Source of the DNA: Gemmatimonadota bacterium
GTDB lineage: Bacteria; Gemmatimonadota; Gemmatimonadetes; Gemmatimonadales; GWC2-71-9
Direction: 5' to 3'
NCBI GenBank assembly: GCA_033763675.1
Contig: JANRJZ010000178.1
Coordinates: 1-63,543, forward strand
Length of the DNA stretch: 63,543 bases
Shown: positions 1 through 63,543 of the stretch, in pieces
How positions within the stretch are numbered: position 1 is the first letter of the stretch
How the letters are laid out: every line of letters begins with the position of its first letter
Program-made: the position numbers and the translations under genes
Notes under the pieces: model-generated
Told to the model about the DNA's origin: nothing
What the model saw: only the letters and a program-made list of their open reading frames with translations
Database searches by the model: none

Positions 1-47
1 GCTCGGCGGCTCGGCGGCTTGGCGGCTGGCGGCTTGGCGGCTCGGCG
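1..47. repeat. Tandem octamer array (GCTCGGCG / GCTTGGCG units), truncated by the window edge
   Basis: Read directly: gctcggcg gctcggcg gcttggcg gctggcg gcttggcg gctcggcg. The unit is the reverse complement of the array at 703-777. Confidence 0.85.
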
Positions 48-116
48 CGATTTTCTTGGTCCGCGAGATGGCGAATTGATGGGGTGGCCCCGCGCCCATG
101 ATCCCAGCCTTGGGGC

Positions 117-620
117 ATGCCTGAAGCAGCTTGCCTCCCCCAGCGCCGCTCCATTCGCCTCTGGAGCTGGGATTATTCCCGCCCTGGCTGGTACTTCGTC
201 ACCATCACCACGCGGCTGGGCTGGTGGTATTTCGGGTTGAATGACGAGCGCGGATTACGACTCTCAGAACCCGGCCGCGTGGTCTCGGCAACCTGGGCCG
301 AGATGCCCGCCCGATTTCCACGGCTCCAGCTGGATGCCTGGGTGGTGATGCCGAACCACTTTCACGCCATCCTGCACCTGATTCCTGGAACTGAGGCCTC
401 TCGTCGCACCGTCGGGAGAATCATCAGCGCCTTCAAATCCCTCACCACCGTCCGCTACCTGCGCGGGATCCGGGCCTGCGGCTGGCCGCCATTCCACCGG
501 CGCCTCTGGCACCGGAATTATCACGACCGGATCCTCCACACCCCCACAGCGCTGGCCGCCACCCGCCGCTATATCGAGCAGAACCCCCAGATCCACCTGC
601 AGCGCGCCCGCCGCCAATAG
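117..620 (+). CDS. REP-associated tyrosine transposase (RAYT) / IS200-type Y1 HUH transposase
   Basis: 167-aa ORF with an HUH motif (VVMPNHFHAILH) and a C-terminal catalytic-Tyr context (LWHRNYHDRIL). Size and motif order are typical of the TnpA_REP/IS200 family. It is flanked by inverted short-repeat arrays. Confidence 0.8.
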   Translation: MPEAACLPQRRSIRLWSWDYSRPGWYFVTITTRLGWWYFGLNDERGLRLSEPGRVVSATWAEMPARFPRLQLDAWVVMPNHFHAILHLIPGTEASRRTVGRIISAFKSLTTVRYLRGIRACGWPPFHRRLWHRNYHDRILHTPTALAATRRYIEQNPQIHLQRARRQ

Positions 621-660
621 CCGCATGGGCCGCGGCTGGGCATGGCCCCCCAATAGCGGT

Positions 661-685
661 ACGGGCGACCCTTGTGGTCGCCCGT
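661..685 (+). terminator. Stem-loop downstream of the RAYT gene (possible terminator or REP-like hairpin)
   Basis: acgggcgac (661-669) pairs perfectly with gtcgcccgt (677-685) around a 7-nt loop. There is no U-tract. Confidence 0.35.
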
Positions 686-702
686 CCATGCTTCAAGCTT
701 CC

Positions 703-777
703 GCCGAGCCGCCGAGCCGCCGAGCCGCCGAGCCGCCGAGCCGCCGCGCCGCCGCGCCGCCGCGCCGCCGCGCCGCC
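703..777. repeat. Tandem octamer array: 5x GCCGAGCC followed by 4x GCCGCGCC
   Basis: Counted directly, with perfect 8-nt periodicity. It lies between the RAYT stop and the stop of the convergent gene at 777, and is inverted relative to the array at 1-47. Confidence 0.95.
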
Positions 778-1133
778 TACCCCATCACCAGTCCGAGCAG
801 CACCCCGGCCACAAGGATCCGGAGCACCCCACCGATCAGCGGCTTGACCGCCACCGCCCGGAGCGATTGCCCCCGGATCCGGCCGGGCACCTCCATCAGC
901 AGCCCCACCAGGAGGAACAACAGCACCGCCCCGCCGCTGCCGAGACTCCCGAACCAGAGCCCGGCGAACAGCGTCAGCAGCCCGGCCTCCACCAGCAGCG
1001 AGGGCCACGGCACTCCGGCCGGAGCGGCGGCAGCCGGTTCCTCGCTCGATCCCAGCCGGCGGCCCACCTCATTCCACGCCAGGAGGAACACGCCGACCGC
1101 GACGAACCCGAGCAGAACCCGGCCGAACGTCAT
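777..1133 (-). CDS. Small hydrophobic membrane protein (hypothetical)
   Basis: 118-aa ORF with about 3 predicted TM stretches (LLGFVAVGVFLLAW, LLTLFAGLWFGSL, AVLLFLLVGLL, VLLGLVMG). The ATG lies 3 nt after the stop of the upstream amidohydrolase gene (TAACCGATG). Confidence 0.5.
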   Translation of the reverse strand: MTFGRVLLGFVAVGVFLLAWNEVGRRLGSSEEPAAAAPAGVPWPSLLVEAGLLTLFAGLWFGSLGSGGAVLLFLLVGLLMEVPGRIRGQSLRAVAVKPLIGGVLRILVAGVLLGLVMG

Positions 1134-1136
1134 CGG

Positions 1137-2507
1137 TTACAGGCCGGCCTTGAGCGAGTCGGCGTTGTAGAGCTGACCCCGGACCATGACCCGCTGCACC
1201 GTCCGCGTGTTGCGGATGTCGGTGAGGGGGTTGGACCCCAGGATGAGGAGATCGGCCACCTTGCCCGGCTGGATTACTCCCAGGGAATCGGCGCCGAGGA
1301 GTTGTGCCGCGTTGCGGGTGGCGGTCTCAATGGCGTCCTGCGGCGTGAGGCCGGCGGTAACCAGCAGCTCCAGCTCGGTGTGCAGGCTCCACCCCGGCAC
1401 CAGCATCTGGTTGACGGCATCGGTCCCGGCCACGATCCGCCCGCCGGCGGCGCGGAACTCCCGAAGGAAGAGGTCCTGATTGGCCCGCGAGGCACGGAAC
1501 GCGGGGTAGTCATTCGCCGTCCACCCCGCCCGGGCGATCATCTCCGGCAGGTTCCAGCGCTGCAGTTGGGCATCGGGAATGGTGCGCAGGTCGGGATGGC
1601 TGAGGATGGCGGGATCGTCGAGCCGGCTGAAGGTCTCGTGCAGCACCAGCGTCGGGATGAGAATGATCTTCCGTTCCGCGAGGGTCTGGGCCACCCGGGC
1701 CAGCGCGGCACTGTCCAGCGTGGCCCAGCTCTTCTCGAAGTAGGTCCATCCCCGGAAGAAGCCCGCCCGGTGCTCGGCGTAGAACTTGTCCGGCTTGGGG
1801 CTCGCGGCCTCCGGGACGCCACTCATGTGTTCGATGGCCGCGACACCCAGCTGGCTGGCGGTCAGCGCATCGGTGAGGCCGAGGTGCGCGGTGACCTTGA
1901 TGCTGAAGGTGTTGGCCTCGTCGAGCAGGGGCCGGAAGAGCGCCGGGGTGACATGGGTATAGGTCTTGATGTAGTCGACACCGGCCACCGCGCGCGAGTC
2001 CACCGCGCGGCGCGCGGAGTCGGGGGTGGCCACCTCGGTGGCGGACGGGTAGGTGGCGGGCGGGCCGTCGATCATGGCGCCGGCGCTGTACACTCGGGGC
2101 GCGACCAGCCCGCCCAGGTTCACCTCTTCCCGCAGCGCCAGGATCGAATCCTGTTCGCCGTGGACATCGCGCACCGTGGTGACGCCCGCGATCACGTAGC
2201 GGCTCAGCGCCCAGCGCTCCAGGTGCCCATGGCCGTCCACCAGGCCGGGGAGGATCCAGGACCCGGTCACGTCCACTTCCTCCGCGGAGGAGGGGATCTC
2301 GAACCCCTCGCGCGGGGCGACGGTCTCGATCCGTCCCTGGTGGACCACGATGACCGCGTCCCGGAGCACCGGGTCGCCGGCGCCGCTGATGACGTTGCCG
2401 CCGACCAGCGCGATCCGGTCCTTGGGCTTCGGGGTGCACGCCTGAAGCAGTGCCAGGGCCGCGAGCAGCACCCAGGCCGCCGAGCCGCTGAGCCGCCGAG
2501 CCGTCAT
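1137..2507 (-). CDS. Metal-dependent amidohydrolase family protein, lipoprotein signal
   Basis: HxH metal motif (GLVDGHGHLERW) and amidohydrolase-like length and architecture. I chose the start at MTARRLSGSAAWVLLAALALLQAC (signal peptide plus lipobox) rather than the upstream ORF extension. Confidence 0.8.
   Translation of the reverse strand: MTARRLSGSAAWVLLAALALLQACTPKPKDRIALVGGNVISGAGDPVLRDAVIVVHQGRIETVAPREGFEIPSSAEEVDVTGSWILPGLVDGHGHLERWALSRYVIAGVTTVRDVHGEQDSILALREEVNLGGLVAPRVYSAGAMIDGPPATYPSATEVATPDSARRAVDSRAVAGVDYIKTYTHVTPALFRPLLDEANTFSIKVTAHLGLTDALTASQLGVAAIEHMSGVPEAASPKPDKFYAEHRAGFFRGWTYFEKSWATLDSAALARVAQTLAERKIILIPTLVLHETFSRLDDPAILSHPDLRTIPDAQLQRWNLPEMIARAGWTANDYPAFRASRANQDLFLREFRAAGGRIVAGTDAVNQMLVPGWSLHTELELLVTAGLTPQDAIETATRNAAQLLGADSLGVIQPGKVADLLILGSNPLTDIRNTRTVQRVMVRGQLYNADSLKAGL
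2479..2502. repeat. Three octamer units (GCCGAGCC / GCTGAGCC / GCCGAGCC) inside the signal-peptide codons of the amidohydrolase
   Basis: Read directly. On the minus strand it translates as RRLSGSAA. Confidence 0.7.
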
Positions 2508-2624
2508 CGTGATCCTCCGACGTGTGATGCCGCGTGGACGCCCGAAACGTGGCCCCGCCGATGGGGGGACGCAAGTTGAGCCCGGGGCTTCCCTCCGCGC
2601 CCCCTCCGGAGCTACCCTGCGACC

Positions 2625-4088
2625 ATGGCGATCTTCCGCTGGCTGTCCCGGGCCCCCGCCACGCCCCTGATCCTGCTCAGCAACCGCGAGCCGTACGTGC
2701 ACACGCGCGGCGCGAACGGCGAGGTACTGGTATCACGGCCCGCCGGTGGCCTGACCAGCGCACTGCAGCCGGTCATGGCGGCCGCCGGGGGCACCTGGGT
2801 CGCGTGGGGCCACGGGAGCGCGGACTTCGATGTCACCGACATCGGCGATACCATCGGCCTGCCGCCAGAAGCCCCCAGCTATCGCCTCCGCCGCATGCGG
2901 CTCACCGCCGAAGAGGTCGTGGGCTACTACCTCGAAACCGCCAACCGCGCCCTCTGGCCCCTCTGCCACGCCCAGCTGCCCCGGTTCGTGTATGACGCGG
3001 CCAGCTGGCTCACCTATCGGCGGGTGAACGAGCGGTTCGCCGCCGCGGCGATCGCGGAGGCACAGGGCCGGCCGGCCACCTGCTGGGTGCAGGACTATCA
3101 CCTGGCGCTGGTGCCGGGGGTCCTGCGCCGGGTGCGGCACCTGTTCGTGCACCAGTTCTGGCACATCCCCTGGCCGGCGCCGGACATCCTCCGGGTGCTG
3201 CCGAACGCGCGCGCCCTGGTGCGCGGGCTGCTGGGCAACCACCTCCTCGGGTTCCAGACCGGGCTCGACGTTCGCAACTTCCTCGACAGCGCCCGCCGCA
3301 TGTTCCGGGATGCGGTGGTGGAGCCCACCCGGGGCCTGATCCGCTACCGCGGGCGCCGCACCCACGTGCGCGAGTTTCCCATCTCGATCGATGTCGCCAC
3401 CTTCGCCGCCCAGGCCCGGACCCCCGAGACCGAGGCCCACGCCCGCGAGCTCCGTCGCCGCATGGTGCCCGCCGGCGGCCAGCTGCTGCTCGGCGTGGAC
3501 CGGGTGGACTACACCAAGGGCATTCCGCGCCGCTTCACCGCCTTTGCGCGGCTGCTGGAAGAGCACCCCGAGCTGCACGGCCGGGTCACCCTGCTGCAGG
3601 TCGGCGTCCCCAGCCGCACCGACGTTCCGGAGTATGCCGCCTTCGAGCAGGAGGTCGCGGACCGCGCGGCCGAGGTCAATGCCCGCTTCGGTCGGGACGG
3701 CTGGCTGCCGGTGGAGCTGGTGCGGGAAAGCCTCGACCAGGCCACCCTGACGGCCTACTACCGCGCCGCCGACGTCTGCATCGTCTCGCCGCTGCAGGAC
3801 GGGATGAACCTGGTGGCCAAGGAGTATGTCGCCTGCCAGCAGGGGCGCATGGGCGTCCTGGTGCTGTCCCGGTTTGCCGGCGCGGCGCGGCAGCTCAAGG
3901 AAGCGCTGCTCATCAATCCCTACGACATCGGCGCCACCGCGGAGGCGCTGTACCGCGCCCTGACCCTGCCCGCGGAGGAGCGGGAGCGGCGCAGCATCGC
4001 GCTGCACCATCGGGTCGAGCGTCACACCATCCATGACTGGATGGGCGATATCTTTGCGGAGGTGGATCGCCTCCGGCCGCGGGCGTGA
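2625..4088 (+). CDS. otsA: Alpha,alpha-trehalose-phosphate synthase (GT20)
   Basis: 487 aa with GT20 hallmarks: LLSNREPY, GGLTSAL, YYLETANRALWPLCH, VQDYHLALVP, HIPWP, SPLQDGMNLVAKEY. Confidence 0.9.
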   Translation: MAIFRWLSRAPATPLILLSNREPYVHTRGANGEVLVSRPAGGLTSALQPVMAAAGGTWVAWGHGSADFDVTDIGDTIGLPPEAPSYRLRRMRLTAEEVVGYYLETANRALWPLCHAQLPRFVYDAASWLTYRRVNERFAAAAIAEAQGRPATCWVQDYHLALVPGVLRRVRHLFVHQFWHIPWPAPDILRVLPNARALVRGLLGNHLLGFQTGLDVRNFLDSARRMFRDAVVEPTRGLIRYRGRRTHVREFPISIDVATFAAQARTPETEAHARELRRRMVPAGGQLLLGVDRVDYTKGIPRRFTAFARLLEEHPELHGRVTLLQVGVPSRTDVPEYAAFEQEVADRAAEVNARFGRDGWLPVELVRESLDQATLTAYYRAADVCIVSPLQDGMNLVAKEYVACQQGRMGVLVLSRFAGAARQLKEALLINPYDIGATAEALYRALTLPAEERERRSIALHHRVERHTIHDWMGDIFAEVDRLRPRA

Positions 4089-4918
4089 CCCATCCCCTTG
4101 GCCGGGGGCCGGCGGCGCGGCGGGCCTTCCAGGGCCTGGTCCGGGCCGAGCGGCCGCTGCTCTTTCTTGACCTCGACGGGACCCTGGCGCCGCTGCAGGA
4201 GAATCCGGATCGCGCGCGCGTCCCCGCCGCCACCCGGCGCACCATCGCCGCGCTCCGCCGGACCGGCGCCGGGGTGGTCCTGGTCTCGGGCCGCTCGGCC
4301 CGGGCCGTGGCCCGCATCAGCGGCACGCCGGTGGATGCCATTCTCGGCGATCACGGCGCGCGACTGCTCCAGGGTGGCCGGCTCCAGCCCTGGCTCCCCG
4401 CCGACCGCGCCCGGCTGCGGCGAGCGGCCCGGGCGGTGGCGCAGTTCCTCGCCGGTCGGCGCGGAATCTGGCTGGAGCGGAAGGACCGGTCGCTGGCCAT
4501 CCACCTCCGGCTGCCCGGCGGGCATGCGCACCGGACGGTGGGGAACGTGGCCGCGCTCCTCCGGCGGATGGGGCTCCGGGTGCTGGCTGGCAACCGGGTG
4601 CTGGACGCCCAGCTCCCGGGGGTGAACAAGGGTGCCGCAGTGCGCCGCTGGCTCGGGCGCGGAAAGCAGGATGCCGTGCTCTACGCCGGCGACGACACCA
4701 CCGATCAGGACGCCTTTCTCGCGCTCAGGCCGGGGGCCGTGACCATCGCCATCGGCCGGCGGGTGAAGGGGGCGGCCTTCGCCACCCGGAACCCCGCCAC
4801 CTTCGCCGCCTGGCTTGGGGGCCTCGCCCGGGCGCGCGCCGCCGTACGGGCGGGCCTTGTGCCCGCCCGTGCCGGCTTGGGCGCGCGCCGGGCCCCCCGG
4901 CGAGGGGCTGAAGGATGA
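4085..4918 (+). CDS. otsB: Trehalose-phosphatase (HAD-IIB)
   Basis: HAD motif I LLFLDLDGTLAP, a later GDHGA, KG (VNKGAAV) and the GDDTTDQDAF motif. GTGA overlap with the otsA stop. The exact start is uncertain. Confidence 0.8.
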   Translation: MTHPLGRGPAARRAFQGLVRAERPLLFLDLDGTLAPLQENPDRARVPAATRRTIAALRRTGAGVVLVSGRSARAVARISGTPVDAILGDHGARLLQGGRLQPWLPADRARLRRAARAVAQFLAGRRGIWLERKDRSLAIHLRLPGGHAHRTVGNVAALLRRMGLRVLAGNRVLDAQLPGVNKGAAVRRWLGRGKQDAVLYAGDDTTDQDAFLALRPGAVTIAIGRRVKGAAFATRNPATFAAWLGGLARARAAVRAGLVPARAGLGARRAPRRGAEG

Positions 4919-6699
4919 CCGACCAACCCACCATCTCCGATTACGGCCTCATCGGCGACATGCAGAGCGCCGCCCTGGTGGGCCGCCACGGGGGGATCGA
5001 CTGGTGCTGCCTGCCCCGGTTCGACAGCGGCAGCGTCTTCGCCGCGCTGCTCGACCCGCAGCGCGGCGGTACCTGGCTGATCCAGCCCGCCGAGCCCTAC
5101 GCCGCCGTGCAACGCTACCTCACCGGCACCAACATCCTGGAGACCACGTTCCGCACCGCGGCCGCCGAGGCGGTCCTGACCGACTTCATGCCGGTCACCG
5201 CCGAAGGGCGCCCCGCGGGGAATCACCGGGAGATCCACCGCCGGCTGCACGGGCTCCGGGGGGAGATGCCAATGCGGGTGCGCTTCATGCCCCGGTTCGA
5301 GTACGGGGCGCGCAGCACCCGCCTCGAGATGATCGGCGAAGGCCTCTTCGCCAGCGATCGCACCGACCAGGTCCTGACCCTGGCCAGCGTCCGGCCATTC
5401 GAGTGGCGCATCGAGCAGGGGGCGGCGGAGACCGACTTCACCCTCCCGGCCGGCGACACCCGCTGGCTGGTGCTGCGCCACGACGACGACGATGTGCACC
5501 CGGTGGACCGCTACGAGAGCCAGCGGAAACTCGAGGCAACCACCGCCTTCTGGCTCCGCTGGAGCTCCAAGGTGCGGTACACCGGCCCCTGGCGCGACGC
5601 GGTGGAGCGGTCGGCGCTCACCCTCAAGCTGCTCACCGACTGCGAGACCGGGGCGGTCATCGCGGCCCCGACGACGTCGCTGCCCGAGACCCTGGGCGGC
5701 ATCCGCAACTGGGACTACCGCTTTGTCTGGCTGCGCGACGCAGTCTTCACCCTCACCGCGCTGCAGAGCGTGGGGCACGGCGCGGAGGCCGATGCCTTCA
5801 TGCGATTCCTCCGCCGGGTCTGCCGCCATGAGGGGGGCGGCCACCTGCAGATCATGTACACGGTGAACGGCCGGCGGGACCTGGAGGAGCGACAGCTGGA
5901 GCACCTCAGCGGCTACCGCGGCAGCCGCCCGGTGCGGGTGGGGAATGGGGCGGTGGACCAGCTTCAGCTGGATGTCTACGGGGAGGTGCTCGCCGCCGCG
6001 GATGCCTGGCGGCGCGAGCACCCGATGAGCGAGGGCGTCTGGCGCACCCTGCGGCCACTGGTGGACTGGGTGAGTGGCCACTGGCACCTTCCCGACTCCA
6101 GCATCTGGGAGGTCCGCGGCGAGACCCGGCACTACGTCTTCAGCAAGGTGATGAACTGGGTGGCACTCGATCGTGGCATCCGGATCGCCACCGACCTCTC
6201 ACTACCGGCGGATCTGCCCGCCTGGACCGCCGCCCGTGCCGCCGTGCGGGCCGAGATCCTCGAGTGCGGCTGGAACCCGGCCCGCGGGGCGTTCATCCAG
6301 GCCTACGACCATCCGGACACCCTCGATGCGGCGGCGCTGACGATCCCCATGATGGGGTTCCTGCCGTGGGACGACCCGCGGGTGATCTCCACCGTGCGGG
6401 CCATCCAGCGGGACCTCACCACCCCCGACGGCGAACTGGTCTATCGCTACCTCACCCCCGACGGGCTCGACGGGGAGGAGGGGGCATTCTCCATCTGCAC
6501 CTTCTGGCTGGCGGAGGCCCTCTGCCGGATCGGGGACCGCCCCCAGGCCGAGCGGATCTTCCACCGCATGCTCGGCTACGCCAACCACCTCGGCCTCTAT
6601 TCCGAGGAGATCGATCCCCTGTCCGGCGAATTCCTCGGCAACTTCCCCCAGGCCTTCACCCACATCGGCCTGATCCAGTGCGCGGTGGCGCTGGGCTGA
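4915..6699 (+). CDS. Glycoside hydrolase family 15 protein (glucoamylase/trehalase-like)
   Basis: 594 aa. The N-terminal ISDYGLIGDMQSAALVGRHGGIDWCCLPRFDSGSVFAALLD is characteristic of bacterial GH15 proteins. ATGA overlap with otsB. Confidence 0.88.
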   Translation: MTDQPTISDYGLIGDMQSAALVGRHGGIDWCCLPRFDSGSVFAALLDPQRGGTWLIQPAEPYAAVQRYLTGTNILETTFRTAAAEAVLTDFMPVTAEGRPAGNHREIHRRLHGLRGEMPMRVRFMPRFEYGARSTRLEMIGEGLFASDRTDQVLTLASVRPFEWRIEQGAAETDFTLPAGDTRWLVLRHDDDDVHPVDRYESQRKLEATTAFWLRWSSKVRYTGPWRDAVERSALTLKLLTDCETGAVIAAPTTSLPETLGGIRNWDYRFVWLRDAVFTLTALQSVGHGAEADAFMRFLRRVCRHEGGGHLQIMYTVNGRRDLEERQLEHLSGYRGSRPVRVGNGAVDQLQLDVYGEVLAAADAWRREHPMSEGVWRTLRPLVDWVSGHWHLPDSSIWEVRGETRHYVFSKVMNWVALDRGIRIATDLSLPADLPAWTAARAAVRAEILECGWNPARGAFIQAYDHPDTLDAAALTIPMMGFLPWDDPRVISTVRAIQRDLTTPDGELVYRYLTPDGLDGEEGAFSICTFWLAEALCRIGDRPQAERIFHRMLGYANHLGLYSEEIDPLSGEFLGNFPQAFTHIGLIQCAVALG

Positions 6700-6705
6700 C
6701 CGGCC

Positions 6706-7146
6706 CTATTTGAGGAAGATGCCCAGCCCGAAGTAACAGGGCTCCTCCTTGCACGCCGCCATCTCCACGTTGATGGTGTACCGCCCCGCCTTCTCCGGCT
6801 GCAGGGACAGGACCGGCGTGTCGTCGTCCTTCCGGTCCTTGTCCACCGTGTTGCCGTCGGCGTCCTTGATCAGCAGGTCGACGTTGCTGCAGTCGTTGTC
6901 GCAGGCACCCGTGATGATGTAGCTCTTGCCCTTGTCGAAGTAGAACGTCCAGCTGTCGGTCCCGCCCTTGTTCAGCCGCCCCATCAGGTAGTTCTGCAGG
7001 TACCAGTCGTCGTCATTCTTGGAGATGGTCTTCCAGTGCTCCTGCAGCTGGTCCCAGACCTGGACGGCATAGCTCTGGGCGGTGAGCCGCTCCGGCGCGA
7101 GGCCAAGCAGCAGGAGGCAGGCGGGGACCAGCAGGCGGCTGGACAT
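6706..7146 (-). CDS. Secreted hypothetical protein (Cys-containing, Asp/Lys-rich)
   Basis: 146-aa ORF with an N-terminal signal (LLVPACLLLLGLAPERLTAQS). Coding-like composition, and visibly less GC-rich than its neighbours. Confidence 0.55.
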   Translation of the reverse strand: MSSRLLVPACLLLLGLAPERLTAQSYAVQVWDQLQEHWKTISKNDDDWYLQNYLMGRLNKGGTDSWTFYFDKGKSYIITGACDNDCSNVDLLIKDADGNTVDKDRKDDDTPVLSLQPEKAGRYTINVEMAACKEEPCYFGLGIFLK

Positions 7147-7181
7147 GGGGGCGTGTTCCTTTCGGGGTGCCCGGGTGAGGG

Positions 7182-7676
7182 TCAGTACGCGATGGTGCCG
7201 TCGAGGGTGGACAGGTCGCCGTCGGCCAGGGCGGCGGTGAGCGGCAGCGCCGTAAACGTAATCGTGCCCAGCGCCAGGTCGGCGACGCCCTTCGCCGGAT
7301 CACACGGGGATCCGACCATGCCGCCCGCATCACACAGGGTGAAGCCATCCGGGGCGTTCAGGTCGGTTCCCCAGGAGTGCTCCAGGTTCGGGATGCTGGC
7401 GTCGGACTTGAGGATGTTGAGGGAAATGGAATGCTGGATGCTGCCGACCGATCCGGTGATGACCACGAGCACGGCCGGTCCCTGCGACACCGCCGAATTG
7501 GTGTCTACGATGATGTTAATGCCGGTCAGCGCGCCATTGCCATTGCTCGGGGTGGCGTTGCTCACGGTCAGGGCGCTGCTCCCGCCCCCACCGCCCCCGC
7601 CGTTATTCGGGCCGGAGGAACTGGAGCAGGCGACACCGGTGGCCAGCAGGACAAGGAGCGGGATGGGGCGACGCAT
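7182..7676 (-). CDS. Lipoprotein, hypothetical (Gly-rich linker)
   Basis: Lipobox LLATGVAC followed by SSSSGPNNGGGGGGGSS. Confidence 0.55.
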   Translation of the reverse strand: MRRPIPLLVLLATGVACSSSSGPNNGGGGGGGSSALTVSNATPSNGNGALTGINIIVDTNSAVSQGPAVLVVITGSVGSIQHSISLNILKSDASIPNLEHSWGTDLNAPDGFTLCDAGGMVGSPCDPAKGVADLALGTITFTALPLTAALADGDLSTLDGTIAY

Positions 7677-7843
7677 GAGCGAGTCTCCGGGAGGGGATGG
7701 CTCGGGACCCCGGCCGGGATGACCGGAGCAACTCCCTGTGCCATCGTCGGATAGGCCAGCGCCACGATTTGTGGAGTGCCTACCTGCGCGGTACCTTGCA
7801 CCTGCGGGCTCACCCCCCTCTCACCCAGGTCTCACCGCTCAGC

Positions 7844-10654
7844 ATGCACCAGCTCCAGACCTTCGGCGCCCTCGATCTTCGGGGTCCGGATGGCCGCGCG
7901 GTGGACGCTCTGCTGCAGCAGCCGCGTCGCATGGCGCTCCTGGCGTACCTGGCCGCGCATCGGCCCGGGGTGCTGGTGCGCCGCGACCGGCTGCTGCTCC
8001 TGTTCTGGCCCGAGCTGGAGGACGGCCGGGGGCGGGCCGCGCTGTCACAAGCGCTGCACGTCATCCGGAGGGCGCTGGGAGCGGAGGCCCTGGTGGCCCG
8101 GGGCACGGAAGAAGTGGGGCTCGATCCGGCGCACCTCACGGCGGACGTGACCCGCTTCCTTGACGCGGCGGCGGCGCAAGACTGGACCGGGATGGACCGG
8201 ACCTATACCGGGGAGTTTCTGCCGGGGTTCCACCTCGGGGACGCCCCCGAGTTCGGTCAATGGCTGGACGAGACCAGGACCGCCCTCCGGCGGCAAGCGT
8301 GCCAGGCGGCATCCCGGCTGGCCGAAGCGGCGGCCGCCGGCGGCGACCCGGCCGCCGCGGTCGGCTGGAGCCGGCGGGCGCTGGGCCACGATCCGCTCGA
8401 CGAGGCGCGGGTCCGTGACCTGCTCACCCGGCTGGGTGCCTTGGGAGACCGCACCGGCGCCGCCCGGGCCTACGAGGAGTTTGCCGGCCGGCTGAGCCGT
8501 GAGTTGGACCTCGAGCCCTCGCCCGAGACCCGCCAGCTCCGGGACGCGATCCTCGACGCCGATCTGCCGCCGGCGTTCCTGCCCGCCGCATCCGGCGATC
8601 GTGCCGCGCCCCCGGTGACGGCTCCCGCCGCGGAACCGGCGGCGTCCCCCAGCCGCCGCCGCTGGTTGCCCCCGCTGCTCCTCGCCGGCTGCGCCGCGGT
8701 CGCCCTCCTGCTCTGGCGCCCGTGGGTCCGCCCCCCCGCCACCGGCCCCGAACGGGTGCTGGTCCTCCCCTTTGCCATCCTCGGAGACAGCTCCCTCGCC
8801 TATTTGCACGAGGGCATGGTGGACCTGCTGGGGAGCCGGCTCGAGGCCTTTGGCGTCCTCCACGTGGTGGATCCCGCCCAGGTGCTGACCCACCTCGCGG
8901 CCGAGGACTCGAGCGGCGCGGTGCCCACGCCGAAGCCGGCGCTGGCCCGCGCCCTGGCGGAGCGGTTCCAGGCCCAGATGTACCTGACGGGGACGGTGGT
9001 TCGGCTGGGCAGCGGGATCGAGATCTCGGTCGCGCTGCACGACCGGAACGGCGAGCGTCGCGCCACCGTCACCCGGAGCGCGGCGACCGAGTCGGACCTG
9101 GGCGGCGCGGTGGACGCCATTGCCCGGGAGCTGCTCGGCCGGCGCTGGTCCCGCCCCGCCGAGCGACTGCTCCGGTGGGCCGCGCTGGAGACCGAGTCTC
9201 CGGAGGCGCTCCGCGCCTACCTGGCGGGGGAGCGCGCCTTCCGGCAGGGCAACTACGGGGACGCGCGCGCCCAGTTCGCCCTGGCCGCCGAGGTGGACAC
9301 GCTCTTCGCGCTGGCCTGGTATCGCTGGAGCGTCGCGGGAGGCTGGCTGGGGGACAGTGTGGCCTATGTCCGGGGTGCGGAGCGCGCCGTGGCGCTGGCC
9401 GGGCGGCTCGGCGACCGCGACGCCCGGCTCATGCGGGCCCACCTGGCCTATGTCCGCGGGGAGGTGGACCAGGCCGAAGGGTACTATCGCGAGATCCTCG
9501 CGCAGTACCCCGACGACGCCGAGGCTTGGTACAACCTCGGCGAGGTACTGTTCCACTGGAACCCCCGCCGCGGCCGCGGGATGGACGAGTCGGTGGAGCC
9601 CTTCACCCGCGCCACCGCCATCATGGGGCCACAGGCCGAGTCCGCCAGCCATCTGGTCCTGCTGCGGCTGCTCGGCGGCGAGCGCGCAACGCTGCTGCCG
9701 GCCATGGATTCGCTGGTTGCGCTCACCCCCGCCAACTCGCCGCGCCGCGTCACGTACACGGTGCTGCGCGCCATCGCGTCGGGGGAGCGGGAGGAGATGG
9801 CGGACGCGCTCGAGGGCATGGCCGGCCACGACGCCGGCGAATCGATCATCGCCGCGTGGGCGGTGAGCAACTACACCGATCGGTTCACCCTGCTGGACTC
9901 GCTGCTCGACCCCCTGACGGCACCCGCGGGGCAGCGCCCCACGCGCGCCGGCGCGCTCGGGCTCCTGGCGCACGCCGCCGTGGGACGGGGAGACTGGCCC
10001 CTGGCGCGGCGGCGCCTCGAACAGCTCTCGGCGCTGGACCATGCCACCGCCCTCGAGACCCGCGCCTGGCTGCTGGGCCAGCCGTGGGTCGCGGCCTCGC
10101 GGGACGAGCGGCTCGCCGCGCGCGCCGCACTCGAGGCGGCGCGGGAGGAATCGTACCCGCCCGGCGTGATCCACTTTGCCCCGGTTGCCCAGCAACAGCG
10201 GCTGCTGCGCGCCTTCCTCGTGGGGCTGCTGGCGCTCCGGGTGGGAGACACGTCGGCGGTGGAGGCGGCGGTCGCGGCGCTCCAGGCGGCCCCGGAGGCC
10301 CACGGCGGGCCGGGACTGGCGGTCAGCCTCCGGGTGGAGCTGGCGCTGGCGCGGGGGCAGCCGGAAATCGCGCTGGCGGAGCTGGAACACCTCGATCGGA
10401 ACCGGGTGCGGCTCCCGCCTGACATGCCGCAGCACAGCGTCGTGCGGCTCCGGCTGCTCCGGGGGGAGGCGCTGGCACGCGCGGGACGCTACGCCGAGTC
10501 GGTGGGCTGGTTCGAATCGTGCCGGGCGATCTTCACCTACGACTTTGCCTGGCGCGGGGCGGCGCTGCGGGGGCTGGCCAACGCCGCCTGGGCGGCGGGG
10601 GACAGCGCCCGGGCAGAGGGGGCCGCGCAGCGCGCCAAGCGGCTGGGGTACTGA
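7844..10654 (+). CDS. BTAD/SARP-type transcriptional regulator with a TM segment and a C-terminal TPR-like region
   Basis: The N-terminus MHQLQTFGALDLRGPDG...RRMALLAYLA is a winged-helix plus BTAD pattern (YTGEFLPGF, ARAYEEFAGRLSRELDLEPSPETRQLRDAIL). It has a hydrophobic span LLLAGCAAVALLLW and a long Ala/Leu-rich helical-repeat tail. I chose the start at the ATG at 7844. Confidence 0.75.
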   Translation: MHQLQTFGALDLRGPDGRAVDALLQQPRRMALLAYLAAHRPGVLVRRDRLLLLFWPELEDGRGRAALSQALHVIRRALGAEALVARGTEEVGLDPAHLTADVTRFLDAAAAQDWTGMDRTYTGEFLPGFHLGDAPEFGQWLDETRTALRRQACQAASRLAEAAAAGGDPAAAVGWSRRALGHDPLDEARVRDLLTRLGALGDRTGAARAYEEFAGRLSRELDLEPSPETRQLRDAILDADLPPAFLPAASGDRAAPPVTAPAAEPAASPSRRRWLPPLLLAGCAAVALLLWRPWVRPPATGPERVLVLPFAILGDSSLAYLHEGMVDLLGSRLEAFGVLHVVDPAQVLTHLAAEDSSGAVPTPKPALARALAERFQAQMYLTGTVVRLGSGIEISVALHDRNGERRATVTRSAATESDLGGAVDAIARELLGRRWSRPAERLLRWAALETESPEALRAYLAGERAFRQGNYGDARAQFALAAEVDTLFALAWYRWSVAGGWLGDSVAYVRGAERAVALAGRLGDRDARLMRAHLAYVRGEVDQAEGYYREILAQYPDDAEAWYNLGEVLFHWNPRRGRGMDESVEPFTRATAIMGPQAESASHLVLLRLLGGERATLLPAMDSLVALTPANSPRRVTYTVLRAIASGEREEMADALEGMAGHDAGESIIAAWAVSNYTDRFTLLDSLLDPLTAPAGQRPTRAGALGLLAHAAVGRGDWPLARRRLEQLSALDHATALETRAWLLGQPWVAASRDERLAARAALEAAREESYPPGVIHFAPVAQQQRLLRAFLVGLLALRVGDTSAVEAAVAALQAAPEAHGGPGLAVSLRVELALARGQPEIALAELEHLDRNRVRLPPDMPQHSVVRLRLLRGEALARAGRYAESVGWFESCRAIFTYDFAWRGAALRGLANAAWAAGDSARAEGAAQRAKRLGY

Positions 10655-10667
10655 GCCGGCGGGAACG

Positions 10668-11645
10668 CTACTCCGCGTCCGCGTCCCGTTTGGCCATCCG
10701 GTCGTTCAGCTCGTCCACGTCTTCCTTGAGCTGGTCCACCTCGGTCAGGAACTCCGCCGGCGTGGTGGTCGGGATCCAGCGCGCCGGGAGCGGCTTGAGC
10801 TGGCTGTCGGAAGAAGCCCCGGCGAATTCCGGCTGGTCCCCGCTGTTCGCCAGCGTCACCACCCCCGTGAGCGCGCCGACCACCGCGAGGCTCCACAGCC
10901 ACTGCGCCGCCCGGGAGAGCGTGGACACCCGCGCCAGGTGGGCGGCGAGCCCCCAGACGGAGAGCGCCAGCCCGACTCCCGCGATGAGCGTTGCCCACGC
11001 GAACCCTTCCGGCACCAGGAAGGAGAGCCACTCCTCCACCGTGTTGGCCACGATGTACCCCGACAGGACCACGCAGGGGATCGTGAGGTGTTCGGGAAAG
11101 CGGAAGCGCTGCTGAGTGATCCGGTTGACCAGCGCCCACCCCCCCGCCCAGACCATGACCATGAGGAGCGCGATCAGGGCCTCACCCGCCAGCTCGGAAA
11201 GCCGGGTCCGGTCGGTCTTGCCGAGCCAGGAGTTCAGCGTCAGCAGCACGCCCGTCCCGAGGATGATGGCGGCCATCACGAGCGGGTGGGCCATCGGGCC
11301 GTCCCCCTCGCGGATCGCGCCGTCGCGCAGGGCCGGCTCGAGCGCCGTGGCGGGGTCCATGAAGCGGAGCGTGGTCCGGCCCAGCCGGACCTCCACCCCC
11401 GAGCGCACCGGCAACTGGCGGGTCCGCTGTCCGGAGGCGGGGTCCCGCAGCAGGTTCACGCTCCCCTGGTCCACCAGCACCAGGCCGCCATGCCCATCCC
11501 ACTCGAGCCGCGCGTGGAGCGGGTCCACGTAGCGATCATCCAGGATGACATCGTTGCCGTAGCCCCGGCCGATGGTTGCGGGGAAGGCGGCGAGCCGCAC
11601 CCGGTGCCGCACCGCGCCGCGGCGGTCGAGGATCTCGACGATCAC
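10668..11645 (-). CDS. FHA-domain membrane protein
   Basis: N-terminal FHA pattern (IGRGYGNDVILDDRYVDPLHARLEWDG..LVLVDQGSVNLL) followed by 5-6 TM helices and an acidic coiled tail. The GTG start overlaps the stop of the upstream protease gene (GTGA). Confidence 0.72.
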   Translation of the reverse strand: MIVEILDRRGAVRHRVRLAAFPATIGRGYGNDVILDDRYVDPLHARLEWDGHGGLVLVDQGSVNLLRDPASGQRTRQLPVRSGVEVRLGRTTLRFMDPATALEPALRDGAIREGDGPMAHPLVMAAIILGTGVLLTLNSWLGKTDRTRLSELAGEALIALLMVMVWAGGWALVNRITQQRFRFPEHLTIPCVVLSGYIVANTVEEWLSFLVPEGFAWATLIAGVGLALSVWGLAAHLARVSTLSRAAQWLWSLAVVGALTGVVTLANSGDQPEFAGASSDSQLKPLPARWIPTTTPAEFLTEVDQLKEDVDELNDRMAKRDADAE

Positions 11646-12931
11646 TCCGGCGCCCTCCCGAGACTGGCCAGGAACCGCTCCACCACCCGGCGGGCGTTCT
11701 CGAAGGTCACCCCGGAGAGGGTGAGGGTCGTGATCAGCCCGCTCGAGGGGTCGCCGAGGGTGGCGGCCTTGAAGAACACATCGTACAGGCCGTCCAGCTT
11801 TCGGTAGCGGCGGGTGCAGAACACCGTGGCAAGCGCCAGGCCGGGCTGGCGGACGTTTCCGCTGGTGCAGCGCCGCGGGGTGACCACCTCGCGGCCCTGG
11901 AACGCGAAGCCGTCTCCCGAGAACTGGCTGGTGAGGAGGCTGTAGAACCGGAACCGGTTGAGATCCCGGGTGGAGAGCACGGTGTGCTGCAGGGTGAGCA
12001 CCCCCGACGACTGCTCCCCGGAGATGAACACGTAGTCGTCGGTCGAGCACTGGTGCTCGATGGTCTCGTAGGGACGCGTGCGGCTGTGTGAGGCGTCCCC
12101 CCAGCACTTGAAGAACGGCGCCGGTTCGGTGGGCACCTGGTAGCCGCCCAGGGTCACCGTCCGGGCGCTGTCCGCGAACAGCCGGGCCAGGTAGGTGTCC
12201 TGGTAGCTCAGCAGCTGCTGGGCCACGGTGCGGAGCAGGCTATCGGGCCGGACGTACCCGGGGCGCGTGGCCTCGTCCACGAGGGCGATCACCCGGTCCA
12301 CCGGCACCAGGAAGCTGACCTGCTCCCCGGCGGTGGAGACGTTCACGCCCACCACCGTCCCTTCCGCATTGACGGTCGGGCCCCCGCTCATCCCCGGGTT
12401 GATGGAGCCGGTGAAGTGGATCTTGGGGTAGAGGGTGTGCTCCAGCAGGCCGTTGTAGGTCCCCTCGACGATCGAGAGCCCGAGGTCGTGCGGATGGCCC
12501 ATGGAGTAGAGCCGGGTGCCCCGGTCCGGGGAGGCCGGGGCGAGCGTGAACCAGGGATCGCCCGCGGGCCCGGCCTGGAGCACCGCGAGGTCGTGGACCA
12601 CGTCGATGGCGAGGACCTCCACCGGCCGGCTGCGCTCCCCGCCGTCCACCAGCTCGGCCCGGTAGCGCTCCGGCCGGTTGATCAGCTCCGAGACGACGTG
12701 ATAGTTGGTGACCACGTGCCCGGCGCCGGAGACAAAGAAGCCCGACCCGATTGCCGACTTGGCCCCCGAGCGCTTCTCGATGCTCTGGATCTTGACCACC
12801 CGGGCCGCGAAGCGCCGGTACACCAGCGCCGCGTCCGGGCTCCCGGCCTGGGCCGGCAGTCCGCTCCCGAGGGCAACTCCCAAAACCGCGAGCGCTCCGG
12901 AAATCCGGAGCGCTCGGTGGACCAGGCTCAT
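11642..12931 (-). CDS. Trypsin-like serine protease (S1C-like, no PDZ), secreted
   Basis: Signal peptide MSLVHRALRISGALAVLGVALG. Catalytic triad contexts are TNYHVV (His), VHDLAVL (Asp) and NPGMSGGP (Ser). The ATG overlaps the stop of the upstream Lys-rich ORF (ATGA). Confidence 0.8.
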   Translation of the reverse strand: MSLVHRALRISGALAVLGVALGSGLPAQAGSPDAALVYRRFAARVVKIQSIEKRSGAKSAIGSGFFVSGAGHVVTNYHVVSELINRPERYRAELVDGGERSRPVEVLAIDVVHDLAVLQAGPAGDPWFTLAPASPDRGTRLYSMGHPHDLGLSIVEGTYNGLLEHTLYPKIHFTGSINPGMSGGPTVNAEGTVVGVNVSTAGEQVSFLVPVDRVIALVDEATRPGYVRPDSLLRTVAQQLLSYQDTYLARLFADSARTVTLGGYQVPTEPAPFFKCWGDASHSRTRPYETIEHQCSTDDYVFISGEQSSGVLTLQHTVLSTRDLNRFRFYSLLTSQFSGDGFAFQGREVVTPRRCTSGNVRQPGLALATVFCTRRYRKLDGLYDVFFKAATLGDPSSGLITTLTLSGVTFENARRVVERFLASLGRAPE

Positions 12932-13278
12932 CTCTTCTTCTTTTTCTTGCCGCTCTTCTTGGCCGGCCGCTTCGCCGCCTTCCGGGCCACCTTCTTTGCC
13001 GCCTTCTTCCTGGCGACCTTCCGGGCCGGCCGCTTCTTGGCCACCTTCTTTGCCGGCTTCTTCTTGGCGGCCTTCTTCTTGGCCGGCTTCTTCGCCGCGG
13101 CCTTCTTCGCGGCCGGCTTCTTCATGGCGGGCTTCCTGGCGGCCATGGGCATCGCTGCGGGCGCGGCCGCGGGGGCTGGAGCGGCCGCCGGGGGGGTGAC
13201 CGGCTCCATCGGCACGGGCGCGGGATCCATCCAGCCCGAATCCGTCCAGCTCATCTCCATATCGTCCAGCTCGGCCAT
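12928..13278 (-). CDS. Lys/Ala-rich histone-H1-like / AlgP-like basic protein with an acidic N-terminus
   Basis: 116 aa: MAELDDMEMSWTDSGWMDP... then KKPAAKKAAAKKPAKKKAAKKKPAKKVAKK repeats. A GGAGGAAG Shine-Dalgarno lies about 6 nt upstream of the ATG at 13278. Lys codons are mostly AAG, consistent with GC3 bias. Confidence 0.6.
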   Translation of the reverse strand: MAELDDMEMSWTDSGWMDPAPVPMEPVTPPAAAPAPAAAPAAMPMAARKPAMKKPAAKKAAAKKPAKKKAAKKKPAKKVAKKRPARKVARKKAAKKVARKAAKRPAKKSGKKKKKR

Positions 13279-13530
13279 GGGTGCTTCCTCCACAGTCTGC
13301 CGCGGCGCGAGACCCGCCGCCGGTGACGCGGGCAATCACTGCCCGCAACGATGCCTCGCTGGTAAGATGCACTTCTTCCGAATGAGTGCAAGACGGGGCG
13401 CCACACCGACCGCGTGCAGCCAGCCGGCCTCCGCCCCGGGCCACGCCGGGCCCCCCGGCAAGGCCCGAGACGCCGGGATCGCGATCCCGCTTCTGCATCG
13501 CAACATGGTATACGACAAGGGCTTACAGCC

Positions 13531-14187
13531 ATGATCGAACACCAGGATCTCCTGCGGAATAATCGGGAATGGGCCGCGCGGAAGCTGGCCGCCGATCCCC
13601 AGTTCTTCTCTCGCCTGCAGCACCAGCAGGCCCCCAAGTGGCTGTGGATCGGCTGTTCCGACAGCCGCGTCCCGGCCAACGAGATCGTCGGTCTCGATCC
13701 GGGCGAGATGTTCGTGCACCGGAACGTGGCCAATGTCGTGGTGCACACCGACCTCAACTGCCTTTCGGTGCTGCAGTACGCGGTCGAGGTGCTCAAGGTG
13801 CAGGATGTCATCGTCTGCGGGCACTACGGGTGCGGCGGGGTGCGCGCCGCCTGGGAGCGGCGTCAGTTCGGGCTGATCGACAACTGGCTCCGCAACGTCC
13901 AGGACGTCGCCGAACACCACCACGATCACCTCGGCCGCCTCACCGGCGGCAGCCGGGCGGAGGACCGGCTCTGCGAGCTCAACGTCCTGGAGCAGGCCCG
14001 GAACGTCTGCCGCACCACGGTGCTCCAGGATGCGTGGCGCAGTCACTCCGCCGTGACGGTCCATGGCTGGATCTACTCGCTCCAGGACGGACTGATCCGG
14101 GAGACCGGCTTCCGTGTCTCCCGCCGCGAGGATATGGACCGGGGCTACGCCGAGGCACTCGAGAGCATCCGCACCAAACAGTCCTGA
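13531..14187 (+). CDS. can: Beta-class carbonic anhydrase
   Basis: Zinc-ligand motifs CSDSRV and HYGCGG. The N-terminal NREWA..DPQFFSRL is typical of Can/CynT. Confidence 0.9.
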   Translation: MIEHQDLLRNNREWAARKLAADPQFFSRLQHQQAPKWLWIGCSDSRVPANEIVGLDPGEMFVHRNVANVVVHTDLNCLSVLQYAVEVLKVQDVIVCGHYGCGGVRAAWERRQFGLIDNWLRNVQDVAEHHHDHLGRLTGGSRAEDRLCELNVLEQARNVCRTTVLQDAWRSHSAVTVHGWIYSLQDGLIRETGFRVSRREDMDRGYAEALESIRTKQS

Positions 14188-14199
14188 CCGGGGCTTCCC

Positions 14200-16869
14200 A
14201 TGCCGGCACCCACGCTGCCCTCCCGCCTGGCCTTCGGCCTGCTGCTGCCGCTGGCTCCCCTCGCCGCCCAGGCGGCGCCCGACTCGACCGCCCTCCGCCC
14301 CATCGAGGTCCACCGGAGCGCCGTGGACCTGCACGGCCCGGCGCGGCCCGGCAGCTACGTGAGCGCGGTCGGGCGGCGGTCGCTCGGGATGGGGAGCGAA
14401 CTCGGCGGCTTCGAGGTCTGGGCCTGGCCGCTCAAGCTGCTGCACCACTTCGAGCTCCGGTTCCAGACTCCGCTGTTCCAGGAGCCGATTCCGGCCCGCA
14501 CCCTGGCGCGTGAGGTGACCATCACCCCCGCCGGCCCGGTCATCACCTACACCCACCCCGCCTTCACGGTGCGGCAGACGGTCTTCGCAGCCCGCAACGA
14601 GCCGGCCATCGTCATGCTGCTGGACGTGGACGCGGTCCGCCCCATCGAGATCCTGGCCGAGTTCGTCTCCGACCTGGAGCTGGCGTGGCCCGGGGCCATC
14701 GGGGGCCAGTACGTGTTCTGGGACCAGGGAGAGAAGGCCTTCGTGCTCTCGGAGAGCCAGCGGAAGGCGAGCGCCCTGGTGGGCAGCCCGTTCACCACCA
14801 GCGCCACCAACCAGCCGGCGCACGACGTCCCCGACGCCCCCAACCAGCTGCGGATCGCGGTGGGGGATCCCACGCGCACCCCGATGCCGCGGCCCGGCGA
14901 GCCCGCCGGGCGGCTGACGAGCCTCCATGTGCGGGGGATCCCGATCGTCATCGCGGGGGCCCTCGCCCCGCGGGATACGGTCAAGGCGATCTATCGCCGG
15001 GTGCTGGCGGAGATCCCCCGGCTCTACGCCGAGCGGGTGGCGGCGGCGCAGGCGGTGCTGGACGGCTCGCTGTCGGTGGAGTCGCCCGATCCGCGGTTTG
15101 ATCTCGCGGTCCGCTGGGCGGCGCTCAACCTCGACGAGGCGATGGCCTGCAACCCCGACTTGGGGTGCGGCCTGGTGGCGGGCTACGGGCCGAGCGAGTC
15201 CCGGGGCGCCCGCCCCGGCTTCGGCTGGTACTTCGGGGGGGACGCCTCGATCAACTCCCTCGGCATCGGCGCCCTGGGCCAGTACGACCTGGCCCGCGAC
15301 GGGCTCGAGTTCTTCGTGAAGTACCAGCGGCCGGACGGCAAGATTCCGCATGAGATCTCACAGAGCGCCGGCCGCATCCGCTGGTTCGAGGACTACCCCT
15401 ACGCCTTCTACCACGCGGACACGACCCCCTACTGGCTGCTGGCCTGGGGAGACTACTGGAAGGCGACCAGCGACACGACGACGATCCGCCGGGTCTGGCC
15501 CGCCATCCGGAAGGCGTTCGACTGGTGCCGCGGCACTGTGGACTCCACCACCGGGCTGATGCTCAACTCGAAGGGCGGGCTGGGCGCGGTGGAGGTGGGC
15601 GATCTGGGCGTCGGGGTGGAGTCCGACATCTACCTGAGTGCGGTGTGGGTGGAGGCGCTGGACCGGATGGCCCGGATGGCGGAGGTCATGGAGCGGAAGC
15701 CCGCCCGGCGCAATGAATCGCCCAATCGCCCAAGCGCCCAATCGCCATTGGTGGCGCAGGCCCGCCAGCTCCACGCCCGCGCCCTCACCTCCCTGCGCGA
15801 GCGGTTCTGGCTGCCCGCGGAGCAGATGTATGCCTTCGCGCTGCTGGAACGGGGGGAGATCCGGCCCGAACTGACGGTCTGGCCCACTACCGCCATGAGC
15901 TTCGGGCTGTTCGAGCCGGAGCGCGGCATGCTGGCCGCCCAGGCCCAGGCCCGCGCGTCGCTCACCACGGACTGGGGGGCCCGGTCCCTGTCCAGCGGCA
16001 GCCGCCTGTTCGATCCGCTGCACTACAACAACGGCACCGTGTGGCCCTTCGTTACCGGCTTCGCGGCGCTGGCCCAGTACCGGTACCGGAACCCGACCAG
16101 CGGCTACCAGTTGCTGCAGAGCATCGTCCGGAGCGGCTGGGACCGGGGGCTGGGACGGAATCCGGAGGTCTACGCCGGCCTGATGCACGAGCCGCTCGAG
16201 ACCGCGGTGCCGCAGCAGTTCTTCGGCACCAGCTTCATCCCCACCGTGCTGGTGCGCGGGCTGCTCGGCTGGGAACCGGACCTGCCGGCCGGGACGGTAC
16301 GGCTGGCGCCGCAGCTCCCGATCGAGTGGGACCGCCTGGCGGTGAAGAACGCCCCTGCCGGGGAGAATCGCTACAGCCTGAGTGTCCAGCGGAGTTCCAC
16401 CCGGCTCGAGGTCACGCTGCGGCGCACCGCCGGCGCCCGGCCGCTCACCCTCGAGTTCGCTCCGCGGCTGCCGCTCGGTGCAGTGGTCCGGCGCGCCACC
16501 GCCACCGGGGCGGAGCCAGCGCCGTGCGGCGCCCCCGAGGCCACGGCGCGGGACGTGACCCTCCTCTGCCGGGTGCCGCTCACCGATTCGACCCGGTTCA
16601 TCATCGATTACGACGCCGGCTACGAGGTGCTGCTCCCTCCGGCCGAGGTGCCGCGGGGCGCGTCCTCACGGCAGCTTCGCCTGCTGGACCAGCGGCTGGT
16701 GCAGGACACCCTGGCGCTGGTGCTGGAGGGGCCCGCCGGCTCCACTTCGCCGATCCTGGTGCGCCGGAGCGGCAGCGTGCATCCGGTGGTCGTCTTTCCG
16801 ATGCCGGGAGATTCGGTGGACGGCTATAGCCGCACCGAGCTCCGGGTGCACCTGCCCGCCACACCCTGA
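14200..16869 (+). CDS. Secreted six-hairpin glycosidase-like protein (amylo-alpha-1,6-glucosidase / GDE_C-like)
   Basis: 889 aa with a signal peptide (LLLPLAPLAAQA). The central region GFGWYFGGDASINSLG...FFVKYQRPDGKIPHE...TPYWLLAWGDYW resembles the GDE_C/(alpha/alpha)6 glycosidase family. The family assignment is approximate. Confidence 0.65.
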   Translation: MPAPTLPSRLAFGLLLPLAPLAAQAAPDSTALRPIEVHRSAVDLHGPARPGSYVSAVGRRSLGMGSELGGFEVWAWPLKLLHHFELRFQTPLFQEPIPARTLAREVTITPAGPVITYTHPAFTVRQTVFAARNEPAIVMLLDVDAVRPIEILAEFVSDLELAWPGAIGGQYVFWDQGEKAFVLSESQRKASALVGSPFTTSATNQPAHDVPDAPNQLRIAVGDPTRTPMPRPGEPAGRLTSLHVRGIPIVIAGALAPRDTVKAIYRRVLAEIPRLYAERVAAAQAVLDGSLSVESPDPRFDLAVRWAALNLDEAMACNPDLGCGLVAGYGPSESRGARPGFGWYFGGDASINSLGIGALGQYDLARDGLEFFVKYQRPDGKIPHEISQSAGRIRWFEDYPYAFYHADTTPYWLLAWGDYWKATSDTTTIRRVWPAIRKAFDWCRGTVDSTTGLMLNSKGGLGAVEVGDLGVGVESDIYLSAVWVEALDRMARMAEVMERKPARRNESPNRPSAQSPLVAQARQLHARALTSLRERFWLPAEQMYAFALLERGEIRPELTVWPTTAMSFGLFEPERGMLAAQAQARASLTTDWGARSLSSGSRLFDPLHYNNGTVWPFVTGFAALAQYRYRNPTSGYQLLQSIVRSGWDRGLGRNPEVYAGLMHEPLETAVPQQFFGTSFIPTVLVRGLLGWEPDLPAGTVRLAPQLPIEWDRLAVKNAPAGENRYSLSVQRSSTRLEVTLRRTAGARPLTLEFAPRLPLGAVVRRATATGAEPAPCGAPEATARDVTLLCRVPLTDSTRFIIDYDAGYEVLLPPAEVPRGASSRQLRLLDQRLVQDTLALVLEGPAGSTSPILVRRSGSVHPVVVFPMPGDSVDGYSRTELRVHLPATP
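15719..15756. repeat. CGCCCAAT-family octamer array (3 units plus an inverted ATTGGTGGCG) embedded in-frame in the glycosidase CDS
   Basis: cgcccaat cgcccaag cgcccaat cgcc attggtggcg. It translates as SPNRPSAQSPLVA. Confidence 0.8.
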
Positions 16870-16875
16870 GCGGCC

Positions 16876-18930
16876 ATGCTGACCCTGCTTGCCACGCTGA
16901 CCCTGCTCGCCGCCCCGGCCGATTCGCTGTACGACTACCGCACCGAGCGCGGGTTCATCACCCTGCCGGACGGCGCCCGCCTGGCCGCCACCTGGTGGCG
17001 CCCGGTGCCGAAGCACCCCGGCGAGCGATTCCCCGCGCTGCTCGAGTTCCTCCCGTATCGCAAGGACGACAGCTTCTACGCCCGGGACTTCCCGCTGTAC
17101 GACTACTTCGCGCGGCGCGGGCTGCTCATGGTCAAGGTGGACCTCCGCGGCACCGGCGGGTCGGCGGGGCGGGTGCCGGAGCGGGAGTACTCGGAGCAGG
17201 AACTGGACGATGCCGTGGCGCTCATCGCGGTGCTCGCGCGGGACTCGATGTCCAACGGTAGTGTGGGGATGTGGGGCATCTCCTGGGGCGGATTCAACGC
17301 CATCCAGGTGGCCCTGCGGCAGCCGCCCGCGCTCAAGGCCATCCTGGCGCTCCACGCCTCCGATGACCTGTTCCACGACGACGTGCGCTACATCGACGGC
17401 GCGCTGCACCTCGACCCCTACGTCCTGCAGATCGACCACGAGAATGCGCTCCCCCGCACCCCCGCCTACGCCCTGGACAGCGCCTACATCCGCGACCGCT
17501 TCGAGGCCTACCCGTGGGTGCTCACCTACCTGAAGCAGCCGGTGGATGGCCCCTTCTGGCGGACGAACGGCCTCCGCTACCGCCCAGACGATCTCACCAT
17601 CCCTGCCTATTTCATCGGAGGCCTGCTGGATGGCTACCGCGACACCCCGATCCGCGCCCTCGAGTACCTGAAGGGCACGGTGAAGGTGGAGATCGGCCCA
17701 TGGGTGCATGACTGGCCCGACGACGGCACCCCCGGCCCCAACTACGAGTGGCGCGCGCGCGCCGTGGCCTGGTGGAACCACTGGCTGCGGGGCGTCCCCA
17801 GCCCGATCGTGGGCGAGCCGCGGCTGCTGGTCTTCGAGCGGGAGGCCGCCCCCCCGGACCGGAACCTCGAGCAGACGCCGGGGCGCTGGCGCTTCGAGGA
17901 CTGGCCGGTGCGCGGCGCGCGAAGGGACACGCTTTTCCTGGCGCCGGAGTTCCGGCTGGCCCGCCGGATCGATTCCCTGGATGACGCCCCCCCGCACTCC
18001 TGCGCCGAGCCGGACCGGCCGCCGGCGCCGGTGCGGCTGGTGTACCGCCCGGGCTTCGGGGTGATGGCGGGGGACTGGTGGGGGGATCCCACCGGGGACA
18101 TGCGGCGGGACGACGCCGGCAGCCTGGTGTTCGACTCCCCGGTGCTGGATTCGTCGCTCACGCTGATCGGGCTGCCCGCCGTGCGGATCAACACCATCGC
18201 GGGGGCACCGCTCGCCAACTGGACGGCGCGGCTCGAGGATGTGGCCCCGAACGGCGAGGTGGCGCTGGTGGCGGGCGGGGCGCTGAACGCCACCCAGCAC
18301 CTGTCCCGTACCGCGCCGGAGCGGCTGGTGCCTGGCCGGCGCTACACGCTGCACTGGGACCTGCACTTCACCACCTGGACCTACCGGCCGGGTCACCGGG
18401 TCCGGCTGGCGCTCTCCAACGCCCAGTTCCCGATGCTCTGGCCCACGCCCTACCCGATGGAATCCGCCGTGGAGCTGGCGGGCTCCCACCTGGTGCTGCC
18501 GGTGGCGCCGGGCCGGAGCGCCTATCCGGCCCCGGTGCTCCCCGTGCCGGAACCGCGTCGCGACCGGAGCGACGTGACCGATCGCGACGCGCCCCCCTCG
18601 GTGGAACGCACCAGCTACGAACCGCACAGCGGCGTCACCACATTCGAATGGGCCAGCTTTTCGAACTGGGACATCGGCCGGGTCAAGTACGATTACAGCG
18701 AGCGGGAGACCTACACCACCACCGACCGGGATCCCGCCCGGTCCACGTTTCTGGGAGAGGCGAGCCACCGGATCCGGCCGCCCGGACGGGACTTCACCCT
18801 CCGGACCCGGATCGACATCCGTTCCGACTCCACCGCCTTCCATGTGACCATCACCCGGACCCTCACCAGTGCCGGCCGGCAGGTGCGGCAGAAGATCTGG
18901 ACCGAGGCGGTGCCGCGCGAGTTCCATTAG
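16876..18930 (+). CDS. CocE/NonD family hydrolase (S15 X-Pro dipeptidyl-peptidase-like)
   Basis: LEFLPYRKDD, DLRGTGGSAG and nucleophile elbow GMWGISWGG, plus the C-terminal jelly-roll length typical of the family. Confidence 0.85.
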   Translation: MLTLLATLTLLAAPADSLYDYRTERGFITLPDGARLAATWWRPVPKHPGERFPALLEFLPYRKDDSFYARDFPLYDYFARRGLLMVKVDLRGTGGSAGRVPEREYSEQELDDAVALIAVLARDSMSNGSVGMWGISWGGFNAIQVALRQPPALKAILALHASDDLFHDDVRYIDGALHLDPYVLQIDHENALPRTPAYALDSAYIRDRFEAYPWVLTYLKQPVDGPFWRTNGLRYRPDDLTIPAYFIGGLLDGYRDTPIRALEYLKGTVKVEIGPWVHDWPDDGTPGPNYEWRARAVAWWNHWLRGVPSPIVGEPRLLVFEREAAPPDRNLEQTPGRWRFEDWPVRGARRDTLFLAPEFRLARRIDSLDDAPPHSCAEPDRPPAPVRLVYRPGFGVMAGDWWGDPTGDMRRDDAGSLVFDSPVLDSSLTLIGLPAVRINTIAGAPLANWTARLEDVAPNGEVALVAGGALNATQHLSRTAPERLVPGRRYTLHWDLHFTTWTYRPGHRVRLALSNAQFPMLWPTPYPMESAVELAGSHLVLPVAPGRSAYPAPVLPVPEPRRDRSDVTDRDAPPSVERTSYEPHSGVTTFEWASFSNWDIGRVKYDYSERETYTTTDRDPARSTFLGEASHRIRPPGRDFTLRTRIDIRSDSTAFHVTITRTLTSAGRQVRQKIWTEAVPREFH

Positions 18931-19097
18931 CCGGCGGCCCCCCGCACTCCGCCCCAACCTCTCGCGTCCTCCCCCCGGGGCCTGGAATCCGGCCCAGGGC
19001 TTCCAGCCTAAAGCGTTGCTACGAAAGCTGTTAGGAACATTGCGCCGGTGGTCTATTGCTTGCTCTCTGACGGGGGTCTCCCAACGGCCTCCGGACC

Positions 19098-21401
19098 ATG
19101 ACGACCAAGACTCCCACGCTGCTCCTGCTCGCTGCCCTGGCCGCGCCGCTGCCGGCCGCGCTGGCGGCGCAGACGGTCACCGAACTCTACGTCGCCCCCG
19201 ACACCCTGCGGCTCGAGGCGGGCCAGCGGCAAGGCCTCTCGGTACAGGCCTTCGATGACGCCGGCAACGCCGTCCTCGCCCTCCGGTTCCGCTCCAGCGA
19301 CACCCTGATCGCGAAGGTGGCGGAGAACGGCACCGTGACCGCGGTGACGCGGGGGCGGGCGCGGGTGATCATCGAGTCGGGCAGCAAGAGCCGCACGGTG
19401 ACCATCCTGGTGACCGGGCCGGCGCCTGCGTCCCAGCTGGCCACGGCGCGTGCCGCCGCGACCGTCCCGAAGCCGCGCGCCCCGGGACCGACCCCGCCGC
19501 CCGCCGCGCCCCCCGTTGCGGAACCCGCGGCGCCCCCCGCGCCCGCCGTCATCCAGCTTACCGCAGAGCCCGCATCACTCGAACTGCTCCCGTCGGAGCC
19601 GAGCCGGATTGCGCTCCGCGCGCTGCGGGCCGACGGATCGGTGGGGGCGCCGGAGAAGGTGGTCTGGCGCTCCACGCAGCCGCAGGTCGTCGGGATCAGC
19701 GACAGCGGCGGGGGCATCACGGCGGGCTCCTCGGGGCAGGCGCTGATCGAGGCCACGGTGCCGGGGGGGCCGACGGTCTCGGTGCCCGTAACCGTGACGC
19801 TCTCCACCATCGGTGCGGATCGGGGCCGGCTGGTGCTCTCTCCCGATGACAGCGATACGATCTCGATCCTCGTGCCGAGCCAGGGGGGACGGCGCCTGCG
19901 CCCGCAGGACCTGGTCTGGAGCACCACCGATGACGCGGTGCTCGAAGTGCGCCCCGATGGCTTCGTGCGGGCCCGCTCCGGCGGCCGGGCGGAAGTGGTG
20001 GTGCGCGGCTTCCTGCAGGAGGTCCGGGTCCCGGTGATCGTGCACCAGCGGGTGGCCCGGTTCCTGGTGGCGCCGCGCCTCGCCGACACGGTGCGGCTGC
20101 CAGTGGAAACGACTCGCGAGTTCAGCCTGATCCCGCAGACCGTGGACAGCCTCCCGATCGAGGGGGTGCCGATCACCTGGGCGGTGGGCGACACCGCGCT
20201 GGCGGCGTTCGATCCGGCCAGCGGCGTGCTCACCGCCAAGCGCGCCGGCGTGACCACGCTGAGTTTCTCCTCCCGGGGCTTCCTGCCCAGGAGCTGGACC
20301 ATCGACATCCTGCCGGGCGCCATCGCGCTGGAGCGGCAGCTCGTGTCGCTGCCCGCCGGCGAGCGCATCCAGTTCACGCCGCAGTACGTGGACCAGGCCG
20401 GCAAGCCGGTCGGGCCCGCGCGCAACGTGGCATGGGTGACGAGCAATGCCGGCATCGCCCGGGTGGGCGCGGACGGGAGTGTCGAGGGTGTCTCGCCGGG
20501 CCGTGCCACCATCACCGCCCAGGCGGGGAACGGCCCGCCGGCATCGGTGACGGTCTTCGTTCCCGGCGACCTGCTGGTCACCTCCACCCGGGCCGGCCGC
20601 TTCGGGACCTACGCCCTGCTGGCGCGCGCGCCGGAGCAGTTCCTGCCGCTCCTCGCCGACACCTTCGCCAATCATCTCGACGCCAGCTACTCGCCCGACC
20701 GCACCCGGACCGCCTACGCCTCCGACCGGCTGGGCGCGGGGAGCTATGACATCTACGTGGCCGACGCCGACGGCCGGAACCCGGTGCGCCTGACCACCGA
20801 GAGCGGCCACGACCTGCACCCGGCCTGGACTCCTGATGGATCAACGCTGGTCTTCGTCTCGGCGCGGAGCGGGGTGCGCCAGCTCTACAGCATGGGCGCG
20901 GACGGCAGCAACGTCCGGCTGCTCACCGCGCTGGCCGGCGGCGCCGACGAACCGGTGGTCTCCCCCGACGGGCGGCACATCGCCTTCACCGGTTACGCCG
21001 CCGGGCGGGAGGATGCCCCGGACATCTTCGTGATGCCTATCGAGGGGGGCACGCCCACGGCCGTCACCGCCACCCGCGACCGGCGCGAGAGCCATCCCTT
21101 CTACCTGCCGGGCGGCGAGCTGGGCTGGGTGCTGCACCGGAAGGACAAGCGGGAGCCGGAGCAGGTGGTGCGGCAGGGGCCGGCCGGCAGTCCTCCGGTG
21201 ACTCTCGTCTCGACCGAGCTGACCGTGGTGGACGTCGCGGTGGCGCGGGACGGGTCCCGCCTGGCCTGGGTGGGCAGCCGCGCGCCGGAGCGGAACGGCG
21301 GCTCCCCCGAGTTTACATTCCAGTGGCGCCCGCTCCCGGGCGGCGCGGATAGCAGCGTGCGACTCCTCCCCGGGGAACGGATCACGAGTCCCGCTTTTTG
21401 A
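19098..21401 (+). CDS. Secreted protein with Ig-like (Big_2) repeats and a C-terminal TolB-like PD40 beta-propeller
   Basis: Signal peptide. Repeated V.P....L..G....L.A...DA.GN-type Big_2 segments. The C-terminus carries PD40 repeats (SPDRTRTAYASDR..YDIYVADADG, PAWTPDGSTLVFVS, VVSPDGRHIAFTG). Confidence 0.8.
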   Translation: MTTKTPTLLLLAALAAPLPAALAAQTVTELYVAPDTLRLEAGQRQGLSVQAFDDAGNAVLALRFRSSDTLIAKVAENGTVTAVTRGRARVIIESGSKSRTVTILVTGPAPASQLATARAAATVPKPRAPGPTPPPAAPPVAEPAAPPAPAVIQLTAEPASLELLPSEPSRIALRALRADGSVGAPEKVVWRSTQPQVVGISDSGGGITAGSSGQALIEATVPGGPTVSVPVTVTLSTIGADRGRLVLSPDDSDTISILVPSQGGRRLRPQDLVWSTTDDAVLEVRPDGFVRARSGGRAEVVVRGFLQEVRVPVIVHQRVARFLVAPRLADTVRLPVETTREFSLIPQTVDSLPIEGVPITWAVGDTALAAFDPASGVLTAKRAGVTTLSFSSRGFLPRSWTIDILPGAIALERQLVSLPAGERIQFTPQYVDQAGKPVGPARNVAWVTSNAGIARVGADGSVEGVSPGRATITAQAGNGPPASVTVFVPGDLLVTSTRAGRFGTYALLARAPEQFLPLLADTFANHLDASYSPDRTRTAYASDRLGAGSYDIYVADADGRNPVRLTTESGHDLHPAWTPDGSTLVFVSARSGVRQLYSMGADGSNVRLLTALAGGADEPVVSPDGRHIAFTGYAAGREDAPDIFVMPIEGGTPTAVTATRDRRESHPFYLPGGELGWVLHRKDKREPEQVVRQGPAGSPPVTLVSTELTVVDVAVARDGSRLAWVGSRAPERNGGSPEFTFQWRPLPGGADSSVRLLPGERITSPAF

Positions 21402-22435
21402 TTGCCCTGACCCTCACCGCCACCGGCGGGCTGGACCAGTTGCAGCTGCAGGAGCTTCCGGCGCCCGAGATTGCGGCGCCGGACCAGGTGCGGGTGCGGC
21501 TGCACGCCGCCGCGCTCAACCGGCTGGACCTCTGGGTGGCCGACGGCCTCCCCGGCATCACCTACCACTTTCCCCATGTCATGGGCGCCGACGGCGCCGG
21601 GATCGTCGAATCGCTCGGCGGCGCCGTCCGCGGCTTCTCGATCGGAGACCGGGTGCTGCTCAATCCCGGTGTCTCCTGCGGCACCTGCGAGTGGTGCCAG
21701 GCGGGGGAACAGCCCCTCTGCCCCGGGTTCGGGGTGCTGGGCGAGCACCGCGCGGGGACCCTGGCCGAGTATGTCGTGGTGCCGGCCCGGAACCTGGCGC
21801 GGGTGCCCGACGGAATGAGCTGGGCGGAAGCCGCGGCGTTCCCCCTGGCCACGCTCACCGCCTGGCGGATGCTCATCACCCGGGCGCAGCTTCGGCCGGG
21901 GGAGACAGTGCTGATCTGGGGCATTGGCGGCGGGGTGGCGCTGGCGGCGCTGCAGGTGGCCAAGGAGGCGGGGGCGCGGGTCATCGTGACCAGCTCCTCC
22001 GACGCCAAGCTCGCCGCGGCCCGCGCGCTGGGCGCCGACCACGGCCTCAACCACGCCCAGGTGGACGTCCCCCGCGAGGTGAAGGCGCTTACCGGACGCC
22101 GCGGGGTGGAGGTGGGGGTGGACCGCGTGGGACAGGAGACCTGGGAGCGCTCGCTCCGGTCGCTGGCCCGGCACGGGCGGCTGGTGACCTGCGGCGGCAC
22201 CACCGGGCCGATGGTCACCACCGACATCCGCAAGCTCTTCTGGTACCAGTGGAACATCCTGGGCTCCACCATGGGGAACGACGCGGAGTTCCGCGCCGTC
22301 GTGGAGCTGGCGGGCCGGGGCCGGCTCCGGCCCCCGATTGACAGCGTGGTCCCGCTGGCCCGCGCGCGTGAAGCGTTCACGCGGCTGGCGGCGGGCGCCC
22401 AGACGGGCAAGATCGTGATCGAGGTGTCACCATGA
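21398..22435 (+). CDS. Zinc-type alcohol dehydrogenase-like / quinone oxidoreductase (MDR superfamily)
   Basis: Structural-Zn motif CGTCEWCQAGEQPLC and Rossmann motif IWGIGGGVALAALQ. TTG start overlapping the upstream stop. Confidence 0.85.
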   Translation: MIALTLTATGGLDQLQLQELPAPEIAAPDQVRVRLHAAALNRLDLWVADGLPGITYHFPHVMGADGAGIVESLGGAVRGFSIGDRVLLNPGVSCGTCEWCQAGEQPLCPGFGVLGEHRAGTLAEYVVVPARNLARVPDGMSWAEAAAFPLATLTAWRMLITRAQLRPGETVLIWGIGGGVALAALQVAKEAGARVIVTSSSDAKLAAARALGADHGLNHAQVDVPREVKALTGRRGVEVGVDRVGQETWERSLRSLARHGRLVTCGGTTGPMVTTDIRKLFWYQWNILGSTMGNDAEFRAVVELAGRGRLRPPIDSVVPLARAREAFTRLAAGAQTGKIVIEVSP

Positions 22436-23142
22436 GCGAACTGTGGGATCGGCTGCTGATCGGCTGGGGCGAGCTGGCGGAGGTGCTGCCGTCGCTGCTC
22501 GCCGCGGCGCTCATCATGCTGGCCGGCTATTTCGTCGCCCGGCAGCTGCAGCGCTGGACCGACCGCACCCTTGAACGGCTGCACTTCAAGCGCCTGGCCG
22601 ACGCCGGCGGCTTCACCGAGGCGGCCGGCCGGGTCCGGCTGGATCCGGTGCGCGCCATCGGCAAGCTGATCTTCTGGCTGACGATGCTGGTGGTGGTGCT
22701 GCTGGCGAGCTCGGCCCTCGGCCTCGAGAACGTGCGCGAGATGTTCGGCCGGATGCTCGGCTTCCTCCCCACGCTCATCTCGGCGACCGTGGTCATCATC
22801 CTCGGTATGATCGTCGGCGAGTTCGTCCGGGCCCTGATCGTCGCCTCCGCCGGCGCGGTCGAAGGGGTCCCCACCGTGGCCAAGCTCACCAAGGGCGCCA
22901 TGGTGATGATCGCCTTCTTCATGGCGCTGCAGCTGGTCGGGGTGAGCGAGGAGCTGGTTACGTCGGCGTTCACGCTGGTGGTGGGATCCATCGCGCTCGC
23001 CGCGGGCCTGGCCTTCGGGCTCGGCAACCGGGACCTGGCCGGCGAGATCACCCGCCGCTGGTACGAAGAGGGCCGCCGCCGCAACCGGCGCAGGACCGAT
23101 CCGCCGGACCCGCCCGTTCCCGAGGAAGAGGGGGGGCAGTAA
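22432..23142 (+). CDS. Conserved-TM-helix-repeat membrane protein (mechanosensitive-channel-related family)
   Basis: 236 aa with repeated TM hairpins and a charged C-tail. ATGA overlap with the upstream gene. The family call is approximate. Confidence 0.6.
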   Translation: MSELWDRLLIGWGELAEVLPSLLAAALIMLAGYFVARQLQRWTDRTLERLHFKRLADAGGFTEAAGRVRLDPVRAIGKLIFWLTMLVVVLLASSALGLENVREMFGRMLGFLPTLISATVVIILGMIVGEFVRALIVASAGAVEGVPTVAKLTKGAMVMIAFFMALQLVGVSEELVTSAFTLVVGSIALAAGLAFGLGNRDLAGEITRRWYEEGRRRNRRRTDPPDPPVPEEEGGQ

Positions 23143-23163
23143 AGGGAAGAGGGACGCCCAGCC

Positions 23164-24273
23164 CTACTTCACGGTGTACCGCCCCACCCGCTGCCCGTCG
23201 GCGTCCCGCAGGATCACGTACACCCGGCCCTCCGCCCCGAAGCCGGCCAGCGTGCTCGACTTGGGGAGCTGCACTGTCCGGACCTGCTTGCCGCTCCGGT
23301 CCACCACATCCCAGACCGGAACCGAGTCGCCGTAGGGCCGCGCCTGCTGCAGCCAGACGAAGCCCGCGGGATCGGTCTGCCCCGCGATGAAGGGCGGTTT
23401 CTCATCGGCGAACGGGTAGCTCAGCTCGATCCCCGCCGGCGCGCCCATCTGGGCCATCTGGGCCCGGAGCCGCTCGAGGAAGGCGTCCTTCTCATCCTGG
23501 GTGACGGGCACGGGGGTGAAGCTGCGTGACGGGCCGCGGGTCCACTCCCCCGAGGGCGAGCGCCAGTCCACCGCGTTGTTCGAGGCGCGCGCCGCCCAGA
23601 TGGATCCGTCGGGCAGCACGCCGAAGAGGTCGCGGCCGGAGAAGATGGTGGACACGATCTTCATCTGCTCCCCGAACTGGCCCCGGCCCCACACCGGGAG
23701 CTTGAGCCGGGCCACCGTGTCGGCGATCGTGTCGGTGAAGCGCACCCGCAGCACGTTGAGGCTGTCGAAGCCGATCTCCTCGCCCGGCTCGAGCCCCCCC
23801 AGCACCGAGCGGATGTCCTCCTTGTATCCGTGGCCGGCGTGGTCGTAGTAGAGCGGCTGGTTGTACCCCCCGACGCCGCGCCCCGGCACCACCCCCACGT
23901 ACGCGCCGGCGCCGCTCCACATGGTGGTCCGCTCCGCCGCGAAGTCCACCAGCCCGATCGTATCCCCCGCGAAGCGCAGCACGTAGCCCGGGAGCTTGTG
24001 CTTGCCCGGCGCGGGGTCGGTCGGGAGGATGGTGTCGGCGTGTTCGCCGAGGGGAGTGAACTCGCCGGAAAAACTCGCCAGCAGCAGCGTCTTGTCCTTG
24101 AGTTCCGCCAGCGCCACCCGGCCATCGGAGAGCTCCACCACATTGCTCACCTGCTGGAAGGTGCGGGGCAGGGTGGACTCGGGCTGGTCCAGGACGACCA
24201 TCGGCACGGGTGGCTCTGCGCATCCCGCCAGCAGCAGCGCGAGCGCGAAGGGACGGAAACGCCGGACCATCAT
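23164..24273 (-). CDS. Lipoprotein, member of the beta-propeller-like paralog family (copy 1 of 8)
   Basis: Lipobox LLLAGC. Its C-terminal half aligns by eye with 24303-25391 and 25484-26680 (NAVDWRSPSGEW..VPVTQDEKDAFLERL; FADEKPPF; PVWDVVDRSGKQV). Confidence 0.65.
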   Translation of the reverse strand: MMVRRFRPFALALLLAGCAEPPVPMVVLDQPESTLPRTFQQVSNVVELSDGRVALAELKDKTLLLASFSGEFTPLGEHADTILPTDPAPGKHKLPGYVLRFAGDTIGLVDFAAERTTMWSGAGAYVGVVPGRGVGGYNQPLYYDHAGHGYKEDIRSVLGGLEPGEEIGFDSLNVLRVRFTDTIADTVARLKLPVWGRGQFGEQMKIVSTIFSGRDLFGVLPDGSIWAARASNNAVDWRSPSGEWTRGPSRSFTPVPVTQDEKDAFLERLRAQMAQMGAPAGIELSYPFADEKPPFIAGQTDPAGFVWLQQARPYGDSVPVWDVVDRSGKQVRTVQLPKSSTLAGFGAEGRVYVILRDADGQRVGRYTVK

Positions 24274-24302
24274 CGGGAGGACTCCAGGGGAGGGGCGGAA
24301 GA

Positions 24303-25391
24303 CTAGTCGAGGCCGACGGGCGGCGGCGGGGGCAGGCGGAAGCGGAGCAGCCGGATCCCCGCCGCGAACGGTTCGGCCACGAGGGCGTGGGTGGCACCGA
24401 TGGCGATGATCTGTCCCAGGCCGGCGTGGCTCACCTCGCGGCGCAGCGTGCCGCGCTGGTCCACCACCTGGTAGTTCCGGAGTGAATCCCCCACCGCCCG
24501 GCTCTTCACCAGCCAGAGCATGCCGGCGGCGTCGGGGACGGCACCCTCGAACGGCGGCTTGATCGCGGCGAACGGCACCTGGGCCACGGAGGGGCGGAGC
24601 CCCGCGTCGAACCGCCGGAGGAAGAGCTCCCGGTCATTCTCGGTCACCGGCAGCACCCGGTCGGGGAGCTGGGGGCCGTGGTGGACCGCACCCAGCGTGT
24701 CGCGCCAATCCACCCGGTTCTCCGCCACCCGCGCCACCCACAGGCTCCCGTCGGGCAGGACGCCCCACCGGTCCTGCCCCGAGAGAAGTCGCCGCTCCAT
24801 CCGTCGCCGTCCCTGGCTGATCACCTCCGCCAGGTCGAGGGGCGCGAGCCGGGCCACGGTGTCGGTGACGCCACGGAGATCGGTGCGCAGCACCACGGCG
24901 GAATCCAGGTTTCCCCGCCCGTCCCGCCCCGCCACCGGCCAGATCTCGAAGTACCAGCGGCCCGCGGCGTCACGGGCGCGGGGGAGGGCACCACGGAACG
25001 CGTCTACGGCCGGGAGGGCGCCGCCGATCCGTCCCTCCAGCGACCAGGTGGTCTGCCGCCGCTGTTGCCAGTCAGCGACGTAGATCGAGTCGCTGGCGCG
25101 GAAGACGTGGAAGGGCTGCTCCAGCTCCCGGCTGCGGGGGCCGCCGAGCGGGAAGAGTCGGCGGGTCCCGAAGTCCGCCACCCCGACCGTGCGATCCTGG
25201 GGGGAGACCAGCACCCACCGGTCGCCGCCGAGCCAGGCGGCGGCGGCCACCTCCCCCTCATACGGGGCGATGATCGTGTCCGCCGCCGGCGGGAGCAGAG
25301 CCGCGGGAGCCGCGGTCTCGGACCGGGAGCAGGCGGCAATGGTGGCCAGCAGCAGCACCGGCGGGGCGAGCCGGGCGAGGGGACGGGGCAT
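24303..25391 (-). CDS. Lipoprotein, beta-propeller-like paralog family (copy 2)
   Basis: I chose the start at MPRPLARLAPPVLLLATIAAC (lipobox). Motifs shared with its neighbours: ENRVDWRD, LPVTENDRELFLRRF, IKPPFEG, NYQVVDQRGTL. Confidence 0.65.
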   Translation of the reverse strand: MPRPLARLAPPVLLLATIAACSRSETAAPAALLPPAADTIIAPYEGEVAAAAWLGGDRWVLVSPQDRTVGVADFGTRRLFPLGGPRSRELEQPFHVFRASDSIYVADWQQRRQTTWSLEGRIGGALPAVDAFRGALPRARDAAGRWYFEIWPVAGRDGRGNLDSAVVLRTDLRGVTDTVARLAPLDLAEVISQGRRRMERRLLSGQDRWGVLPDGSLWVARVAENRVDWRDTLGAVHHGPQLPDRVLPVTENDRELFLRRFDAGLRPSVAQVPFAAIKPPFEGAVPDAAGMLWLVKSRAVGDSLRNYQVVDQRGTLRREVSHAGLGQIIAIGATHALVAEPFAAGIRLLRFRLPPPPPVGLD

Positions 25392-25483
25392 GGGGCGGGA
25401 AATGTAATGCGCGGCGGTCGGGCGGGGATGGTGCGGCGTTGTGCGACCCCGACCCGGGGCCGGGCATCTTCCCGGGCGTTCGG

Positions 25484-26680
25484 ATGCTGCCGACATTCCT
25501 GACCGTTCTCCCCCGCAGGAGGGTTCCCCGCGTGCGTCGCTTGGTCAGTCTGACTCTCGTCCTGCCGCTGGCACTCTCCGCCCAGCAGGTGCCCAGCCGG
25601 GCACTGGCCACGGCGGAGGCCGAGTTTGCGGAATCCTTCGACCAGATCCTGGCGGTGAGAGAGCTTCCGTCAGGCAAGGTCCTGGTCACCGATCTCGGGC
25701 CCAAGGCGGTCCTCCTCGCCGATTTCGCCAGCGGCACCCAGAGTAACGTGGGCCGGAACGGCCAGGGTCCCGGCGAATACCAGTTCCCGGGCGAACTGCT
25801 TCCCTACCGCGGGGATTCGGTGCTGCTGGTGGACCGGGTCAGCCGTCGCTTCCTGCTCATCTCCCCCGACGGGAAGCTGGGCCGCACCATTCCGTTCCCC
25901 GACGGCCTCGGGGGGATGCCCGAGCCGCGCGGCGCCGACCGCCAGGGCCGGCTCTACTTCCAGGCCAGCCCCTTCCGCGGCGGCCCCGGGAACGGAATGG
26001 AGATCAGCGAGAACCTGCCGGACACCGTCCCCGTGATCCGTTTCGACCCGGTCACCAAGAAGGTGGACACCATCACCCGGGTGAAGATCCCCGCGCTCAA
26101 GGTCCAGACCTCCGGCAACCAGAACAGCCGTATGGTGATGATGCGCTCCCAGCCCTTCGCCGCCGCGGACGACTTGGTGGTGAGCCCGGAGGGGCGCGTG
26201 GCGGTGGCCCGCACCGGCGACTACCGGGTGGAGTGGTTCGGCGGCGCCACCCCGGTCCGCGGCGCGCCGGTGCGCTACGATCGGCTTAAGGTCGGCGCGG
26301 GGGACAAGCAGGCTTTCATGTCCGCCACGCGCAACACCCGGAACCGGATCACCGTGAACAGCGGCGGCCCTGGGCCGGGCGACGCACAGCCCCCACGTCC
26401 CCCCGAACCGTCGGCCGACGAATTCGACTGGCCGGAATACCTGCCGCCGTTCCCCGCCCGCTCGCTGCGGCTCGCCCCCGAAGGCCAGCTCTGGCTGCCC
26501 CGCTCCACCTCGGCCCGGGACTCGACGCCGGTCTACGACCTGTTCGACGCGAGCGGCAGGCACACCGGCCGGGTCACCCTGCCGCTGGGCCGTCGCCTCG
26601 TGGGCCTCGGCAAGGGCGTACTGTACGCCACCCGCACCGACGAGGACGGGCTGCAGTGGCTGGAACGGTACCGGCGGTAG
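25484..26680 (+). CDS. Secreted beta-propeller-like paralog family protein (copy 3)
   Basis: Signal peptide LVLPLALSAQQ. GRNGQGPGEYQFPG motif (NHL / 6-bladed-propeller-like). The C-terminus VYDLFDASGRHTGRVTLP...LYATRTDEDGLQWLERYRR matches the family. Confidence 0.7.
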   Translation: MLPTFLTVLPRRRVPRVRRLVSLTLVLPLALSAQQVPSRALATAEAEFAESFDQILAVRELPSGKVLVTDLGPKAVLLADFASGTQSNVGRNGQGPGEYQFPGELLPYRGDSVLLVDRVSRRFLLISPDGKLGRTIPFPDGLGGMPEPRGADRQGRLYFQASPFRGGPGNGMEISENLPDTVPVIRFDPVTKKVDTITRVKIPALKVQTSGNQNSRMVMMRSQPFAAADDLVVSPEGRVAVARTGDYRVEWFGGATPVRGAPVRYDRLKVGAGDKQAFMSATRNTRNRITVNSGGPGPGDAQPPRPPEPSADEFDWPEYLPPFPARSLRLAPEGQLWLPRSTSARDSTPVYDLFDASGRHTGRVTLPLGRRLVGLGKGVLYATRTDEDGLQWLERYRR

Positions 26681-26704
26681 CGGGTCGTTCCGGCCTTGCC
26701 CGCC

Positions 26705-27469
26705 TTACCCTGATCCGACCGCGGCACGGCCGGGACCGACGCGCCGGACCACCCCAGATCGCAGGCCCGGCACCCGGTGGGACGGTTGCCGCCCCAGGCA
26801 GCCGCTCCGCCGGAGCGCCGATTCCAGCAGCCATTCCCAGCCGGCACGGCGGCTGACCTCCGTCCAGCGGAGGTCGGTCGCGAGGCGGAGCCAGCGCCGG
26901 AGGGTCCGCGGGTCCAGCCCAGCCAGATAGGCCTGCGCCTCGAGCGTGAGGCCGTGCCCCACCCCCGCCACGATCCGCGCCAGCTCTGCCAGCCCCCGCC
27001 AGTCCCGCGCCTCGAACGGCCCCAGCGCCCGCAACCGCCGCGAGAGGGTTCGCGGGGGGTGCGGGCGGCCGCCCGAGTGGAGGCAGTCGAGCAGGAGGCC
27101 TCCGGCCGGGGACAGCCCGAGGCGCAGTTCCACCCAGCGGGCGATGCTCGCGTCCGAGGGCACCAGGCGGTGGCGCACGGCGGCGATCACCCGCTGCTCA
27201 GGAGAGAGGTGCTCAAAGTCCCCGGGATAGAGGAAGGCCCAGGTTCCGGGCACCGGCTCGAATTCGGCCAGGGTACGGGCCGGAACCCGGTGATCGGGGA
27301 GCCGGAGCACCAGGGGTGCCCAGGGTGAGATCGCGTGGGCGCTGAGGGCGCGGGCCAGCGCCGGGATGCCGTCGCTCAGGTCGGCGCACAGCAGGGTCCC
27401 CAGCCCCACGCAGAAGGGGCCAGCCGGCGTGAAGGCGGCGAAGGGCGGTTCCAGGGCGAGCAGGGTCAC
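26705..27469 (-). CDS. 254-aa HTH-like putative regulator, module A copy 1
   Basis: Paralog of 30423-31187, and identical in length if the GTG at 27469 is used (GGAGGAGG lies upstream). Shared C-terminal motif L.G/TDPRTLRRW...GWEW.LE..LRR.G. The xxDPRTLRRW segment resembles an HTH recognition-helix signature. Confidence 0.55.
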   Translation of the reverse strand: MTLLALEPPFAAFTPAGPFCVGLGTLLCADLSDGIPALARALSAHAISPWAPLVLRLPDHRVPARTLAEFEPVPGTWAFLYPGDFEHLSPEQRVIAAVRHRLVPSDASIARWVELRLGLSPAGGLLLDCLHSGGRPHPPRTLSRRLRALGPFEARDWRGLAELARIVAGVGHGLTLEAQAYLAGLDPRTLRRWLRLATDLRWTEVSRRAGWEWLLESALRRSGCLGRQPSHRVPGLRSGVVRRVGPGRAAVGSG

Positions 27470-27612
27470 GGGGCATCGGTCCTCCTCCCGCGCAGGGCGG
27501 GAGGGCGTACAGGGGGGTTGAGAGAGTAGCGCCGCCGCGGCCCCGGCGCACCGGTACCCATCCGCCTCGCCCCGCACACGATCCGGCCACGAGTGGCGCG
27601 ATCCTGTCTGGA

Positions 27613-28614
27613 GTGCGGCGCCCTCCGGCCGTAGCGTGCGGGGTGCAGACTCCCCCTGAGCCCCGCGCCCGCCGCCCCCGTGCCGCAGCCACCGTCTTTC
27701 TGATGGCGTCCCTTGCGCTGACCGTCAGCCCCCTGGACGGGCAGCGCTGCGGGCCGGAGGCGCTTCACCTGGAGCAGCTGGCGGTGCAGCCGCTGCCGCC
27801 GCACTTCGGCATCGATGGCGCGCTGTCGCTCGCGGATGGGGGCTACGCGCTCTGGTCCGCGGAGAGCGCCCTGCTCTTCATGTACCCGGATGGCCTCCGG
27901 GAGCGGCGCGCGCTGCCGGCCCTGCTCCACCCGGTCGGGCTGGCCGCCGACCCGGCCGGCTACCGCTTCCTCGATCGCGCCACCGGGATCGAGTACCGGC
28001 TCGGGGCCGACAGTATCCCGGAGCGGATCGGCGCCATGCCGCTCGCGCCCGGAGAGGAACTGGACGCCGCCCGCTGGAGCGACGGCGCATGGACCCTCGG
28101 TCTCCGCGACACCCGCGCCCGGCGCTTCCTGGTGCGGCGAGTGGACGGGGCCGGGGTCACCACGCTGTTCGCCTCCGCCGCCGCCGACTCGGTGCGGCAC
28201 ATCTCCCGATATCACCTGAGCGAGACCGGGTCCGCCCTCCTCCTCACCCGGCTCACCGAGCCGTTCGAGGTGCTGCGCCTGGAGCTCGCGACGGGCCGGG
28301 TGGATACCCTCGCGGTGCCGTTCCGGGACGCGGCACTCCGCGCGGCGCTGCCGGACACGGTGGCACAGTGGCGCGCGCTCCCCGCGGTGGCGCTCGACTG
28401 CGGCTGGCTGCTCACCCTGAGCGATCTCCGGAGCGACCGACGGCTGCTGCTGCGGTACGACGCCTCGGGCGGGCTCGCCAAGGTGACCCCGCTCGATGCC
28501 CCCTTCGGGGTGATGGCCGGGCGGCCGGCGGAGGGCACGCTGCTCGCCGCCCGGCGGGCCGGGGAGCTGGAGCTGGTCTGGTATCAATGGCGCTGGGTCC
28601 GGCAGGACCACTGA
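27613..28614 (+). CDS. ~330-aa hypothetical protein, module A copy 1 (propeller-like tail)
   Basis: Paralog of 31598-32554. Shared motifs: LSDLRSDRRLLLRYDASG..PLDAPFGV versus IADLRSDRRTIVRYDSAF..PIDAPWSI. It is divergent from the 254-aa gene. The start is uncertain (the GTG at 27613 or downstream). Confidence 0.6.
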   Translation: MRRPPAVACGVQTPPEPRARRPRAAATVFLMASLALTVSPLDGQRCGPEALHLEQLAVQPLPPHFGIDGALSLADGGYALWSAESALLFMYPDGLRERRALPALLHPVGLAADPAGYRFLDRATGIEYRLGADSIPERIGAMPLAPGEELDAARWSDGAWTLGLRDTRARRFLVRRVDGAGVTTLFASAAADSVRHISRYHLSETGSALLLTRLTEPFEVLRLELATGRVDTLAVPFRDAALRAALPDTVAQWRALPAVALDCGWLLTLSDLRSDRRLLLRYDASGGLAKVTPLDAPFGVMAGRPAEGTLLAARRAGELELVWYQWRWVRQDH

Positions 28615-28643
28615 CATCACGCACCACGAAAGGACTTGATCCG

Positions 28644-29102
28644 ATGAGACTCATGATTCGCACCGGCGCGGCCCTGGCCGCCCTGCTGCTCACCCTCGCC
28701 GTCGCCCCCACGCAGGCGCAGGTCACCGCCTCCCTGTCGGCCGTGACCGGCATGGCCAGCGCCACCACGCTGGAGAAGAAGCCCGGCTGCTGGGGCTGCG
28801 TCTACCCGTCGACGGGCGGCGTGTGCGTCGGGGGCTTCGTGCCCGGCTACTGGAACTGCACCCAGGTCTTCGGGGACTCCTGTTCCCTCAGCAGCCCGGG
28901 GTGTGGCGCGGGCGCCAGCCTGCCGCTCGACCCCGACGGCGCCACCCAGTACGTCTCGCGCGGCCGGGTGCTCGGGATTGAGGCCGGGCTGACGATTGAC
29001 GAGGCTGAATTCCGGAATTGTGAGGGCGCCATTGTTGCGCGGCGTCAGGCGGCTGACCAGATTGCAGCCGTCCGGGACCGGACGGCGACCCTGACGCTCT
29101 GA
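28644..29102 (+). CDS. Secreted 7-Cys protein (152 aa), module A copy 1
   Basis: Signal peptide MRLMIRTGAALAALLLTLAVAPTQAQ. Cys-rich core CWGC..GGVC..GYWNC..DSC..PGC, then NCEGAIVAR. Paralog of 32551-32979. AAGGA lies upstream of the ATG. Confidence 0.65.
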   Translation: MRLMIRTGAALAALLLTLAVAPTQAQVTASLSAVTGMASATTLEKKPGCWGCVYPSTGGVCVGGFVPGYWNCTQVFGDSCSLSSPGCGAGASLPLDPDGATQYVSRGRVLGIEAGLTIDEAEFRNCEGAIVARRQAADQIAAVRDRTATLTL

Positions 29103-29124
29103 ACCCGGTCCCGGACCCATCGCC

Positions 29125-30309
29125 ATGCGTGCCATGACATCTGCCGGTCTGGTGCTGCTGCTCGCGGCGGCACCAGCCGCGCTCCCGCCCGGGTTACCAT
29201 CCCGGGTGGACCTCGCGCCCGATTCCACCTTCGTGCTTCCGGACAGCGTCCTGGCCCAGCTCACACTGGTCACCGACCTGGCGCTCGATCCCGACGGCTC
29301 CCTCTACCTGGTGGACCGGAACTTCCCGGCCGTGCTGCACTTCGAGCGGAGCGGGGCGCTGCGCCGCATCATCGGCCGCCGGGGCGGCGGGCCCGGGGAG
29401 TTCAGCTACATCTACAGGGTGGGCGTCACCCGCGACTCGCTCTGGGCGGTGGATCCCGGCCTGCTCCGGATCACCATCTTTCCGACCAGCGGCGGGGGAC
29501 AGGTGACCGTCCCCTTCGGCTCCTCGCGCAACGATGCCGCCAGCGCGGTGCGCGAACCGGTCCGGCGCGGCATCCCCGCCGTGATGCTCGCCGATGGCGG
29601 CTTCGTGGTGGAAGACGCCCTCGGCATGGAATCCACCGGCGGGGTGCCCACCAGCATCGCGGTGCTCCGCACCGACCGGGACTTCGTCCTCCGGGACACG
29701 GTTACCGTGCTGCCCTTCGGCCATACCCCGCTCCGGTTTGTCTATCGCAACGGCGAAGCGCATTTCATGCAGCCGTTCAGCGACGACCCCACCATCGGCT
29801 ACGCCTCGGATGGCTCGCTGATCGCCCAAGTCAACCGCACCGCGGCGCGGGGGAGGGCGGAAAGCAGCTTCACCGTCACGGCCTGGCGCGGGGACGGGCG
29901 GCGGCTCTGGCAGCGCGAGGTGGCCTACCGGCCGGCCCGGATCACCCGCGCCATGGTGGACAGCGTGGCGGAACTGCTGGGCGGGATCCAGGACCCGCAG
30001 ATGCCGGCGCGCCCGGTGACCCCGGATTCGATCCGGGCCCGGCTGTACCGGCCGCCGATGCTGCCCCCGGTGGAGCAGGGGGTGGTGGGGCGGGATCAGA
30101 GCGTCTGGCTCAAGGTGCGCTTCGCCGATTCACCGCCCGGGCGGGCCGAGTGGCTGCTGCTTTCCCCCAGGGGGTTCCCGCTCCAGCGGGTCAACACCGA
30201 CGCGGGCTTCCGGCTGCTCGAGGCCGAGCGCGCGATGCTCTGGGGCGTGGAGGGGGATGCCGATGACATCCCGCGGGTGGTGCGGTATCGGGTATCCATG
30301 AACAGTTAG
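29125..30309 (+). CDS. Beta-propeller-like paralog family protein (copy 4), module A copy 1
   Basis: Signal peptide. Motif IGRRGGGPGEFSYIYRVGVTRDSLWAVDPGLLRITIF, very close to copy 5 (IGRRGRGPGEFLDIRSLGFSGDSLWVYDPAQLRITFW). Confidence 0.72.
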   Translation: MRAMTSAGLVLLLAAAPAALPPGLPSRVDLAPDSTFVLPDSVLAQLTLVTDLALDPDGSLYLVDRNFPAVLHFERSGALRRIIGRRGGGPGEFSYIYRVGVTRDSLWAVDPGLLRITIFPTSGGGQVTVPFGSSRNDAASAVREPVRRGIPAVMLADGGFVVEDALGMESTGGVPTSIAVLRTDRDFVLRDTVTVLPFGHTPLRFVYRNGEAHFMQPFSDDPTIGYASDGSLIAQVNRTAARGRAESSFTVTAWRGDGRRLWQREVAYRPARITRAMVDSVAELLGGIQDPQMPARPVTPDSIRARLYRPPMLPPVEQGVVGRDQSVWLKVRFADSPPGRAEWLLLSPRGFPLQRVNTDAGFRLLEAERAMLWGVEGDADDIPRVVRYRVSMNS

Positions 30310-30334
30310 GCGGGCGGGAAGGGTGGAAGCGGCG

Positions 30335-30368
30335 CAGCCCCCGTGCCACGCGAGTGGTGCGGGGGCTG
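30335..30368. terminator. Strong hairpin between convergent genes (likely bidirectional terminator)
   Basis: cagcccccgtgccac / GCGA loop / gtggtgcgggggctg. This is a 15-bp stem with two G-U pairs, followed by GTAGTTAT. Confidence 0.55.
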
Positions 30369-30422
30369 GTAGTTATCGGGGGTGTGGTTGGTGCAGCGCT
30401 GCCGGTCGGGGCCCGCGCCGGC

Positions 30423-31187
30423 TCACACCCCGGTTAACGCCGGCTGCCGCACCGCGCCCGAGGCCCGCCGGCTGGCCCCCGGCCACGTCACATAGCCGAA
30501 CCGCCGCAGCATGGCCTCCAGCTTCCACTCCCACCCGGGTGTGTCGAGGATGACGTGAGCGTCCACCCGCAGCAGCTCGGCGCTCCAGCGGCGGAGCGTC
30601 CGGGGGTCGGTGTCCGTGAGCCAGGCCTGCTGCTCCACCGAGCCCGCGGCGTGCGACTCACTAACGCGCAATAACCGGGTGAATGCGTCCCACTCCCGGC
30701 CGCGCAGCGGGCCGAAGGCCGCAAGCCGGCGGTCGAGCGCGCTCCGGGAGCGGGGTGGCGCTACCGTCGCGGGGTCGGTGTCGGTGTCGGGGAGGGTCAG
30801 CACATCCTCGATGGCCGCCCGCAGCTCCCGCGGCAAGCCCCGCGTGGCGCAATAGCCGAGGAGGTCGGTGCCGAGCGGCTGCGGACGGCTGCGGATGGCC
30901 TGGAACAGCCGTTCCGTCTCTCCCTCGAAGCTGCCCACCAGCGCGGCGGCGCCGCGCGGCAGGTGGGGCAGCGCCCTGGCGAGATCGGCCGGGGGAATCT
31001 TCTCCTCCACGAGCACCACCACCGCGCACCAAAGGGCGGCTCGGAGCGACTCGGCCACCGGCGCTGGGTGCCGGGCCGCGCGGCGGAGGTCCATGACCAC
31101 GGCATCCCCGAGGGAGGGGAGGACGCCAGGCTGCCAGGGTACCAGCGTGCGCGAGACCGCGCAGAGGGTGCGGAGGGGGTGGGGCAT
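30423..31187 (-). CDS. 254-aa HTH-like putative regulator, module A copy 2
   Basis: Paralog of 26705-27469 (TDPRTLRRWSAELL...PGWEWKLEAMLRRFG). It has the same orientation relative to its module. Confidence 0.6.
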   Translation of the reverse strand: MPHPLRTLCAVSRTLVPWQPGVLPSLGDAVVMDLRRAARHPAPVAESLRAALWCAVVVLVEEKIPPADLARALPHLPRGAAALVGSFEGETERLFQAIRSRPQPLGTDLLGYCATRGLPRELRAAIEDVLTLPDTDTDPATVAPPRSRSALDRRLAAFGPLRGREWDAFTRLLRVSESHAAGSVEQQAWLTDTDPRTLRRWSAELLRVDAHVILDTPGWEWKLEAMLRRFGYVTWPGASRRASGAVRQPALTGV

Positions 31188-31597
31188 GGGGTGCCAGATG
31201 GTACGGTGCAGGGGGTGAAGGCAAGCTAGCGGGTCAGAGTGGGTCCCGCCAGCGAGTGCTACGGCCAGCTCGGCGCCTCAAGCGGAAGCGCCGAAGTCAT
31301 CTTGCTCGCCTCGCCGGGGTGCGTCGCGGATGGCACAGTGCAGGTGGAGGATCAACCAATTGTCAAATGAGCCGGACGGTCTTGCTCACGGTAGGTGGCT
31401 GAGTCCAGAGTACAGGAATCGCGCAGGGACGCGTGATTCGTGTATGGCGTGAAAGGCTGGGCGCATCCATGCTGTGTGCGGACGGCCGGAATCGGAGCGG
31501 ATGTTGGCCAGTCGCTCCAGCGGCCTCCGGCACCGCATAGCGCCCGACTTAGGCCATGCGATCACGATCACCAGCAGGATGGTTCGTGCGCTACCTG

Positions 31598-32554
31598 ATG
31601 CCATGCACGGCCGTGGTGCTTGCCACCTGGTCTTGTTCCGATGCGGAGTCGCACCCCCCCAAGCTTGATCTTGTGGAGCGTGGGCGACTCACCCTGCCCG
31701 CCGGCTTCATTGCATCAGGTGTCTCGCAAAGCCAGACCGGTGCCGTCGTTGCATGGTCTAGCGTCGCCCCAGAAGTGCTAGTCTGGAGAAGTACTGCGGA
31801 GTCGCTTGCCATGGGCAGGCGGGCAGGGGTAACCGTCGAGGCAGACTACATAGGTGACACTCTTCGTTCAGTGGATGAGCTCGGTCAGGTCTGGGTCTCC
31901 GCGCCTATCGGGACCAACGCGGAACGAGTGGCGCGCATACCCATTCGAGCCAGCGAGCGCGTACTCGCCGCCCAGCCAAGCGCCGGCTTCTGGGTCGTCG
32001 CGCTCCAGCGGCGTGGTCGCAGCGCGGACGTTCAGCTCGCCTTCTGGCGGCCACCTATGGACAGCCTCAGTAGGACACCAACGACGATCAGCACGAGCGC
32101 GGCCGGGATGGTCTGGCTGGGACCGGCTGGGACTGCATCAGGGCTGGTGTCCGTCTCCTCGCTCCCGGACGTGGCGTACCGTGCGAAGCCTGAGGTTCCG
32201 ACTCTTGATCGCCTCGACTTGGATGTGCCGGGACAATTCCGGGCGGTGAATCAGCCGTTCGCGCTGCGATTTGCCGGCATGCCTCTTGTGCCAATAGCGA
32301 CCGGATACATCCGAGTCATCGCTGATCTCCGCAGCGATCGGCGCACCATCGTGCGGTATGACTCAGCGTTCGCGGTTCGCGCATGTGCTCCGATCGATGC
32401 GCCATGGTCTATCGTGGCGGCGACTCCCTCTGGCGGAAGCCTGGTGGCACTGGCCGGCGGGGATCCCCAGCACCTCATCGTATACGAAGTTCAGGAGTCC
32501 CCTGGGTCAAGGCAGGAAGTCACTTCAACTCACGAGAATCGAGGTTGCGAATGA
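31598..32554 (+). CDS. ~320-aa hypothetical lipoprotein, module A copy 2
   Basis: I chose the start at MPCTAVVLATWSC (lipobox-like). Paralog of 27613-28614. Confidence 0.6.
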   Translation: MPCTAVVLATWSCSDAESHPPKLDLVERGRLTLPAGFIASGVSQSQTGAVVAWSSVAPEVLVWRSTAESLAMGRRAGVTVEADYIGDTLRSVDELGQVWVSAPIGTNAERVARIPIRASERVLAAQPSAGFWVVALQRRGRSADVQLAFWRPPMDSLSRTPTTISTSAAGMVWLGPAGTASGLVSVSSLPDVAYRAKPEVPTLDRLDLDVPGQFRAVNQPFALRFAGMPLVPIATGYIRVIADLRSDRRTIVRYDSAFAVRACAPIDAPWSIVAATPSGGSLVALAGGDPQHLIVYEVQESPGSRQEVTSTHENRGCE

Positions 32555-32979
32555 GAGGACTCACTGGCGCCGTATTGACAGCGCTCGCGACAATCGTCGG
32601 CCTGAGCTATCCTTCAAGCACTCCCCTCACCGCGGAGGAGGCGACGCTCTGCCGAATCTGCGAACCCGGCGGTGGGGGCGGCGTCACCGGCCCGAATGAG
32701 GGGTGGAACTGCGCCTATTCCTCCCCCGGGTACAAGGGCTGCACAATCGCGGGTGGAATGTGTTCGAACTATGTCTGGGCACACTGCGGCGTCGCCTCAC
32801 TTCAGGTGATCCCTGTTGGTCTTGACGGGACACTGATCTGGGTCGCGGCTGCCGATGCTCCTCCCATGCAGCCGGCGTCGGACGGCTACACGAGACTCTG
32901 CGATGGAGCGATCGTCGCACGTGGGCCGCACCACGCGGTCGAGGTGGCGTGGGAAACCCCCAGCCAGATTCGGATCTAG
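32551..32979 (+). CDS. Secreted 7-Cys protein (142 aa), module A copy 2
   Basis: ATGA overlap with the upstream gene. Motifs: N-terminal hydrophobic segment, CRICEPGGGGG, EGWNC, KGC, GMC, AHC, LCDGAIVAR. Paralog of 28644-29102. Confidence 0.65.
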   Translation: MRGLTGAVLTALATIVGLSYPSSTPLTAEEATLCRICEPGGGGGVTGPNEGWNCAYSSPGYKGCTIAGGMCSNYVWAHCGVASLQVIPVGLDGTLIWVAAADAPPMQPASDGYTRLCDGAIVARGPHHAVEVAWETPSQIRI

Positions 32980-32998
32980 CGCCGGAAAGCTCCCTGAA

Positions 32999-34189
32999 AT
33001 GCTGCGAAGCAGGAACTTCCTTCCTTGGATGGCTGCCCTGGCGGGCGGTGGGCTACTCTCGCCAGGACAGCCACCCCGCGCCTTTCCCGCACCCGAGTGG
33101 AGGCTGGGGAGAGCCACGGTCATCGTACCCCGGGACGGCCCTGATGCCATCCAGCGGTTCGGGCCCATGGTCATCTCGGCAGAGGGTGCGATCTACGTGG
33201 CGGATCTGGCAGAGGCTCGGATTGGTGTGTTTGACTCCCTCGGGCGCCGAATGACCTGGATCGGACGGCGAGGGCGCGGGCCCGGAGAGTTCCTTGATAT
33301 CCGGTCACTGGGATTCAGCGGGGACAGCCTCTGGGTCTACGATCCAGCCCAACTTCGCATCACGTTCTGGAGTCTCACCGGCAAGCTCCGCACGTCAGTT
33401 TCACAAGACCGCTTCACCCATGGCAGGGTCGCGAGCGACTACCGTGTCCATGGACTCATGAAGGGAGGCGCCGCGCTTGTCGCCCAGACTCGCCGGCCAC
33501 CAACGGCTCCTGACCGCGGGGTGGACCCCCTGGTGTTTGAACTGATTCACGGCGCGAATGGCACCCCAGATACGCTGCTGGTTGCCGACATGTCCCATGA
33601 CTTGGCGTACCTCTGGGTGGCGGCCGGCCCGGTTGGCACACAGTACCAGCCATTTCGCGATGGGCCGCTCTCCGGCCCAAGCCCGGAGGGCGATGTCCAC
33701 GTGGTCGTCCACAGAGAGGCTCCTCGCCGCGGCCAATCAGGGCAGATCAGGGTTCTCAGAACCACATTCCCGGATCGCCGAGTTTCACGACAGACGATCG
33801 AGTTCACCCCGTCCCGCGTCCCTCCTGGCACCGTGGATTCCCTGCTCCAAAGCTTCGCCGGACACCTGGTGGCGATGCGGATCTACCCAAACACACAAGC
33901 GGCAATCAGGGAACTGCGGAGACGTGTTTTCCTCCCTGGCTGGTATCCCCCCATCTCGGATGCACGATTGGATCGCGAGGGGCGTCTGTGGCTGGCTGAT
34001 CCCGCGATCAGCGATCGGTCGGGCAGGCAGCCAACACGCTGGAGCGTGTACGCAGTGGACGGTCGCCTTCTTGGTGTGGTGTCCCTGCCTGCGCAGACAG
34101 TCCTGCTCACTGCATATCGAAAGAACCTGTTCGTCTTGCAGGCCGACTCGGAAGAGCGGGACGCCCTGGTGCGATTCCAAATTGAGTAG
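32999..34189 (+). CDS. Beta-propeller-like paralog family protein (copy 5), module A copy 2
   Basis: I chose the start at MLRSRNFLPWMAALAGGG. GRRGRGPGEF motif. The C-terminus is family-like (LFVLQADSEERDALVRFQIE). Confidence 0.7.
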   Translation: MLRSRNFLPWMAALAGGGLLSPGQPPRAFPAPEWRLGRATVIVPRDGPDAIQRFGPMVISAEGAIYVADLAEARIGVFDSLGRRMTWIGRRGRGPGEFLDIRSLGFSGDSLWVYDPAQLRITFWSLTGKLRTSVSQDRFTHGRVASDYRVHGLMKGGAALVAQTRRPPTAPDRGVDPLVFELIHGANGTPDTLLVADMSHDLAYLWVAAGPVGTQYQPFRDGPLSGPSPEGDVHVVVHREAPRRGQSGQIRVLRTTFPDRRVSRQTIEFTPSRVPPGTVDSLLQSFAGHLVAMRIYPNTQAAIRELRRRVFLPGWYPPISDARLDREGRLWLADPAISDRSGRQPTRWSVYAVDGRLLGVVSLPAQTVLLTAYRKNLFVLQADSEERDALVRFQIE

Positions 34190-34461
34190 TTGAACCGTCC
34201 AGGCAAACCCATGGTGGGCAGCAGCTCCTGCCGATGTGGGCAAGGGTGGGGTGATCCTGAGGCTCCCCTTGGACTGGGCCGGGCATCCAACCCGTAACAC
34301 TTCAGGCGCCCTCCTTTCCGTTCGCCCCCCCCGCTACCCCCCACCCTCCCTTCCCCCCAGATTAGAGGGTGCCCGGCTCCCCCATCCGGGCCTGCCCCCT
34401 GCGACCGATGCCCCCCCCAGGGCATCCTAGGGGGACCGAAATCCAGAGGACCTGACCCGCC

Positions 34462-35625
34462 ATGACCGACCCCCGCCGCCGGCACTCCCGGGCGCGCCGT
34501 GCCGCACCGCTCGCGGCGCTGCTCGCCAGCCTCCTCCTCCCCGCCTGCAAGGGGAAGGACGCCGGCGCTACTAGCGAGCCGCCCCCGGGCGCGACCGCCG
34601 ACGGTGACACCGCCGCCGCCTCGGGCAGCACCATCTCGCTGCCGGTCACCGGGGCCCTGGTCCGGCGCGGGGACCTGGTGCTCTCCATTGCCACCACCGG
34701 TCAGGTCCGTTCCGAAGCTGTCGCCCAGCTCAAGGTGGAAACCAACGGCACCGTGAACGAGGTGCTGGTGAAGCCCGGCGCCGTGGTCACCAAGGGGCAG
34801 GTGCTGGTCCGCCTGGATCCACGACCCTTCGACCTCGCCGTCCGCGAGGCGCAGGCCGCCCTCGACGAAGCCAACATCCGCCTCCAGGCCAACCTGGCCA
34901 GCGACTCGATCCTGCTTACTACGACGCAGGACGCCGAGCGGCAGCGGAACGCGGTGGCGCTCTCCGGCGTCCCCGGCGCGCAGGTGCGGCTGGAGCGCGC
35001 TCGGCTCGACCAGGAGCGCGCCACCATCACCGCCCCCTTCGATGGCATCGTGGATCGCATCGAGGTGGCCGCCGGCTCGCGAGTCAACTCGGGACAGGAC
35101 ATCGCCACGGTGGTGGACATGACCCACCTCCGCATCGAGGCCCAGGTGCTGGAGCATGACCTGCCGTTCGTGCGGGTGGGCGGCGAGGCCCGCATCTCCG
35201 CCCCCGCAATGGGCACCGACCCGCTCCGCGGCCGGATCACCGCCGTGCTGCCGCTGGTGGATACCGTGGCCCGCGCCGGTCGCGTGGTCGTGAGCGTAGG
35301 CGCCGGCGGCCGGTCGCCCCTCCGCCCCGGGTCGTACGCCGACCTCCGGCTCGAGGCCGCCCGCCTCCCCGATCGCATCATGGTCCCTGCCGCCGCCGTG
35401 ATCGAGCGCGACGGCCGCCCCCTCGTGTTCGTGGCGAAGGAAGGCCGCGCCCAGTGGGTGTACATCGTCCCCGGCCGGTCCAACGGCAGCGACACCGAGG
35501 TGCTCCCCGATTCCTCCACCGGTGAGATCCCGGTGGCCGTGGGCGACACGGTGCTGACCTCCGGTCACCTGACGCTGACGCACGACGCGCCGGTCCGGGT
35601 CACGCCCGCCGCTTCGCGTCCGTGA
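34462..35625 (+). CDS. RND efflux periplasmic adaptor (MFP/HlyD family), lipoprotein
   Basis: Lipobox LLLPAC. Barrel-sandwich and coiled-coil pattern (V.KGQVLVRLD, L..A.....A...L.RA.L....A.I.APFDG.V). Confidence 0.85.
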   Translation: MTDPRRRHSRARRAAPLAALLASLLLPACKGKDAGATSEPPPGATADGDTAAASGSTISLPVTGALVRRGDLVLSIATTGQVRSEAVAQLKVETNGTVNEVLVKPGAVVTKGQVLVRLDPRPFDLAVREAQAALDEANIRLQANLASDSILLTTTQDAERQRNAVALSGVPGAQVRLERARLDQERATITAPFDGIVDRIEVAAGSRVNSGQDIATVVDMTHLRIEAQVLEHDLPFVRVGGEARISAPAMGTDPLRGRITAVLPLVDTVARAGRVVVSVGAGGRSPLRPGSYADLRLEAARLPDRIMVPAAAVIERDGRPLVFVAKEGRAQWVYIVPGRSNGSDTEVLPDSSTGEIPVAVGDTVLTSGHLTLTHDAPVRVTPAASRP

Positions 35626-38600
35626 GCATCGCCGCCGCGGCGGTCCGGCGCCCCGTCACCACCATCGCCGCCACCCTCGCCCTGGTCCTCCTGGGTGCGG
35701 TGTCACTCGGCCGGCTCCCGGTGGCGCTGCTGCCGGATGTGACCCTTCCCGTGCTCACCATCCGCACCATCTACCCCGGCGCCGCCGCCACCGAAGCCAG
35801 CCGCTTCGTGGCCGAGCCGGTGGAAGAAGCCATCGCCGCCACACCGGGGCTGGTGGAAGTGCGCTCGGTGAGCCGCAACGGGGAGGTCACTACCACCGCA
35901 CGGTTTGCCTGGGGCACCGACATGGCGGCCACGGTGCTCGCGGTCCGCGAGCGGCTGGACAACGCCCGCAGCCGGCTCCCCGAGACCGCCGAACGCCCCA
36001 CCCTGCTCACTTCTGATCCGGGGCAGCGGCCGATCGCCGTGTTAGGCGTCTCCGGCACGGGGGAGCTCCGCTCCACCGCGCTGGTGGCGGAGCAGGTACT
36101 CGCCCGCCGGCTGGAGCAATTGGACGGGGTGGCCAGCGTGGCCGTGACCGGCGTGCCGGAGGACGAGATCCGGGTGGAGCTGGACCCGGCCCGGCTCCGC
36201 ACCCTGGGCCTCACCCCCGACGACGTGGTGCAGGCCATCCAGGCCGCCAACGTGAGCGCCCCCGGCGGGACCATCCGCCGGGGCCAGTTCCGCTTCTCGG
36301 TGCGGGCGCTCACCGAGCTGCGGCGGATCGAGGAGTTCGCCGACATACCCGTCGGCCCGTCGGCCCGTCGGTCCAGCGTCCGCCTGCGCGACATCGGCAC
36401 GGTCTCCCTCGCCACGGCGGAGCCGCGCACCCTCACCCGCCTCGACGGCGGGCCCGGCATCGGGCTCGTGGTGTACAAGGACGCCGGCGCCAATACCGTC
36501 GCCGTCACCCGCGACCTCGAGGCCGCGATCGCGCAGCTGGCGCGGGAGTTCCCCGCCTTCTCGCTGCGGCTGGTGGCGGCGCAGGCCCGCTTCGTGAACG
36601 ACGCCCTCTCCAACCTGACCCAGGAGATCGTGATCGGCGGCGCGCTGTCGCTGCTGGTGATCCTGCTCTTCCTCCGCGACTGGCGCAGCGCCCTCGCCAT
36701 CGGGCTGATCGTGCCGCTCTCGGTGCTGGTCTCCCTGACCGCACTCCAGCTCCTCGGCGTCACCATCAACGTCCTCTCCCTCGGCGGCCTGGCCCTGGGC
36801 GTCGGCCTGCTGGTGGACAACGCCATCGTGGTGGCGGAGGCCAGCGGCCGATTGCGGGAGACCGGCATCCCCCGGGCGCAGGCGGCGCGCGACGCCGCGG
36901 ACCAGGTCATGGGGCCGCTGATCGCCGGGACGCTCACCACGGTGCTGGTCTTCGGGCCGATCGTCTTCGTGCGCGGGCTGGCGGCGGCGCTCTTCCGCGA
37001 CCTCTCGCTGGCGGTGGTGACCAGCCTCGCGGACGCGCTGGTGCTGGCGCTGACGCTGATGCCGGTGATGCTGGCGGGGAGGCGGGACGGCTCGGCGGCT
37101 CGGCGACTCGGCGACTCGGCACCGCGGCCGAGCCGTCCAGCCGCCGAGCCGTCGAGCCGTCTCACCGCCTTTGGTCACCGTCTGGCCGAGTCCTACGAAC
37201 GCGGCATGATGTGGTGCCTCGACCACCCGCGCGCCGTCTTCCTCTCCGCCATCGCCGCGACCGCCGTCGCCGTGGTCCTGACCCTGCGCCTGCCGCGGGA
37301 GATCCTGCCCCAGGTGGACGAGGGGGTGGCCATCGCCACGCTGCGGCTGCCGGAGGGCACAGCCATCGAGGAAACCGTCCGTCAGGCCGCGCGCCTGGAG
37401 TCCGCGGCGCGGGAGCTGGGGGCGCAGGGGCTCTACACCCGCGTCGGCTCCGCCACCGACGAGGAGCTGGTGGCCGGGGCCGAGCCGGGGGGCGCCAACT
37501 TCGCGCAGCTGCTGATTCCGGTGCGCACCGGGCTCCCCGCCGCGCGCTTCGCCGAGGCGCTGCGCCAGAAGATCCCCGACCTGGCGCAGGGGTCGCTCGC
37601 CATTGACCTGGCGGGGCAGTCGGAGTTCGGCAGCCTGATCGGCCGCGAGGGGCGGCTCATGCGGGTGGAGGTGAGCGCTCCCACCGTCACCGAGGCTGCG
37701 CGTTTCGCCGACAGCGTGCAGCACGCCCTCCGCGCCATCCCCGAACTCTCCGACGTGCGCGACGCCTACGCCGGTACCCAGCCGGTGGTGGAGCTGGGGC
37801 TCGAACGGGAGCGGCTGGCGCTCCGGGGCATCACGGTGGACCAGGTGGCCAGCGCCATCGCCGGCGGGCTCTCCGGCGTGGAGGCGAGCGAACTGCGCGA
37901 GACCGACCGCCGCACCACCATCCGGGTGCGTTATGCCGGCGCCGCCAGCGAGGACCTGCAGACCGCCCTGGCCGCCACGGTGGACGGCATCCCGGTGGGG
38001 CAGCTCGTGACCGTGAAGGAGGTGCGGGACCCGGTGGAGGTGGTCCGGGTGGACCAGCGTCCGGTGCAGGTGGTGGAGGCGGCGGTGGAGCGGGGCGGCA
38101 CCGCGCGGGCCGTCAGCTCCATCCAGGACGCATTGGGCCGGCTCAAGGCGCCGGCGGGGCTCACCTGGGAGATCGCGGGGGCGGACATCGAGCAGCGCCG
38201 TACCATGCAGGAGCTGACGGTGGTCGCGGTGCTGTCGGTGGCGCTGATGTTCCTGGTGCTCGCCGGGGAGTTCGCCAGCTTCACCACGCCGCTGCTCGTC
38301 ATGCTGACGGTGCCGCTCGCCGGGGTGGGCGGGATCGTGGTGCTCTGGCTCACCGGCCAGAGCCTCAACGCGGTGTCGCTGATCGGCATGGTGGTCATGA
38401 TCGGCCTGGCGGACAACGATGCGGTGGTCAAGCTCGACGCCATCCGCCGGTTCCGTGCCCAGGGCCACTCGGTCCGCGACGCGGTGCTGCTCGGCGGGCG
38501 GCAGCGGCTCCGCGCCATCGCCATGACCTCGCTCACCACGATTGTGGGTGTGCTGCCCCTGGTCTTCGGCTGGGGCAGCGGCGGCGAGCTGTACCAGCCG

Positions 38601-38759
38601 CTCGCGGCCGGGGTCATCGGCGGCTCCATCACCGCGACGCTGGTGACCTTCTTCCTGCTGCCCACCGCCTACGCCATGGTGGAGCAGCGCGCCGAGCGGC
38701 GGGCCGCGGAACTCGTGGTTGGGCCATCGCCCAATCGCCCAATCGCCCAATCGCCGTGA
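35622..38759 (+). CDS. RND efflux permease (AcrB/MdtB-like), first of a tandem pair
   Basis: 1045 aa with 12-TM AcrB architecture: N-terminal AAVRRPVTTIAATLALVLLG, the LGGLALGVGLLVDNAIVV motif, and duplicated halves. GTGA overlap with the adaptor gene. Confidence 0.9.
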   Translation: MSIAAAAVRRPVTTIAATLALVLLGAVSLGRLPVALLPDVTLPVLTIRTIYPGAAATEASRFVAEPVEEAIAATPGLVEVRSVSRNGEVTTTARFAWGTDMAATVLAVRERLDNARSRLPETAERPTLLTSDPGQRPIAVLGVSGTGELRSTALVAEQVLARRLEQLDGVASVAVTGVPEDEIRVELDPARLRTLGLTPDDVVQAIQAANVSAPGGTIRRGQFRFSVRALTELRRIEEFADIPVGPSARRSSVRLRDIGTVSLATAEPRTLTRLDGGPGIGLVVYKDAGANTVAVTRDLEAAIAQLAREFPAFSLRLVAAQARFVNDALSNLTQEIVIGGALSLLVILLFLRDWRSALAIGLIVPLSVLVSLTALQLLGVTINVLSLGGLALGVGLLVDNAIVVAEASGRLRETGIPRAQAARDAADQVMGPLIAGTLTTVLVFGPIVFVRGLAAALFRDLSLAVVTSLADALVLALTLMPVMLAGRRDGSAARRLGDSAPRPSRPAAEPSSRLTAFGHRLAESYERGMMWCLDHPRAVFLSAIAATAVAVVLTLRLPREILPQVDEGVAIATLRLPEGTAIEETVRQAARLESAARELGAQGLYTRVGSATDEELVAGAEPGGANFAQLLIPVRTGLPAARFAEALRQKIPDLAQGSLAIDLAGQSEFGSLIGREGRLMRVEVSAPTVTEAARFADSVQHALRAIPELSDVRDAYAGTQPVVELGLERERLALRGITVDQVASAIAGGLSGVEASELRETDRRTTIRVRYAGAASEDLQTALAATVDGIPVGQLVTVKEVRDPVEVVRVDQRPVQVVEAAVERGGTARAVSSIQDALGRLKAPAGLTWEIAGADIEQRRTMQELTVVAVLSVALMFLVLAGEFASFTTPLLVMLTVPLAGVGGIVVLWLTGQSLNAVSLIGMVVMIGLADNDAVVKLDAIRRFRAQGHSVRDAVLLGGRQRLRAIAMTSLTTIVGVLPLVFGWGSGGELYQPLAAGVIGGSITATLVTFFLLPTAYAMVEQRAERRAAELVVGPSPNRPIAQSP
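37089..37158. repeat. Inverted pair of octamer arrays (4x GGCTCGGC-type, 6-nt spacer, 4x GCCGAGCC-type) inside the RND CDS
   Basis: ggctcggc ggctcggc gactcggc gactcggc accgcg gccgagcc gtccagcc gccgagcc gtcgagcc. It translates as SAARRLGDSAPRPSRPAAEPSSR, in the TM6-TM7 cytoplasmic linker. Confidence 0.9.
38720..38755. repeat. CGCCCAAT octamer array (about 4 units) forming the last codons of RND-1, immediately before the RND-2 start
   Basis: gggccat cgcccaat cgcccaat cgcccaat cgcc, then GTGA (start/stop overlap). It translates as GPSPNRPIAQSP. Confidence 0.9.
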
Positions 38760-41700
38760 TTACCTGGGCCTCCCGCCGCCCCTCCGTCATCTGGGCCACC
38801 GCCGGCGCGCTGCTCCTCGCCGGCTGGATCTCCTTCACCCGGCTGCCCTTCGCCACCCGCCCTACGGTGGAGCTCCCCCGCCTCACCGTCTCGATGAGCT
38901 GGCCCGGCGCCGCCGCCGAGCTGGTGGAGACCTACCTGGGGAGTCCGATCGAGGCCGCGGTGCAGTCGGTGCGTGGGGTCAAGAAGATCGAGAGCGAGTC
39001 GGGGGAGGGGTACACCCGGCTCGACGTGGAGCTGGAACCCACCGCCAACGTGCAGCTCGCGCGGCTCGGCGTGCTGGAGCGGCTGGAGCTGCTCCGCGCC
39101 GAGTTCCCCCCAGGCGCGTCCGGACTCGAGGTGAGCAACTACGTCCCCGAGGGACTGGATGAGGAGCCGCTCATCAGCTACACGGTGTACGGGCCGTACA
39201 CCGCGGGGACGCTGCAGGACCTGGTGGACCGGCTGGTGGAGCCGCGGCTTGCGGCGGTGGAAGGGGTCTCCGGGGTGAGCGCCATGGGCGGCGCGCTGGT
39301 CGGGGTGGCGGTGGCCTACCAGCCGGAGCGGCTGCGGCAGCTCGGTGTGTCTCCCACGGCGCTGCTCACCGCCATGAACGGCGCCCGGGTGGTGGAGGCG
39401 CTGGGCGTGCAGCTGACGGGATCCACCGAGCGGCGGGTGGTGCTCCGGGAGACGCCAACGGGCCTGGAGGACCTGGCGGCGCTGCTGGTGCCGGGGCCGG
39501 GAGGCCGCGTGTACCGGCTGGACGAGCTGGCGACCATCCGGCGCGAGGAAGACAACCAGGGCCGGCTCTATCGAGTGAATGGGGAGTCCGCGGGGCTGCT
39601 GCAGGTGGCGCGGCTTCCCGGTGCCGACGCTATCCGGACCGCCCGGAGCATCCGCGCCACCCTGAACGACCTGGGCGGCCGGCTTCCCGCAGGTGTCCGG
39701 TTCCAGGTGCTCTCGGATGAGAGTCTCCGGCTGGGCGACCAGCTCTCCGACCTGGTGCGGCGCGGGCTCATCGCCTTTGCCGCCGTGCTGCTGGTGCTCG
39801 CGGTGACGCTGCAGGCGCCGCTCGCGGTCACCTATGTCATGGCGAGCGCGGCGGTGGCCATCGCCGGCACCACGCTCGGCCTGTACCTCCTCGGCATTCC
39901 CGCCAATCTGCTCACGCTGGCGGGGCTCAGCATGGGGATCGGTATCCTGGTGCAGAACGGGCTGGTAGTGGTGAACCGGTTCCGCACGGTGCCGGACACC
40001 GCCGAGGCGCGTGCGCTCGCCGGCTGGCGCATCACGCCGGCGGTGCTCGGTTCGACGCTCACCACCGCCGTGGTGCTGCTGCCGTTTCTCTATCTCCAGG
40101 GCGATGCGCGGGCGGCGTTCACCCCCTTCGCGGTGGCCTTCGCGCTGGCGCTGGGGTGGTCGGTCGTCACCTCGGTGGTGATGCTCCCCGCCATCGGCAG
40201 AGGGCACGGGATGCACGTGGTGCGCTGGCGCCGGTCGGAGCGGGCCTATCGCCGGATGGTGATCGGGCTGCTGCGCTGGCGCTGGGTGACGATCGCCGCC
40301 ACCGTGGCGCTCCTCGCCGGACTGGGCTGGGTGTTCGCGGTGAAGGTGCCCAAGTCGAGCTTCAGCGGCTGGTGGGGACAGCGCACCACCCTCTCCGCCC
40401 GGGTGGATTTCCCCAGCGGCTCCGATCCCACCATGGTGGATGCGGCGCTGCGGGAGTTCGAGCGGATCGCGGCGGGGCAGCCGGGGGTGGAGCGGGTGGA
40501 GGCGCAGGGGATGCCGGATGGCGGCTTCGTGCGGGTGGTGTTCGAGGACGACGCGGCCCGGACCGCGCTTCCCTACCAGATGCAGGATGATTTTACCGCC
40601 CGCGCCACCTTCATCGGTGGTGCCTCGGTGAGCGTGGCGGGGTATGGGCCGGGGTTCGCGTCGGGTGGCTCGGTGGGCTCGCTGCAGAGCTTCCGGATCA
40701 AGATCCTGGGCTACTCGTTCGCCGGGGTAGAGCAGCTCGCGCTCGACCTCAAGGCTCGGCTCGAGGGGATCTCGCGGGTGCGCACGGTGGACATCAACGC
40801 CGCCGGCTTCTGGTTCGGCGGGGAGAAGGCGCGGGACGTCACCCTCACCCCGGACCGGGACCGGCTGGCGAGCTTCGGCCTCACCAGCAGCGACTTCGCC
40901 GGCATCGTGGGGCGGGAGGTCGGCGGCGCGGTGGGCCGCCAGCGGCTGCTGCTGGGAGATGAAGATCTCTGGCTCTCCCTCAAGACCCAGGGGAGCCGGG
41001 AGCGGACGCTGGATCAGTTGCGCGAGGCGCTGCTGCCCAATGACGCCAACGCCCCAGTGCGCGTAGGTGATGTGGCGACGGTCTCCGAGCGTGAGGCGCT
41101 CTCCCGTATCAGCCGCGAGGACCAGCAGTACGTGCGGATCCTGAGCTACGACTTCCGCGGGCCCGCCAAGCTCGCCAACCGGACCCACGAGGCCTTCATG
41201 CGCTCGATCAGCGTCCCCGCCGGCTACACCGTGAGCGACGAGTACTTCGGCTGGGTGGACGACCAGAGCCAGAAGGGACTCTGGCTGGTCTTCGCGGTGG
41301 GGCTGGCGCTGGTGCTGCTCACCGTGGCCATGGTCTTCGATTCCGCCTGGGGCGCCGCGATGGTCTTCCTCAGCCTGCCGATCGCGCTGGCCGGCGTGGT
41401 GGTGGCCTTCTGGGCCACCGGCACCGCGTTCACCCGGGAAGCCGCGGTAGGGGTGATCCTGGTGATCGGCCTCGCGGTGAACCAGGCGATCCTGCTGGTG
41501 GATGGCATCCTGGCTCGCCAGGCGGCGACGCCGTTGGCGCGCACGGCCGTGCGCGCCAACGCCATCGTCGCCGCCTGCCGGGACCGGGCCGGCATGATCA
41601 CCCTCGTCACCCTGACCACCCTCGCCAGCCTGATCCCGCTGGCCGTCGGGACCAGCACCACCGACCTCTTCGGCGCCATCGCGCTGGCCACCGCCGGCGG

Positions 41701-41761
41701 CACGGTGGCCGGCACCATCGGCGCGATGTTCCTGCTGCCGCCGATGCTGGTGAGGCGGTAG
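38756..41761 (+). CDS. RND efflux permease (AcrB/MdtC-like), second of the tandem pair
   Basis: 1001 aa with AcrB-family architecture (GLSMGIGILVQNGLVVV, duplicated halves). GTG start overlapping the RND-1 stop. Confidence 0.9.
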   Translation: MITWASRRPSVIWATAGALLLAGWISFTRLPFATRPTVELPRLTVSMSWPGAAAELVETYLGSPIEAAVQSVRGVKKIESESGEGYTRLDVELEPTANVQLARLGVLERLELLRAEFPPGASGLEVSNYVPEGLDEEPLISYTVYGPYTAGTLQDLVDRLVEPRLAAVEGVSGVSAMGGALVGVAVAYQPERLRQLGVSPTALLTAMNGARVVEALGVQLTGSTERRVVLRETPTGLEDLAALLVPGPGGRVYRLDELATIRREEDNQGRLYRVNGESAGLLQVARLPGADAIRTARSIRATLNDLGGRLPAGVRFQVLSDESLRLGDQLSDLVRRGLIAFAAVLLVLAVTLQAPLAVTYVMASAAVAIAGTTLGLYLLGIPANLLTLAGLSMGIGILVQNGLVVVNRFRTVPDTAEARALAGWRITPAVLGSTLTTAVVLLPFLYLQGDARAAFTPFAVAFALALGWSVVTSVVMLPAIGRGHGMHVVRWRRSERAYRRMVIGLLRWRWVTIAATVALLAGLGWVFAVKVPKSSFSGWWGQRTTLSARVDFPSGSDPTMVDAALREFERIAAGQPGVERVEAQGMPDGGFVRVVFEDDAARTALPYQMQDDFTARATFIGGASVSVAGYGPGFASGGSVGSLQSFRIKILGYSFAGVEQLALDLKARLEGISRVRTVDINAAGFWFGGEKARDVTLTPDRDRLASFGLTSSDFAGIVGREVGGAVGRQRLLLGDEDLWLSLKTQGSRERTLDQLREALLPNDANAPVRVGDVATVSEREALSRISREDQQYVRILSYDFRGPAKLANRTHEAFMRSISVPAGYTVSDEYFGWVDDQSQKGLWLVFAVGLALVLLTVAMVFDSAWGAAMVFLSLPIALAGVVVAFWATGTAFTREAAVGVILVIGLAVNQAILLVDGILARQAATPLARTAVRANAIVAACRDRAGMITLVTLTTLASLIPLAVGTSTTDLFGAIALATAGGTVAGTIGAMFLLPPMLVRR

Positions 41762-41932
41762 GCGGGGAATCGCCTGGCAACTCCGCAGCACCACCTTCGC
41801 GCCATGGACCGGCCTGTGAGTATCATCCGGGCAGCAACCAGTGATGCGGGCACACTGACGGCGAACAGGGATGCGACGATACACATTGCTGACCACACAG
41901 CGAGCGCTCGTGTGCGGGAACCTGGGCGCGGT

Positions 41933-43060
41933 GTGACTCAGAACAGGCTCGTCGGGATCCTGGGATCCGTGGGGCTTCTGGCCGGCTGCTCTTCAGATCT
42001 GACTGACCGCGCCCGAGCGTTGACGAGCGACCCCCACGTCCACCCCAACCCCGCCTACGTGGACCAGTCGCTCAAGCCTGCCTGGTCGGTAGGCATGGGC
42101 GACCCACCCGTCATCCTTGGATTCTCGCTGGGGCGGACCCTGGCCCCGCGCGGGGACGTCGAGGGAGTCGGGGATGATTCCATCGGCCGGATCGCCGACG
42201 GGCTCATCCTCCCTGCCGGCGAGATCCTCCTTGTAGATGATGCTCTGCAGGTGCTTTGGCGGTATGGCCCGGACGGTGCCCAACGACAACTCATCGGCCG
42301 TCCCGGACAGGGCCCCGGCGAGTTTCGAGGTCCACGATCCGCCACGATGGTGCGGGGCGCCCTGGCCGTCCTCGACGCCGGGATCGGCCTGCAGTTCTTC
42401 GTCCCCGCCGGGGATGGATTCACGTTCTCGAGAGGGGTCCGTCTCACGCTCGAAGCGGATGACCTCTGTGTCCTAGATTCAGCGCTGGTGGTGCAGGGAA
42501 CTGCTGCAGGTCTTCCTATCCTTCACCTCTTCTCGCAGCAGGGCGAATTGAACCGCTCCTTCGGTCAGATCTACAACTCCCCAAATATCAGCATTAACGA
42601 GGCCATCGGAAGCACCGGTCGCCTGGTGTGTGACGGCGACAACAAGCTGGTGATCTATGCACCGCGAGGCGCCCTGGGAGAGGTCCGTGCCTACCGGACT
42701 GACGGCACACCCGTGTGGCGCACCATCTTTGCCAACTTCAGGGCGAACCGTATGGAGGACCATCCGGGAGGCTGGAGGGTCACGGTCTCCCCAGATGGTG
42801 TCCACAGCCTCCATGCACTCACCGCTATCCCTGGACGGGGGCTGCTGGTCCAGTGGACCTACCGTACCTATGACGAGATCGTGGCCCGCGCCTCTTACGG
42901 CACCATCCTGAGCTACCTGCTGAATCCGGTGACGGGTGAGCCGATCGGGCCCGATACGACCCTTCCCCCAATCCTCGCGGCGACCGACTCGACCGTGCTC
43001 GTCGCCTATGAGGATCCTGAGCCTCGCTTCGAGGTTCGCGCCCTGCTGCCGCGGCGGTAA
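41933..43060 (+). CDS. Beta-propeller-like lipoprotein (copy 6)
   Basis: The GTG at 41933 gives VTQNRLVGILGSVGLLAGC (lipobox). GRPGQGPGEF motif. The C-terminal ~60 aa are nearly identical at protein level to copy 8. Confidence 0.7.
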   Translation: MTQNRLVGILGSVGLLAGCSSDLTDRARALTSDPHVHPNPAYVDQSLKPAWSVGMGDPPVILGFSLGRTLAPRGDVEGVGDDSIGRIADGLILPAGEILLVDDALQVLWRYGPDGAQRQLIGRPGQGPGEFRGPRSATMVRGALAVLDAGIGLQFFVPAGDGFTFSRGVRLTLEADDLCVLDSALVVQGTAAGLPILHLFSQQGELNRSFGQIYNSPNISINEAIGSTGRLVCDGDNKLVIYAPRGALGEVRAYRTDGTPVWRTIFANFRANRMEDHPGGWRVTVSPDGVHSLHALTAIPGRGLLVQWTYRTYDEIVARASYGTILSYLLNPVTGEPIGPDTTLPPILAATDSTVLVAYEDPEPRFEVRALLPRR

Positions 43061-43081
43061 AGGCGGAAACTCGCCGTGATC

Positions 43082-43186
43082 GCCGTCGGGCTCCTGCGGC
43101 GCCCTCGCGCTGGCCCCCGCGGCGGCACCGTGGCCGGCACCATCGGTGCGATGTTCCTGCTGCCGCCGATGCTGGTAAGGCGGTAG
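43082..43186 (+). pseudogene. Degenerate copy of the last ~100 nt of the RND-2 gene (includes its stop codon)
   Basis: Aligns by eye with 41642-41761 (gccgtcggg ... ggccggcaccatcggtgcgatgttcctgctgccgccgatgctggtaaggcggtag), with a few substitutions and a short deletion. Confidence 0.8.
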
Positions 43187-43236
43187 GGCGGGAAGGGCGG
43201 TAGGGGGCAGTAAGGAGCTGTAAGGGTGAGTGGTTA
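43174..43236. repeat. G-rich 8-nt periodic array (GGCGGTAG / GGCGGGAA / GGGGCAGTAA... family)
   Basis: ggtaaggc ggtagggc gggaaggg cggtaggg ggcagtaa ggagctgt aagggtga. The same arrangement occurs at 45663-45722. Confidence 0.7.
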
Positions 43237-43408
43237 GTCGGCTTGCGCCCAAACCCAAGTCAGGGCTGCTGTACGAATCTTGGCACTCGTGACAACATGG
43301 CGGGGGGTGATCCTAACTTCTAACTTGCTGGTGGCTAGCAACTCTGATTTTACTGGCTCAAGGCTCCCTGACTCGAAGGCCGCTCGCGGCGCCACCGGGG
43401 AGGTAGGG

Positions 43409-44014
43409 ATGCCCCTGCTCAAGTCTCTGGCCCGGCTCGTCGGGTTCCTGCTGCTCGGCTCCGCGTCCTTCGCCATTGCCCACACCCTTGCCAGCGACGC
43501 TCGGGCGCAGCGAGTCGCAGCGACGCGGCATGCTGATTCCCTCGCAACGCGCGATGGTCCGAGCCTCCTCGTTGTCTACATTGGCTCGTCGCGGTGCCCG
43601 TGGTGCCGGGATCCGAAGCTCCCGGGTCTCCTGGAGGCAGTCCATGGATGGGCGATGGCCTACGCCGAGTCTCATGGCATGGGTTATCGCATGGTAGGTC
43701 TGGCGGTTGACCGGCAGGCAGAGTCGGGGCTTGACCACCTTCGCCGAGTCGGGCCGATGTTCAGGGAGGTATCAAGTGGAGGGGAGTGGCAGGGGCTTGC
43801 TGTAGGACCCCTCTTCTCGGGCGCTGGTGCCTCCCGGCCGGGGACGCCACAAGTTCTTGTGATGGCAAGGGATATCCGGCGGGTGGAGTCGGATAGCGGT
43901 CCCAGCACCATTGAGATAACCGGGCAGCGTGTCCTGTTGCGCCTTGCGGGCCTGGACGAATTAGAGCGCTGGGTGCAGGTGAACGCCAAGCCGCGAACGG
44001 GCCGTACGATGTAG
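43409..44014 (+). CDS. Membrane-anchored thioredoxin-fold-like protein with a CPWC motif, module B copy 1
   Basis: 201 aa. N-terminal anchor LARLVGFLLLGSASFAIA. LLVVYIGSSRCPWCRD resembles a Trx-fold CxxC active site preceded by a beta-strand. GGGGAGG Shine-Dalgarno. Paralog at 45891-46523. Confidence 0.6.
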   Translation: MPLLKSLARLVGFLLLGSASFAIAHTLASDARAQRVAATRHADSLATRDGPSLLVVYIGSSRCPWCRDPKLPGLLEAVHGWAMAYAESHGMGYRMVGLAVDRQAESGLDHLRRVGPMFREVSSGGEWQGLAVGPLFSGAGASRPGTPQVLVMARDIRRVESDSGPSTIEITGQRVLLRLAGLDELERWVQVNAKPRTGRTM

Positions 44015-44099
44015 CGCAGGTCGCAAGGACCGACCGGTCCGGGATGCACCCGGGTGATGCCGTCTATGCAGTTATGCTCAATCATTCAGGAGGTGGACG

Positions 44100-44318
44100 A
44101 TGTGGACCAGACTTGAAATTCCAACGGGCCGTGTAGCGGTTGCGATTGCACTGGTCGGTGCATTGCTCGGAGTCATCGTGGGCGCCAGTCCCGCGCGTGC
44201 GGAGGGGCAATGCCCCAACATGAAGTGTGAGAACAAGCAGTGTCTTCCAGGTGGCAATCGCTGGTGCACGCACCACAGCGGGGAGGATGGCGGCTACTGC
44301 TCCACTACGGCCTGCTGA
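44100..44318 (+). CDS. Secreted 6-Cys mini-protein precursor (72 aa), module B copy 1
   Basis: Strong AGGAGG Shine-Dalgarno 6 nt upstream. Signal-like MWTRLEIPTGRVAVAIALVGALLGVIVGASPARA, then EGQCPNMKCENKQCLPGGNRWCTHHSGEDGGYCSTTAC. The paralog at 46644-46856 has the same Cys spacing. Confidence 0.7.
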   Translation: MWTRLEIPTGRVAVAIALVGALLGVIVGASPARAEGQCPNMKCENKQCLPGGNRWCTHHSGEDGGYCSTTAC

Positions 44319-44359
44319 TCCCCGGGGGTACTGGGGTCGTGACCCGCAACCACGCGCAA

Positions 44360-45484
44360 ATGCATCGCGCTGTGATCGGGCTGGTAGGGCTCGCCACCGC
44401 GCTGACATGTTCGCCGGTGCCCGACGGCGGGGAGAGTCGACCCGGGGGGACGGCCGTCCTGCACCACCCCGAGGCTCGTTGGGTGGATACCTCGATTGGA
44501 GTGGGTTTCACGATTCCCCTGGATGCTCCGGGCGATCCGGGAGCCCTCCGACTTGGTGCAGGTGCTCAGGGAGGGTGGGGCACTGAGGCCGACGCCCCGG
44601 AGCACGCAATCGGCCGGATTTACAAGGTGCTCCTCCTGCCAGATCGAGGCGTGGTCATAGTGGATGATCGGTCACAGGTCGTCCGCGTGTATGCCTCTTC
44701 GGGGAGACCACAACAAGTCGTCGGTCGCGCGGGTCAGGGCCCTGGGGAGTTCCGCCGACCCCTCTCCGCCGCTATCGATGGAATGGGTCGTCTCTACGTG
44801 TCGGATACCAATCGGCGCATTCAAGTGTTTGTACCCTCCGGAGGGGAGTATCACTACGAGCGGACACTGACCCTGGAGGTGGAGGCCCAGGACATGTGCT
44901 TCCTCGGAGATAATCTCGTTGTGCAGGGCTTGTCGCTCGCTCGGCAGGCTCTCATCCATATCTTCGACGAGGACGGGAAGCTGGTCCGGTCATTCGGTGC
45001 ACTCTACCGTTCACCCAGCCCCGACATGAACGAGGAGTTCGGTCTGGGTCGTATCTCATGTGACGGGAAACGAGGCCTCATCTACTATGCCCCCCGAATC
45101 GGGATCGGAGAGGTTCGTGCGTTCGAGGCCAGTGGCACACCGAGCTGGCGCACCGCGTTCTCGGGTTTCCGCTCCAATCCGTGGGTTTCCGAGAACCGGA
45201 CCCTCACCACCCGGCTCTCTCGTAACGGGAATCACACCCTGATTACCCTCGTGCTCGTGGAAGGGCATGGGCTCCTGGTCCAGTGGACCTTTCGAACCTG
45301 GCAGCAATTGATGGACGAGGACAGTTTCGGCTCCACGGTAAGCTTCCTGCTAGATCCCGCCACGGGGGAGCCTCTGGCACTGGGTAACGGCCTTCCGCTC
45401 ATACCGGCCATCGGTGCCGCACGAGCGGTTGCGGTGTACGAAGATCCGGTCCCCCGCTTCGAGCTCCGGGCAATGCTGCCATAG
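44360..45484 (+). CDS. Beta-propeller-like lipoprotein (copy 7), module B copy 1
   Basis: I chose the start at MHRAVIGLVGLATALTC (lipobox). The track ORF starts at 44240, overlapping the peptide gene, and that extension is probably not translated. GRAGQGPGEF motif. Confidence 0.68.
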   Translation: MHRAVIGLVGLATALTCSPVPDGGESRPGGTAVLHHPEARWVDTSIGVGFTIPLDAPGDPGALRLGAGAQGGWGTEADAPEHAIGRIYKVLLLPDRGVVIVDDRSQVVRVYASSGRPQQVVGRAGQGPGEFRRPLSAAIDGMGRLYVSDTNRRIQVFVPSGGEYHYERTLTLEVEAQDMCFLGDNLVVQGLSLARQALIHIFDEDGKLVRSFGALYRSPSPDMNEEFGLGRISCDGKRGLIYYAPRIGIGEVRAFEASGTPSWRTAFSGFRSNPWVSENRTLTTRLSRNGNHTLITLVLVEGHGLLVQWTFRTWQQLMDEDSFGSTVSFLLDPATGEPLALGNGLPLIPAIGAARAVAVYEDPVPRFELRAMLP

Positions 45485-45525
45485 CGGTAGCGACGGTAAC
45501 GACGGTACCGTCGCTACTAGTCGTC
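45483..45525. repeat. CGACGGTA-family array with a central 14-nt perfect palindrome (cgacggtaccgtcg)
   Basis: agcggtag cgacggta acgacggta ccgtcgct actagtcg. Read directly, immediately after the propeller stop. Confidence 0.75.
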
Positions 45526-45556
45526 CGCTTCAACCTTGATAACCGTCGCCGTGAGC

Positions 45557-45674
45557 GCCGTCGGGCTCCTACACCGACCTCTTCGGCGCCATCGCGCTGG
45601 CCACCGCCGGCGGCACGGTGGCCGGCACCATCGGCGCGATGTTCCTGCTGCCGCCGATGCTGGTGAGGCGGTAG
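45557..45674 (+). pseudogene. Copy of the last ~100 nt of the RND-2 gene (includes its stop codon)
   Basis: From caccgacctcttcggcgcc to ggtgaggcggtag I count about 103 consecutive nt identical to 41659-41761. Confidence 0.9.
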
Positions 45675-45722
45675 GGCGGTAAGGCGGTAGGGGGTTGTAA
45701 GGGGCTGTAAGGGTGGGTGGTT
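45663..45722. repeat. G-rich 8-nt periodic array (GGCGGTAG / GGCGGTAA family)
   Basis: gtgaggcg gtagggcg gtaaggcg gtaggggg ttgtaagg ggctgtaa gggtgggt. Homologous to 43174-43236. Confidence 0.7.
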
Positions 45723-45890
45723 AGTTGGCTGGTGGCCAAACCCAAGGCAGGGCGGCTGTACGGATCTCGGCACTCTTGACAGCATGGGGGGGGTCCTAAC
45801 TTCTGACTTGCAATTGACTAGCAACTGTGATTTGCTGCCCCAAGGCTACCTGACCCGAAGGGCGCTCGCGGCGCCACCGGGGAGGTCTGG

Positions 45891-46523
45891 ATGCCCCCGC
45901 TCAAGTCTCTGGCCCGGCTCGCCGGGTTCCTGCTGCTCGGCTCCGTGTCCTTCGCCATTGCCCACACCCTTGCCAGCGATGCTCGGGCGGAGCGAGTCGC
46001 AGCGACGCGGCATGCTGACTCCCTTGCAACGCGCGATGGTCCGGGCCTGCTCGCCGTCTACATTGGCTCGTCGCGGTGCCCGTGGTGCCGGGACCCGAAA
46101 GTCCCGGTGCTGCTGCGGGAGATTCACGCCCGTATGATCGCCCTTGCGGACTCCATTGGAGTCGGATATCGAATGGTTGGATTGGCGGTTGACCAGCAAC
46201 CAGAGCCGGGTCTCGGCCACCTTCGTCGCGTCGGGCGCATGTTCAACGAAATGTCCAGCGGTGGTGAGTGGCAAGGACTGGCGGTCTCCCCCTTGCTCTG
46301 GGGTGCATTGTCAGGTGAGCCCGGCACGCCGCAAGTGATCCTCCTCCGCCGAACGGTGCGACGGATGGTGCCGGACAGCGGACCGGTACGGTTCGAGATC
46401 GCGGATGAGATGGTGTTGCGGCGCTTGGTGGGGCTGAATGCCATTGAACAGTGGGTCAACGCGGGCCAGGTGCTGGGGACCGTCGGCTTCTCGCAACCAC
46501 AGGGCGTGGCTTTCTCCCAGTAG
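45891..46523 (+). CDS. Membrane-anchored thioredoxin-fold-like protein with a CPWC motif, module B copy 2
   Basis: 210 aa. The first ~70 codons are nearly identical at nucleotide level to 43409-43620, and the remainder is diverged. LLAVYIGSSRCPWCRD. Confidence 0.6.
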   Translation: MPPLKSLARLAGFLLLGSVSFAIAHTLASDARAERVAATRHADSLATRDGPGLLAVYIGSSRCPWCRDPKVPVLLREIHARMIALADSIGVGYRMVGLAVDQQPEPGLGHLRRVGRMFNEMSSGGEWQGLAVSPLLWGALSGEPGTPQVILLRRTVRRMVPDSGPVRFEIADEMVLRRLVGLNAIEQWVNAGQVLGTVGFSQPQGVAFSQ

Positions 46524-46643
46524 TGCCTCGGAGCTGACCCGGGCGTTGATGGCCCGGAAGGTTCGGGCGACACCAACCAAGTTCCCATGCAGTTGTTCGC
46601 CTCGTAAGTTGCGCTCGACGCAGTCTACCACGGAGGTAGGGCT

Positions 46644-46856
46644 ATGTGGACCCGACTTGGGATGTCCTCGGTGAAGGTCATGGTATTGGCAGTCCTCGTG
46701 GGCGGTGGGCTGGGCGCTCTCGTCGGAGCATTGCCACTCGCGGCCGAGGAGACGTGCCCGCAACTTCAGTGCCTCTACGGGTACTGCCAGCCAGGTGGTG
46801 GTGCCACCTTTTGCTGGCACGTCGGCAGTGAGGGATGCATTCTCCAGGTCTGCTGA
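46644..46856 (+). CDS. Secreted 6-Cys mini-protein precursor (70 aa), module B copy 2
   Basis: GGAGG Shine-Dalgarno 7 nt upstream. MWTRLGMSSVKVMVLAVLVGGGLGALVGALPLAA, then EETCPQLQCLYGYCQPGGGATFCWHVGSEGCILQVC. Confidence 0.7.
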   Translation: MWTRLGMSSVKVMVLAVLVGGGLGALVGALPLAAEETCPQLQCLYGYCQPGGGATFCWHVGSEGCILQVC

Positions 46857-46862
46857 GGGCGA

Positions 46863-48002
46863 TTGGTGCGCCCGCCACTGCTACGCTGTTGGCTGAGCTG
46901 CGTCCTGTTCGGTGGTTCGATTGCGTGTGCCGATGGTAGCACGGGACGCGCGGACAATGCCGGATCAGGCCGGATGCATCCAGTCGAGCGGTATGTCGCC
47001 AGCGATATGCCTCCGTCTTTCAGCACGGCGCTGGACGGGGCCAACACGACTCTCCCTTTCCGCTTGGGGACACAGGCCATCGCGGCATCCCCAACCGGCG
47101 GGGCGGGCGCCGAGTCACCCATCGGCCGCATCGCGAGGGGTGCGCTCCTGGCCTCGGGCGACATCGTGGTGCTCGACGACGGCGCCATGGTGGCCCACTT
47201 GTATGGCCCCGATGGCACTCCGAAAGCCCTCATTGGAAAGCCAGGCTCGGGTCCCGGCGAGTTTCGACGGCTGATCGCCCTCACGGAGGCGGCCGATGGC
47301 GGGCTGCTGATCTCAGACGCCGACCGGGTCGTGCAGCGCTACTCCCCGGCGGGGCCCGGATATCGATTCGTCGGGGACATGCGGCTACCCGTGGACGCCG
47401 AGGACATGTGCCGCCTCGGCGCTAACCTGGTCGTCCATGGACTGACCGCCGCCGATCCGAGATTGCTTCGAGTCTACCGTGACTCAGGCGGCCAGGTTAG
47501 TACCTTCGGCGAGTACTATCGTTCACCAAGCCCGCTGGTGAACGAGGTGCTGGGCAAGGGTAGGATCCTCTGCGAACCGACCCGAGACCTGGTGGTGTTC
47601 GCCCCCAATAGCGCCGTGAGTGAGGCACGGGCCTTTGGTGCCGACGGCACCCCGGTGTGGCGTGTCGTGTTTCGGGGAAGCCGAGCCGACCGGATCGAGG
47701 AAACTGAAGGCGGTTACAGCTGGAAGTTCTCCACCGATGGCCGACACCAGCTGCTGAGTCTCGTGCGACTCCCTGCTCGAGGAATCCTGATCCAGTGGAC
47801 CTTCCTCACCCGTGAGGAGGCCGTGGCCCGAGCCTCCTACGGTACGATCCTCAGCTTCCTGCTCGATCCGGTAACGGGTGAGCCTATCGGGCCCGATACG
47901 ACTCTCCCGCCAATCCTCGCGGCGACCGACTCGACCGTTCTCATCGGATACGAGGATCCGGAGCCCCGCTTCGAAGTGCGGGCTCTTGAACCGCGACGCT
48001 AA
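46863..48002 (+). CDS. Beta-propeller-like lipoprotein (copy 8), module B copy 2
   Basis: TTG/GTG start giving LVRPPLLRCWLSCVLFGGSIAC (lipobox-like). GKPGSGPGEF motif. The C-terminus ARASYGTILSFLLDPVTGEPIGPDTTLPPILAATDSTVLIGYEDPEPRFEVRALEPRR is close to copy 6. Confidence 0.7.
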   Translation: MVRPPLLRCWLSCVLFGGSIACADGSTGRADNAGSGRMHPVERYVASDMPPSFSTALDGANTTLPFRLGTQAIAASPTGGAGAESPIGRIARGALLASGDIVVLDDGAMVAHLYGPDGTPKALIGKPGSGPGEFRRLIALTEAADGGLLISDADRVVQRYSPAGPGYRFVGDMRLPVDAEDMCRLGANLVVHGLTAADPRLLRVYRDSGGQVSTFGEYYRSPSPLVNEVLGKGRILCEPTRDLVVFAPNSAVSEARAFGADGTPVWRVVFRGSRADRIEETEGGYSWKFSTDGRHQLLSLVRLPARGILIQWTFLTREEAVARASYGTILSFLLDPVTGEPIGPDTTLPPILAATDSTVLIGYEDPEPRFEVRALEPRR

Positions 48003-48058
48003 GGCGATCAGGCAATCGGGCGATTGAGTCGCGGCCCAATCGCCCAATCGCCCAATCG
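48003..48058. repeat. Inverted pair of CGCCCAAT-family arrays between convergent genes
   Basis: ggcgatca ggcaatcg ggcgattg / agtcgcgg / cccaatcg cccaatcg cccaatcg. It fills the whole gap between the stops at 48002 and 48060. Confidence 0.9.
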
Positions 48059-48059
48059 T

Positions 48060-48986
48060 CTAGTTATCCACCTCCACCTTGATCGCCGTCGCGGTAATCG
48101 CCAGCGGGCTGGCAGAGGTCACCGTCCCGCGCCCTTCGGCCCGCACGGCCTGACCCGCGCCTACCGCCGCCTCGACGCTCGCCAGGGTGAAGAGATCCCC
48201 CAGCGGATCGAGCGTGACGCTTCCCACCGTGATCACCGCGCCACCGGCCAGGGTGATGGTCCCCGCGGCCGCGTCGGCCGCCGTCACCACGCCCTCGAAC
48301 TCCACGCTGCCCGTCGGGATCCCGCCGCCCGGATTGGTGAGCGACAGCTCGGTGTTGCTGGTGATCTCGACCGGGATGTTGAACACCCGCAGGATCGCGA
48401 GCGGCGGCGGGCTGGCCACGGTCTCCAGGTTGTCGCTGTCCACGTACACCTCGATCTTGGGCTCGTCGGTCTGGTCCTCGAGCCGCAGGTCATTGGCGGT
48501 GAAGCTGGCATCGGTCGGGGCCTGAGCCGACCCGGGCGCGCTGCGCCGGGCCTCGATGGGCGGATGCTGGCCGGCGCCGAGCGCCGCCGTGATCGCCGCT
48601 TCCCACTCGCTCCGGCTCACCCGGCTGTCACTCGGGGTGCGGAACCGGGTGCCGCTGCCGTAGCTCACCACCATCCCGCCCAGGTCCAGCGTGACCGTCC
48701 CGGCCACCGGATCGATCGCGGCCACGGTGCTCACGAACTTCTCTTCCTGGTCATCGGCCTCGACGTGCACCTCGCGCGCCTCGAGCCCGCCGGGGAGGAG
48801 CTTGATCTCGATCCGGGTGGTCCAGGTGCCGAGGGTGCTGTCGAACTGGCTCAGGCTGATGACCTGGCCGAGCTGGGTGGGCGGGTTGTTGCCGCCACTG
48901 GGGCCGGTCGAATCGCCGCAGGCGGCGAGCAGGGCGGACCCGGCCAGCGCCAGGGTCGTCAGGGTGTGCTTCGCGAGCTTGTACAT
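48060..48986 (-). CDS. Lipoprotein, hypothetical (DUF5666-like repeats possible)
   Basis: I chose the start at MYKLAKHTLTTLALAGSALLAAC (lipobox), with GGAGGAACG upstream. Repeated G.VT.VD...GT.TL.G..V motifs. The longer track ORF (to 49451) is an Arg/Pro-rich artefact extension. Confidence 0.65.
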   Translation of the reverse strand: MYKLAKHTLTTLALAGSALLAACGDSTGPSGGNNPPTQLGQVISLSQFDSTLGTWTTRIEIKLLPGGLEAREVHVEADDQEEKFVSTVAAIDPVAGTVTLDLGGMVVSYGSGTRFRTPSDSRVSRSEWEAAITAALGAGQHPPIEARRSAPGSAQAPTDASFTANDLRLEDQTDEPKIEVYVDSDNLETVASPPPLAILRVFNIPVEITSNTELSLTNPGGGIPTGSVEFEGVVTAADAAAGTITLAGGAVITVGSVTLDPLGDLFTLASVEAAVGAGQAVRAEGRGTVTSASPLAITATAIKVEVDN

Positions 48987-49210
48987 CGTTCCTCCAGGGA
49001 AATCGTGGGTGACTGTCCGTCTGACTCCCCCTTCCAAGGCACGCCCGGTGCCGCCCGTCCGACCGGCTAAGTTGTTGTGCTGTAACGACGGCCTCCGCGG
49101 CGCCCGTACCGAATCGCTACGGGTGGATTGCGCCGGACCGTGTGGGGCGCCCTCGGAAACGTTGCAAGTCGCGCTCAACGAATCCTTTAGAGAATCCGTA
49201 ACCCACTCGT

Positions 49211-50686
49211 ATGCCTCGGCTGATCCCGCCCGCTGGTTGGGCCATTCTTCTGGTCCTGACCGCCTGCGCGCCCGCCTTGCCGGGGCCGCCGGGGGCTCGC
49301 CCCGTCGCCACTCGCCCCGACACCCTCTGGGTCCCGAAGGAGAATCCGCCGGCGCCGGGCGCCGGGCGGTCCGCGGTGCTGTCCGACCTCCCCCCGGAGC
49401 TGGTCGCCCGCCGGGCGGCGCTGACGCTCGAGGACGTGGTCGGGCTGGCACTGGAAGGGAACCCGGATGTCCGGGGCGCCTGGGCCACCGCGCGATCCCG
49501 CGCCGCCGCCTACGGCGCCGCCCGCGGGGCCTGGTTCCCCACCATTAATGGAGAGGCCAGCGCCACCCGGCTCCAGACCTCCGCCACCCAGGGCCGGTCC
49601 GCGGTGCAGCAGACGGTCTATGAGCCAAGCGCTTCCTTTACCTGGTTGCTGCTGGATGCCGGCGGCCGCGGCGGCTCCATCGCCGCGGCGCGAGAAGGGC
49701 TCATCGCCGCCAACTGGACCCACAACGCCACGCTGCAGTCGGTGGTGGCCCGGACCGCCGGCGCCTACTTCGAGTACGCCGCCGCCAAGGCGCTGCTCTC
49801 CGCCCAGCAGGTGTCGGTGCGGGAGGCGGAGACCAACCTGGCCGCCGCCGAGGAGCGGCGCCGGGTGGGTGTCGCCACCATCGCCGACGTGCTCCAGGCC
49901 CGCACCGCGCTGGCGCAGGCCCGGCTGGATCTCCAGAGCATCGAGGGAAACCTCTTCACCACTCGCGGCGCCCTCGCCGCCGCCACCGGCTACCCCGCCA
50001 CCCTCGAGTACGACATCGACACCACCGCCGTGCTCAATCCGGTGCTCGCGGTGGCGGAGCAGGTGGATACCCTGATCGAGCGGGCGCTCACCGCCCGGCC
50101 GGACCTCGCCGCCTCCCGCGCCCTCTACCAGCAGGCGTGGGCCCGGATCCGGGTGGCCGGCGCGGGAAGGCTTCCTTCATTAGTAGGTGGTGGCAACGCC
50201 GGGATCGCCTTTCAGCCGGGGCAGAGCGGCGGGCGCCAGGCGTACACCGTATCCCTCGGCCTCCGGCTCCCGATCTTCAATGGCTTCAGCTGGGAGTACC
50301 AGCGCGCCCAGGCCGTGGCGGATGCGGACGCCGCCCGCGCCCGCGCCGAGAGCCTGCAGCAGCAGGTGATCTACGAGGTCTTCAGCGCCTACTACGCGCT
50401 GCAGACCGCGACCCTGCGCGTGGCCACCGCCGACGAACTGCTCACCAGCGCCACCGAGTCCGCCGCGGCCGCCCGCGGCCGCTATCAGTCGGGGGTGGGC
50501 TCGCTGCTCGAACTGCTCACCGCCGAGAACGCCCTCGCCGGCGCCCGCGCCCAGCGGATCCAGGCGCGGCTCGGCTGGCAGGCCGCGCTGGTGACGCTGG
50601 CCCGGAACGCCGGCGTGCTCGATCTTCGGGGCGGGAGCACGCTCCGGCTCCAGCCCCAACTCGCTCCAACCGACAGTCAGCCATGA
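49211..50686 (+). CDS. Outer-membrane efflux lipoprotein (NodT/OprM family OMF)
   Basis: Lipobox LLVLTAC. Two OEP repeats with typical LTLEDVVGLALEGNPDV and coiled-coil Ala-rich segments. Confidence 0.85.
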   Translation: MPRLIPPAGWAILLVLTACAPALPGPPGARPVATRPDTLWVPKENPPAPGAGRSAVLSDLPPELVARRAALTLEDVVGLALEGNPDVRGAWATARSRAAAYGAARGAWFPTINGEASATRLQTSATQGRSAVQQTVYEPSASFTWLLLDAGGRGGSIAAAREGLIAANWTHNATLQSVVARTAGAYFEYAAAKALLSAQQVSVREAETNLAAAEERRRVGVATIADVLQARTALAQARLDLQSIEGNLFTTRGALAAATGYPATLEYDIDTTAVLNPVLAVAEQVDTLIERALTARPDLAASRALYQQAWARIRVAGAGRLPSLVGGGNAGIAFQPGQSGGRQAYTVSLGLRLPIFNGFSWEYQRAQAVADADAARARAESLQQQVIYEVFSAYYALQTATLRVATADELLTSATESAAAARGRYQSGVGSLLELLTAENALAGARAQRIQARLGWQAALVTLARNAGVLDLRGGSTLRLQPQLAPTDSQP

Positions 50687-51768
50687 TCCATCCAGCGCGC
50701 ATGCTCGCGGTGCTCTCGACGGCCACCCTCTCCCTTGCCTGCAAGGAAGTGGCGCCCACCGCGCCTCCGCCGGCCAGCGTGGTGGTAGCCACCGCGGTGC
50801 GGAAGGATGTGCCCGTGGTCGTGCAGGCCACCGGCAGCGTGGAGCCGATGCAGACCGCCGCCGTGGCCGCGCAGGTGGATGGGATCGTGGAGCGCGTCAC
50901 CTTCCGCGAGGGGGACGAGGTGCGGGAGGGGCAGGTGCTGTTCCAGATCGACGCCCGCCCCTACGCCTCGGCGCTGGCGCAGGCGGAAGCGGTGCTGGGG
51001 CGGGACCTGGTGCAGCTCGCCAACGCCGAGCGAGACCGGGTGCGGATGGAGGACCTGGCAGAGAAGGAGTATGTCACCCAGCAGCAGGTGGACCAGGCGC
51101 GCTCCGCCGCGCTGGCGCTCGCCGCCACGATCCGCGCCGACTCTGCCCAGCTGGAGCGCGCCCGGCTCGACCTGGAGCGCGCCACCGTGCGGGCGCCGAT
51201 CACCGGCCGCGCCGGCTCGGTCCTGGTGCGCACCGGCAACCTGGTCCGGGCCAGCTCGGGGCAGCCGCTGGTGCTGATCAACCAGATTGCCCCGATCCTG
51301 GTGCGCTTCCCCGTGCCGGCGCGGGAACTGGCGGGGATCCAGCAGGCCGGGGGCGGCCTCTCCGTCACCGCGATGCCGGTGGGGGACGGCAGCCAGGTGG
51401 AGCGGGGGACGCTGGTCTTCATTGATAACGCGGTGGATTCGCTCACCGGCACCATCGTGCTCAAGGCCAGCTTCCCCAACCAGCGCCGCCTGCTGTGGCC
51501 GGGGGCGCTGGTGCGGGTGACGCTGACGGTGACGGTGGAGCGGAATGCCCTGGTGGTGCCGGTGAGCGCGCTGATCACGGGCCAGCAGGGCACCCAGGTC
51601 TTCGTCGTGGGGGACAGCGACCGGGTGCACCTCAAGCCGGTGACGGTGTTGCGCTCCAGCGACTCGCTGGCGGTGCTGGGCGCCGGCCTCGCTGAGGGAG
51701 ACCGGGTGGTGATTGATGGCCAGGTCCGAGTTACGGAGGGCGCCCGGGTCCGGGTGCTGACGCCATGA
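50683..51768 (+). CDS. RND efflux periplasmic adaptor (AcrA/MexA-like)
   Basis: The ATG at 50683 overlaps the OMF stop (ATGA). Lipobox TLSLAC. GQVLFQIDARPY...L.RA.LDLERATVRAPITGRAG motif. Confidence 0.88.
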   Translation: MIHPARMLAVLSTATLSLACKEVAPTAPPPASVVVATAVRKDVPVVVQATGSVEPMQTAAVAAQVDGIVERVTFREGDEVREGQVLFQIDARPYASALAQAEAVLGRDLVQLANAERDRVRMEDLAEKEYVTQQQVDQARSAALALAATIRADSAQLERARLDLERATVRAPITGRAGSVLVRTGNLVRASSGQPLVLINQIAPILVRFPVPARELAGIQQAGGGLSVTAMPVGDGSQVERGTLVFIDNAVDSLTGTIVLKASFPNQRRLLWPGALVRVTLTVTVERNALVVPVSALITGQQGTQVFVVGDSDRVHLKPVTVLRSSDSLAVLGAGLAEGDRVVIDGQVRVTEGARVRVLTP

Positions 51769-54700
51769 ACATCGCCGAGCTCTTCATCAAGCGCCCGGTC
51801 ATGACCACCTTGGTCATGGCCGGGATTCTCGTCTTCGGGGTGGCCGCGTATTTCAAGTTGCCGGTGAGTGACCTGCCCTCCATCGACTATCCCACGATCT
51901 CGGTCAATGCCAGCCTCCCCGGCGCCAGCCCCGAGACCATGGCCAGCTCGGTGGCCACGCCCCTGGAGCGGCAGTTCTCCACCATCGCCGGGCTCGACGC
52001 CCTCACCAGCACCAGCGGGCAGGGGAACGTCTCCATCACCCTGCAATTCACCCTGGACCGGGACATCGACGCGGCGGCGGCGGACGTGCAGGCGGCGATC
52101 GCGCAGACGCTGCGGCAGCTGCCGCAGAACATGGTGCCGCCCAGCTATTCCAAGGTGGACCCGTCGCAGTCGCCGGTGCTGTTCTTCGCGCTGACCTCGG
52201 CCAGCCTGCCGCTCTCCACGCTGGATGAATACGGCCAGACCCTCATCAGCCAGCGGCTCTCCACGGTGGAGGGAGTGGCGCAGGTGGCGGTGTACGGCAG
52301 CCAGAAGTACGCGGTGCGGATCCAGCTCGACCCGCAGGCGCTCGCGGCCCGGAAGATCGGGCTGGACGAGGTCTCGCGGGCCATCAGTACCGGCAACGTG
52401 AACCTGCCATCGGGGATCCTCTGGGGCACCGACCGGGCCTACGCGGTGGAGGCGGAGGGCCAGCTGGAGAGCGCGGCGGCCTTCCGGCCGCTGATCGTGG
52501 CCATGCGGGACGGCGCGCCTGTCCGCCTGGGCGACCTGGGCCGGGTCATTGACAGCGTGCAGGAGACCAAGGCGGCGAGCTGGTTCAACGGCACCCGCGC
52601 CATCGTGCTCGCGATCCAGCGCCAGCCCGGCACCAACACGGTGGCGGTGGCGGAGCGGGTCAAGGCGGCGATGGTCCAGATCCAGCGCCAGCTCCCCGCC
52701 GCGGTCAAGGTGGAGACCCTGTACGACCGCTCGGAGACGATCCAGGAGTCGCTGCACGAGGTGAAGTTCACCCTCTACCTGACGCTCTGCCTCGTGGTGC
52801 TGACGATCTTCCTCTTCCTCCGGAACATCTCCGCCACGGTGATCCCGAGCCTGGCCCTGCCGATGTCGCTGGTGGGCACCTTCGCCGTGATGTACCTGCT
52901 GGGCTACAGCCTCGACAACCTGTCGCTGATGGCGCTCACCCTCTCCGTGGGCTTCGTGGTGGATGATGCCATCGTGATGCTGGAGAACATCGTCCGCCAC
53001 ATGGAGATGGGGAAATCGGCGCGGCAGGCGGCCTTCGACGGCGCCCGCGAGATCGGCTTCACGATCATCTCGATGACGATTTCCCTGGTGGCGGTGTTCA
53101 TCCCCCTGGTGTTCATGGGCGGGCTGATCGGGCGGCTGTTCCGCGAGTTCGCGGTGACCATCGGCGTGGCCATTCTGGTCTCCGGCTTCGTGTCACTCAC
53201 GCTCACGCCGATGCTGGGCAGCCGGTTCCTCAAGCCGGGCCGCCACGGCGGGCAGGGAAGGTTCTACCTCGCCACCGAGCGAGCGTACGACGGCGCCCTG
53301 CAGCTCTACCTCCGCTCCCTCGGCTGGGTCATGGCCCGGCGGGGCGCGGCGCTGAGTGCCTCGCTGCTGATCCTGGTGGCCACGGTGTGGCTGGCGATCA
53401 TCATCCCCAAGGGCTTCCTGCCGAGCGAGGACACCGCCCAGCTCCGCGGCACCACCGAGGCCGCGGAAGGAACCAGCTTCGACGCCATGCTCCGGCTGCA
53501 GCAGCAGGCCGCCGCCATCGTGCAGGCGGACAGCAACGTGGCCGGTTTCATGTCCGCGGTGGGTTCCGGCGGCCGCGGCAGCAACATCAACCAGGGGCGG
53601 TTCTTCATTCACCTCAAGCCGCGCCGGGAGCGGGAGTTCTCCGCCGATGAGGTGGCGCGGAGCCTCTCCGGCAAGATGTCCGCGGTGCCGGGGATGAAGG
53701 TCTACTTCACCAACCCGCCGCCCATCTCCATCGGGGGCCGCAGCACCAAGAGCCTGTACCAGTACACCATCCAGGGACCGGACATCCAGGAGCTGTACGC
53801 CACCGCCGCGAAGCTCGAGGCGGCACTGCGTGCCCTCCCTGAAGTGCGGGACGTCACCAGCGACCTGCAGATCAGGAACCCCGAGGTACGGGTGAAGATC
53901 GACCGGGAGCGCACCGCCGCCTACGGCCTCACGGTGCAGGCGGTGGAGCAGGCGCTGTACGACGCCTACGGTGCCCGCCAGGTCTCCACCATTTACACCG
54001 CCACCAACCAGTACTGGGTGATCCTGGAGCTGCTGCCGGAGTACCAGCGGGACCTCGGGGCACTGAGCCTCCTCGGCCTCCGCGCCACTAACGGCTCGCT
54101 GGTACCGCTCACCGCCCTCGCGGACGTCACCCCCGACGTCGGTCCCCTCACCGTGAACCACTCGGGACAGCTCCCCTCGGTGACGCTCTCCTTTGACGTG
54201 GTGCCGGGGGTCTCGATCGGGCAGGCGGTGGCGGCAGTGGAGGCCGCCGCGGAGCCACTTCTCCCCGGCGCCGTCACCGCCCGCTTCGCGGGCACGGCCC
54301 AGGCGTTCCAGCAGTCGCAGCAGGGGCTGCTGATCCTGCTGGTCCTCGCCATCGTGGTGATCTACATCGTGCTCGGCATCCTGTACGAGAGCTTCATCCA
54401 CCCGCTCACGATTCTCTCGGGGCTGCCCTTCGCCGGGTTCGGCGCGCTGGTGACGCTGCTCATCGCCGGGCTGGACCTCAGCGTCTATGCCTTCGTGGGA
54501 ATCATCATGCTGGTGGGGCTGGTCAAGAAGAACGCCATCATGATGCTCGATTTCGCCATCGATGCCGAGCGGAAGGATGGGAAGCCGCCCGAAGCGGCCA
54601 TCCTCGAGGCGGCCCGGGTCCGCTTCCGCCCCATCATGATGACCACCTTCGCCGCGCTGCTCGGCACCCTGCCGATCGCCTTCGCCACCGGCACCGGGGC

Positions 54701-54872
54701 CGAGGCCCGGCGACCCCTGGGCCTGGCCGTCGTGGGCGGGCTGCTGTTCTCACAGTTCGTGACGCTGTACGTGACGCCGGTGATCTACGTGGCGCTGGAT
54801 CGGTTGGGGGAGCGGTGGCGGGCCCGGGAAGCTGCGACGGTATCGACGGTACCGACGGTACAACAATCGTAA
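51765..54872 (+). CDS. RND multidrug efflux permease (AcrB/MexB-like, HAE1)
   Basis: 1035 aa. MNIAELFIKRPVMTTLVMAGILVFG, VGFVVDDAIVMLENI, and a C-terminal half with GIIMLVGLVKKNAIMMLDFA. Confidence 0.92.
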   Translation: MNIAELFIKRPVMTTLVMAGILVFGVAAYFKLPVSDLPSIDYPTISVNASLPGASPETMASSVATPLERQFSTIAGLDALTSTSGQGNVSITLQFTLDRDIDAAAADVQAAIAQTLRQLPQNMVPPSYSKVDPSQSPVLFFALTSASLPLSTLDEYGQTLISQRLSTVEGVAQVAVYGSQKYAVRIQLDPQALAARKIGLDEVSRAISTGNVNLPSGILWGTDRAYAVEAEGQLESAAAFRPLIVAMRDGAPVRLGDLGRVIDSVQETKAASWFNGTRAIVLAIQRQPGTNTVAVAERVKAAMVQIQRQLPAAVKVETLYDRSETIQESLHEVKFTLYLTLCLVVLTIFLFLRNISATVIPSLALPMSLVGTFAVMYLLGYSLDNLSLMALTLSVGFVVDDAIVMLENIVRHMEMGKSARQAAFDGAREIGFTIISMTISLVAVFIPLVFMGGLIGRLFREFAVTIGVAILVSGFVSLTLTPMLGSRFLKPGRHGGQGRFYLATERAYDGALQLYLRSLGWVMARRGAALSASLLILVATVWLAIIIPKGFLPSEDTAQLRGTTEAAEGTSFDAMLRLQQQAAAIVQADSNVAGFMSAVGSGGRGSNINQGRFFIHLKPRREREFSADEVARSLSGKMSAVPGMKVYFTNPPPISIGGRSTKSLYQYTIQGPDIQELYATAAKLEAALRALPEVRDVTSDLQIRNPEVRVKIDRERTAAYGLTVQAVEQALYDAYGARQVSTIYTATNQYWVILELLPEYQRDLGALSLLGLRATNGSLVPLTALADVTPDVGPLTVNHSGQLPSVTLSFDVVPGVSIGQAVAAVEAAAEPLLPGAVTARFAGTAQAFQQSQQGLLILLVLAIVVIYIVLGILYESFIHPLTILSGLPFAGFGALVTLLIAGLDLSVYAFVGIIMLVGLVKKNAIMMLDFAIDAERKDGKPPEAAILEAARVRFRPIMMTTFAALLGTLPIAFATGTGAEARRPLGLAVVGGLLFSQFVTLYVTPVIYVALDRLGERWRAREAATVSTVPTVQQS
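54835..54861. repeat. 3x nonamer CGACGGTA(T/C) array forming the last codons of the RND gene
   Basis: cgacggtat cgacggtac cgacggtac. It translates as ATVSTVPTV. It is inverted relative to 54918-54951. Confidence 0.85.
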
Positions 54873-54877
54873 AGCGA

Positions 54878-54901
54878 CCCTCCGGACTGAATTCCGGAGG
54901 G
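54878..54901. terminator. Perfect 9-bp hairpin between convergent genes (putative bidirectional terminator)
   Basis: ccctccgga / ctgaat / tccggaggg. It lies between the stops at 54872 and 54952. There is no clear U-tract. Confidence 0.55.
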
Positions 54902-54917
54902 CCGCCTGTCCACCAAC

Positions 54918-54951
54918 GCTACCGTCGTTACCGTCGCTACCATCGGTACCG
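54918..54951. repeat. About 4x nonamer G(C/T)TACCGTC array, the inverse of 54835-54861
   Basis: gctaccgtc gttaccgtc gctaccatc ggtaccgc. It abuts the stop codon of the minus-strand HEAT gene. Confidence 0.85.
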
Positions 54952-55701
54952 CTAGTTCTCCGTCAAAATCTCCTCAAACAACGCCACCGCCTCCGGCGCC
55001 TCGCTCTGCCCCAGCCAGAAGAGCGCAGTCTTCCGGAGCTTGGGATCCTGGCTGGTGCGCGCCACCCGGATGAGGGCGGGGATCCCCTCCTCCCGGGGCC
55101 GCTGGGACAGCGCGAAGATCGCCGACTCCCGCACCTCCCGGTCGCCGTTGTCATCCTGCACGATCGAGTCCAGCCCCTTCGTGGCTGCCTCGCCCGCCGC
55201 CTGGCCCAGCCAGAAGATCGCGCTGCGCCTGGTCTTCTGCGACACCCGGTCGTTGCGCACGATGCGGAGCAGCCCCGGCCAGGTCTCCACCCCCTCGGCC
55301 AGCGTGGCCGGGAAGATCGCGTCCTCGCTTGCCCCCTCGTTCCTCCCGGCCAGGCCGAAGAGCCAGTCCGCTGCCTCTTTCGCGTCCACCGCGCCGAGGT
55401 CCTGGGTGGCGGTGCCGCGCCACTGGCCGCCGACGTAGGCGCGGAGGGCGGTGGAGCGGCCACCGGCCCGGTCAATCACCACCCGCACCGGCCCCGATTC
55501 GCAGTCATGCTCCCACTCCCCGCGTGAGCCCTTCGAGTAGGTGCTGATGTTGCCCCGGCCGTTGCCGCACACCCCCTCCCGGGCGGGGAACGACAGCCGC
55601 ACCGTCCCATCCTTCACCCGGTCGATCCTCGAGGCCAGCGACTGCCCCTCCAGCATGGGGGCGGCGATGAGCGCCAGCCCCGCCAGCAGTGCGATGCGCA
55701 T
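54952..55701 (-). CDS. HEAT-repeat protein, secreted
   Basis: Signal peptide. The C-terminal half carries repeated (S/K)AIFWLGQ / SAIFALSQ HEAT-like (PBS-lyase type) units. Confidence 0.7.
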   Translation of the reverse strand: MRIALLAGLALIAAPMLEGQSLASRIDRVKDGTVRLSFPAREGVCGNGRGNISTYSKGSRGEWEHDCESGPVRVVIDRAGGRSTALRAYVGGQWRGTATQDLGAVDAKEAADWLFGLAGRNEGASEDAIFPATLAEGVETWPGLLRIVRNDRVSQKTRRSAIFWLGQAAGEAATKGLDSIVQDDNGDREVRESAIFALSQRPREEGIPALIRVARTSQDPKLRKTALFWLGQSEAPEAVALFEEILTEN

Positions 55702-55709
55702 GGTGTCCC

Positions 55710-57077
55710 CTACTCGTTGAGAAGTTCTTCGATGAGCGCGGCGGCACGCGGGTCCCGCGACTGGCCCAGCCAGAACACCGCCTTCTTGCGCATGTCAGGA
55801 TCCTTGTCCTTCCGGGCGATCTCGATCATCTGGTCCACCGCCCCGGGCCCCTTCACCTGGGACAGGGCGAAGATCACCTGCTCCTTGAGCTCCCGCTCCT
55901 GCAGCGTGGAGTAGAGCCGGCCCAGCTCCTCGGCGCTGGTCCCCCCCTGGCCGGACCAGAAGATCGCCTTCTTCCGCACCTCGACCGACTGCTTCGGATC
56001 CTGTGCCACCTCCAGCAGCCAGCGCCGGTCCTCGGGCTTCCCCGACTGCGCGATCCCGAAGATCACCTTGTCCTTGAGTTCGTCGTCGTCGAGGCGGGCG
56101 TAGAGGCCGCGCAGGTACTCCCCGCCGCCGCTCTTCGACTGGCCCAGCCAGAAGATGGCGTTGCTCCGGATCTCCCGCGGGACATCCTTCCGCTCGGCGA
56201 TGGCGCGGAGCGCCTGGGCCGCGCGGGGGTCGCGCTGCTGCGACAGGGCGAACACCGCCTTCTCCTGCAGCCCCGGGTCGGTGCTCCGCTGCGCAATCGA
56301 ATCCAGCGCCGCCACCGCCCGCGGGGTCGAGACCTGCGACAGCCAGAACACCGCCTGCTCCCGCACCTCGGGGTCGGGGTCGTGCCGCGCGGTGCTGATG
56401 AGGATCTCCTCGGTCTGCGGCCCCGCCTTCTGGGCCACCAGGAAGACCGCCTTCCGCCGGAGGCAGACGGAGCCCTCGTCCCGGCGCGCCAGCACCCGGG
56501 AGAGCAGCGGCAGCGCGCGCTCCGCGTCCATCTGCAGCACCGCGTTGAGCGCCGCGGCCTTCACGTCGGAATCCTCGTTGCAGTCGCCGCCGGCGCGGCC
56601 CCCCTCCCGGCCGGCATCCGTGGCCTCGATGGTCACCGCCTCCGCGGCCACGGGGTCGCCGCCGTGGGCCAGCGCCCCGCGGATGCGGGTGGCGAGGGTC
56701 TCGGCGTCCCCCATCGTCGCCGCCCTCGGGAAGCGGCGCCTCTGGTCCTCCAGCCGTGCCAGGGCGGTCTTGAGCTCGGCGTCCCCGCCGATCCGGTATC
56801 GGGCGAACGCCTCCCAGTAGAGCGCATCCGCCGCGTAGCCCGACCGCGGGTAGCGGCGGGTCAGCTCCGCGAAGCGCTCGACGGCGGCGCGGTACTGCTC
56901 GCGGCGGAGCGCCTCCCGCGCCATCCGGTAGAGGGAATCGCCGGGGTCGGACTGCAGCCAGGGCGCCGGCGGCTGGTCCGCGATCGCCACCGTGGCGCGC
57001 GCCTGCTGGAACAGCTGCGGCACCTCGATGGAGGAGAAGGTCAGGGCGGCCGTCAGGCCGAGCATCAGGGCGCGCAT
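55710..57077 (-). CDS. HEAT-repeat protein with an N-terminal TPR/YbgF-like region, secreted
   Basis: At least 7 repeats of the K.(A/V)(I/V)F(W/A)L(G/S)Q type (KAVFLVAQ, QAVFWLSQ, KAVFALSQ, NAIFWLGQ, KVIFGIAQ, KAIFWSGQ, QVIFALSQ, KAVFWLGQ). The ATG overlaps the anti-sigma stop (TAATG). Confidence 0.75.
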   Translation of the reverse strand: MRALMLGLTAALTFSSIEVPQLFQQARATVAIADQPPAPWLQSDPGDSLYRMAREALRREQYRAAVERFAELTRRYPRSGYAADALYWEAFARYRIGGDAELKTALARLEDQRRRFPRAATMGDAETLATRIRGALAHGGDPVAAEAVTIEATDAGREGGRAGGDCNEDSDVKAAALNAVLQMDAERALPLLSRVLARRDEGSVCLRRKAVFLVAQKAGPQTEEILISTARHDPDPEVREQAVFWLSQVSTPRAVAALDSIAQRSTDPGLQEKAVFALSQQRDPRAAQALRAIAERKDVPREIRSNAIFWLGQSKSGGGEYLRGLYARLDDDELKDKVIFGIAQSGKPEDRRWLLEVAQDPKQSVEVRKKAIFWSGQGGTSAEELGRLYSTLQERELKEQVIFALSQVKGPGAVDQMIEIARKDKDPDMRKKAVFWLGQSRDPRAAALIEELLNE

Positions 57078-57733
57078 TACAGGACTCCTTGAGTGGAAGC
57101 GGGCGTGCCCCCGGCCGGTACCGCGGCGCGGAGCCGACCCAGCGTGCCGCGCTGGTCGAGCCCGTCGGTGATCAGGTTGAGGTCCTCGCGGCGCTCGCGC
57201 TGCAACTGCGCGATCTCCGCCAGCACCAGCTCGAGGTCCTCCAGCAGCGCGCGAAGCCGTACGTCTTCGGCGGCGGGGGAATCGAGCAGCAGTCGCGCGG
57301 TGCCGAGCAGCCGGCGGGCCTCACGCGACGCGGTCTCATCGGGCTGCCCGGTGCTGGCGGCCGCCCGGAAGTCGGTCAGGAACACTTCGGTCCGGCCCAG
57401 GTACTCGGCCGCCACCAGGCGGTGGGCGGTGGTGGGCGGCTCGGTGGCTCGGCGGCTCGGCGACTCGGCGGCATGGTCGCTCGGCGACGGGGGTGCGGTC
57501 ATCCGCCCCAGCCCGAAGGCCAGCGCCAGCGTCGCGGCTACGGCCAATGGGATCAGCACCCGCCCCCACCTGATCGGCATCCTCGCTACCGTCGCTACCG
57601 TCGATACCGCCGGTACCGTCGTTTTCCGCTCCATCTGAATCCGCCGCCAGATCTCCTCCCGGGGGGCCGGGGGGGGCTGGAGGCTGTCGTGTGCGAGGCG
57701 GCGGATCATGGCCTCCCGTTCGTCGTCGTTCAT
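57077..57733 (-). CDS. Anti-sigma factor (single-pass membrane protein)
   Basis: It lies immediately downstream of the ECF sigma gene. I chose the start at MNDDEREAMIRRL, with one TM (VLIPLAVAATLALAFGL). It contains two short-repeat arrays in-frame. Confidence 0.65.
   Translation of the reverse strand: MNDDEREAMIRRLAHDSLQPPPAPREEIWRRIQMERKTTVPAVSTVATVARMPIRWGRVLIPLAVAATLALAFGLGRMTAPPSPSDHAAESPSRRATEPPTTAHRLVAAEYLGRTEVFLTDFRAAASTGQPDETASREARRLLGTARLLLDSPAAEDVRLRALLEDLELVLAEIAQLQRERREDLNLITDGLDQRGTLGRLRAAVPAGGTPASTQGVL
57438..57487. repeat. GGCTCGGC-family octamer array inside the anti-sigma CDS
   Basis: ggctcggt ggctcggc ggctcggc gactcggc ggcatggtcgctcggcgac. On the minus strand it translates as SPSDHAAESPSRRATEPP. 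Confidence 0.8.
57585..57621. repeat. TACCGTC-family nonamer array inside the anti-sigma CDS
   Basis: gctaccgtc gctaccgtc gataccgcc ggtaccgtc. On the minus strand it translates as TTVPAVSTVATVA. Confidence 0.8.
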
Positions 57734-57740
57734 CGTGTCC

Positions 57741-58280
57741 TCAGGCGAAGGCGGCGAGCGCTTCGCGAAGCCGGGCCCGGGCGCGGGAGAGGCGGGCCTT
57801 GGAGGTCCCGGTCTCCACGCCGAGGAGTCGGGCAATCTCCTCGTGGGTATAGCCTTCGACATCGTGCAGCAGGAACACCATCCGGTAGTGCTCCGCCAGG
57901 TCGGCGATCGCCTCCCGCATCCGGGTGGCGAGGTCGGGGTCGGCGCGGCGCTCGGTGCGGGCGGGGTGGTGGTCCAGGAGGACCGTCTCCCGCTGGTCGT
58001 GCCGCTGCACCTTCCGGAGCCCGGAGAGGGCCACCGAGATCGCCACCGAGCCGATCCAGGTGCCGAGGGCGGCGTCACCCCGGAAGTCGGCCAGCTTCTG
58101 GAACACCCGGACGAAGGTCTCCTGGGTCCAGTCGGCGGCGCGGTCGGCGTCGCCGGCAAACCGGTACACCATCCCCCACACCCGGTCGACGTGCGCGTCA
58201 TACAGGGCGCGCTCCGCCGCCGGATCCCCGGCCAGCACTCCTGCGATGAGTTCGGCTTCGGTCACTGACGCTCCATCCAC
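57741..58280 (-). CDS. ECF-type RNA polymerase sigma-70 factor
   Basis: Region 2 (LYDAHVDRVWGMVYRF..D...A.DWTQETFVRVFQKL..F) and region 4 (YRMVFLLHDVEGYTHEEIARLLGVETGTSKARLSRAR). Confidence 0.9.
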   Translation of the reverse strand: MDGASVTEAELIAGVLAGDPAAERALYDAHVDRVWGMVYRFAGDADRAADWTQETFVRVFQKLADFRGDAALGTWIGSVAISVALSGLRKVQRHDQRETVLLDHHPARTERRADPDLATRMREAIADLAEHYRMVFLLHDVEGYTHEEIARLLGVETGTSKARLSRARARLREALAAFA

Positions 58281-58341
58281 GGCGCTGGAGTGGTGGCCTC
58301 GTTCGGGTGCTTTGACGCGGGGGGAGGGGAAAGGGTTACGG

Positions 58342-58416
58342 GGCGATTGGGCGATTCGGTGATGGGGCGATCGGACGGGGGACGAATCGCCTAATCGCCT
58401 AATCGCCCAATCGCCC
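58342..58416. repeat. Inverted pair of CGCCCAAT-family arrays in the sigma/gyrA divergent intergenic region
   Basis: ggcgattg ggcgattc ggtgatgg ggcgatcg / gacgggggacg / aatcgcct aatcgcct aatcgccc aatcgccc. Confidence 0.9.
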
Positions 58417-58583
58417 TCCCGTCCCCGCCCCTAAGTTGTTGCCCAACCGTGATTTGCGACAAGTGGCGGCGATTGCCTCCCGGGCCCTGTGGGGGCTATA
58501 TTTCCCCGCTTCACGGCCGCCCGCGGCCACCTCCACCGCCCAGCATGGACGGGTGGCTCTCGCCGCCCCAACCACGGACCCGC

Positions 58584-61057
<2,474 letters not shown>

Positions 61058-61061
<4 letters not shown>

Positions 61062-62011
61062 TCCCCGTCGACCTCCAGAACCTGGAGGACGCCGCCCGGG
61101 GGCTCGCGGGAATCGCACTCCGCACCCCGCTGGTCGAATCGCCGGCGCTGGCCCGGCAGCTCGGGGTGCCGGTCTGGCTCAAGGCGGAGCAGCTGCAGCC
61201 GATCGGCGCCTTCAAGGTCCGGGGCGCCGTGACCGCCCTCCGGCGGCTGCCCCCGGAGGTCCGCGCCCGCGGGGTCGTCACCCACTCGAGCGGAAACCAC
61301 GGGATCGCGGTCGGCTGGGCTGCGCGGCGCCTCGGCGTTCCCGCCGTGGTGGTGGTGCCGGAGGACGCCCCGGCCATCAAGATCGAGGCGATCCGCAGCA
61401 CCGGCGCGGAGCTGGTCCTCATCCAGGATCGGGCCCAGCGGGAACCGACGGCGGTCCGTCTCATGCGGGAACGGGGCCTCTCCTTTATCCCCCCGTATGA
61501 CCACCCGGATGTGCTGGCGGGTCAGGGCACCTGCGGGCTCGAGATCCTCGAGCAGTGCCCCACGGTAGAGACCATCCTCGTCCCGGTGAGCGGCGGCGGC
61601 TTTCTCGGCGGAATCGCCACGGCGGTGCGGGGCCGGAAGCCCGGGGTGCGGGTGGTCGGGGTGGAGCCGGAAGGGGCGGCCAAGCTGACCGCCGCCCTGG
61701 CCGCGGGCGCTCCCGCCCGGGTCGAGGCGCCAAAGAGCATGGCCGACGGCCTGCTCGCTCCCGCGGTGGGCGCGATCCCCTTCCAGCAGATGGCGGGGGT
61801 GGTGAAGGAAGCGGCGCGGGTGAGCGAGGACGACCTCACCGCCGCGGTGCGGTTCCTGTGGCAGGAGCAGGGGTGGCGGGTGGAGCCCTCCGGGGCGGCG
61901 GCGGTCGCGGCCCTGCTGGGCGGCCGGCTCCGTCCCACGGGCCCGACGGTGGCGGTGGTCAGCGGAGGCAACGTGGATCCTGAGCTGTTCAGCCGGTTGA
62001 TCGCGGGATGA
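61058..62011 (+). CDS. PLP-dependent threonine/serine dehydratase-like enzyme (no ACT domain)
   Basis: PLP-lysine motif [14 protein letters not shown] and a Gly-rich GGGFLGG loop. GTGA overlap with gyrA. Confidence 0.82.
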
Positions 62012-63438
62012 GCATCCAGCCCCGCATCCTGGTCGCCGATGACGACCTGGCGCTGACCCGCACCCTCTCGTGGATCCTCAAGGAGCACGAGTACGAGGTG
62101 GTGGTGGTGAACAGCGGGAACTCCGTGCTGGAGAAGCTGTCCACCGAGCCGTACGACCTGCTCATGCTCGACATCATGATGCCCGGGTCCGACGGGCTGG
62201 TGCTGCTGGAGCGGCTCAAGGCCGATCCCCGGCTGCGCGACGTGCCGGTCCTCATGATCTCCTCCATGCCGCCCGAGGAAGCCACCGTGCGCGCGCTCGG
62301 CCTCGGCGCGGCGGACTTCATCTCCAAGCCGTTCCGGGTGCGGGAGCTGATGGCGCGGGTCAAGGCGCACCTGCGGGTGGGCCGCGAGCTCAACCTCGCC
62401 AAGGCGGAGGCGCGGAGCCGCTCGGAGATGGTGGACATCCTCCAGGAGGTCACCGCCTCCCTCAAGCCGGAGGAGATCTACCACATCCTGGTGCGCCGGG
62501 TGGCGCGCGGGCTCAAGATCTCCAAGTGCTCGCTGGTCTTCGCCAACCCCGGGCAGGAGACGGCGGTGGTGGTGGCCTCCTACGAGAACCCGATGCTCCG
62601 GGACCTCCCGATCGAGCTGCGGCGCTATCCCGAGATCCGCCGCGCCCTCGACACCCGGCAGACGGTGCTGGTCACCGACGTGGCCACCGACCCGCTCTAC
62701 GCCGAGGCCCGCGAGGCTTGGGAAACCGGCGGGGTGCGGGTGCCGACCCGCTCGGCGATCGCGATTCCGTTCGTGCTGAAGGACCAGCGGGCCGGGGTCT
62801 TCTTCCTCCGGACCACCGCCGAGGACACCCCGCTTAACCAGTCGGACCTGACCTTCGCGGAGCAGGTGATCCGCGCGGCGGTGCAGGCGCTGGAGAAGGC
62901 CTACGACCTGGAGAGCGCCGTCGTGGGCCGGGAGCAGATGAAGACCCTGGCCGAGACCGACGCCCTGACCGAGACCTACAACCGGCGGGCGCTGGCGGAC
63001 AAGCTGGTCCAGGAGATCGAGCGGGCCAACCGCTACTCCACCCAGCTGGCGTGCCTGATGATCGACGTGGACAATTTCAAGCAGATAAATGACGTCTACG
63101 GCCACCTGGCCGGGGACGTCGTGCTGCGGCAGCTGGGCGGGATCTTCCGCCGGGAACAGCGGACGGTAGATATCGTGGCGCGCTTCGGGGGCGAGGAGTT
63201 CGTCATCCTGCTTCCCGAGACGGCGGTGGCGGGGGCGCGGATCTTCGCCGACCGGGTGCTCAAGAAGGTGGCGTCCTATCCCTTCGGGGAGGGGGGCTCC
63301 GCCATCCGGGTCACGGTGAGCGTGGGCGTGGCCTGCTATCCGGATGAGCGGGTGCAGGACGGGGAGGCGCTGCTCAAACTCGCCGACCAGAACCTCTACA
63401 AGGCCAAGCAGGAAGGCCGTAACCGGTACCGCGATTGA
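62008..63438 (+). CDS. Response regulator receiver - GAF-like - GGDEF diguanylate cyclase
   Basis: REC (ILVADDD...DLLMLDIMMPG..G, ...SKPF), a central sensor region, and GGDEF (DALTETYNRR, IDVDNFKQINDVYGH, ARFGGEEFVILL, RNRY). ATGA overlap with the upstream gene. Confidence 0.88.
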   Translation: MSIQPRILVADDDLALTRTLSWILKEHEYEVVVVNSGNSVLEKLSTEPYDLLMLDIMMPGSDGLVLLERLKADPRLRDVPVLMISSMPPEEATVRALGLGAADFISKPFRVRELMARVKAHLRVGRELNLAKAEARSRSEMVDILQEVTASLKPEEIYHILVRRVARGLKISKCSLVFANPGQETAVVVASYENPMLRDLPIELRRYPEIRRALDTRQTVLVTDVATDPLYAEAREAWETGGVRVPTRSAIAIPFVLKDQRAGVFFLRTTAEDTPLNQSDLTFAEQVIRAAVQALEKAYDLESAVVGREQMKTLAETDALTETYNRRALADKLVQEIERANRYSTQLACLMIDVDNFKQINDVYGHLAGDVVLRQLGGIFRREQRTVDIVARFGGEEFVILLPETAVAGARIFADRVLKKVASYPFGEGGSAIRVTVSVGVACYPDERVQDGEALLKLADQNLYKAKQEGRNRYRD

Positions 63439-63543
63439 GCAGCCGACGCTGTCCCCGGTGCAACCGGGTGTACTCCGATCCGGCCCGCTTCTGCCCCCAG
63501 GACGGAAGCCCGCTGGTGGAGGTAGCCGGCGCCCAGGCGCCGG
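63435..63543 (+). CDS. Partial ORF with an N-terminal zinc-ribbon (CPRC...CPQDG), truncated by the window end
   Basis: The TTG at 63435 overlaps the upstream TGA. It translates as LSSRRCPRCNRVYSDPARFCPQDGSPLVEVAGAQAP. The double CxxC-type ribbon is common at the N-termini of Ser/Thr kinases and other regulators. It is not in the ORF track because it is short or uses an alternative start. Confidence 0.35.
   Translation, partial: MSSRRCPRCNRVYSDPARFCPQDGSPLVEVAGAQAP

Follow-up and report, generated by a model that had tools for sequence, protein, structure and literature searches.

A recurrent bacterial gene module joins a thioredoxin-fold protein and an NHL-type propeller lipoprotein to secreted six-cysteine mini-proteins

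What is the function of two neighbouring gene sets in which a thioredoxin-like protein, a very small cysteine-rich precursor and a propeller lipoprotein are encoded side by side? They lie on a Gemmatimonadota contig of which 63,543 nt (hereafter the window) were analysed. An earlier note on this DNA had described a tandem three-gene cassette, and the ORFs read from the sequence bear this out: genes for a ~200-aa CPWC protein (A), a ~70-aa ORF with signal peptide and six cysteines (Cys6; B) and a ~375-aa propeller lipoprotein (C) follow each other in the same order on the + strand at 43409-45484 and 45891-48002. The first cassette comprises A1 (43409..44014; 201 aa, ...VVYIGSSRCPWCRD...), by ORF, AF2 and Foldseek evidence an N-terminally anchored or exported thioredoxin-fold protein with CPWC; B1 (44100..44318; 72 aa), the ORF of a secreted Cys6 mini-protein precursor with a signal peptide and a 38-aa mature part, EGQCPNMKCENKQCLPGGNRWCTHHSGEDGGYCSTTAC; and C1 (44360..45484), an NHL/DUF5128-type six-bladed beta-propeller and probable lipoprotein (…LATALTC|S). 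The second holds another thioredoxin-fold CPWC protein, A2 (45891..46523; 210 aa), another Cys6 precursor, B2 (46644..46856; 70 aa), and another propeller, C2 (46863..48002), also a probable lipoprotein (…GGSIAC|A). Upstream of both, directly after an RND pump gene and unaccompanied by A or B, stands C0 (41933..43060, +; ORF 41804-43060 with GTG 41933 as likely start), an orphan lipoprotein from the same propeller clade that has the lipobox LLAGC and a GQGPGEF motif. Identity amounts to 71% between A1 and A2 (E 1e-95), 42% between B1 and B2 (E 2e-16) and 37% between C1 and C2 (E 9e-84), while C0 shares 48% of its residues with C2 and 40% with C1; the C-family HMM scores C0 at E 5e-158 and C2 at E 1e-167.

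Protein A is predicted to adopt a TlpA/CcmG/ResA/DsbE-like thioredoxin fold. The AF2 model of A1 (pLDDT 72.7 for the whole chain and about 90 for its core) found its best Foldseek matches among DsbE/CcmG/ResA/Sco-type proteins (E 5e-5, probability 1.0), which agrees with the thioredoxin fold proposed for the CPWC protein and set beforehand as a test of that proposal. Searches of A1 against Pfam and NCBIfam gave no match, and no sequence similarity of A to any Pfam thioredoxin family, or to the thioredoxin domains of NHLRC2 and SOQ1, was detected. By a full HMMER profile search the family counts about 1,600 clusters at 50% identity, and A2 shares 85% of its amino acids with P0002, an ortholog in related genomes. 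The fold supposed in the earlier note is borne out, but CPWC is not the usual motif of the family: the first motif Cys is invariant among 155 representatives, whereas Ser occupies the fourth position in 94, Cys does in 46 and Ala in 15, so that the second Cys is replaced by Ser or Ala in 70%, the prevailing form is CxxS, and 86 of 154 representatives possess a single Cys. This single invariant Cys is accompanied by conserved His, Arg and Trp; the peroxiredoxin motif PxxxTxxC, the motif CC(I/V)NC and the Sco motif CxxxC are lacking. Since the fourth position is mostly Ser, classical DsbA-like dithiol oxidation is not the general chemistry of the family, to which isomerase or mixed-disulfide chemistry would, judged from the motif, be better suited. 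In enzymes of the PDI/DsbC type, the N-terminal Cys alone is enough for disulfide shuffling.

Protein C, as modelled for C1 (pLDDT 90, pTM 0.90), is an NHL/DUF5128-type six-bladed propeller whose best Foldseek matches are the NHL domains of Brat, TRIM71, TRIM2 and Thin as well as B. fragilis BF0058 (PDB 4raa; TM about 0.56). The model thus lies closest to ligand-binding NHL domains and is most simply taken as an NHL-like binding fold, the structure search having returned no specific enzyme relative. C1 exceeds the Pfam threshold for DUF5128 (PF17170; 28.8 bits, cutoff 22.9), a family without known function whose BF0058-type lipoproteins likewise form paralogous arrays of exported propellers. 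In contrast to these, the C clade is marked by a particular N-terminal motif, HP(T), and by two conserved Cys that form a pair, and C0 and C2 remain below Pfam significance.

Conservation of the triad outside this DNA was confirmed by the neighbourhood check, as the A-B-C module recurs across at least three bacterial phyla. Wherever the flank is long enough, a C gene adjoins A: in all 26 fetched GTDB genome loci (Longimicrobiales, Gemmatimonadaceae, Rhodothermales and Solibacteraceae, from Gemmatimonadota, Rhodothermales and Acidobacteriota), in every metagenome locus with an upstream flank, and in relatives near and far (L001-L008 and L040/41). B-family ORFs were found in 24 of the 26 genome loci, there with 1-4 copies per A-C pair, and were not detectable in two that carry A and C (L024 and the truncated locus L019); overall, the number ranges from 0 to 4, with two B per C in L005, L031 and L033 and three in L053. 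The A-less propeller arrays (L009, L010, L038, L039) contain no B, and therefore B tracks A while C can stand alone. Indeed the orphan C0, the second C of L040 and the long A-less arrays show that C also has an existence apart from A and B. A and C are the most tightly linked and form the invariant core, while B varies in number. The triad of the earlier note stands with respect to gene linkage, but neither its A-B-C order nor one B per set is general, the usual order in the family being B-C-A. Gaps between B and C span 0-41 nt (6 nt for B2-C2) and, together with the strong Shine-Dalgarno sites, appear to indicate co-translation. One genome may carry several paralogous modules (L017/L025 and L021/L027), and apart from the module itself the neighbourhood comparison revealed no gene family common to the loci. 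No named system was found, in line with the earlier note, and no description of A, B or the triad in Pfam, NCBIfam or the literature.

The small ORFs display each feature ascribed to them before. AGGAGG precedes the ATG of B1 by 6 nt and GGAGG serves B2; both leaders combine a basic N-terminus and a hydrophobic core with an AxA-type site (ARA|E, LAA|E) located 3 residues ahead of the first Cys, and the mature parts of about 36-38 aa contain 6 Cys spaced C-x4-C-x4-C-x7/8-C-x10/7-C-x4-C. Conservation of these cysteines, on which the claim of translated peptides had been staked, is complete across 22 divergent homologues with a mean column identity of 27%. Around the family framework C-x4-C...C...C...C-x4-C, which follows a Sec-type leader, the remaining positions are variable except for acidic and Thr residues (CE.D.C, T.C[DN], C.T..C), and typical B peptides, with their CE.D.C motif, are acidic; both in the B1/B2 comparison and in the family alignment, the non-Cys mature part diverges far more than the leader. 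The B-family HMM (E 1.5e-14 on B1) matches only B1 and B2 in the window, where a crude filter for signal and Cys6 in six frames returned these two and one other secreted Cys-rich ORF. An ortholog of B1 occurs in L007, and one 97% identical to B2 in L001-L004. With dN/dS of 0.11-0.39 where computable, the three cassette genes are under purifying selection. SCIFF/ranthipeptides (six Cys in forty-five residues) and the defensin-like peptides of bacteria are similarly ribosomal, about 40 aa long and equipped with six Cys; SCIFF, however, has no signal peptide and requires a radical SAM maturase, of which none occurs in the neighbourhoods, and the defensin-like CS-alpha-beta fold requires CxxxC and CxC motifs, both absent from the B framework.

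Taken together, the module's probable products are small extracytoplasmic peptides that are locked by disulfides. The folds predicted for A and C, the six-Cys pattern of B, the linkage of the genes and the purifying selection on them lead us to infer an action of A on B, binding of B by C and isomerase chemistry; we give a probability of roughly 0.4 to the reading in which A and C constitute a membrane-proximal, extracytoplasmic thiol-disulfide exchange unit with the co-encoded Cys6 peptides as its dedicated clients. B would be exported via Sec and lose its signal peptide, the unfolded or misfolded peptide would be bound by the NHL-type propeller lipoprotein, and the invariant nucleophilic Cys of A would make and resolve mixed disulfides until the three disulfides are natively paired; in the clade of the window, A with its full CPWC may also oxidise. 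What results would be a compact peptide, in most cases acidic, that is about 35-45 aa long and held by three disulfides. The isomerase idea assumes a non-consecutive disulfide pairing in B. Against this reading stand the propellers that occur without A, the two genome loci in which A and C are present but B was not detected, the missing sequence similarity of A to the NHLRC2 and SOQ1 thioredoxin domains, and the other chemistries open to a one-Cys thioredoxin fold. The varying number of B fits clients of an A-C machine at least as well as a one-to-one pairing of toxin with immunity protein or ligand with receptor.

In architecture, A and C could be a split two-gene counterpart of NHLRC2 and SOQ1, in which a TlpA-like thioredoxin domain is fused to a six-bladed NHL propeller and the cleft between the domains, where the CxxC-position motif lies, is lined by conserved residues (PMC6107167), and would then fold or isomerise Cys6 peptides. 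As in these proteins, a TlpA/CcmG-like thioredoxin fold goes with an NHL-type six-bladed propeller, here from adjacent genes. SOQ1 is likewise tethered to the membrane on the extracytoplasmic (lumenal) side (PMC6107167; bioRxiv 10.1101/2024.11.01.621559), its lumenal domains working on a protein client through thiol chemistry (bioRxiv 10.1101/2024.11.01.621559). However, the fused proteins are single chains with CC(I/V)NC rather than C-x-x-S/C/A, carry a C-terminal beta domain missing here, are absent from the best 50 Foldseek matches of both A and C, and lack a counterpart of the co-encoded Cys6 peptides; for bacterial NHLRC2 homologues no conserved neighbours were reported (PMC6107167).

A toxin- or bacteriocin-like system with the propeller as receptor or immunity protein, as suggested in the earlier note, finds partial support. 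B would then be a secreted antibacterial or signalling peptide, C would bind it as immunity protein or receptor, and A would be only its foldase. The strong divergence of non-Cys mature B relative to its leader, the several paralogous modules per genome, the exchange of cassette types at one post-RND site marked by recombination scars and lower GC, and orphan propellers that look like orphan immunity genes would all suit this reading. Dedicated thioredoxin-like helpers of disulfide bacteriocins are also known: the accessory thiol-disulfide oxidoreductases BdbA/BdbB secure the disulfides of sublancin, and PedC, a membrane-anchored CxxC thioredoxin-like protein encoded beside the small secreted pediocin PA-1, does so for its peptide (PMC4919988). 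Those systems, though, belong to Gram-positive bacteria and pair double-glycine leaders with ABC transporters, their immunity proteins being small membrane proteins, whereas the present module, found in diderm hosts, has a Sec leader and a propeller partner, mostly shows CxxS and lacks a transporter. Moreover, the neighbourhoods have no conserved exporter, lysis gene or outer-membrane route, typical B is acidic unlike most membrane-active peptides, B and C are not paired 1:1, A is tied to C no less strictly than to B, and searches against PADLOC and bacteriocin families gave no significant match (Fulvocin-related, E 0.11). We consider this reading rather unlikely.

It is less probable still that B is a disulfide-knotted small subunit which stays on C in a periplasmic or surface binding protein, A being its assembly factor. 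The model for this is methylamine dehydrogenase (MauB, MauA, MauD), whose seven-bladed, non-NHL propeller forms the heavy chain, with the light chain seated on it. There, too, a propeller and a small exported multi-disulfide protein occur with a dedicated thioredoxin-fold protein, the CxxC protein MauD, which is needed for the six disulfides of the small subunit (bioRxiv 10.64898/2026.03.05.709764). The 0-41 nt gaps suggestive of co-translation, and the conserved acidic/Thr positions of B as a fixed interface or Ca2+ site, point in the same direction. Against it, the number of B per C is variable, propellers of the same clade occur without B, MauA is about 130 aa long with 12 Cys and a Trp-derived quinone, no homology was detected, the neighbourhoods lack MauE, MauG and the other mau genes, and B has no conserved cofactor-forming residues. 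The one-Cys thioredoxin fold of A could alternatively serve peroxide, sulfenate or sulfoxide chemistry, so that A and C would repair envelope proteins in the manner of SOQ1, with B a Cys-rich redox shuttle rather than a product. The conserved His, Arg and Trp around its Cys would fit, as would the Msr activity of the lumenal Trx-NHL-CTD of SOQ1 and the passage of its electrons from the thioredoxin domain to a small domain that bears a Cys pair (bioRxiv 10.1101/2024.11.01.621559). But where an exported peptide of 36 aa has six invariant Cys, three structural disulfides are the simplest reading, the neighbourhoods have no conserved electron source of the DsbD/CcdA type, and A lacks both the peroxiredoxin and the CC(I/V)NC motif, all of which makes such a role quite improbable. 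We regard as hardly credible that the module is a Cu/Zn accessory of the flanking RND efflux systems, in which B would bind metal through thiol or acidic groups and A would serve as a Sco-like metallochaperone: although the cassette lies between two RND operons in the window and close relatives, a neighbouring 308-aa protein has a sub-threshold CusF match (E 0.0015) and Sco proteins are among the Foldseek matches of A, the Sco motif is missing from A, and the RND context is limited to the window's clade, more distant loci having unrelated neighbours.

Within this clade, the module of the window is best explained as a strain-variable island after the RND pump gene, which recombination amplified to two cassettes and an orphan propeller. 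GC drops to 0.64-0.65 over 42-48 kb, compared to 0.70-0.74 in the flanks. Blastn self-comparison showed that the last ~100 bp of the AcrB-type pump gene (38756-41761, +) were copied before each cassette: its 3' end (41659..41765) recurs with 99% identity over 108 bp as a non-coding remnant at the head of cassette 2 (45572..45679, +), and 41668-41766 with 92% identity as a similar one at the head of cassette 1 (43094..43192, +). DNA identity reaches 85% between 43094-43791 and 45581-46273, and equally between the terminal 190 bp of C0 and the end of C2. Relatives carry a single A-B-C cassette directly 3' of the pump gene, and its type differs among them, namely A-B2-C2 in L001-4, A-B1-C1 in L007 and A-B3-C3 plus an extra C in L040/41, the site being occupied in the window by C0 and two cassettes.

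Two consecutive copies of a three-gene cassette are encoded on the plus strand of the window, each consisting of a gene for a ~200-aa protein of predicted thioredoxin (Trx) fold (A), a gene for a ~70-aa precursor with a putative signal peptide and a mini-protein with six cysteines (B), and a gene for a ~375-aa predicted propeller lipoprotein (C). According to the ORF list, cassette 1 comprises A1 (43409-44014, 201 aa), B1 (44100-44318, 72 aa), and C1, whose ORF opens at 44240 with a likely ATG start at 44360 and ends at 45484; cassette 2 comprises A2 (45891-46523, 210 aa), B2 (46644-46856, 70 aa), and C2 (46863-48002, 379 aa), which follows B2 after a gap of 6 nt. All six genes are preceded by a purine-rich Shine-Dalgarno sequence (AGGAGG for B1, GGAGG for B2, and GGGGAGG for both A1 and A2). 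The paralogues share 71% (A1/A2), 42% (B1/B2), and 37% (C1/C2) identity, with E-values of 1e-16 to 1e-95, so that the tandem arrangement, claimed in an earlier note from a reading of the DNA, is real and far beyond chance. A third propeller gene lacking A or B, C0 (41933-43060, plus strand, lipobox LLAGC), had been overlooked there; it lies directly after the gene for an AcrB-type RND pump (38756-41761), and its product is 48% identical to C2. A scan for promoters and terminators gave no signal exceeding shuffled expectation.

An AF2 model of A1, built from a 7-sequence alignment, places a long N-terminal helix ahead of a beta-alpha-beta thioredoxin-like core with a pLDDT of about 90, and Foldseek against the PDB matched this model to 3kcm, 3gl3 (DsbE), 1lu4, 1kng (CcmG), ResA, and Sco as well as to Mtb DsbE/DsbF (E 5e-5 to 1e-3, probability 0.98-1.0). 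Both the confidently predicted core and the DsbE/CcmG/ResA matches bear out the earlier suggestion that the CPWC protein is thioredoxin-like, and the model assigns A to the TlpA/CcmG/ResA/DsbE type, with a TlpA-type insertion in the fold. At the level of sequence profiles, A1, A2, and three typical A members had no match in Pfam or NCBIfam at E<=1, including the curated Trx/Redoxin/AhpC-TSA models. Furthermore, the A profile yielded chance matches only against PDB sequences, PADLOC gave no significant match for A or B, and tblastn of A1 against plasmids found none.

The CPWC motif follows strand 1 in A and is indeed present in both copies of the window, but it varies across the family: among 155 A-family representatives only the first Cys is invariant, while position four is occupied by Ser in 94 cases, by Cys in 46, and by Ala in 15; single-Cys proteins make up 86 of 154 representatives. 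T146 (148/155) and P147 (155/155) stand directly ahead of the strand starting at residue 148, where in the model the cis-Pro loop would be. CxxC accompanies the gene order found in the window's clade, A-B-C, whereas CxxS or CxxA accompanies the commoner order B-C-A. Since the fourth position is mostly Ser and the first Cys alone is invariant, a dithiol oxidase is unlikely to be the general chemistry of the A family. In PDI/DsbC-type catalysis a single nucleophilic Cys is compatible with disulfide shuffling, and by analogy that of A would fit shuffling or a mixed-disulfide hand-over.

For C1, the AF2 model (pLDDT 90, pTM 0.90) found its best Foldseek matches in the NHL domains of Brat, TRIM71, TRIM2/3, and Thin (E 4e-11 to 1e-9); the exported protein BF0058 of B. 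fragilis was also among the matches, and no enzyme family was prominent. In Pfam, C1 passes the DUF5128 cutoff (28.8 versus 22.9 bits) and scores 16.3 bits for NHL, below the cutoff of that model; C0 and C2 had no Pfam match, though they are 37-48% identical to C1 or each other. On the strength of the model, C is predicted to be a six-bladed propeller with an NHL-type repeat, and NHL domains are binding modules. A plant-type glutaminyl cyclase was rejected for C, as there was no Pfam match. The lipoboxes, read by eye, are canonical in C0 (LLAG followed by Cys) and plausible in C1 (ALT-C) and C2 (SIA-C), and L-x-A-C occurs in many homologues. The C clade also carries a conserved HP(T) motif ahead of the propeller and two conserved Cys; the idea that A acts mainly on this Cys pair was discarded, because the pair is conserved in propeller arrays lacking A as well.

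The B precursors begin with a basic and then a hydrophobic stretch ending in AxA, a leader that reads as Sec-type, followed by a mature part of 36-38 residues with six Cys. Among 22 aligned members (mean column identity 27%), these six Cys are the sole invariant mature positions, forming the framework C-x4-C-x(4-13)-C-x(7-10)-C-x(6-18)-C-x4-C, and there is no conserved Trp. Typical B peptides are acidic (CE.D.C, T.C[DN], C.T..C), from which B1 (CPNMKC) and B2 (CPQLQC) depart. A B HMM run on the six-frame translation of the window retrieved B1 and B2 and nothing else; together with the invariance of the six Cys in 22 divergent homologues, this answers the question, raised in the earlier note, of whether the Cys codons of the small ORFs are under purifying selection. 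Where computable, dN/dS of A, B, and C amounts to 0.11-0.39, a value weakly informative for B, which has 4 changes only against the relative's locus L003 and a saturated comparison with L007. Pfam and NCBIfam gave nothing significant for B and NCBIfam no SCIFF match; a fulvocin C-related model for the A/B query (E 0.11) was dismissed as noise. Defensin-like, EGF, and LDL-A modules were rejected as the Cys spacing does not fit, and a word-index search based on the alignment of B members yielded 11 unnamed proteins only. The mature N-terminus would mostly be Gln or Glu in loci L005-L037 (for instance L013 3266-3508 and L025 3307-3546), which might form an N-terminal pyroglutamate, although the AxA cleavage sites were placed by hand and the pattern may be an artefact.

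A full HMMER profile search for the A family, whose listed members are ~200 aa long, recovered 1,857 clusters (50% identity) at E<=1e-3; of these, 1,580 reach E<=1e-10 and 243 reach E<=1e-30. The 7 homologues returned by a word-index search are an under-count in comparison. Close relatives (GCA_044221505, GCA_016794805, and ENA assemblies) each carry one cassette, of type 2, in the order RND-RND-A-B-C, a 308-aa minus-strand gene, and then OEP-MFP-RND. In L007, the RND 3' end is followed by a type-1 A-B-C, L008 contains A, a third B type, and C, in this order, and L006 and the distant L005 (29% identity) show the order (B-)C-A-B. Genomes and metagenomes were scanned with an 18-sequence A sub-alignment, sampling only those A members with the motif GxAATPQV[LV]V, which among GTDB representative genomes yielded 26 A loci in Longimicrobiales, Gemmatimonadaceae (among them locus L033 of a Gemmatimonas phototrophica MAG), Rhodothermales, and Solibacteraceae. 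With HMMs built here, a C-family gene adjoins A in 26 of these 26 loci, usually immediately upstream, and B-family ORFs occur in 24 (the exceptions being L024 and L019, the latter truncated), so that the triad, whose conservation in other genomes the earlier note had proposed as a check, does recur. Where flanking sequence is available, the 16 metagenome loci follow the same pattern, and a locus may contain as many as 3 B genes. All-against-all clustering of neighbourhood ORFs detected only the A and C families in common, and no common transporter, protease, DsbD/CcdA, or radical SAM enzyme; the A-less propeller arrays (L009, L010, L038, and L039) contain no B-type ORF. The dependencies are thus nested, in that C may occur by itself, A is always accompanied by C, and B is found only with A, in 0 to 4 copies. 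In the literature covered, searches on the triad, on NVEALA/DUF5128, and on Gemmatimonadota Cys-rich peptides turned up no description.

In the window, GC drops to 0.64-0.65 over 42-48 kb, and non-coding copies of the terminal ~100 bp of the RND gene (41659-41765) precede the two cassettes, at 43094-43192 (92%) and 45572-45679 (99%); they look like traces of recombination anchored on the end of the pump gene. The site after this gene varies in content: A-B2-C2 in L001-4, A-B1-C1 in L007, A-B3-C3 plus an extra type-1-like C in L040/41, and C0 plus both cassettes in the window. At the DNA level, 43094-43791 and 45581-46273 are 85% identical, as are A1 and A2 over their first ~380 nt. Against the ortholog in L003 (927-1559), A2 has a dS of 0.79, while its neighbours B2 and C2 have 0.04 and 0.11, and A1 shares 71% identity with A2 but about 50% with its counterpart in the type-1 locus L007; A2 is therefore a mosaic, which probably arose through gene conversion with A1. 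This strain-variable island with its orphan propellers suggests ongoing diversification and merits study at the population level.

Given the nested dependencies, the reading that fits best, to which we assign a probability of roughly 40%, is that A and C would form an extracytoplasmic foldase unit, in which the propeller may bind the clients and the Trx fold may carry out the catalysis, and that the B peptides would be its dedicated clients or products. An unlikely alternative, though the strongest competitor, is a toxin/immunity or ligand/receptor pair: the hypervariable mature peptide, the low GC, and the strain-variable island with its recombination scars and orphan propellers speak in its favour, but there is no export route, the peptides are acidic, and the stoichiometry is not 1:1. 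PedC-type class II bacteriocin loci likewise differ, possessing a double-glycine leader, an ABC transporter, and a small immunity protein, whereas B has a putative Sec-type AxA leader and no conserved transporter or other neighbour beyond the A and C families. That B is a stable small subunit of the propeller, as in MADH, appears less probable still; in the mau cluster the MauA light chain carries 12 Cys and the TTQ tryptophans and is accompanied by MauE and MauG, unlike B with its 6 Cys, lack of a conserved Trp, and neighbourhoods sharing only A and C families. SCIFF/ranthipeptides, whose leader is not a signal peptide and which are encoded next to a radical SAM maturase, were rejected, because no radical SAM enzyme is nearby and B has a putative signal peptide; nor is there a third gene family common to the neighbourhoods.

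The nearest architectural precedent for A and C is NHLRC2/SOQ1, a single Trx-NHL(-CTD) chain with a CC(I/V)NC motif in which conserved residues line the cleft between Trx and propeller (PMC6107167), and SOQ1 uses Cys chemistry on a protein client (bioRxiv 10.1101/2024.11.01.621559). A and C, however, are separate genes at all loci, with the motif C-x-x-S/C/A and no third beta domain, and a SOQ1-like role in redox repair, for which B would be the shuttle, seems improbable. Least credible is a role in metal handling linked to the RND pumps: an exported 308-aa protein (48060-48986, minus strand), encoded between the cassette and the OEP gene in all close relatives, has a sub-threshold CusF-like match (E 0.0015), which hints that the flanking RND systems may handle metals, but the RND context is limited to the window's clade.

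The component folds are already known and have analogies in NHLRC2/SOQ1, MauD/MauA/MauB, and PedC, and neither A nor B falls within a curated family. We advance only as a doubtful proposal that the module represents an unrecognised class of Sec-exported, disulfide-knotted ribosomal mini-proteins (C-x4-C...C...C...C-x4-C) with a dedicated foldase composed of a 1-Cys TlpA-like Trx and an NHL propeller lipoprotein. If true, this would be the first Trx-NHL pair with an identifiable, genetically linked natural client, and a tractable bacterial model for the biochemistry of NHLRC2-type proteins. NHLRC2 is linked to human FINCA disease, and SOQ1 occurs in plants. As a mostly 1-Cys Trx fold, an NHL propeller, and a defined candidate peptide client are tied by strict gene neighbourhood, Trx-NHL function becomes experimentally approachable in bacteria. 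A and B are without Pfam, NCBIfam, or PDB sequence relatives and A alone accounts for about 1,600 clusters at 50% identity; in Gemmatimonadota, Rhodothermales, and Acidobacteriota, the module is a large part of envelope biology that lacks annotation. If the B peptides were toxins, signals, or metal binders, they would offer new, easily mined compact three-disulfide scaffolds.

The window contains at least 7 propeller-family genes within 24 kb, among them two distant propeller-like paralogues (24303-25496, minus strand, and 25439-26680, plus strand; 26% identical mutually, one with GQGPGEY). In a second tandem duplication, which is older (26705-30309 and 30423-34189), the duplicated unit is a different cassette, of four genes and lacking a Trx-like gene. 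Its first gene is divergent, on the minus strand (26705-27577 and 30423-31187; 30% identity, weak HTH hint), and is followed by a gene for a ~332-aa product (27613-28614 and 31556-32554; 23% identity), one for a secreted protein of ~150 aa that has a Cys6 region at its N-terminus and the motif C[DE]GAIVAR at its C-terminus (28644-29102 and 32551-32979), and a GxGPGEF propeller gene (29125-30309 and 32855-34189; 25% identity). A homologue of the third, Cys-rich protein lies near the propeller arrays of L010 (7911-8345), and another secreted Cys-rich ORF is found in L009 (9170-9568). Head-to-tail arrays of up to 5 DUF5128-type propellers without A or B occur in L009 (1-4403), L010 (915-3222), and L038 (58-6130), each near a GerE-type response regulator, with an AbiEii gene near that of L009 and a PIN gene near that of L010. 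Finally, three Longimicrobiales/Gemmatimonadota genomes encode, 2.5-4 kb upstream of the triad, a family of small secreted ORFs with 8-9 Cys (…FFFPCCQE…PYCCDGCC…W.C….D.C…), all on the minus strand (L021 758-973, L023 840-1079, and L025 1881-2078).

Follow-up and report, generated by a model that had tools for sequence, protein, structure and literature searches.

Exported six-cysteine mini-proteins encoded with a β-propeller and a thioredoxin-like protein in a strain-variable Gemmatimonadota array

Peptide genes and their neighbours at the locus

The window, by which we mean the whole 63,543-nt stretch of DNA analysed here, contains two small genes, P1 and P2, which are its only copies of a six-cysteine peptide. 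They lie, together with three propeller genes and two thioredoxin-like (Trx-like) genes, in an island of atypical composition flanked by RND efflux operons (Table 1). The trio of peptide, propeller and Trx-like genes is present twice, and with three propellers to two peptides and two Trx-like genes the stoichiometry of the components is not one to one.

Table 1. Coordinates of the array and of its bordering repeats in the window.
Feature	Position	Strand	Basis or description
RND transporter gene	38756..41761	+	
RND transporter gene true 3' end, reference copy of 111-nt direct repeat	41659..41769	+	ORF, repeat family
Propeller A, NHL/DUF5128-type six-bladed β-propeller lipoprotein	41804..43060	+	ORF, profile match
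RND gene 3' end, degenerate copy (75%)	43084..43194	+	between propeller A and Trx-like 1
Trx-like 1	43403..44014	+	N-terminal membrane helix and periplasmic TlpA/ResA/CcmG-like thioredoxin fold
P1 precursor, 72 aa	44100..44318	+	leader residues 1-34, predicted cleavage ARA↓E
P1 mature six-Cys module, 38 aa	44202-44315	+	ORF translation
Propeller B	44360..45484	+	Pfam DUF5128 above threshold, NHL repeat match
RND gene 3' end, 97% copy	45572..45682	+	right-hand boundary of 3.97-kb block
Trx-like 2 (CPWC)	45891..46523	+	67% identical to Trx-like 1
P2 precursor, 70 aa	46644..46856	+	leader residues 1-34, predicted cleavage LAA↓E
P2 mature six-Cys module, 36 aa	46746-46853	+	ORF translation
Propeller C	46863..48002	+	begins 7 nt past P2 stop

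The open reading frames of P1 and P2 agree in position and translation with the original prediction; both start with MWTRL, continue into a hydrophobic leader, carry six cysteines and stop directly after the last of these. A Shine-Dalgarno motif can be read ahead of each (AGGAGG, 6 nt upstream of the ATG of P1; GGAGG, 7 nt upstream of that of P2). The six-cysteine framework proposed for the pair stands, with the correction that the third loop of P2 has eight residues (QPGGGATF) and not seven, so that the joint pattern is C-x4-C-x4-C-x7/8-C-x7/10-C-x4-C. The statement that almost every other core residue differs was too strong: identity over the non-Cys core is indeed low (0.23-0.25, against 0.49 in the leader), but seven or eight positions are identical (E35, P39, P50, G51, G52, H59, G61, G64). 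Synonymous sites between the two genes are saturated (pS 0.6-0.76), and their divergence is therefore old and uninformative on selection. The net charge calculated from the sequence is about -1 for P1 and about -3 for P2, and the AlphaFold model of P1 has four strands and a core pLDDT of 93-95.

The approximately 375-residue window proteins are assigned by profile as DUF5128/NHL six-bladed propellers. Propeller B scores 29.2 bits against the DUF5128 cutoff of 22.9 in Pfam; propellers A and C individually fall below Pfam thresholds, and a joint profile of all three finds PDB NHL domains at E 2e-18. A GTG near 41933, which precedes the lipobox LLAG↓C, is probably the true start of propeller A, and no peptide gene lies directly upstream of this propeller; an alternative GTG start of propeller B at 44240 would overlap P1. 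The signal is that of a lipoprotein in some propeller copies and an ordinary signal peptide in others, and two cysteines recur in 85% or more of the propellers. Trx-like 1 has the active-site motif YIGSSRCPWC and a conserved TPQ (cis-Pro) loop. In the predicted structure of the Trx-like protein (pLDDT 82) CPWC follows a strand at residues 52-61, and the top 20 Foldseek hits are Trx, DsbE, CcmG, ResA, TlpA and Sco folds (E 1.8e-5 to about 2e-3, probability 0.92-1.0), with TM-scores of only 0.28-0.50. Among relatives neither the first cysteine nor the TPQ loop varies, and the motif reads CxxC or, in many, CxxS. No sequence match was found in Pfam, NCBIfam or the PDB; on the strength of the model, the Trx-like proteins are a new sequence family with a predicted thioredoxin fold.

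The window carries the module as a tandem array that varies between strains. A 3.97-kb block (41766-45730) is absent from close relatives, whose sequence joins 41765 to 45731; this extra cassette is bounded by copies of the 111-nt direct repeat, and module copy number differs between strains. Sequence identity is unevenly distributed within the paralogues: propellers A and C are 78% identical over the last 85 codons and 39% identical over the remainder, and the two Trx-like genes are 81% identical over the N-terminal 85 codons and 57% over the rest. The best explanation is that P1 and P2 are old paralogues in an array that recombination has homogenised in places.

The six-cysteine family and its gene neighbourhood

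A family profile was searched against a library of 1.8 billion proteins. At E<=1e-3 it matched at least 201 cluster representatives (clusters at 50% identity); the P1 and P2 orthologues match the profile at E of about 3e-14 and 5e-14. The pattern C-x4-C...C...C...C-x4-C is present in 153/153 among the matches listed, all six cysteines are invariant across 148 aligned family sequences, and those of P1 and P2 all align with the cysteines of 146 relatives, which bears out the conserved scaffold that had been proposed from two sequences. Members have a Sec-type leader and then, close to the C-terminus, the pattern C-x4-C-x(4-13)-C-x(8-9, rarely 7)-C-x(6-11)-C-x4-C, in a module of 33-60 residues, and P1 and P2 fit this description. 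A K/R n-region and hydrophobic h-region are seen in 154/155 members and a small-x-small site after the h-region in all 155. No entry covering the family was found in Pfam, NCBIfam, the PDB or the literature, and Pfam models gave zero matches to 148 family peptides. The six-Cys peptides are thus a large, uncurated family, not described in the databases and literature found.

Outside the cysteines the family has a loop consensus, CE.DEC...C.DN.G..T.C....C.TY.C, and 125/155 members are strongly acidic, with a net charge of -3 to -9 from Cys1 to the C-terminus. P1 and P2 do not carry this consensus (CPNMKC/CPQLQC, CLPGG/CQPGG, STTAC/ILQVC) and belong to a minority with proline after Cys1 (14/153 members). 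The apolar stretch of their leaders is 18-19 residues long, compared with a family median of 11. As judged from this unusually long stretch and the missing acidic consensus, the two peptides might remain membrane-tethered or differ in behaviour from typical members.

Short ORFs from a GC-rich genome, in which many ORFs are spurious, could in principle be non-coding and their cysteine pattern coincidental. We give this reading a negligible probability and reject it on the homologue searches, which show that the ORFs are conserved as coding sequence and that the cysteine positions are kept. Six cysteines, signal peptide and synteny are retained family-wide, ribosome-binding sites precede both genes, and near-identical orthologues of both occur in independent metagenomes, with more synonymous than non-synonymous change in their cores (two against one per core comparison, on small counts). 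The cysteine pattern is far beyond chance, and P1 and P2 are confirmed as real genes encoding exported, disulfide-locked mini-proteins.

The original prediction also saw in the hypervariable loops the pattern of diversifying secreted effectors. Diversifying selection on the loops is not supported. The orthologues speak against it, since most of their amino-acid variants lie in the leader and the core is kept, and so does the family loop consensus. A leader conserved over the core is no general pattern either: it is found in 4/11 within-locus paralogue pairs, from three independent loci and including a Rhodothermaceae pair (1.00 vs 0.67), and is absent between loci (0.23 vs 0.22). A conotoxin-like pattern, in which the leader is far better conserved than the core and the core shows excess non-synonymous change, is not seen in these small counts. 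Conserved cysteines and variable loops in two paralogues are no evidence of diversifying selection, and the best explanation is that P1 and P2 are not products of rapid loop diversification.

Peptide, propeller and Trx-like genes occur together in 24 distinct loci, which come from Gemmatimonadota, Bacteroidota/Rhodothermaceae and a 42%-GC genome, and the three recur wherever an examined locus was complete enough. Propeller and Trx-like genes are adjacent in 21/21 loci of one mapping, and at least one peptide gene accompanies them in 18 of these; in two of the other three (L021 and L027) the contig is short and ends within the propeller gene, and L022 shows none. The canonical order is propeller, Trx, small protein, and the motif of the Trx-like partners is YIGSS(R/T)C-x-x-C/S. 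The complete trio is also present in Bacteroidota/Rhodothermaceae contigs, in a Gemmatimonas phototrophica MAG and in the 42%-GC genome, where housekeeping genes surround it. A TonB-dependent receptor (CarboxypepD_reg and Plug) lies beside the module in six loci and ECF-sigma-like or regulator genes in four, a hint of functions beyond those proposed below. In one genome only, a single in-frame ORF (L028, 4485-5912) encodes signal peptide, Cys module and propeller; this Cys module is degenerate, with four cysteines left (Cys1, 2, 5, 6). Fusion to a 150-aa domain also occurs in the family.

Proposed role of the module and competing explanations

We propose that P1 and P2 are Sec-exported three-disulfide mini-proteins of a three-gene module, folded via the Trx-like protein and acting with the propeller, an explanation that we consider probable by a modest degree. 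The module would comprise at least one peptide gene, an NHL/DUF5128 propeller and a membrane-anchored TlpA-like protein whose CxxC or CxxS motif faces the periplasm. To judge from its sequence, the leader would carry the peptide across the inner membrane and be cut after an A-x-A site. The dedicated thioredoxin-fold protein would form, shuffle or proofread the three disulfides, and the folded peptide would act together with the propeller at the envelope, most likely by binding to it, whether as a ligand or as a small subunit. Relatives of the TlpA/ResA/CcmG type are typically reductases. Strict co-occurrence suggests the peptide as the substrate of the Trx-like protein, whose fold and motif are recognisable, and strict gene linkage together with the one natural fusion points to binding between peptide and propeller. 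Counting against this model, the fusion is single and retains a four-Cys module, and P1 and P2 are without the acidic consensus (CE.DEC, C.DN.G) and have the long apolar leader stretch. The reductase activity typical of the Trx-like protein's relatives, the variable neighbours and the unequal gene numbers in the window count against it as well.

The properties of the peptides also invite the reading of the original prediction, a bacteriocin, toxin or pheromone. As a Sec-dependent disulfide bacteriocin, the peptide would have the propeller lipoprotein for immunity or self-protection and the Trx-like protein as a disulfide-setting accessory. Signal peptide, small disulfide-rich core, several divergent paralogues per locus, variable copy number in an island of atypical composition, and the better conserved leader of the window and Rhodothermaceae pairs all agree with this. 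Bacteriocin genes with a dedicated thiol-disulfide oxidoreductase beside them are known from sublancin (BdbB) and pediocin (PedC), and lipoproteins can serve as immunity proteins (LanI type). However, the mature peptides are mostly strongly acidic rather than cationic, and in a diderm cell Sec alone would take them no further than the periplasm. Orthologues keep their cores and the family its loop consensus, one locus has housekeeping neighbours only, and the genes that regularly accompany the peptides encode a propeller and a thioredoxin-fold protein. No ABC exporter/peptidase, secretin or known immunity family occurs in the window cassette or related loci, and PADLOC and bacteriocin models gave no match. 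Members fused to a propeller or to the 150-aa domain are unlikely to be free diffusible toxins. We regard a bacteriocin as unlikely; nothing here is positive evidence of an antimicrobial or signalling role, and the diversifying-effector reading as a whole is only partly supported.

Envelope signalling or uptake, in which the propeller lipoprotein would capture the peptide as a ligand (a signal, or a carrier of a nutrient or metal) and pass it to a TonB-dependent receptor or ECF-sigma pathway, would account for the receptor and regulator genes beside some loci, and the conserved acidic, Asn, Gly and Thr residues in the loops of typical members might bind a cation. Receptor and regulator genes are absent from the window, from L039, whose neighbours are housekeeping genes, and from most loci; P1 and P2 miss the acidic residues, and no anti-sigma or transducer domain was seen, so that we think this quite improbable. 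It is also conceivable that the propeller is an enzyme that modifies the peptide (an NHL-fold lyase, cyclase or oxidase in a RiPP-like system), with the Trx-like protein keeping cysteines reduced or paired. Six-bladed NHL-type propellers do include peptide-processing enzymes, for example the lyase domain of the peptide-amidating enzyme, which is listed with the structural relatives of NHL (PMC6107167), and the strict linkage and the two conserved propeller cysteines would fit. Against it, there is no match to a known RiPP enzyme or precursor family, no conserved C-terminal glycine or other obvious modification handle and, on a cursory look, no metal-ligand motif; radical SAM, YcaO, LanM and similar enzymes occur in none of the loci, and no RiPP model matched consistently. 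Any such chemistry would take place outside the cytoplasm, because the peptides have a Sec signal and not a recognition leader. This is the least probable of the three, and we consider it very unlikely.

Returning to a mini-protein folded by the Trx-like protein and acting with the propeller, the trio may be a previously unrecognised, self-contained envelope system of Gemmatimonadota, Bacteroidota and perhaps further phyla, in which the disulfide-locked mini-protein, as ligand or subunit, is the exchangeable specificity element of a propeller receptor or enzyme; we regard this extension as possible, without holding it to be probable. Paralogue arrays and strain-variable cassettes would then generate different peptide-propeller pairs. 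If correct, peptide-receptor or peptide-enzyme pairs with their own folding catalyst would form a new class in bacteria, and DUF5128 propellers would have their first functional handle. Two anonymous small ORFs become representatives of a sizeable family, whose function is made testable by the fixed three-gene context, and the DUF5128 propellers and an unclassified thioredoxin-fold family gain a concrete candidate substrate or partner. The family also offers a compact three-disulfide scaffold, predicted with confidence, from poorly studied phyla, one with a cultured member.

Relation to known systems

In Bacteroides, six-bladed propeller lipoproteins of the DUF5128 or 'BF3164-like' type, the same Pfam family as the window propellers, often adjoin small signal-peptide proteins called NVEALA. 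This pairing may be analogous to that of propeller and small exported protein in the module, although NVEALA proteins do not have the six cysteines and the 148 peptides matched no Pfam model. Full-text literature searches for DUF5128 and NVEALA returned no publications. The window propeller profile also weakly matches PDB 4raa, a 'putative exported protein'.

The peptides resemble EGF-like modules, and in spacing and loop those of the calcium-binding kind, in having six cysteines in about 35-40 residues, the first four spaced C-x4-C-x5-C-x8/9-C, and a C-x-D/N...G...C loop. EGF modules of factor IX and COX-2 give weak profile alignments with cysteines in register (E 0.13 for a profile of 18 sequences, 4-5 for one of 148). 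The defining EGF doublet C4-x-C5 is missing, the C4-C5 spacing being 6-11 residues, and neither Foldseek nor Pfam returned an EGF match; an EGF-like identity was rejected on the absent doublet and these non-significant matches. As in sublancin/BdbB and pediocin/PedC, a small exported Cys peptide is encoded beside a specialised thioredoxin-fold catalyst. Those bacteriocins are cationic or amphiphilic peptides of monoderm hosts that are exported by ABC transporters through a double-glycine leader or are accompanied by immunity genes that can be recognised, whereas the six-Cys peptides are acidic, Sec-dependent, diderm, propeller-paired and sometimes propeller-fused.

A likeness in gene content is seen in the mau cluster, where the genes run mauB, mauD, mauA and MauB has a propeller fold. 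The six disulfides of methylamine dehydrogenase, and those of its small Cys-rich light chain MauA, depend on the thioredoxin-fold protein MauD (bioRxiv 10.64898/2026.03.05.709764). In both systems a propeller, a dedicated thioredoxin-fold protein with CxxC and an exported small protein dense in disulfides are encoded side by side, in the canonical order of our module. They differ in that MauA has 12 cysteines in about 130 residues and a Trp pair for its quinone cofactor, against six cysteines, a 33-60-residue module and no conserved Trp in the family, where only the cysteines are invariant, and in that MauB is seven-bladed and the module propeller six-bladed. No mauE or mauG occurs in module loci, and no sequence similarity to mau proteins was detected. 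In NHLRC2 and its bacterial homologues, a TlpA-like thioredoxin domain is joined to an NHL propeller (PMC6107167), and the functional coupling of these two folds, the propeller being six-bladed, parallels the module. NHLRC2 is one fused protein with the motif CCINC, whereas the module has separate genes and a membrane-anchored Trx-like protein with SSRC-x-x-C/S, and to this two-fold arrangement the module loci add the six-Cys peptide as a third component.

A family of six-cysteine peptides

P1 and P2, the two small precursors of the window, are a loop-divergent pair from an undescribed family of six-Cys mini-proteins, encoded within an undescribed three-gene module together with a six-bladed propeller (NHL/DUF5128) and a membrane-anchored thioredoxin-fold (Trx-like) protein. 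Both open reading frames are real genes, as originally predicted, with Shine-Dalgarno sites, a leader and six Cys residues, and in both the stop codon immediately follows the last Cys, again as claimed. They share an MWTRL start, an n-region with charged residues and an extended apolar segment, with predicted A-x-A-type cleavage sites between ARA and EGQ in P1 and between LAA and EET in P2. Their framework is C-x4-C-x4-C-x7/8-C-x7/10-C-x4-C; this agrees with the predicted spacing except in the third loop of P2, which has eight residues and not seven. Identity between the two is 49% in the leader and about 23-25% in the non-Cys core, so that the leader/core contrast is real for this pair and the statement that almost every non-Cys core residue differs is slightly overstated. 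A relaxed six-Cys pattern scan found no third copy in the window.

Features of the cassette and the preceding RND gene in the window
Feature	Position	Strand	Description
RND transporter gene	38756..41761		upstream of cassette
111-nt RND-gene 3'-end repeat	41659-41769		reference copy
Propeller A	about 41933..43060		canonical lipobox
111-nt RND-gene 3'-end repeat	43084-43194		75% identity, before Trx-like 1
Trx-like 1	43403..44014		~205 aa, YIGSSRCPWC
P1	44100..44318	+	72 aa ORF, AGGAGG 6 nt before ATG
Propeller B	44360..45484		above Pfam DUF5128 threshold, NHL repeat
111-nt RND-gene 3'-end repeat	45572-45682		97% identity, before Trx-like 2
Trx-like 2	45891..46523		~205 aa, YIGSSRCPWC
P2	46644..46856	+	70 aa ORF, GGAGG 7 nt before ATG
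Propeller C	46863..48002		~370 aa

The apolar h-regions of the two leaders (44100-44201 and 46644-46745) are unusually long, spanning 18-19 residues where the family median is 11. Since this is nearer to the length of a membrane anchor than to that of a typical cleaved signal peptide, a membrane-tethered form of P1 and P2 is conceivable. The leaders carry no lipobox, and we reject the peptides as lipoproteins; Tat export is also rejected, as a loose RR-x-hydrophobic pattern occurs in 14 of 155 family leaders and is absent from those of P1 and P2.

Word-index searches with P1 and P2 returned near-identical orthologues only, with signal-peptide words swamping the candidate list, and an exhaustive HMM search was therefore needed. 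Distant homologues of the Trx-like proteins (28-38% identity) led to loci with small, similar ORFs beside a DUF5128 propeller gene. A genome scan with a four-sequence Trx-like alignment gave 13 such loci, all from Gemmatimonadota (Longimicrobiales, Gemmatimonadales, Palauibacter and Gemmatimonas phototrophica), and five further loci came from metagenomes; in an alignment of 18 peptides from related loci, the six Cys are the only invariant positions. The collection of homologues, proposed with the original prediction as a check, was completed with a profile search run exhaustively over 1.84 billion representatives, which retrieved at least 201 proteins at E ≤ 1e-3. The framework is present in all 153 matches listed, at lengths of 60-146 aa, and the x4 spacings at Cys1-Cys2 and Cys5-Cys6 are kept in 152 of these, while the remaining three loops vary. 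A signal-peptide-like N-terminus is found in 154 of 155 family members. Most members have a strongly acidic mature part and the loop consensus CE.DEC...C.DN.G..T.C....C.TY.C; P1 and P2 are in the minority that has Pro following Cys1 and lacks the acidic consensus, and, like 21 of the 153 listed members, they end on the last Cys. Pfam and NCBIfam models gave no consistent match to 148 family peptides, members named in any source are labelled only 'hypothetical protein', and we found no description of this system in the literature on DUF5128, NVEALA, NHL-TlpA combinations, Bacteroides six-bladed propellers and Gemmatimonadota Cys-rich peptides.

Organization of the module and its tandem array

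Among the related loci from other genomes and metagenomes (L001-L040), the propeller gene lies directly upstream of the Trx-like gene in all 21 that were mapped, and 18 of them contain one or more six-Cys peptide genes. The exceptions are L021 and L027, whose short contigs break off within the propeller gene, and L022, where no such gene was seen. The usual order is peptide, propeller and Trx-like gene, at times followed by a second peptide gene. The trio recurs on a pair of related contigs (50% GC) that were assigned to Bacteroidota/Rhodothermaceae, and in a 42%-GC genome where every other neighbour is a housekeeping gene; it therefore looks self-sufficient. In L037 (3867-10098) and L038, both from Bacteroidota/Rhodothermaceae, the module is flanked by small duplicated genes and by transposases of the IS110 family.

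TonB-dependent receptors with a CarboxypepD_reg domain adjoin the module in six loci (L014, L021, L022, L023, L024 and L030), ECF-sigma-like or regulator genes are found near it in four (L022, L024, L025 and L026), and a signal peptidase I gene lies directly 3' of it in L020; none of these neighbours is universal. RND pumps adjoin the module in the window lineage, and the link between RND efflux genes and the cassette appears to be specific to that lineage. The RND gene preceding the cassette overlaps a second one (35622..38759) by 4 nt, and downstream, in the RND region at 49211-54872, ORFs match the outer-membrane factor and RND pump of L001, which has an adaptor gene between these two. Among proteins of the related loci, Pfam and NCBIfam recognised the propellers (DUF5128/NHL) and the TonB-dependent receptor (CarboxypepD_reg/Plug) and nothing else; for the window proteins, Pfam, NCBIfam and PADLOC scans gave no family except DUF5128/NHL for the propeller.

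In the window (70% G+C), the genes 3' of the RND gene run in the order propeller A, Trx-like 1, P1, propeller B, Trx-like 2, P2 and propeller C; among named homologues of the cassette proteins, the closest is from a 'Gemmatimonadetes bacterium' MAG. In L001-L006, which are 90-94% identical to the window, position 41765 is joined directly to 45731, and the 3.97-kb block at 41766-45730 (propeller A, Trx-like 1, P1 and propeller B) is missing. At both borders of the block lie direct repeats of the RND gene 3' end with 97% identity, which suggests expansion or deletion via recombination between these repeats. The array in the window is confirmed by L007, an independent assembly from another sample with 99.9% identity, which crosses the junction of propeller B and Trx-like 2. 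The window strain carries the module as a variable tandem array.

The cassette island is compositionally atypical, since GC3 is 0.70-0.75 in its genes (41804-48002) and 0.85-0.96 in the remainder of the window; another low-GC3 patch, with two ORFs of 131 and 444 aa, lies at 31854-34189. Identity between the cassette copies is mosaic. Between the two cassettes it is 83-96% over the first ~500 nt and 40-60% beyond; measured over the region upstream of the Trx-like genes together with their first 85 codons (43123-43600 against 45610-46090), it is 81-96%. Propellers A and C share 78% identity in their final 85 codons (42828-43060 against 47770-48002) and 39% in the part before. This pattern points to old paralogues with local recombination or gene conversion, and gene conversion is the likely source of the mosaic. 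In L013, one of the relatives, the Trx-like 1 orthologue (236-841) was called as two ORFs of 112 and 85 aa and may be a pseudogene or an assembly error. Searches for sigma-70 promoters and terminators in the cassette gave nothing above shuffled expectation, and an Rfam scan of the entire window gave no match.

Fusions of the Cys module and possible disulfide chemistry

The three propellers are each roughly 370 aa long, and B and C are 40-48% identical to A in a three-way alignment and 37% identical to each other in a pairwise one. A profile of the three matches NHL domains of solved structures in the PDB (E 2e-18), and the Pfam label of DUF5128 is '6-bladed beta-propeller'. In an alignment of A, B and C with 18 relatives, two Cys (one in a 'D.C' and one in an 's.G...C' context) and an N-terminal 'HP' motif are conserved in at least 85% of the sequences.

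In Palauibacter, a signal peptide is followed by a Cys module (YCEDDTC...SCTTYLC) and an entire propeller within one continuous ORF (L028:4485-5912), and none of the frames offers the propeller part a start or signal peptide of its own. This natural 'Rosetta-stone' fusion is evidence that module and propeller may act together, although it is the single propeller-fusion example and its degenerate module keeps only Cys1, 2, 5 and 6. In two Longimicrobiales loci (L019 4587-5315 and L020 4643-5350) the partner fused to the Cys module is an unrelated domain of ~150 aa at the C-terminal end, for which Pfam gave no match.

The Cys residues retained in the Palauibacter fusion, together with the conserved x4 spacings, suggest a Cys3-Cys4 bond plus two bonds between Cys1/2 and Cys5/6. 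Fold prediction, also proposed with the original prediction, gave a confident AlphaFold2 model of P1 from a 148-sequence alignment (core pLDDT 93-95), with a leader helix at residues 9-27 and four short strands; Foldseek found no solved relative of this model in the PDB at E ≤ 3. Weak EGF-like PDB profile matches align the first four Cys, but at E 0.13 to 5 they are not significant, and the peptides lack the C4-x-C5 doublet of EGF; we therefore reject membership of the EGF-like domains.

Trx-like 1 and Trx-like 2 are 67% identical, each with an N-terminal membrane helix. In the model (pLDDT 82), an extended helix at the N-terminus leads into a thioredoxin fold, and the model's best Foldseek matches are periplasmic or membrane-anchored thiol-disulfide oxidoreductases and their relatives: a Geobacter thioredoxin, DsbE, CcmG, ResA, DsbF and Sco (top E 2e-5, probability 1.0). 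A Sco-like copper chaperone is rejected, as the CxxxC/His motif is lacking. Pfam and NCBIfam scans of the window and related-locus proteins, and PDB sequence searches, found no curated sequence family for the Trx-like protein. The first Cys and a TPQ loop at the expected cis-Pro position are invariant in the alignment. The C-x-x-C motif is CPWC in the window lineage and CGYC or CGFC in Bacteroidota and low-GC copies, and most Gemmatimonadota copies in the L014-L040 set have C-x-x-S (CGPS, CGWS, CNPS, CRWS and CYWS). Retention of the nucleophilic Cys with loss of the resolving Cys would fit an enzyme forming mixed disulfides with a substrate, and, by comparison with thioredoxin-fold enzymes in general, the C-x-x-S motif would be compatible with isomerase or proofreading chemistry.

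Selection on the peptides and possible function

The original prediction read the conserved Cys scaffold and divergent loops as typical of diversifying secreted effectors, for example bacteriocins, toxins or pheromones. The real genes and the scaffold stand, and such a role is possible, but it gains no positive support, and the hypervariability does not extend to orthologues, whose cores are conserved. P1 orthologues differ by four amino-acid variants in the leader and one in the core, and P2 orthologues by seven at six leader positions and five in the core. In codon comparisons between window and orthologue, each core shows one non-synonymous and two synonymous changes, and the P1 leader four and five; few as they are, these substitutions indicate purifying selection. 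The P1-P2 comparison is saturated at synonymous sites (pS 0.60-0.76), which makes dN/dS uninformative for this pair; in the non-Cys core, pN (0.60) is close to pS (0.54), and over a long period the loops have become close to random by drift. Leaders exceed cores in conservation in only 4 of the 11 within-locus pairs, and never between loci. The only other pronounced case is a Rhodothermaceae paralogue pair, with a 59-aa leader that is 100% identical and a core that is 67% identical; a recombination boundary is an alternative explanation for this contrast, and a plausible one given the transposases and duplicated genes of the region. The acidic character of the family peptides, the lack of an exporter or known immunity gene in the loci and the existence of fusion proteins also count against a bacteriocin, toxin or pheromone.

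The best-supported model for the P1/P2 family is one of export, disulfide folding and partnership with the propeller. Judging from its sequence, the peptide would be exported by Sec and its leader cleaved. The co-encoded TlpA-like protein, by its fold and motif, would then oxidatively fold or proofread three disulfides, with the peptide as its probable substrate. The mature peptide would work as a partner of the NHL/DUF5128 propeller, as the invariant gene linkage and the one fusion suggest. The module is compact and present in cultivable Gemmatimonas, and is thus open to direct tests.

The closest working analogy to the trio is the methylamine dehydrogenase cluster, in which one subunit has a propeller fold and the genes follow the order propeller, Trx, small protein. 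In that cluster a dedicated Trx-fold protein, MauD, is co-encoded with a small disulfide-dense subunit, MauA (bioRxiv 10.64898/2026.03.05.709764). However, the defining features of MauA are absent from the six-Cys peptides, and a MauA-like quinoprotein subunit is rejected, as the peptide family has no conserved Trp. The coupling of Trx and NHL partners seen in the trio is also found in NHLRC2, where the two domains are joined within a single chain (PMC6107167).
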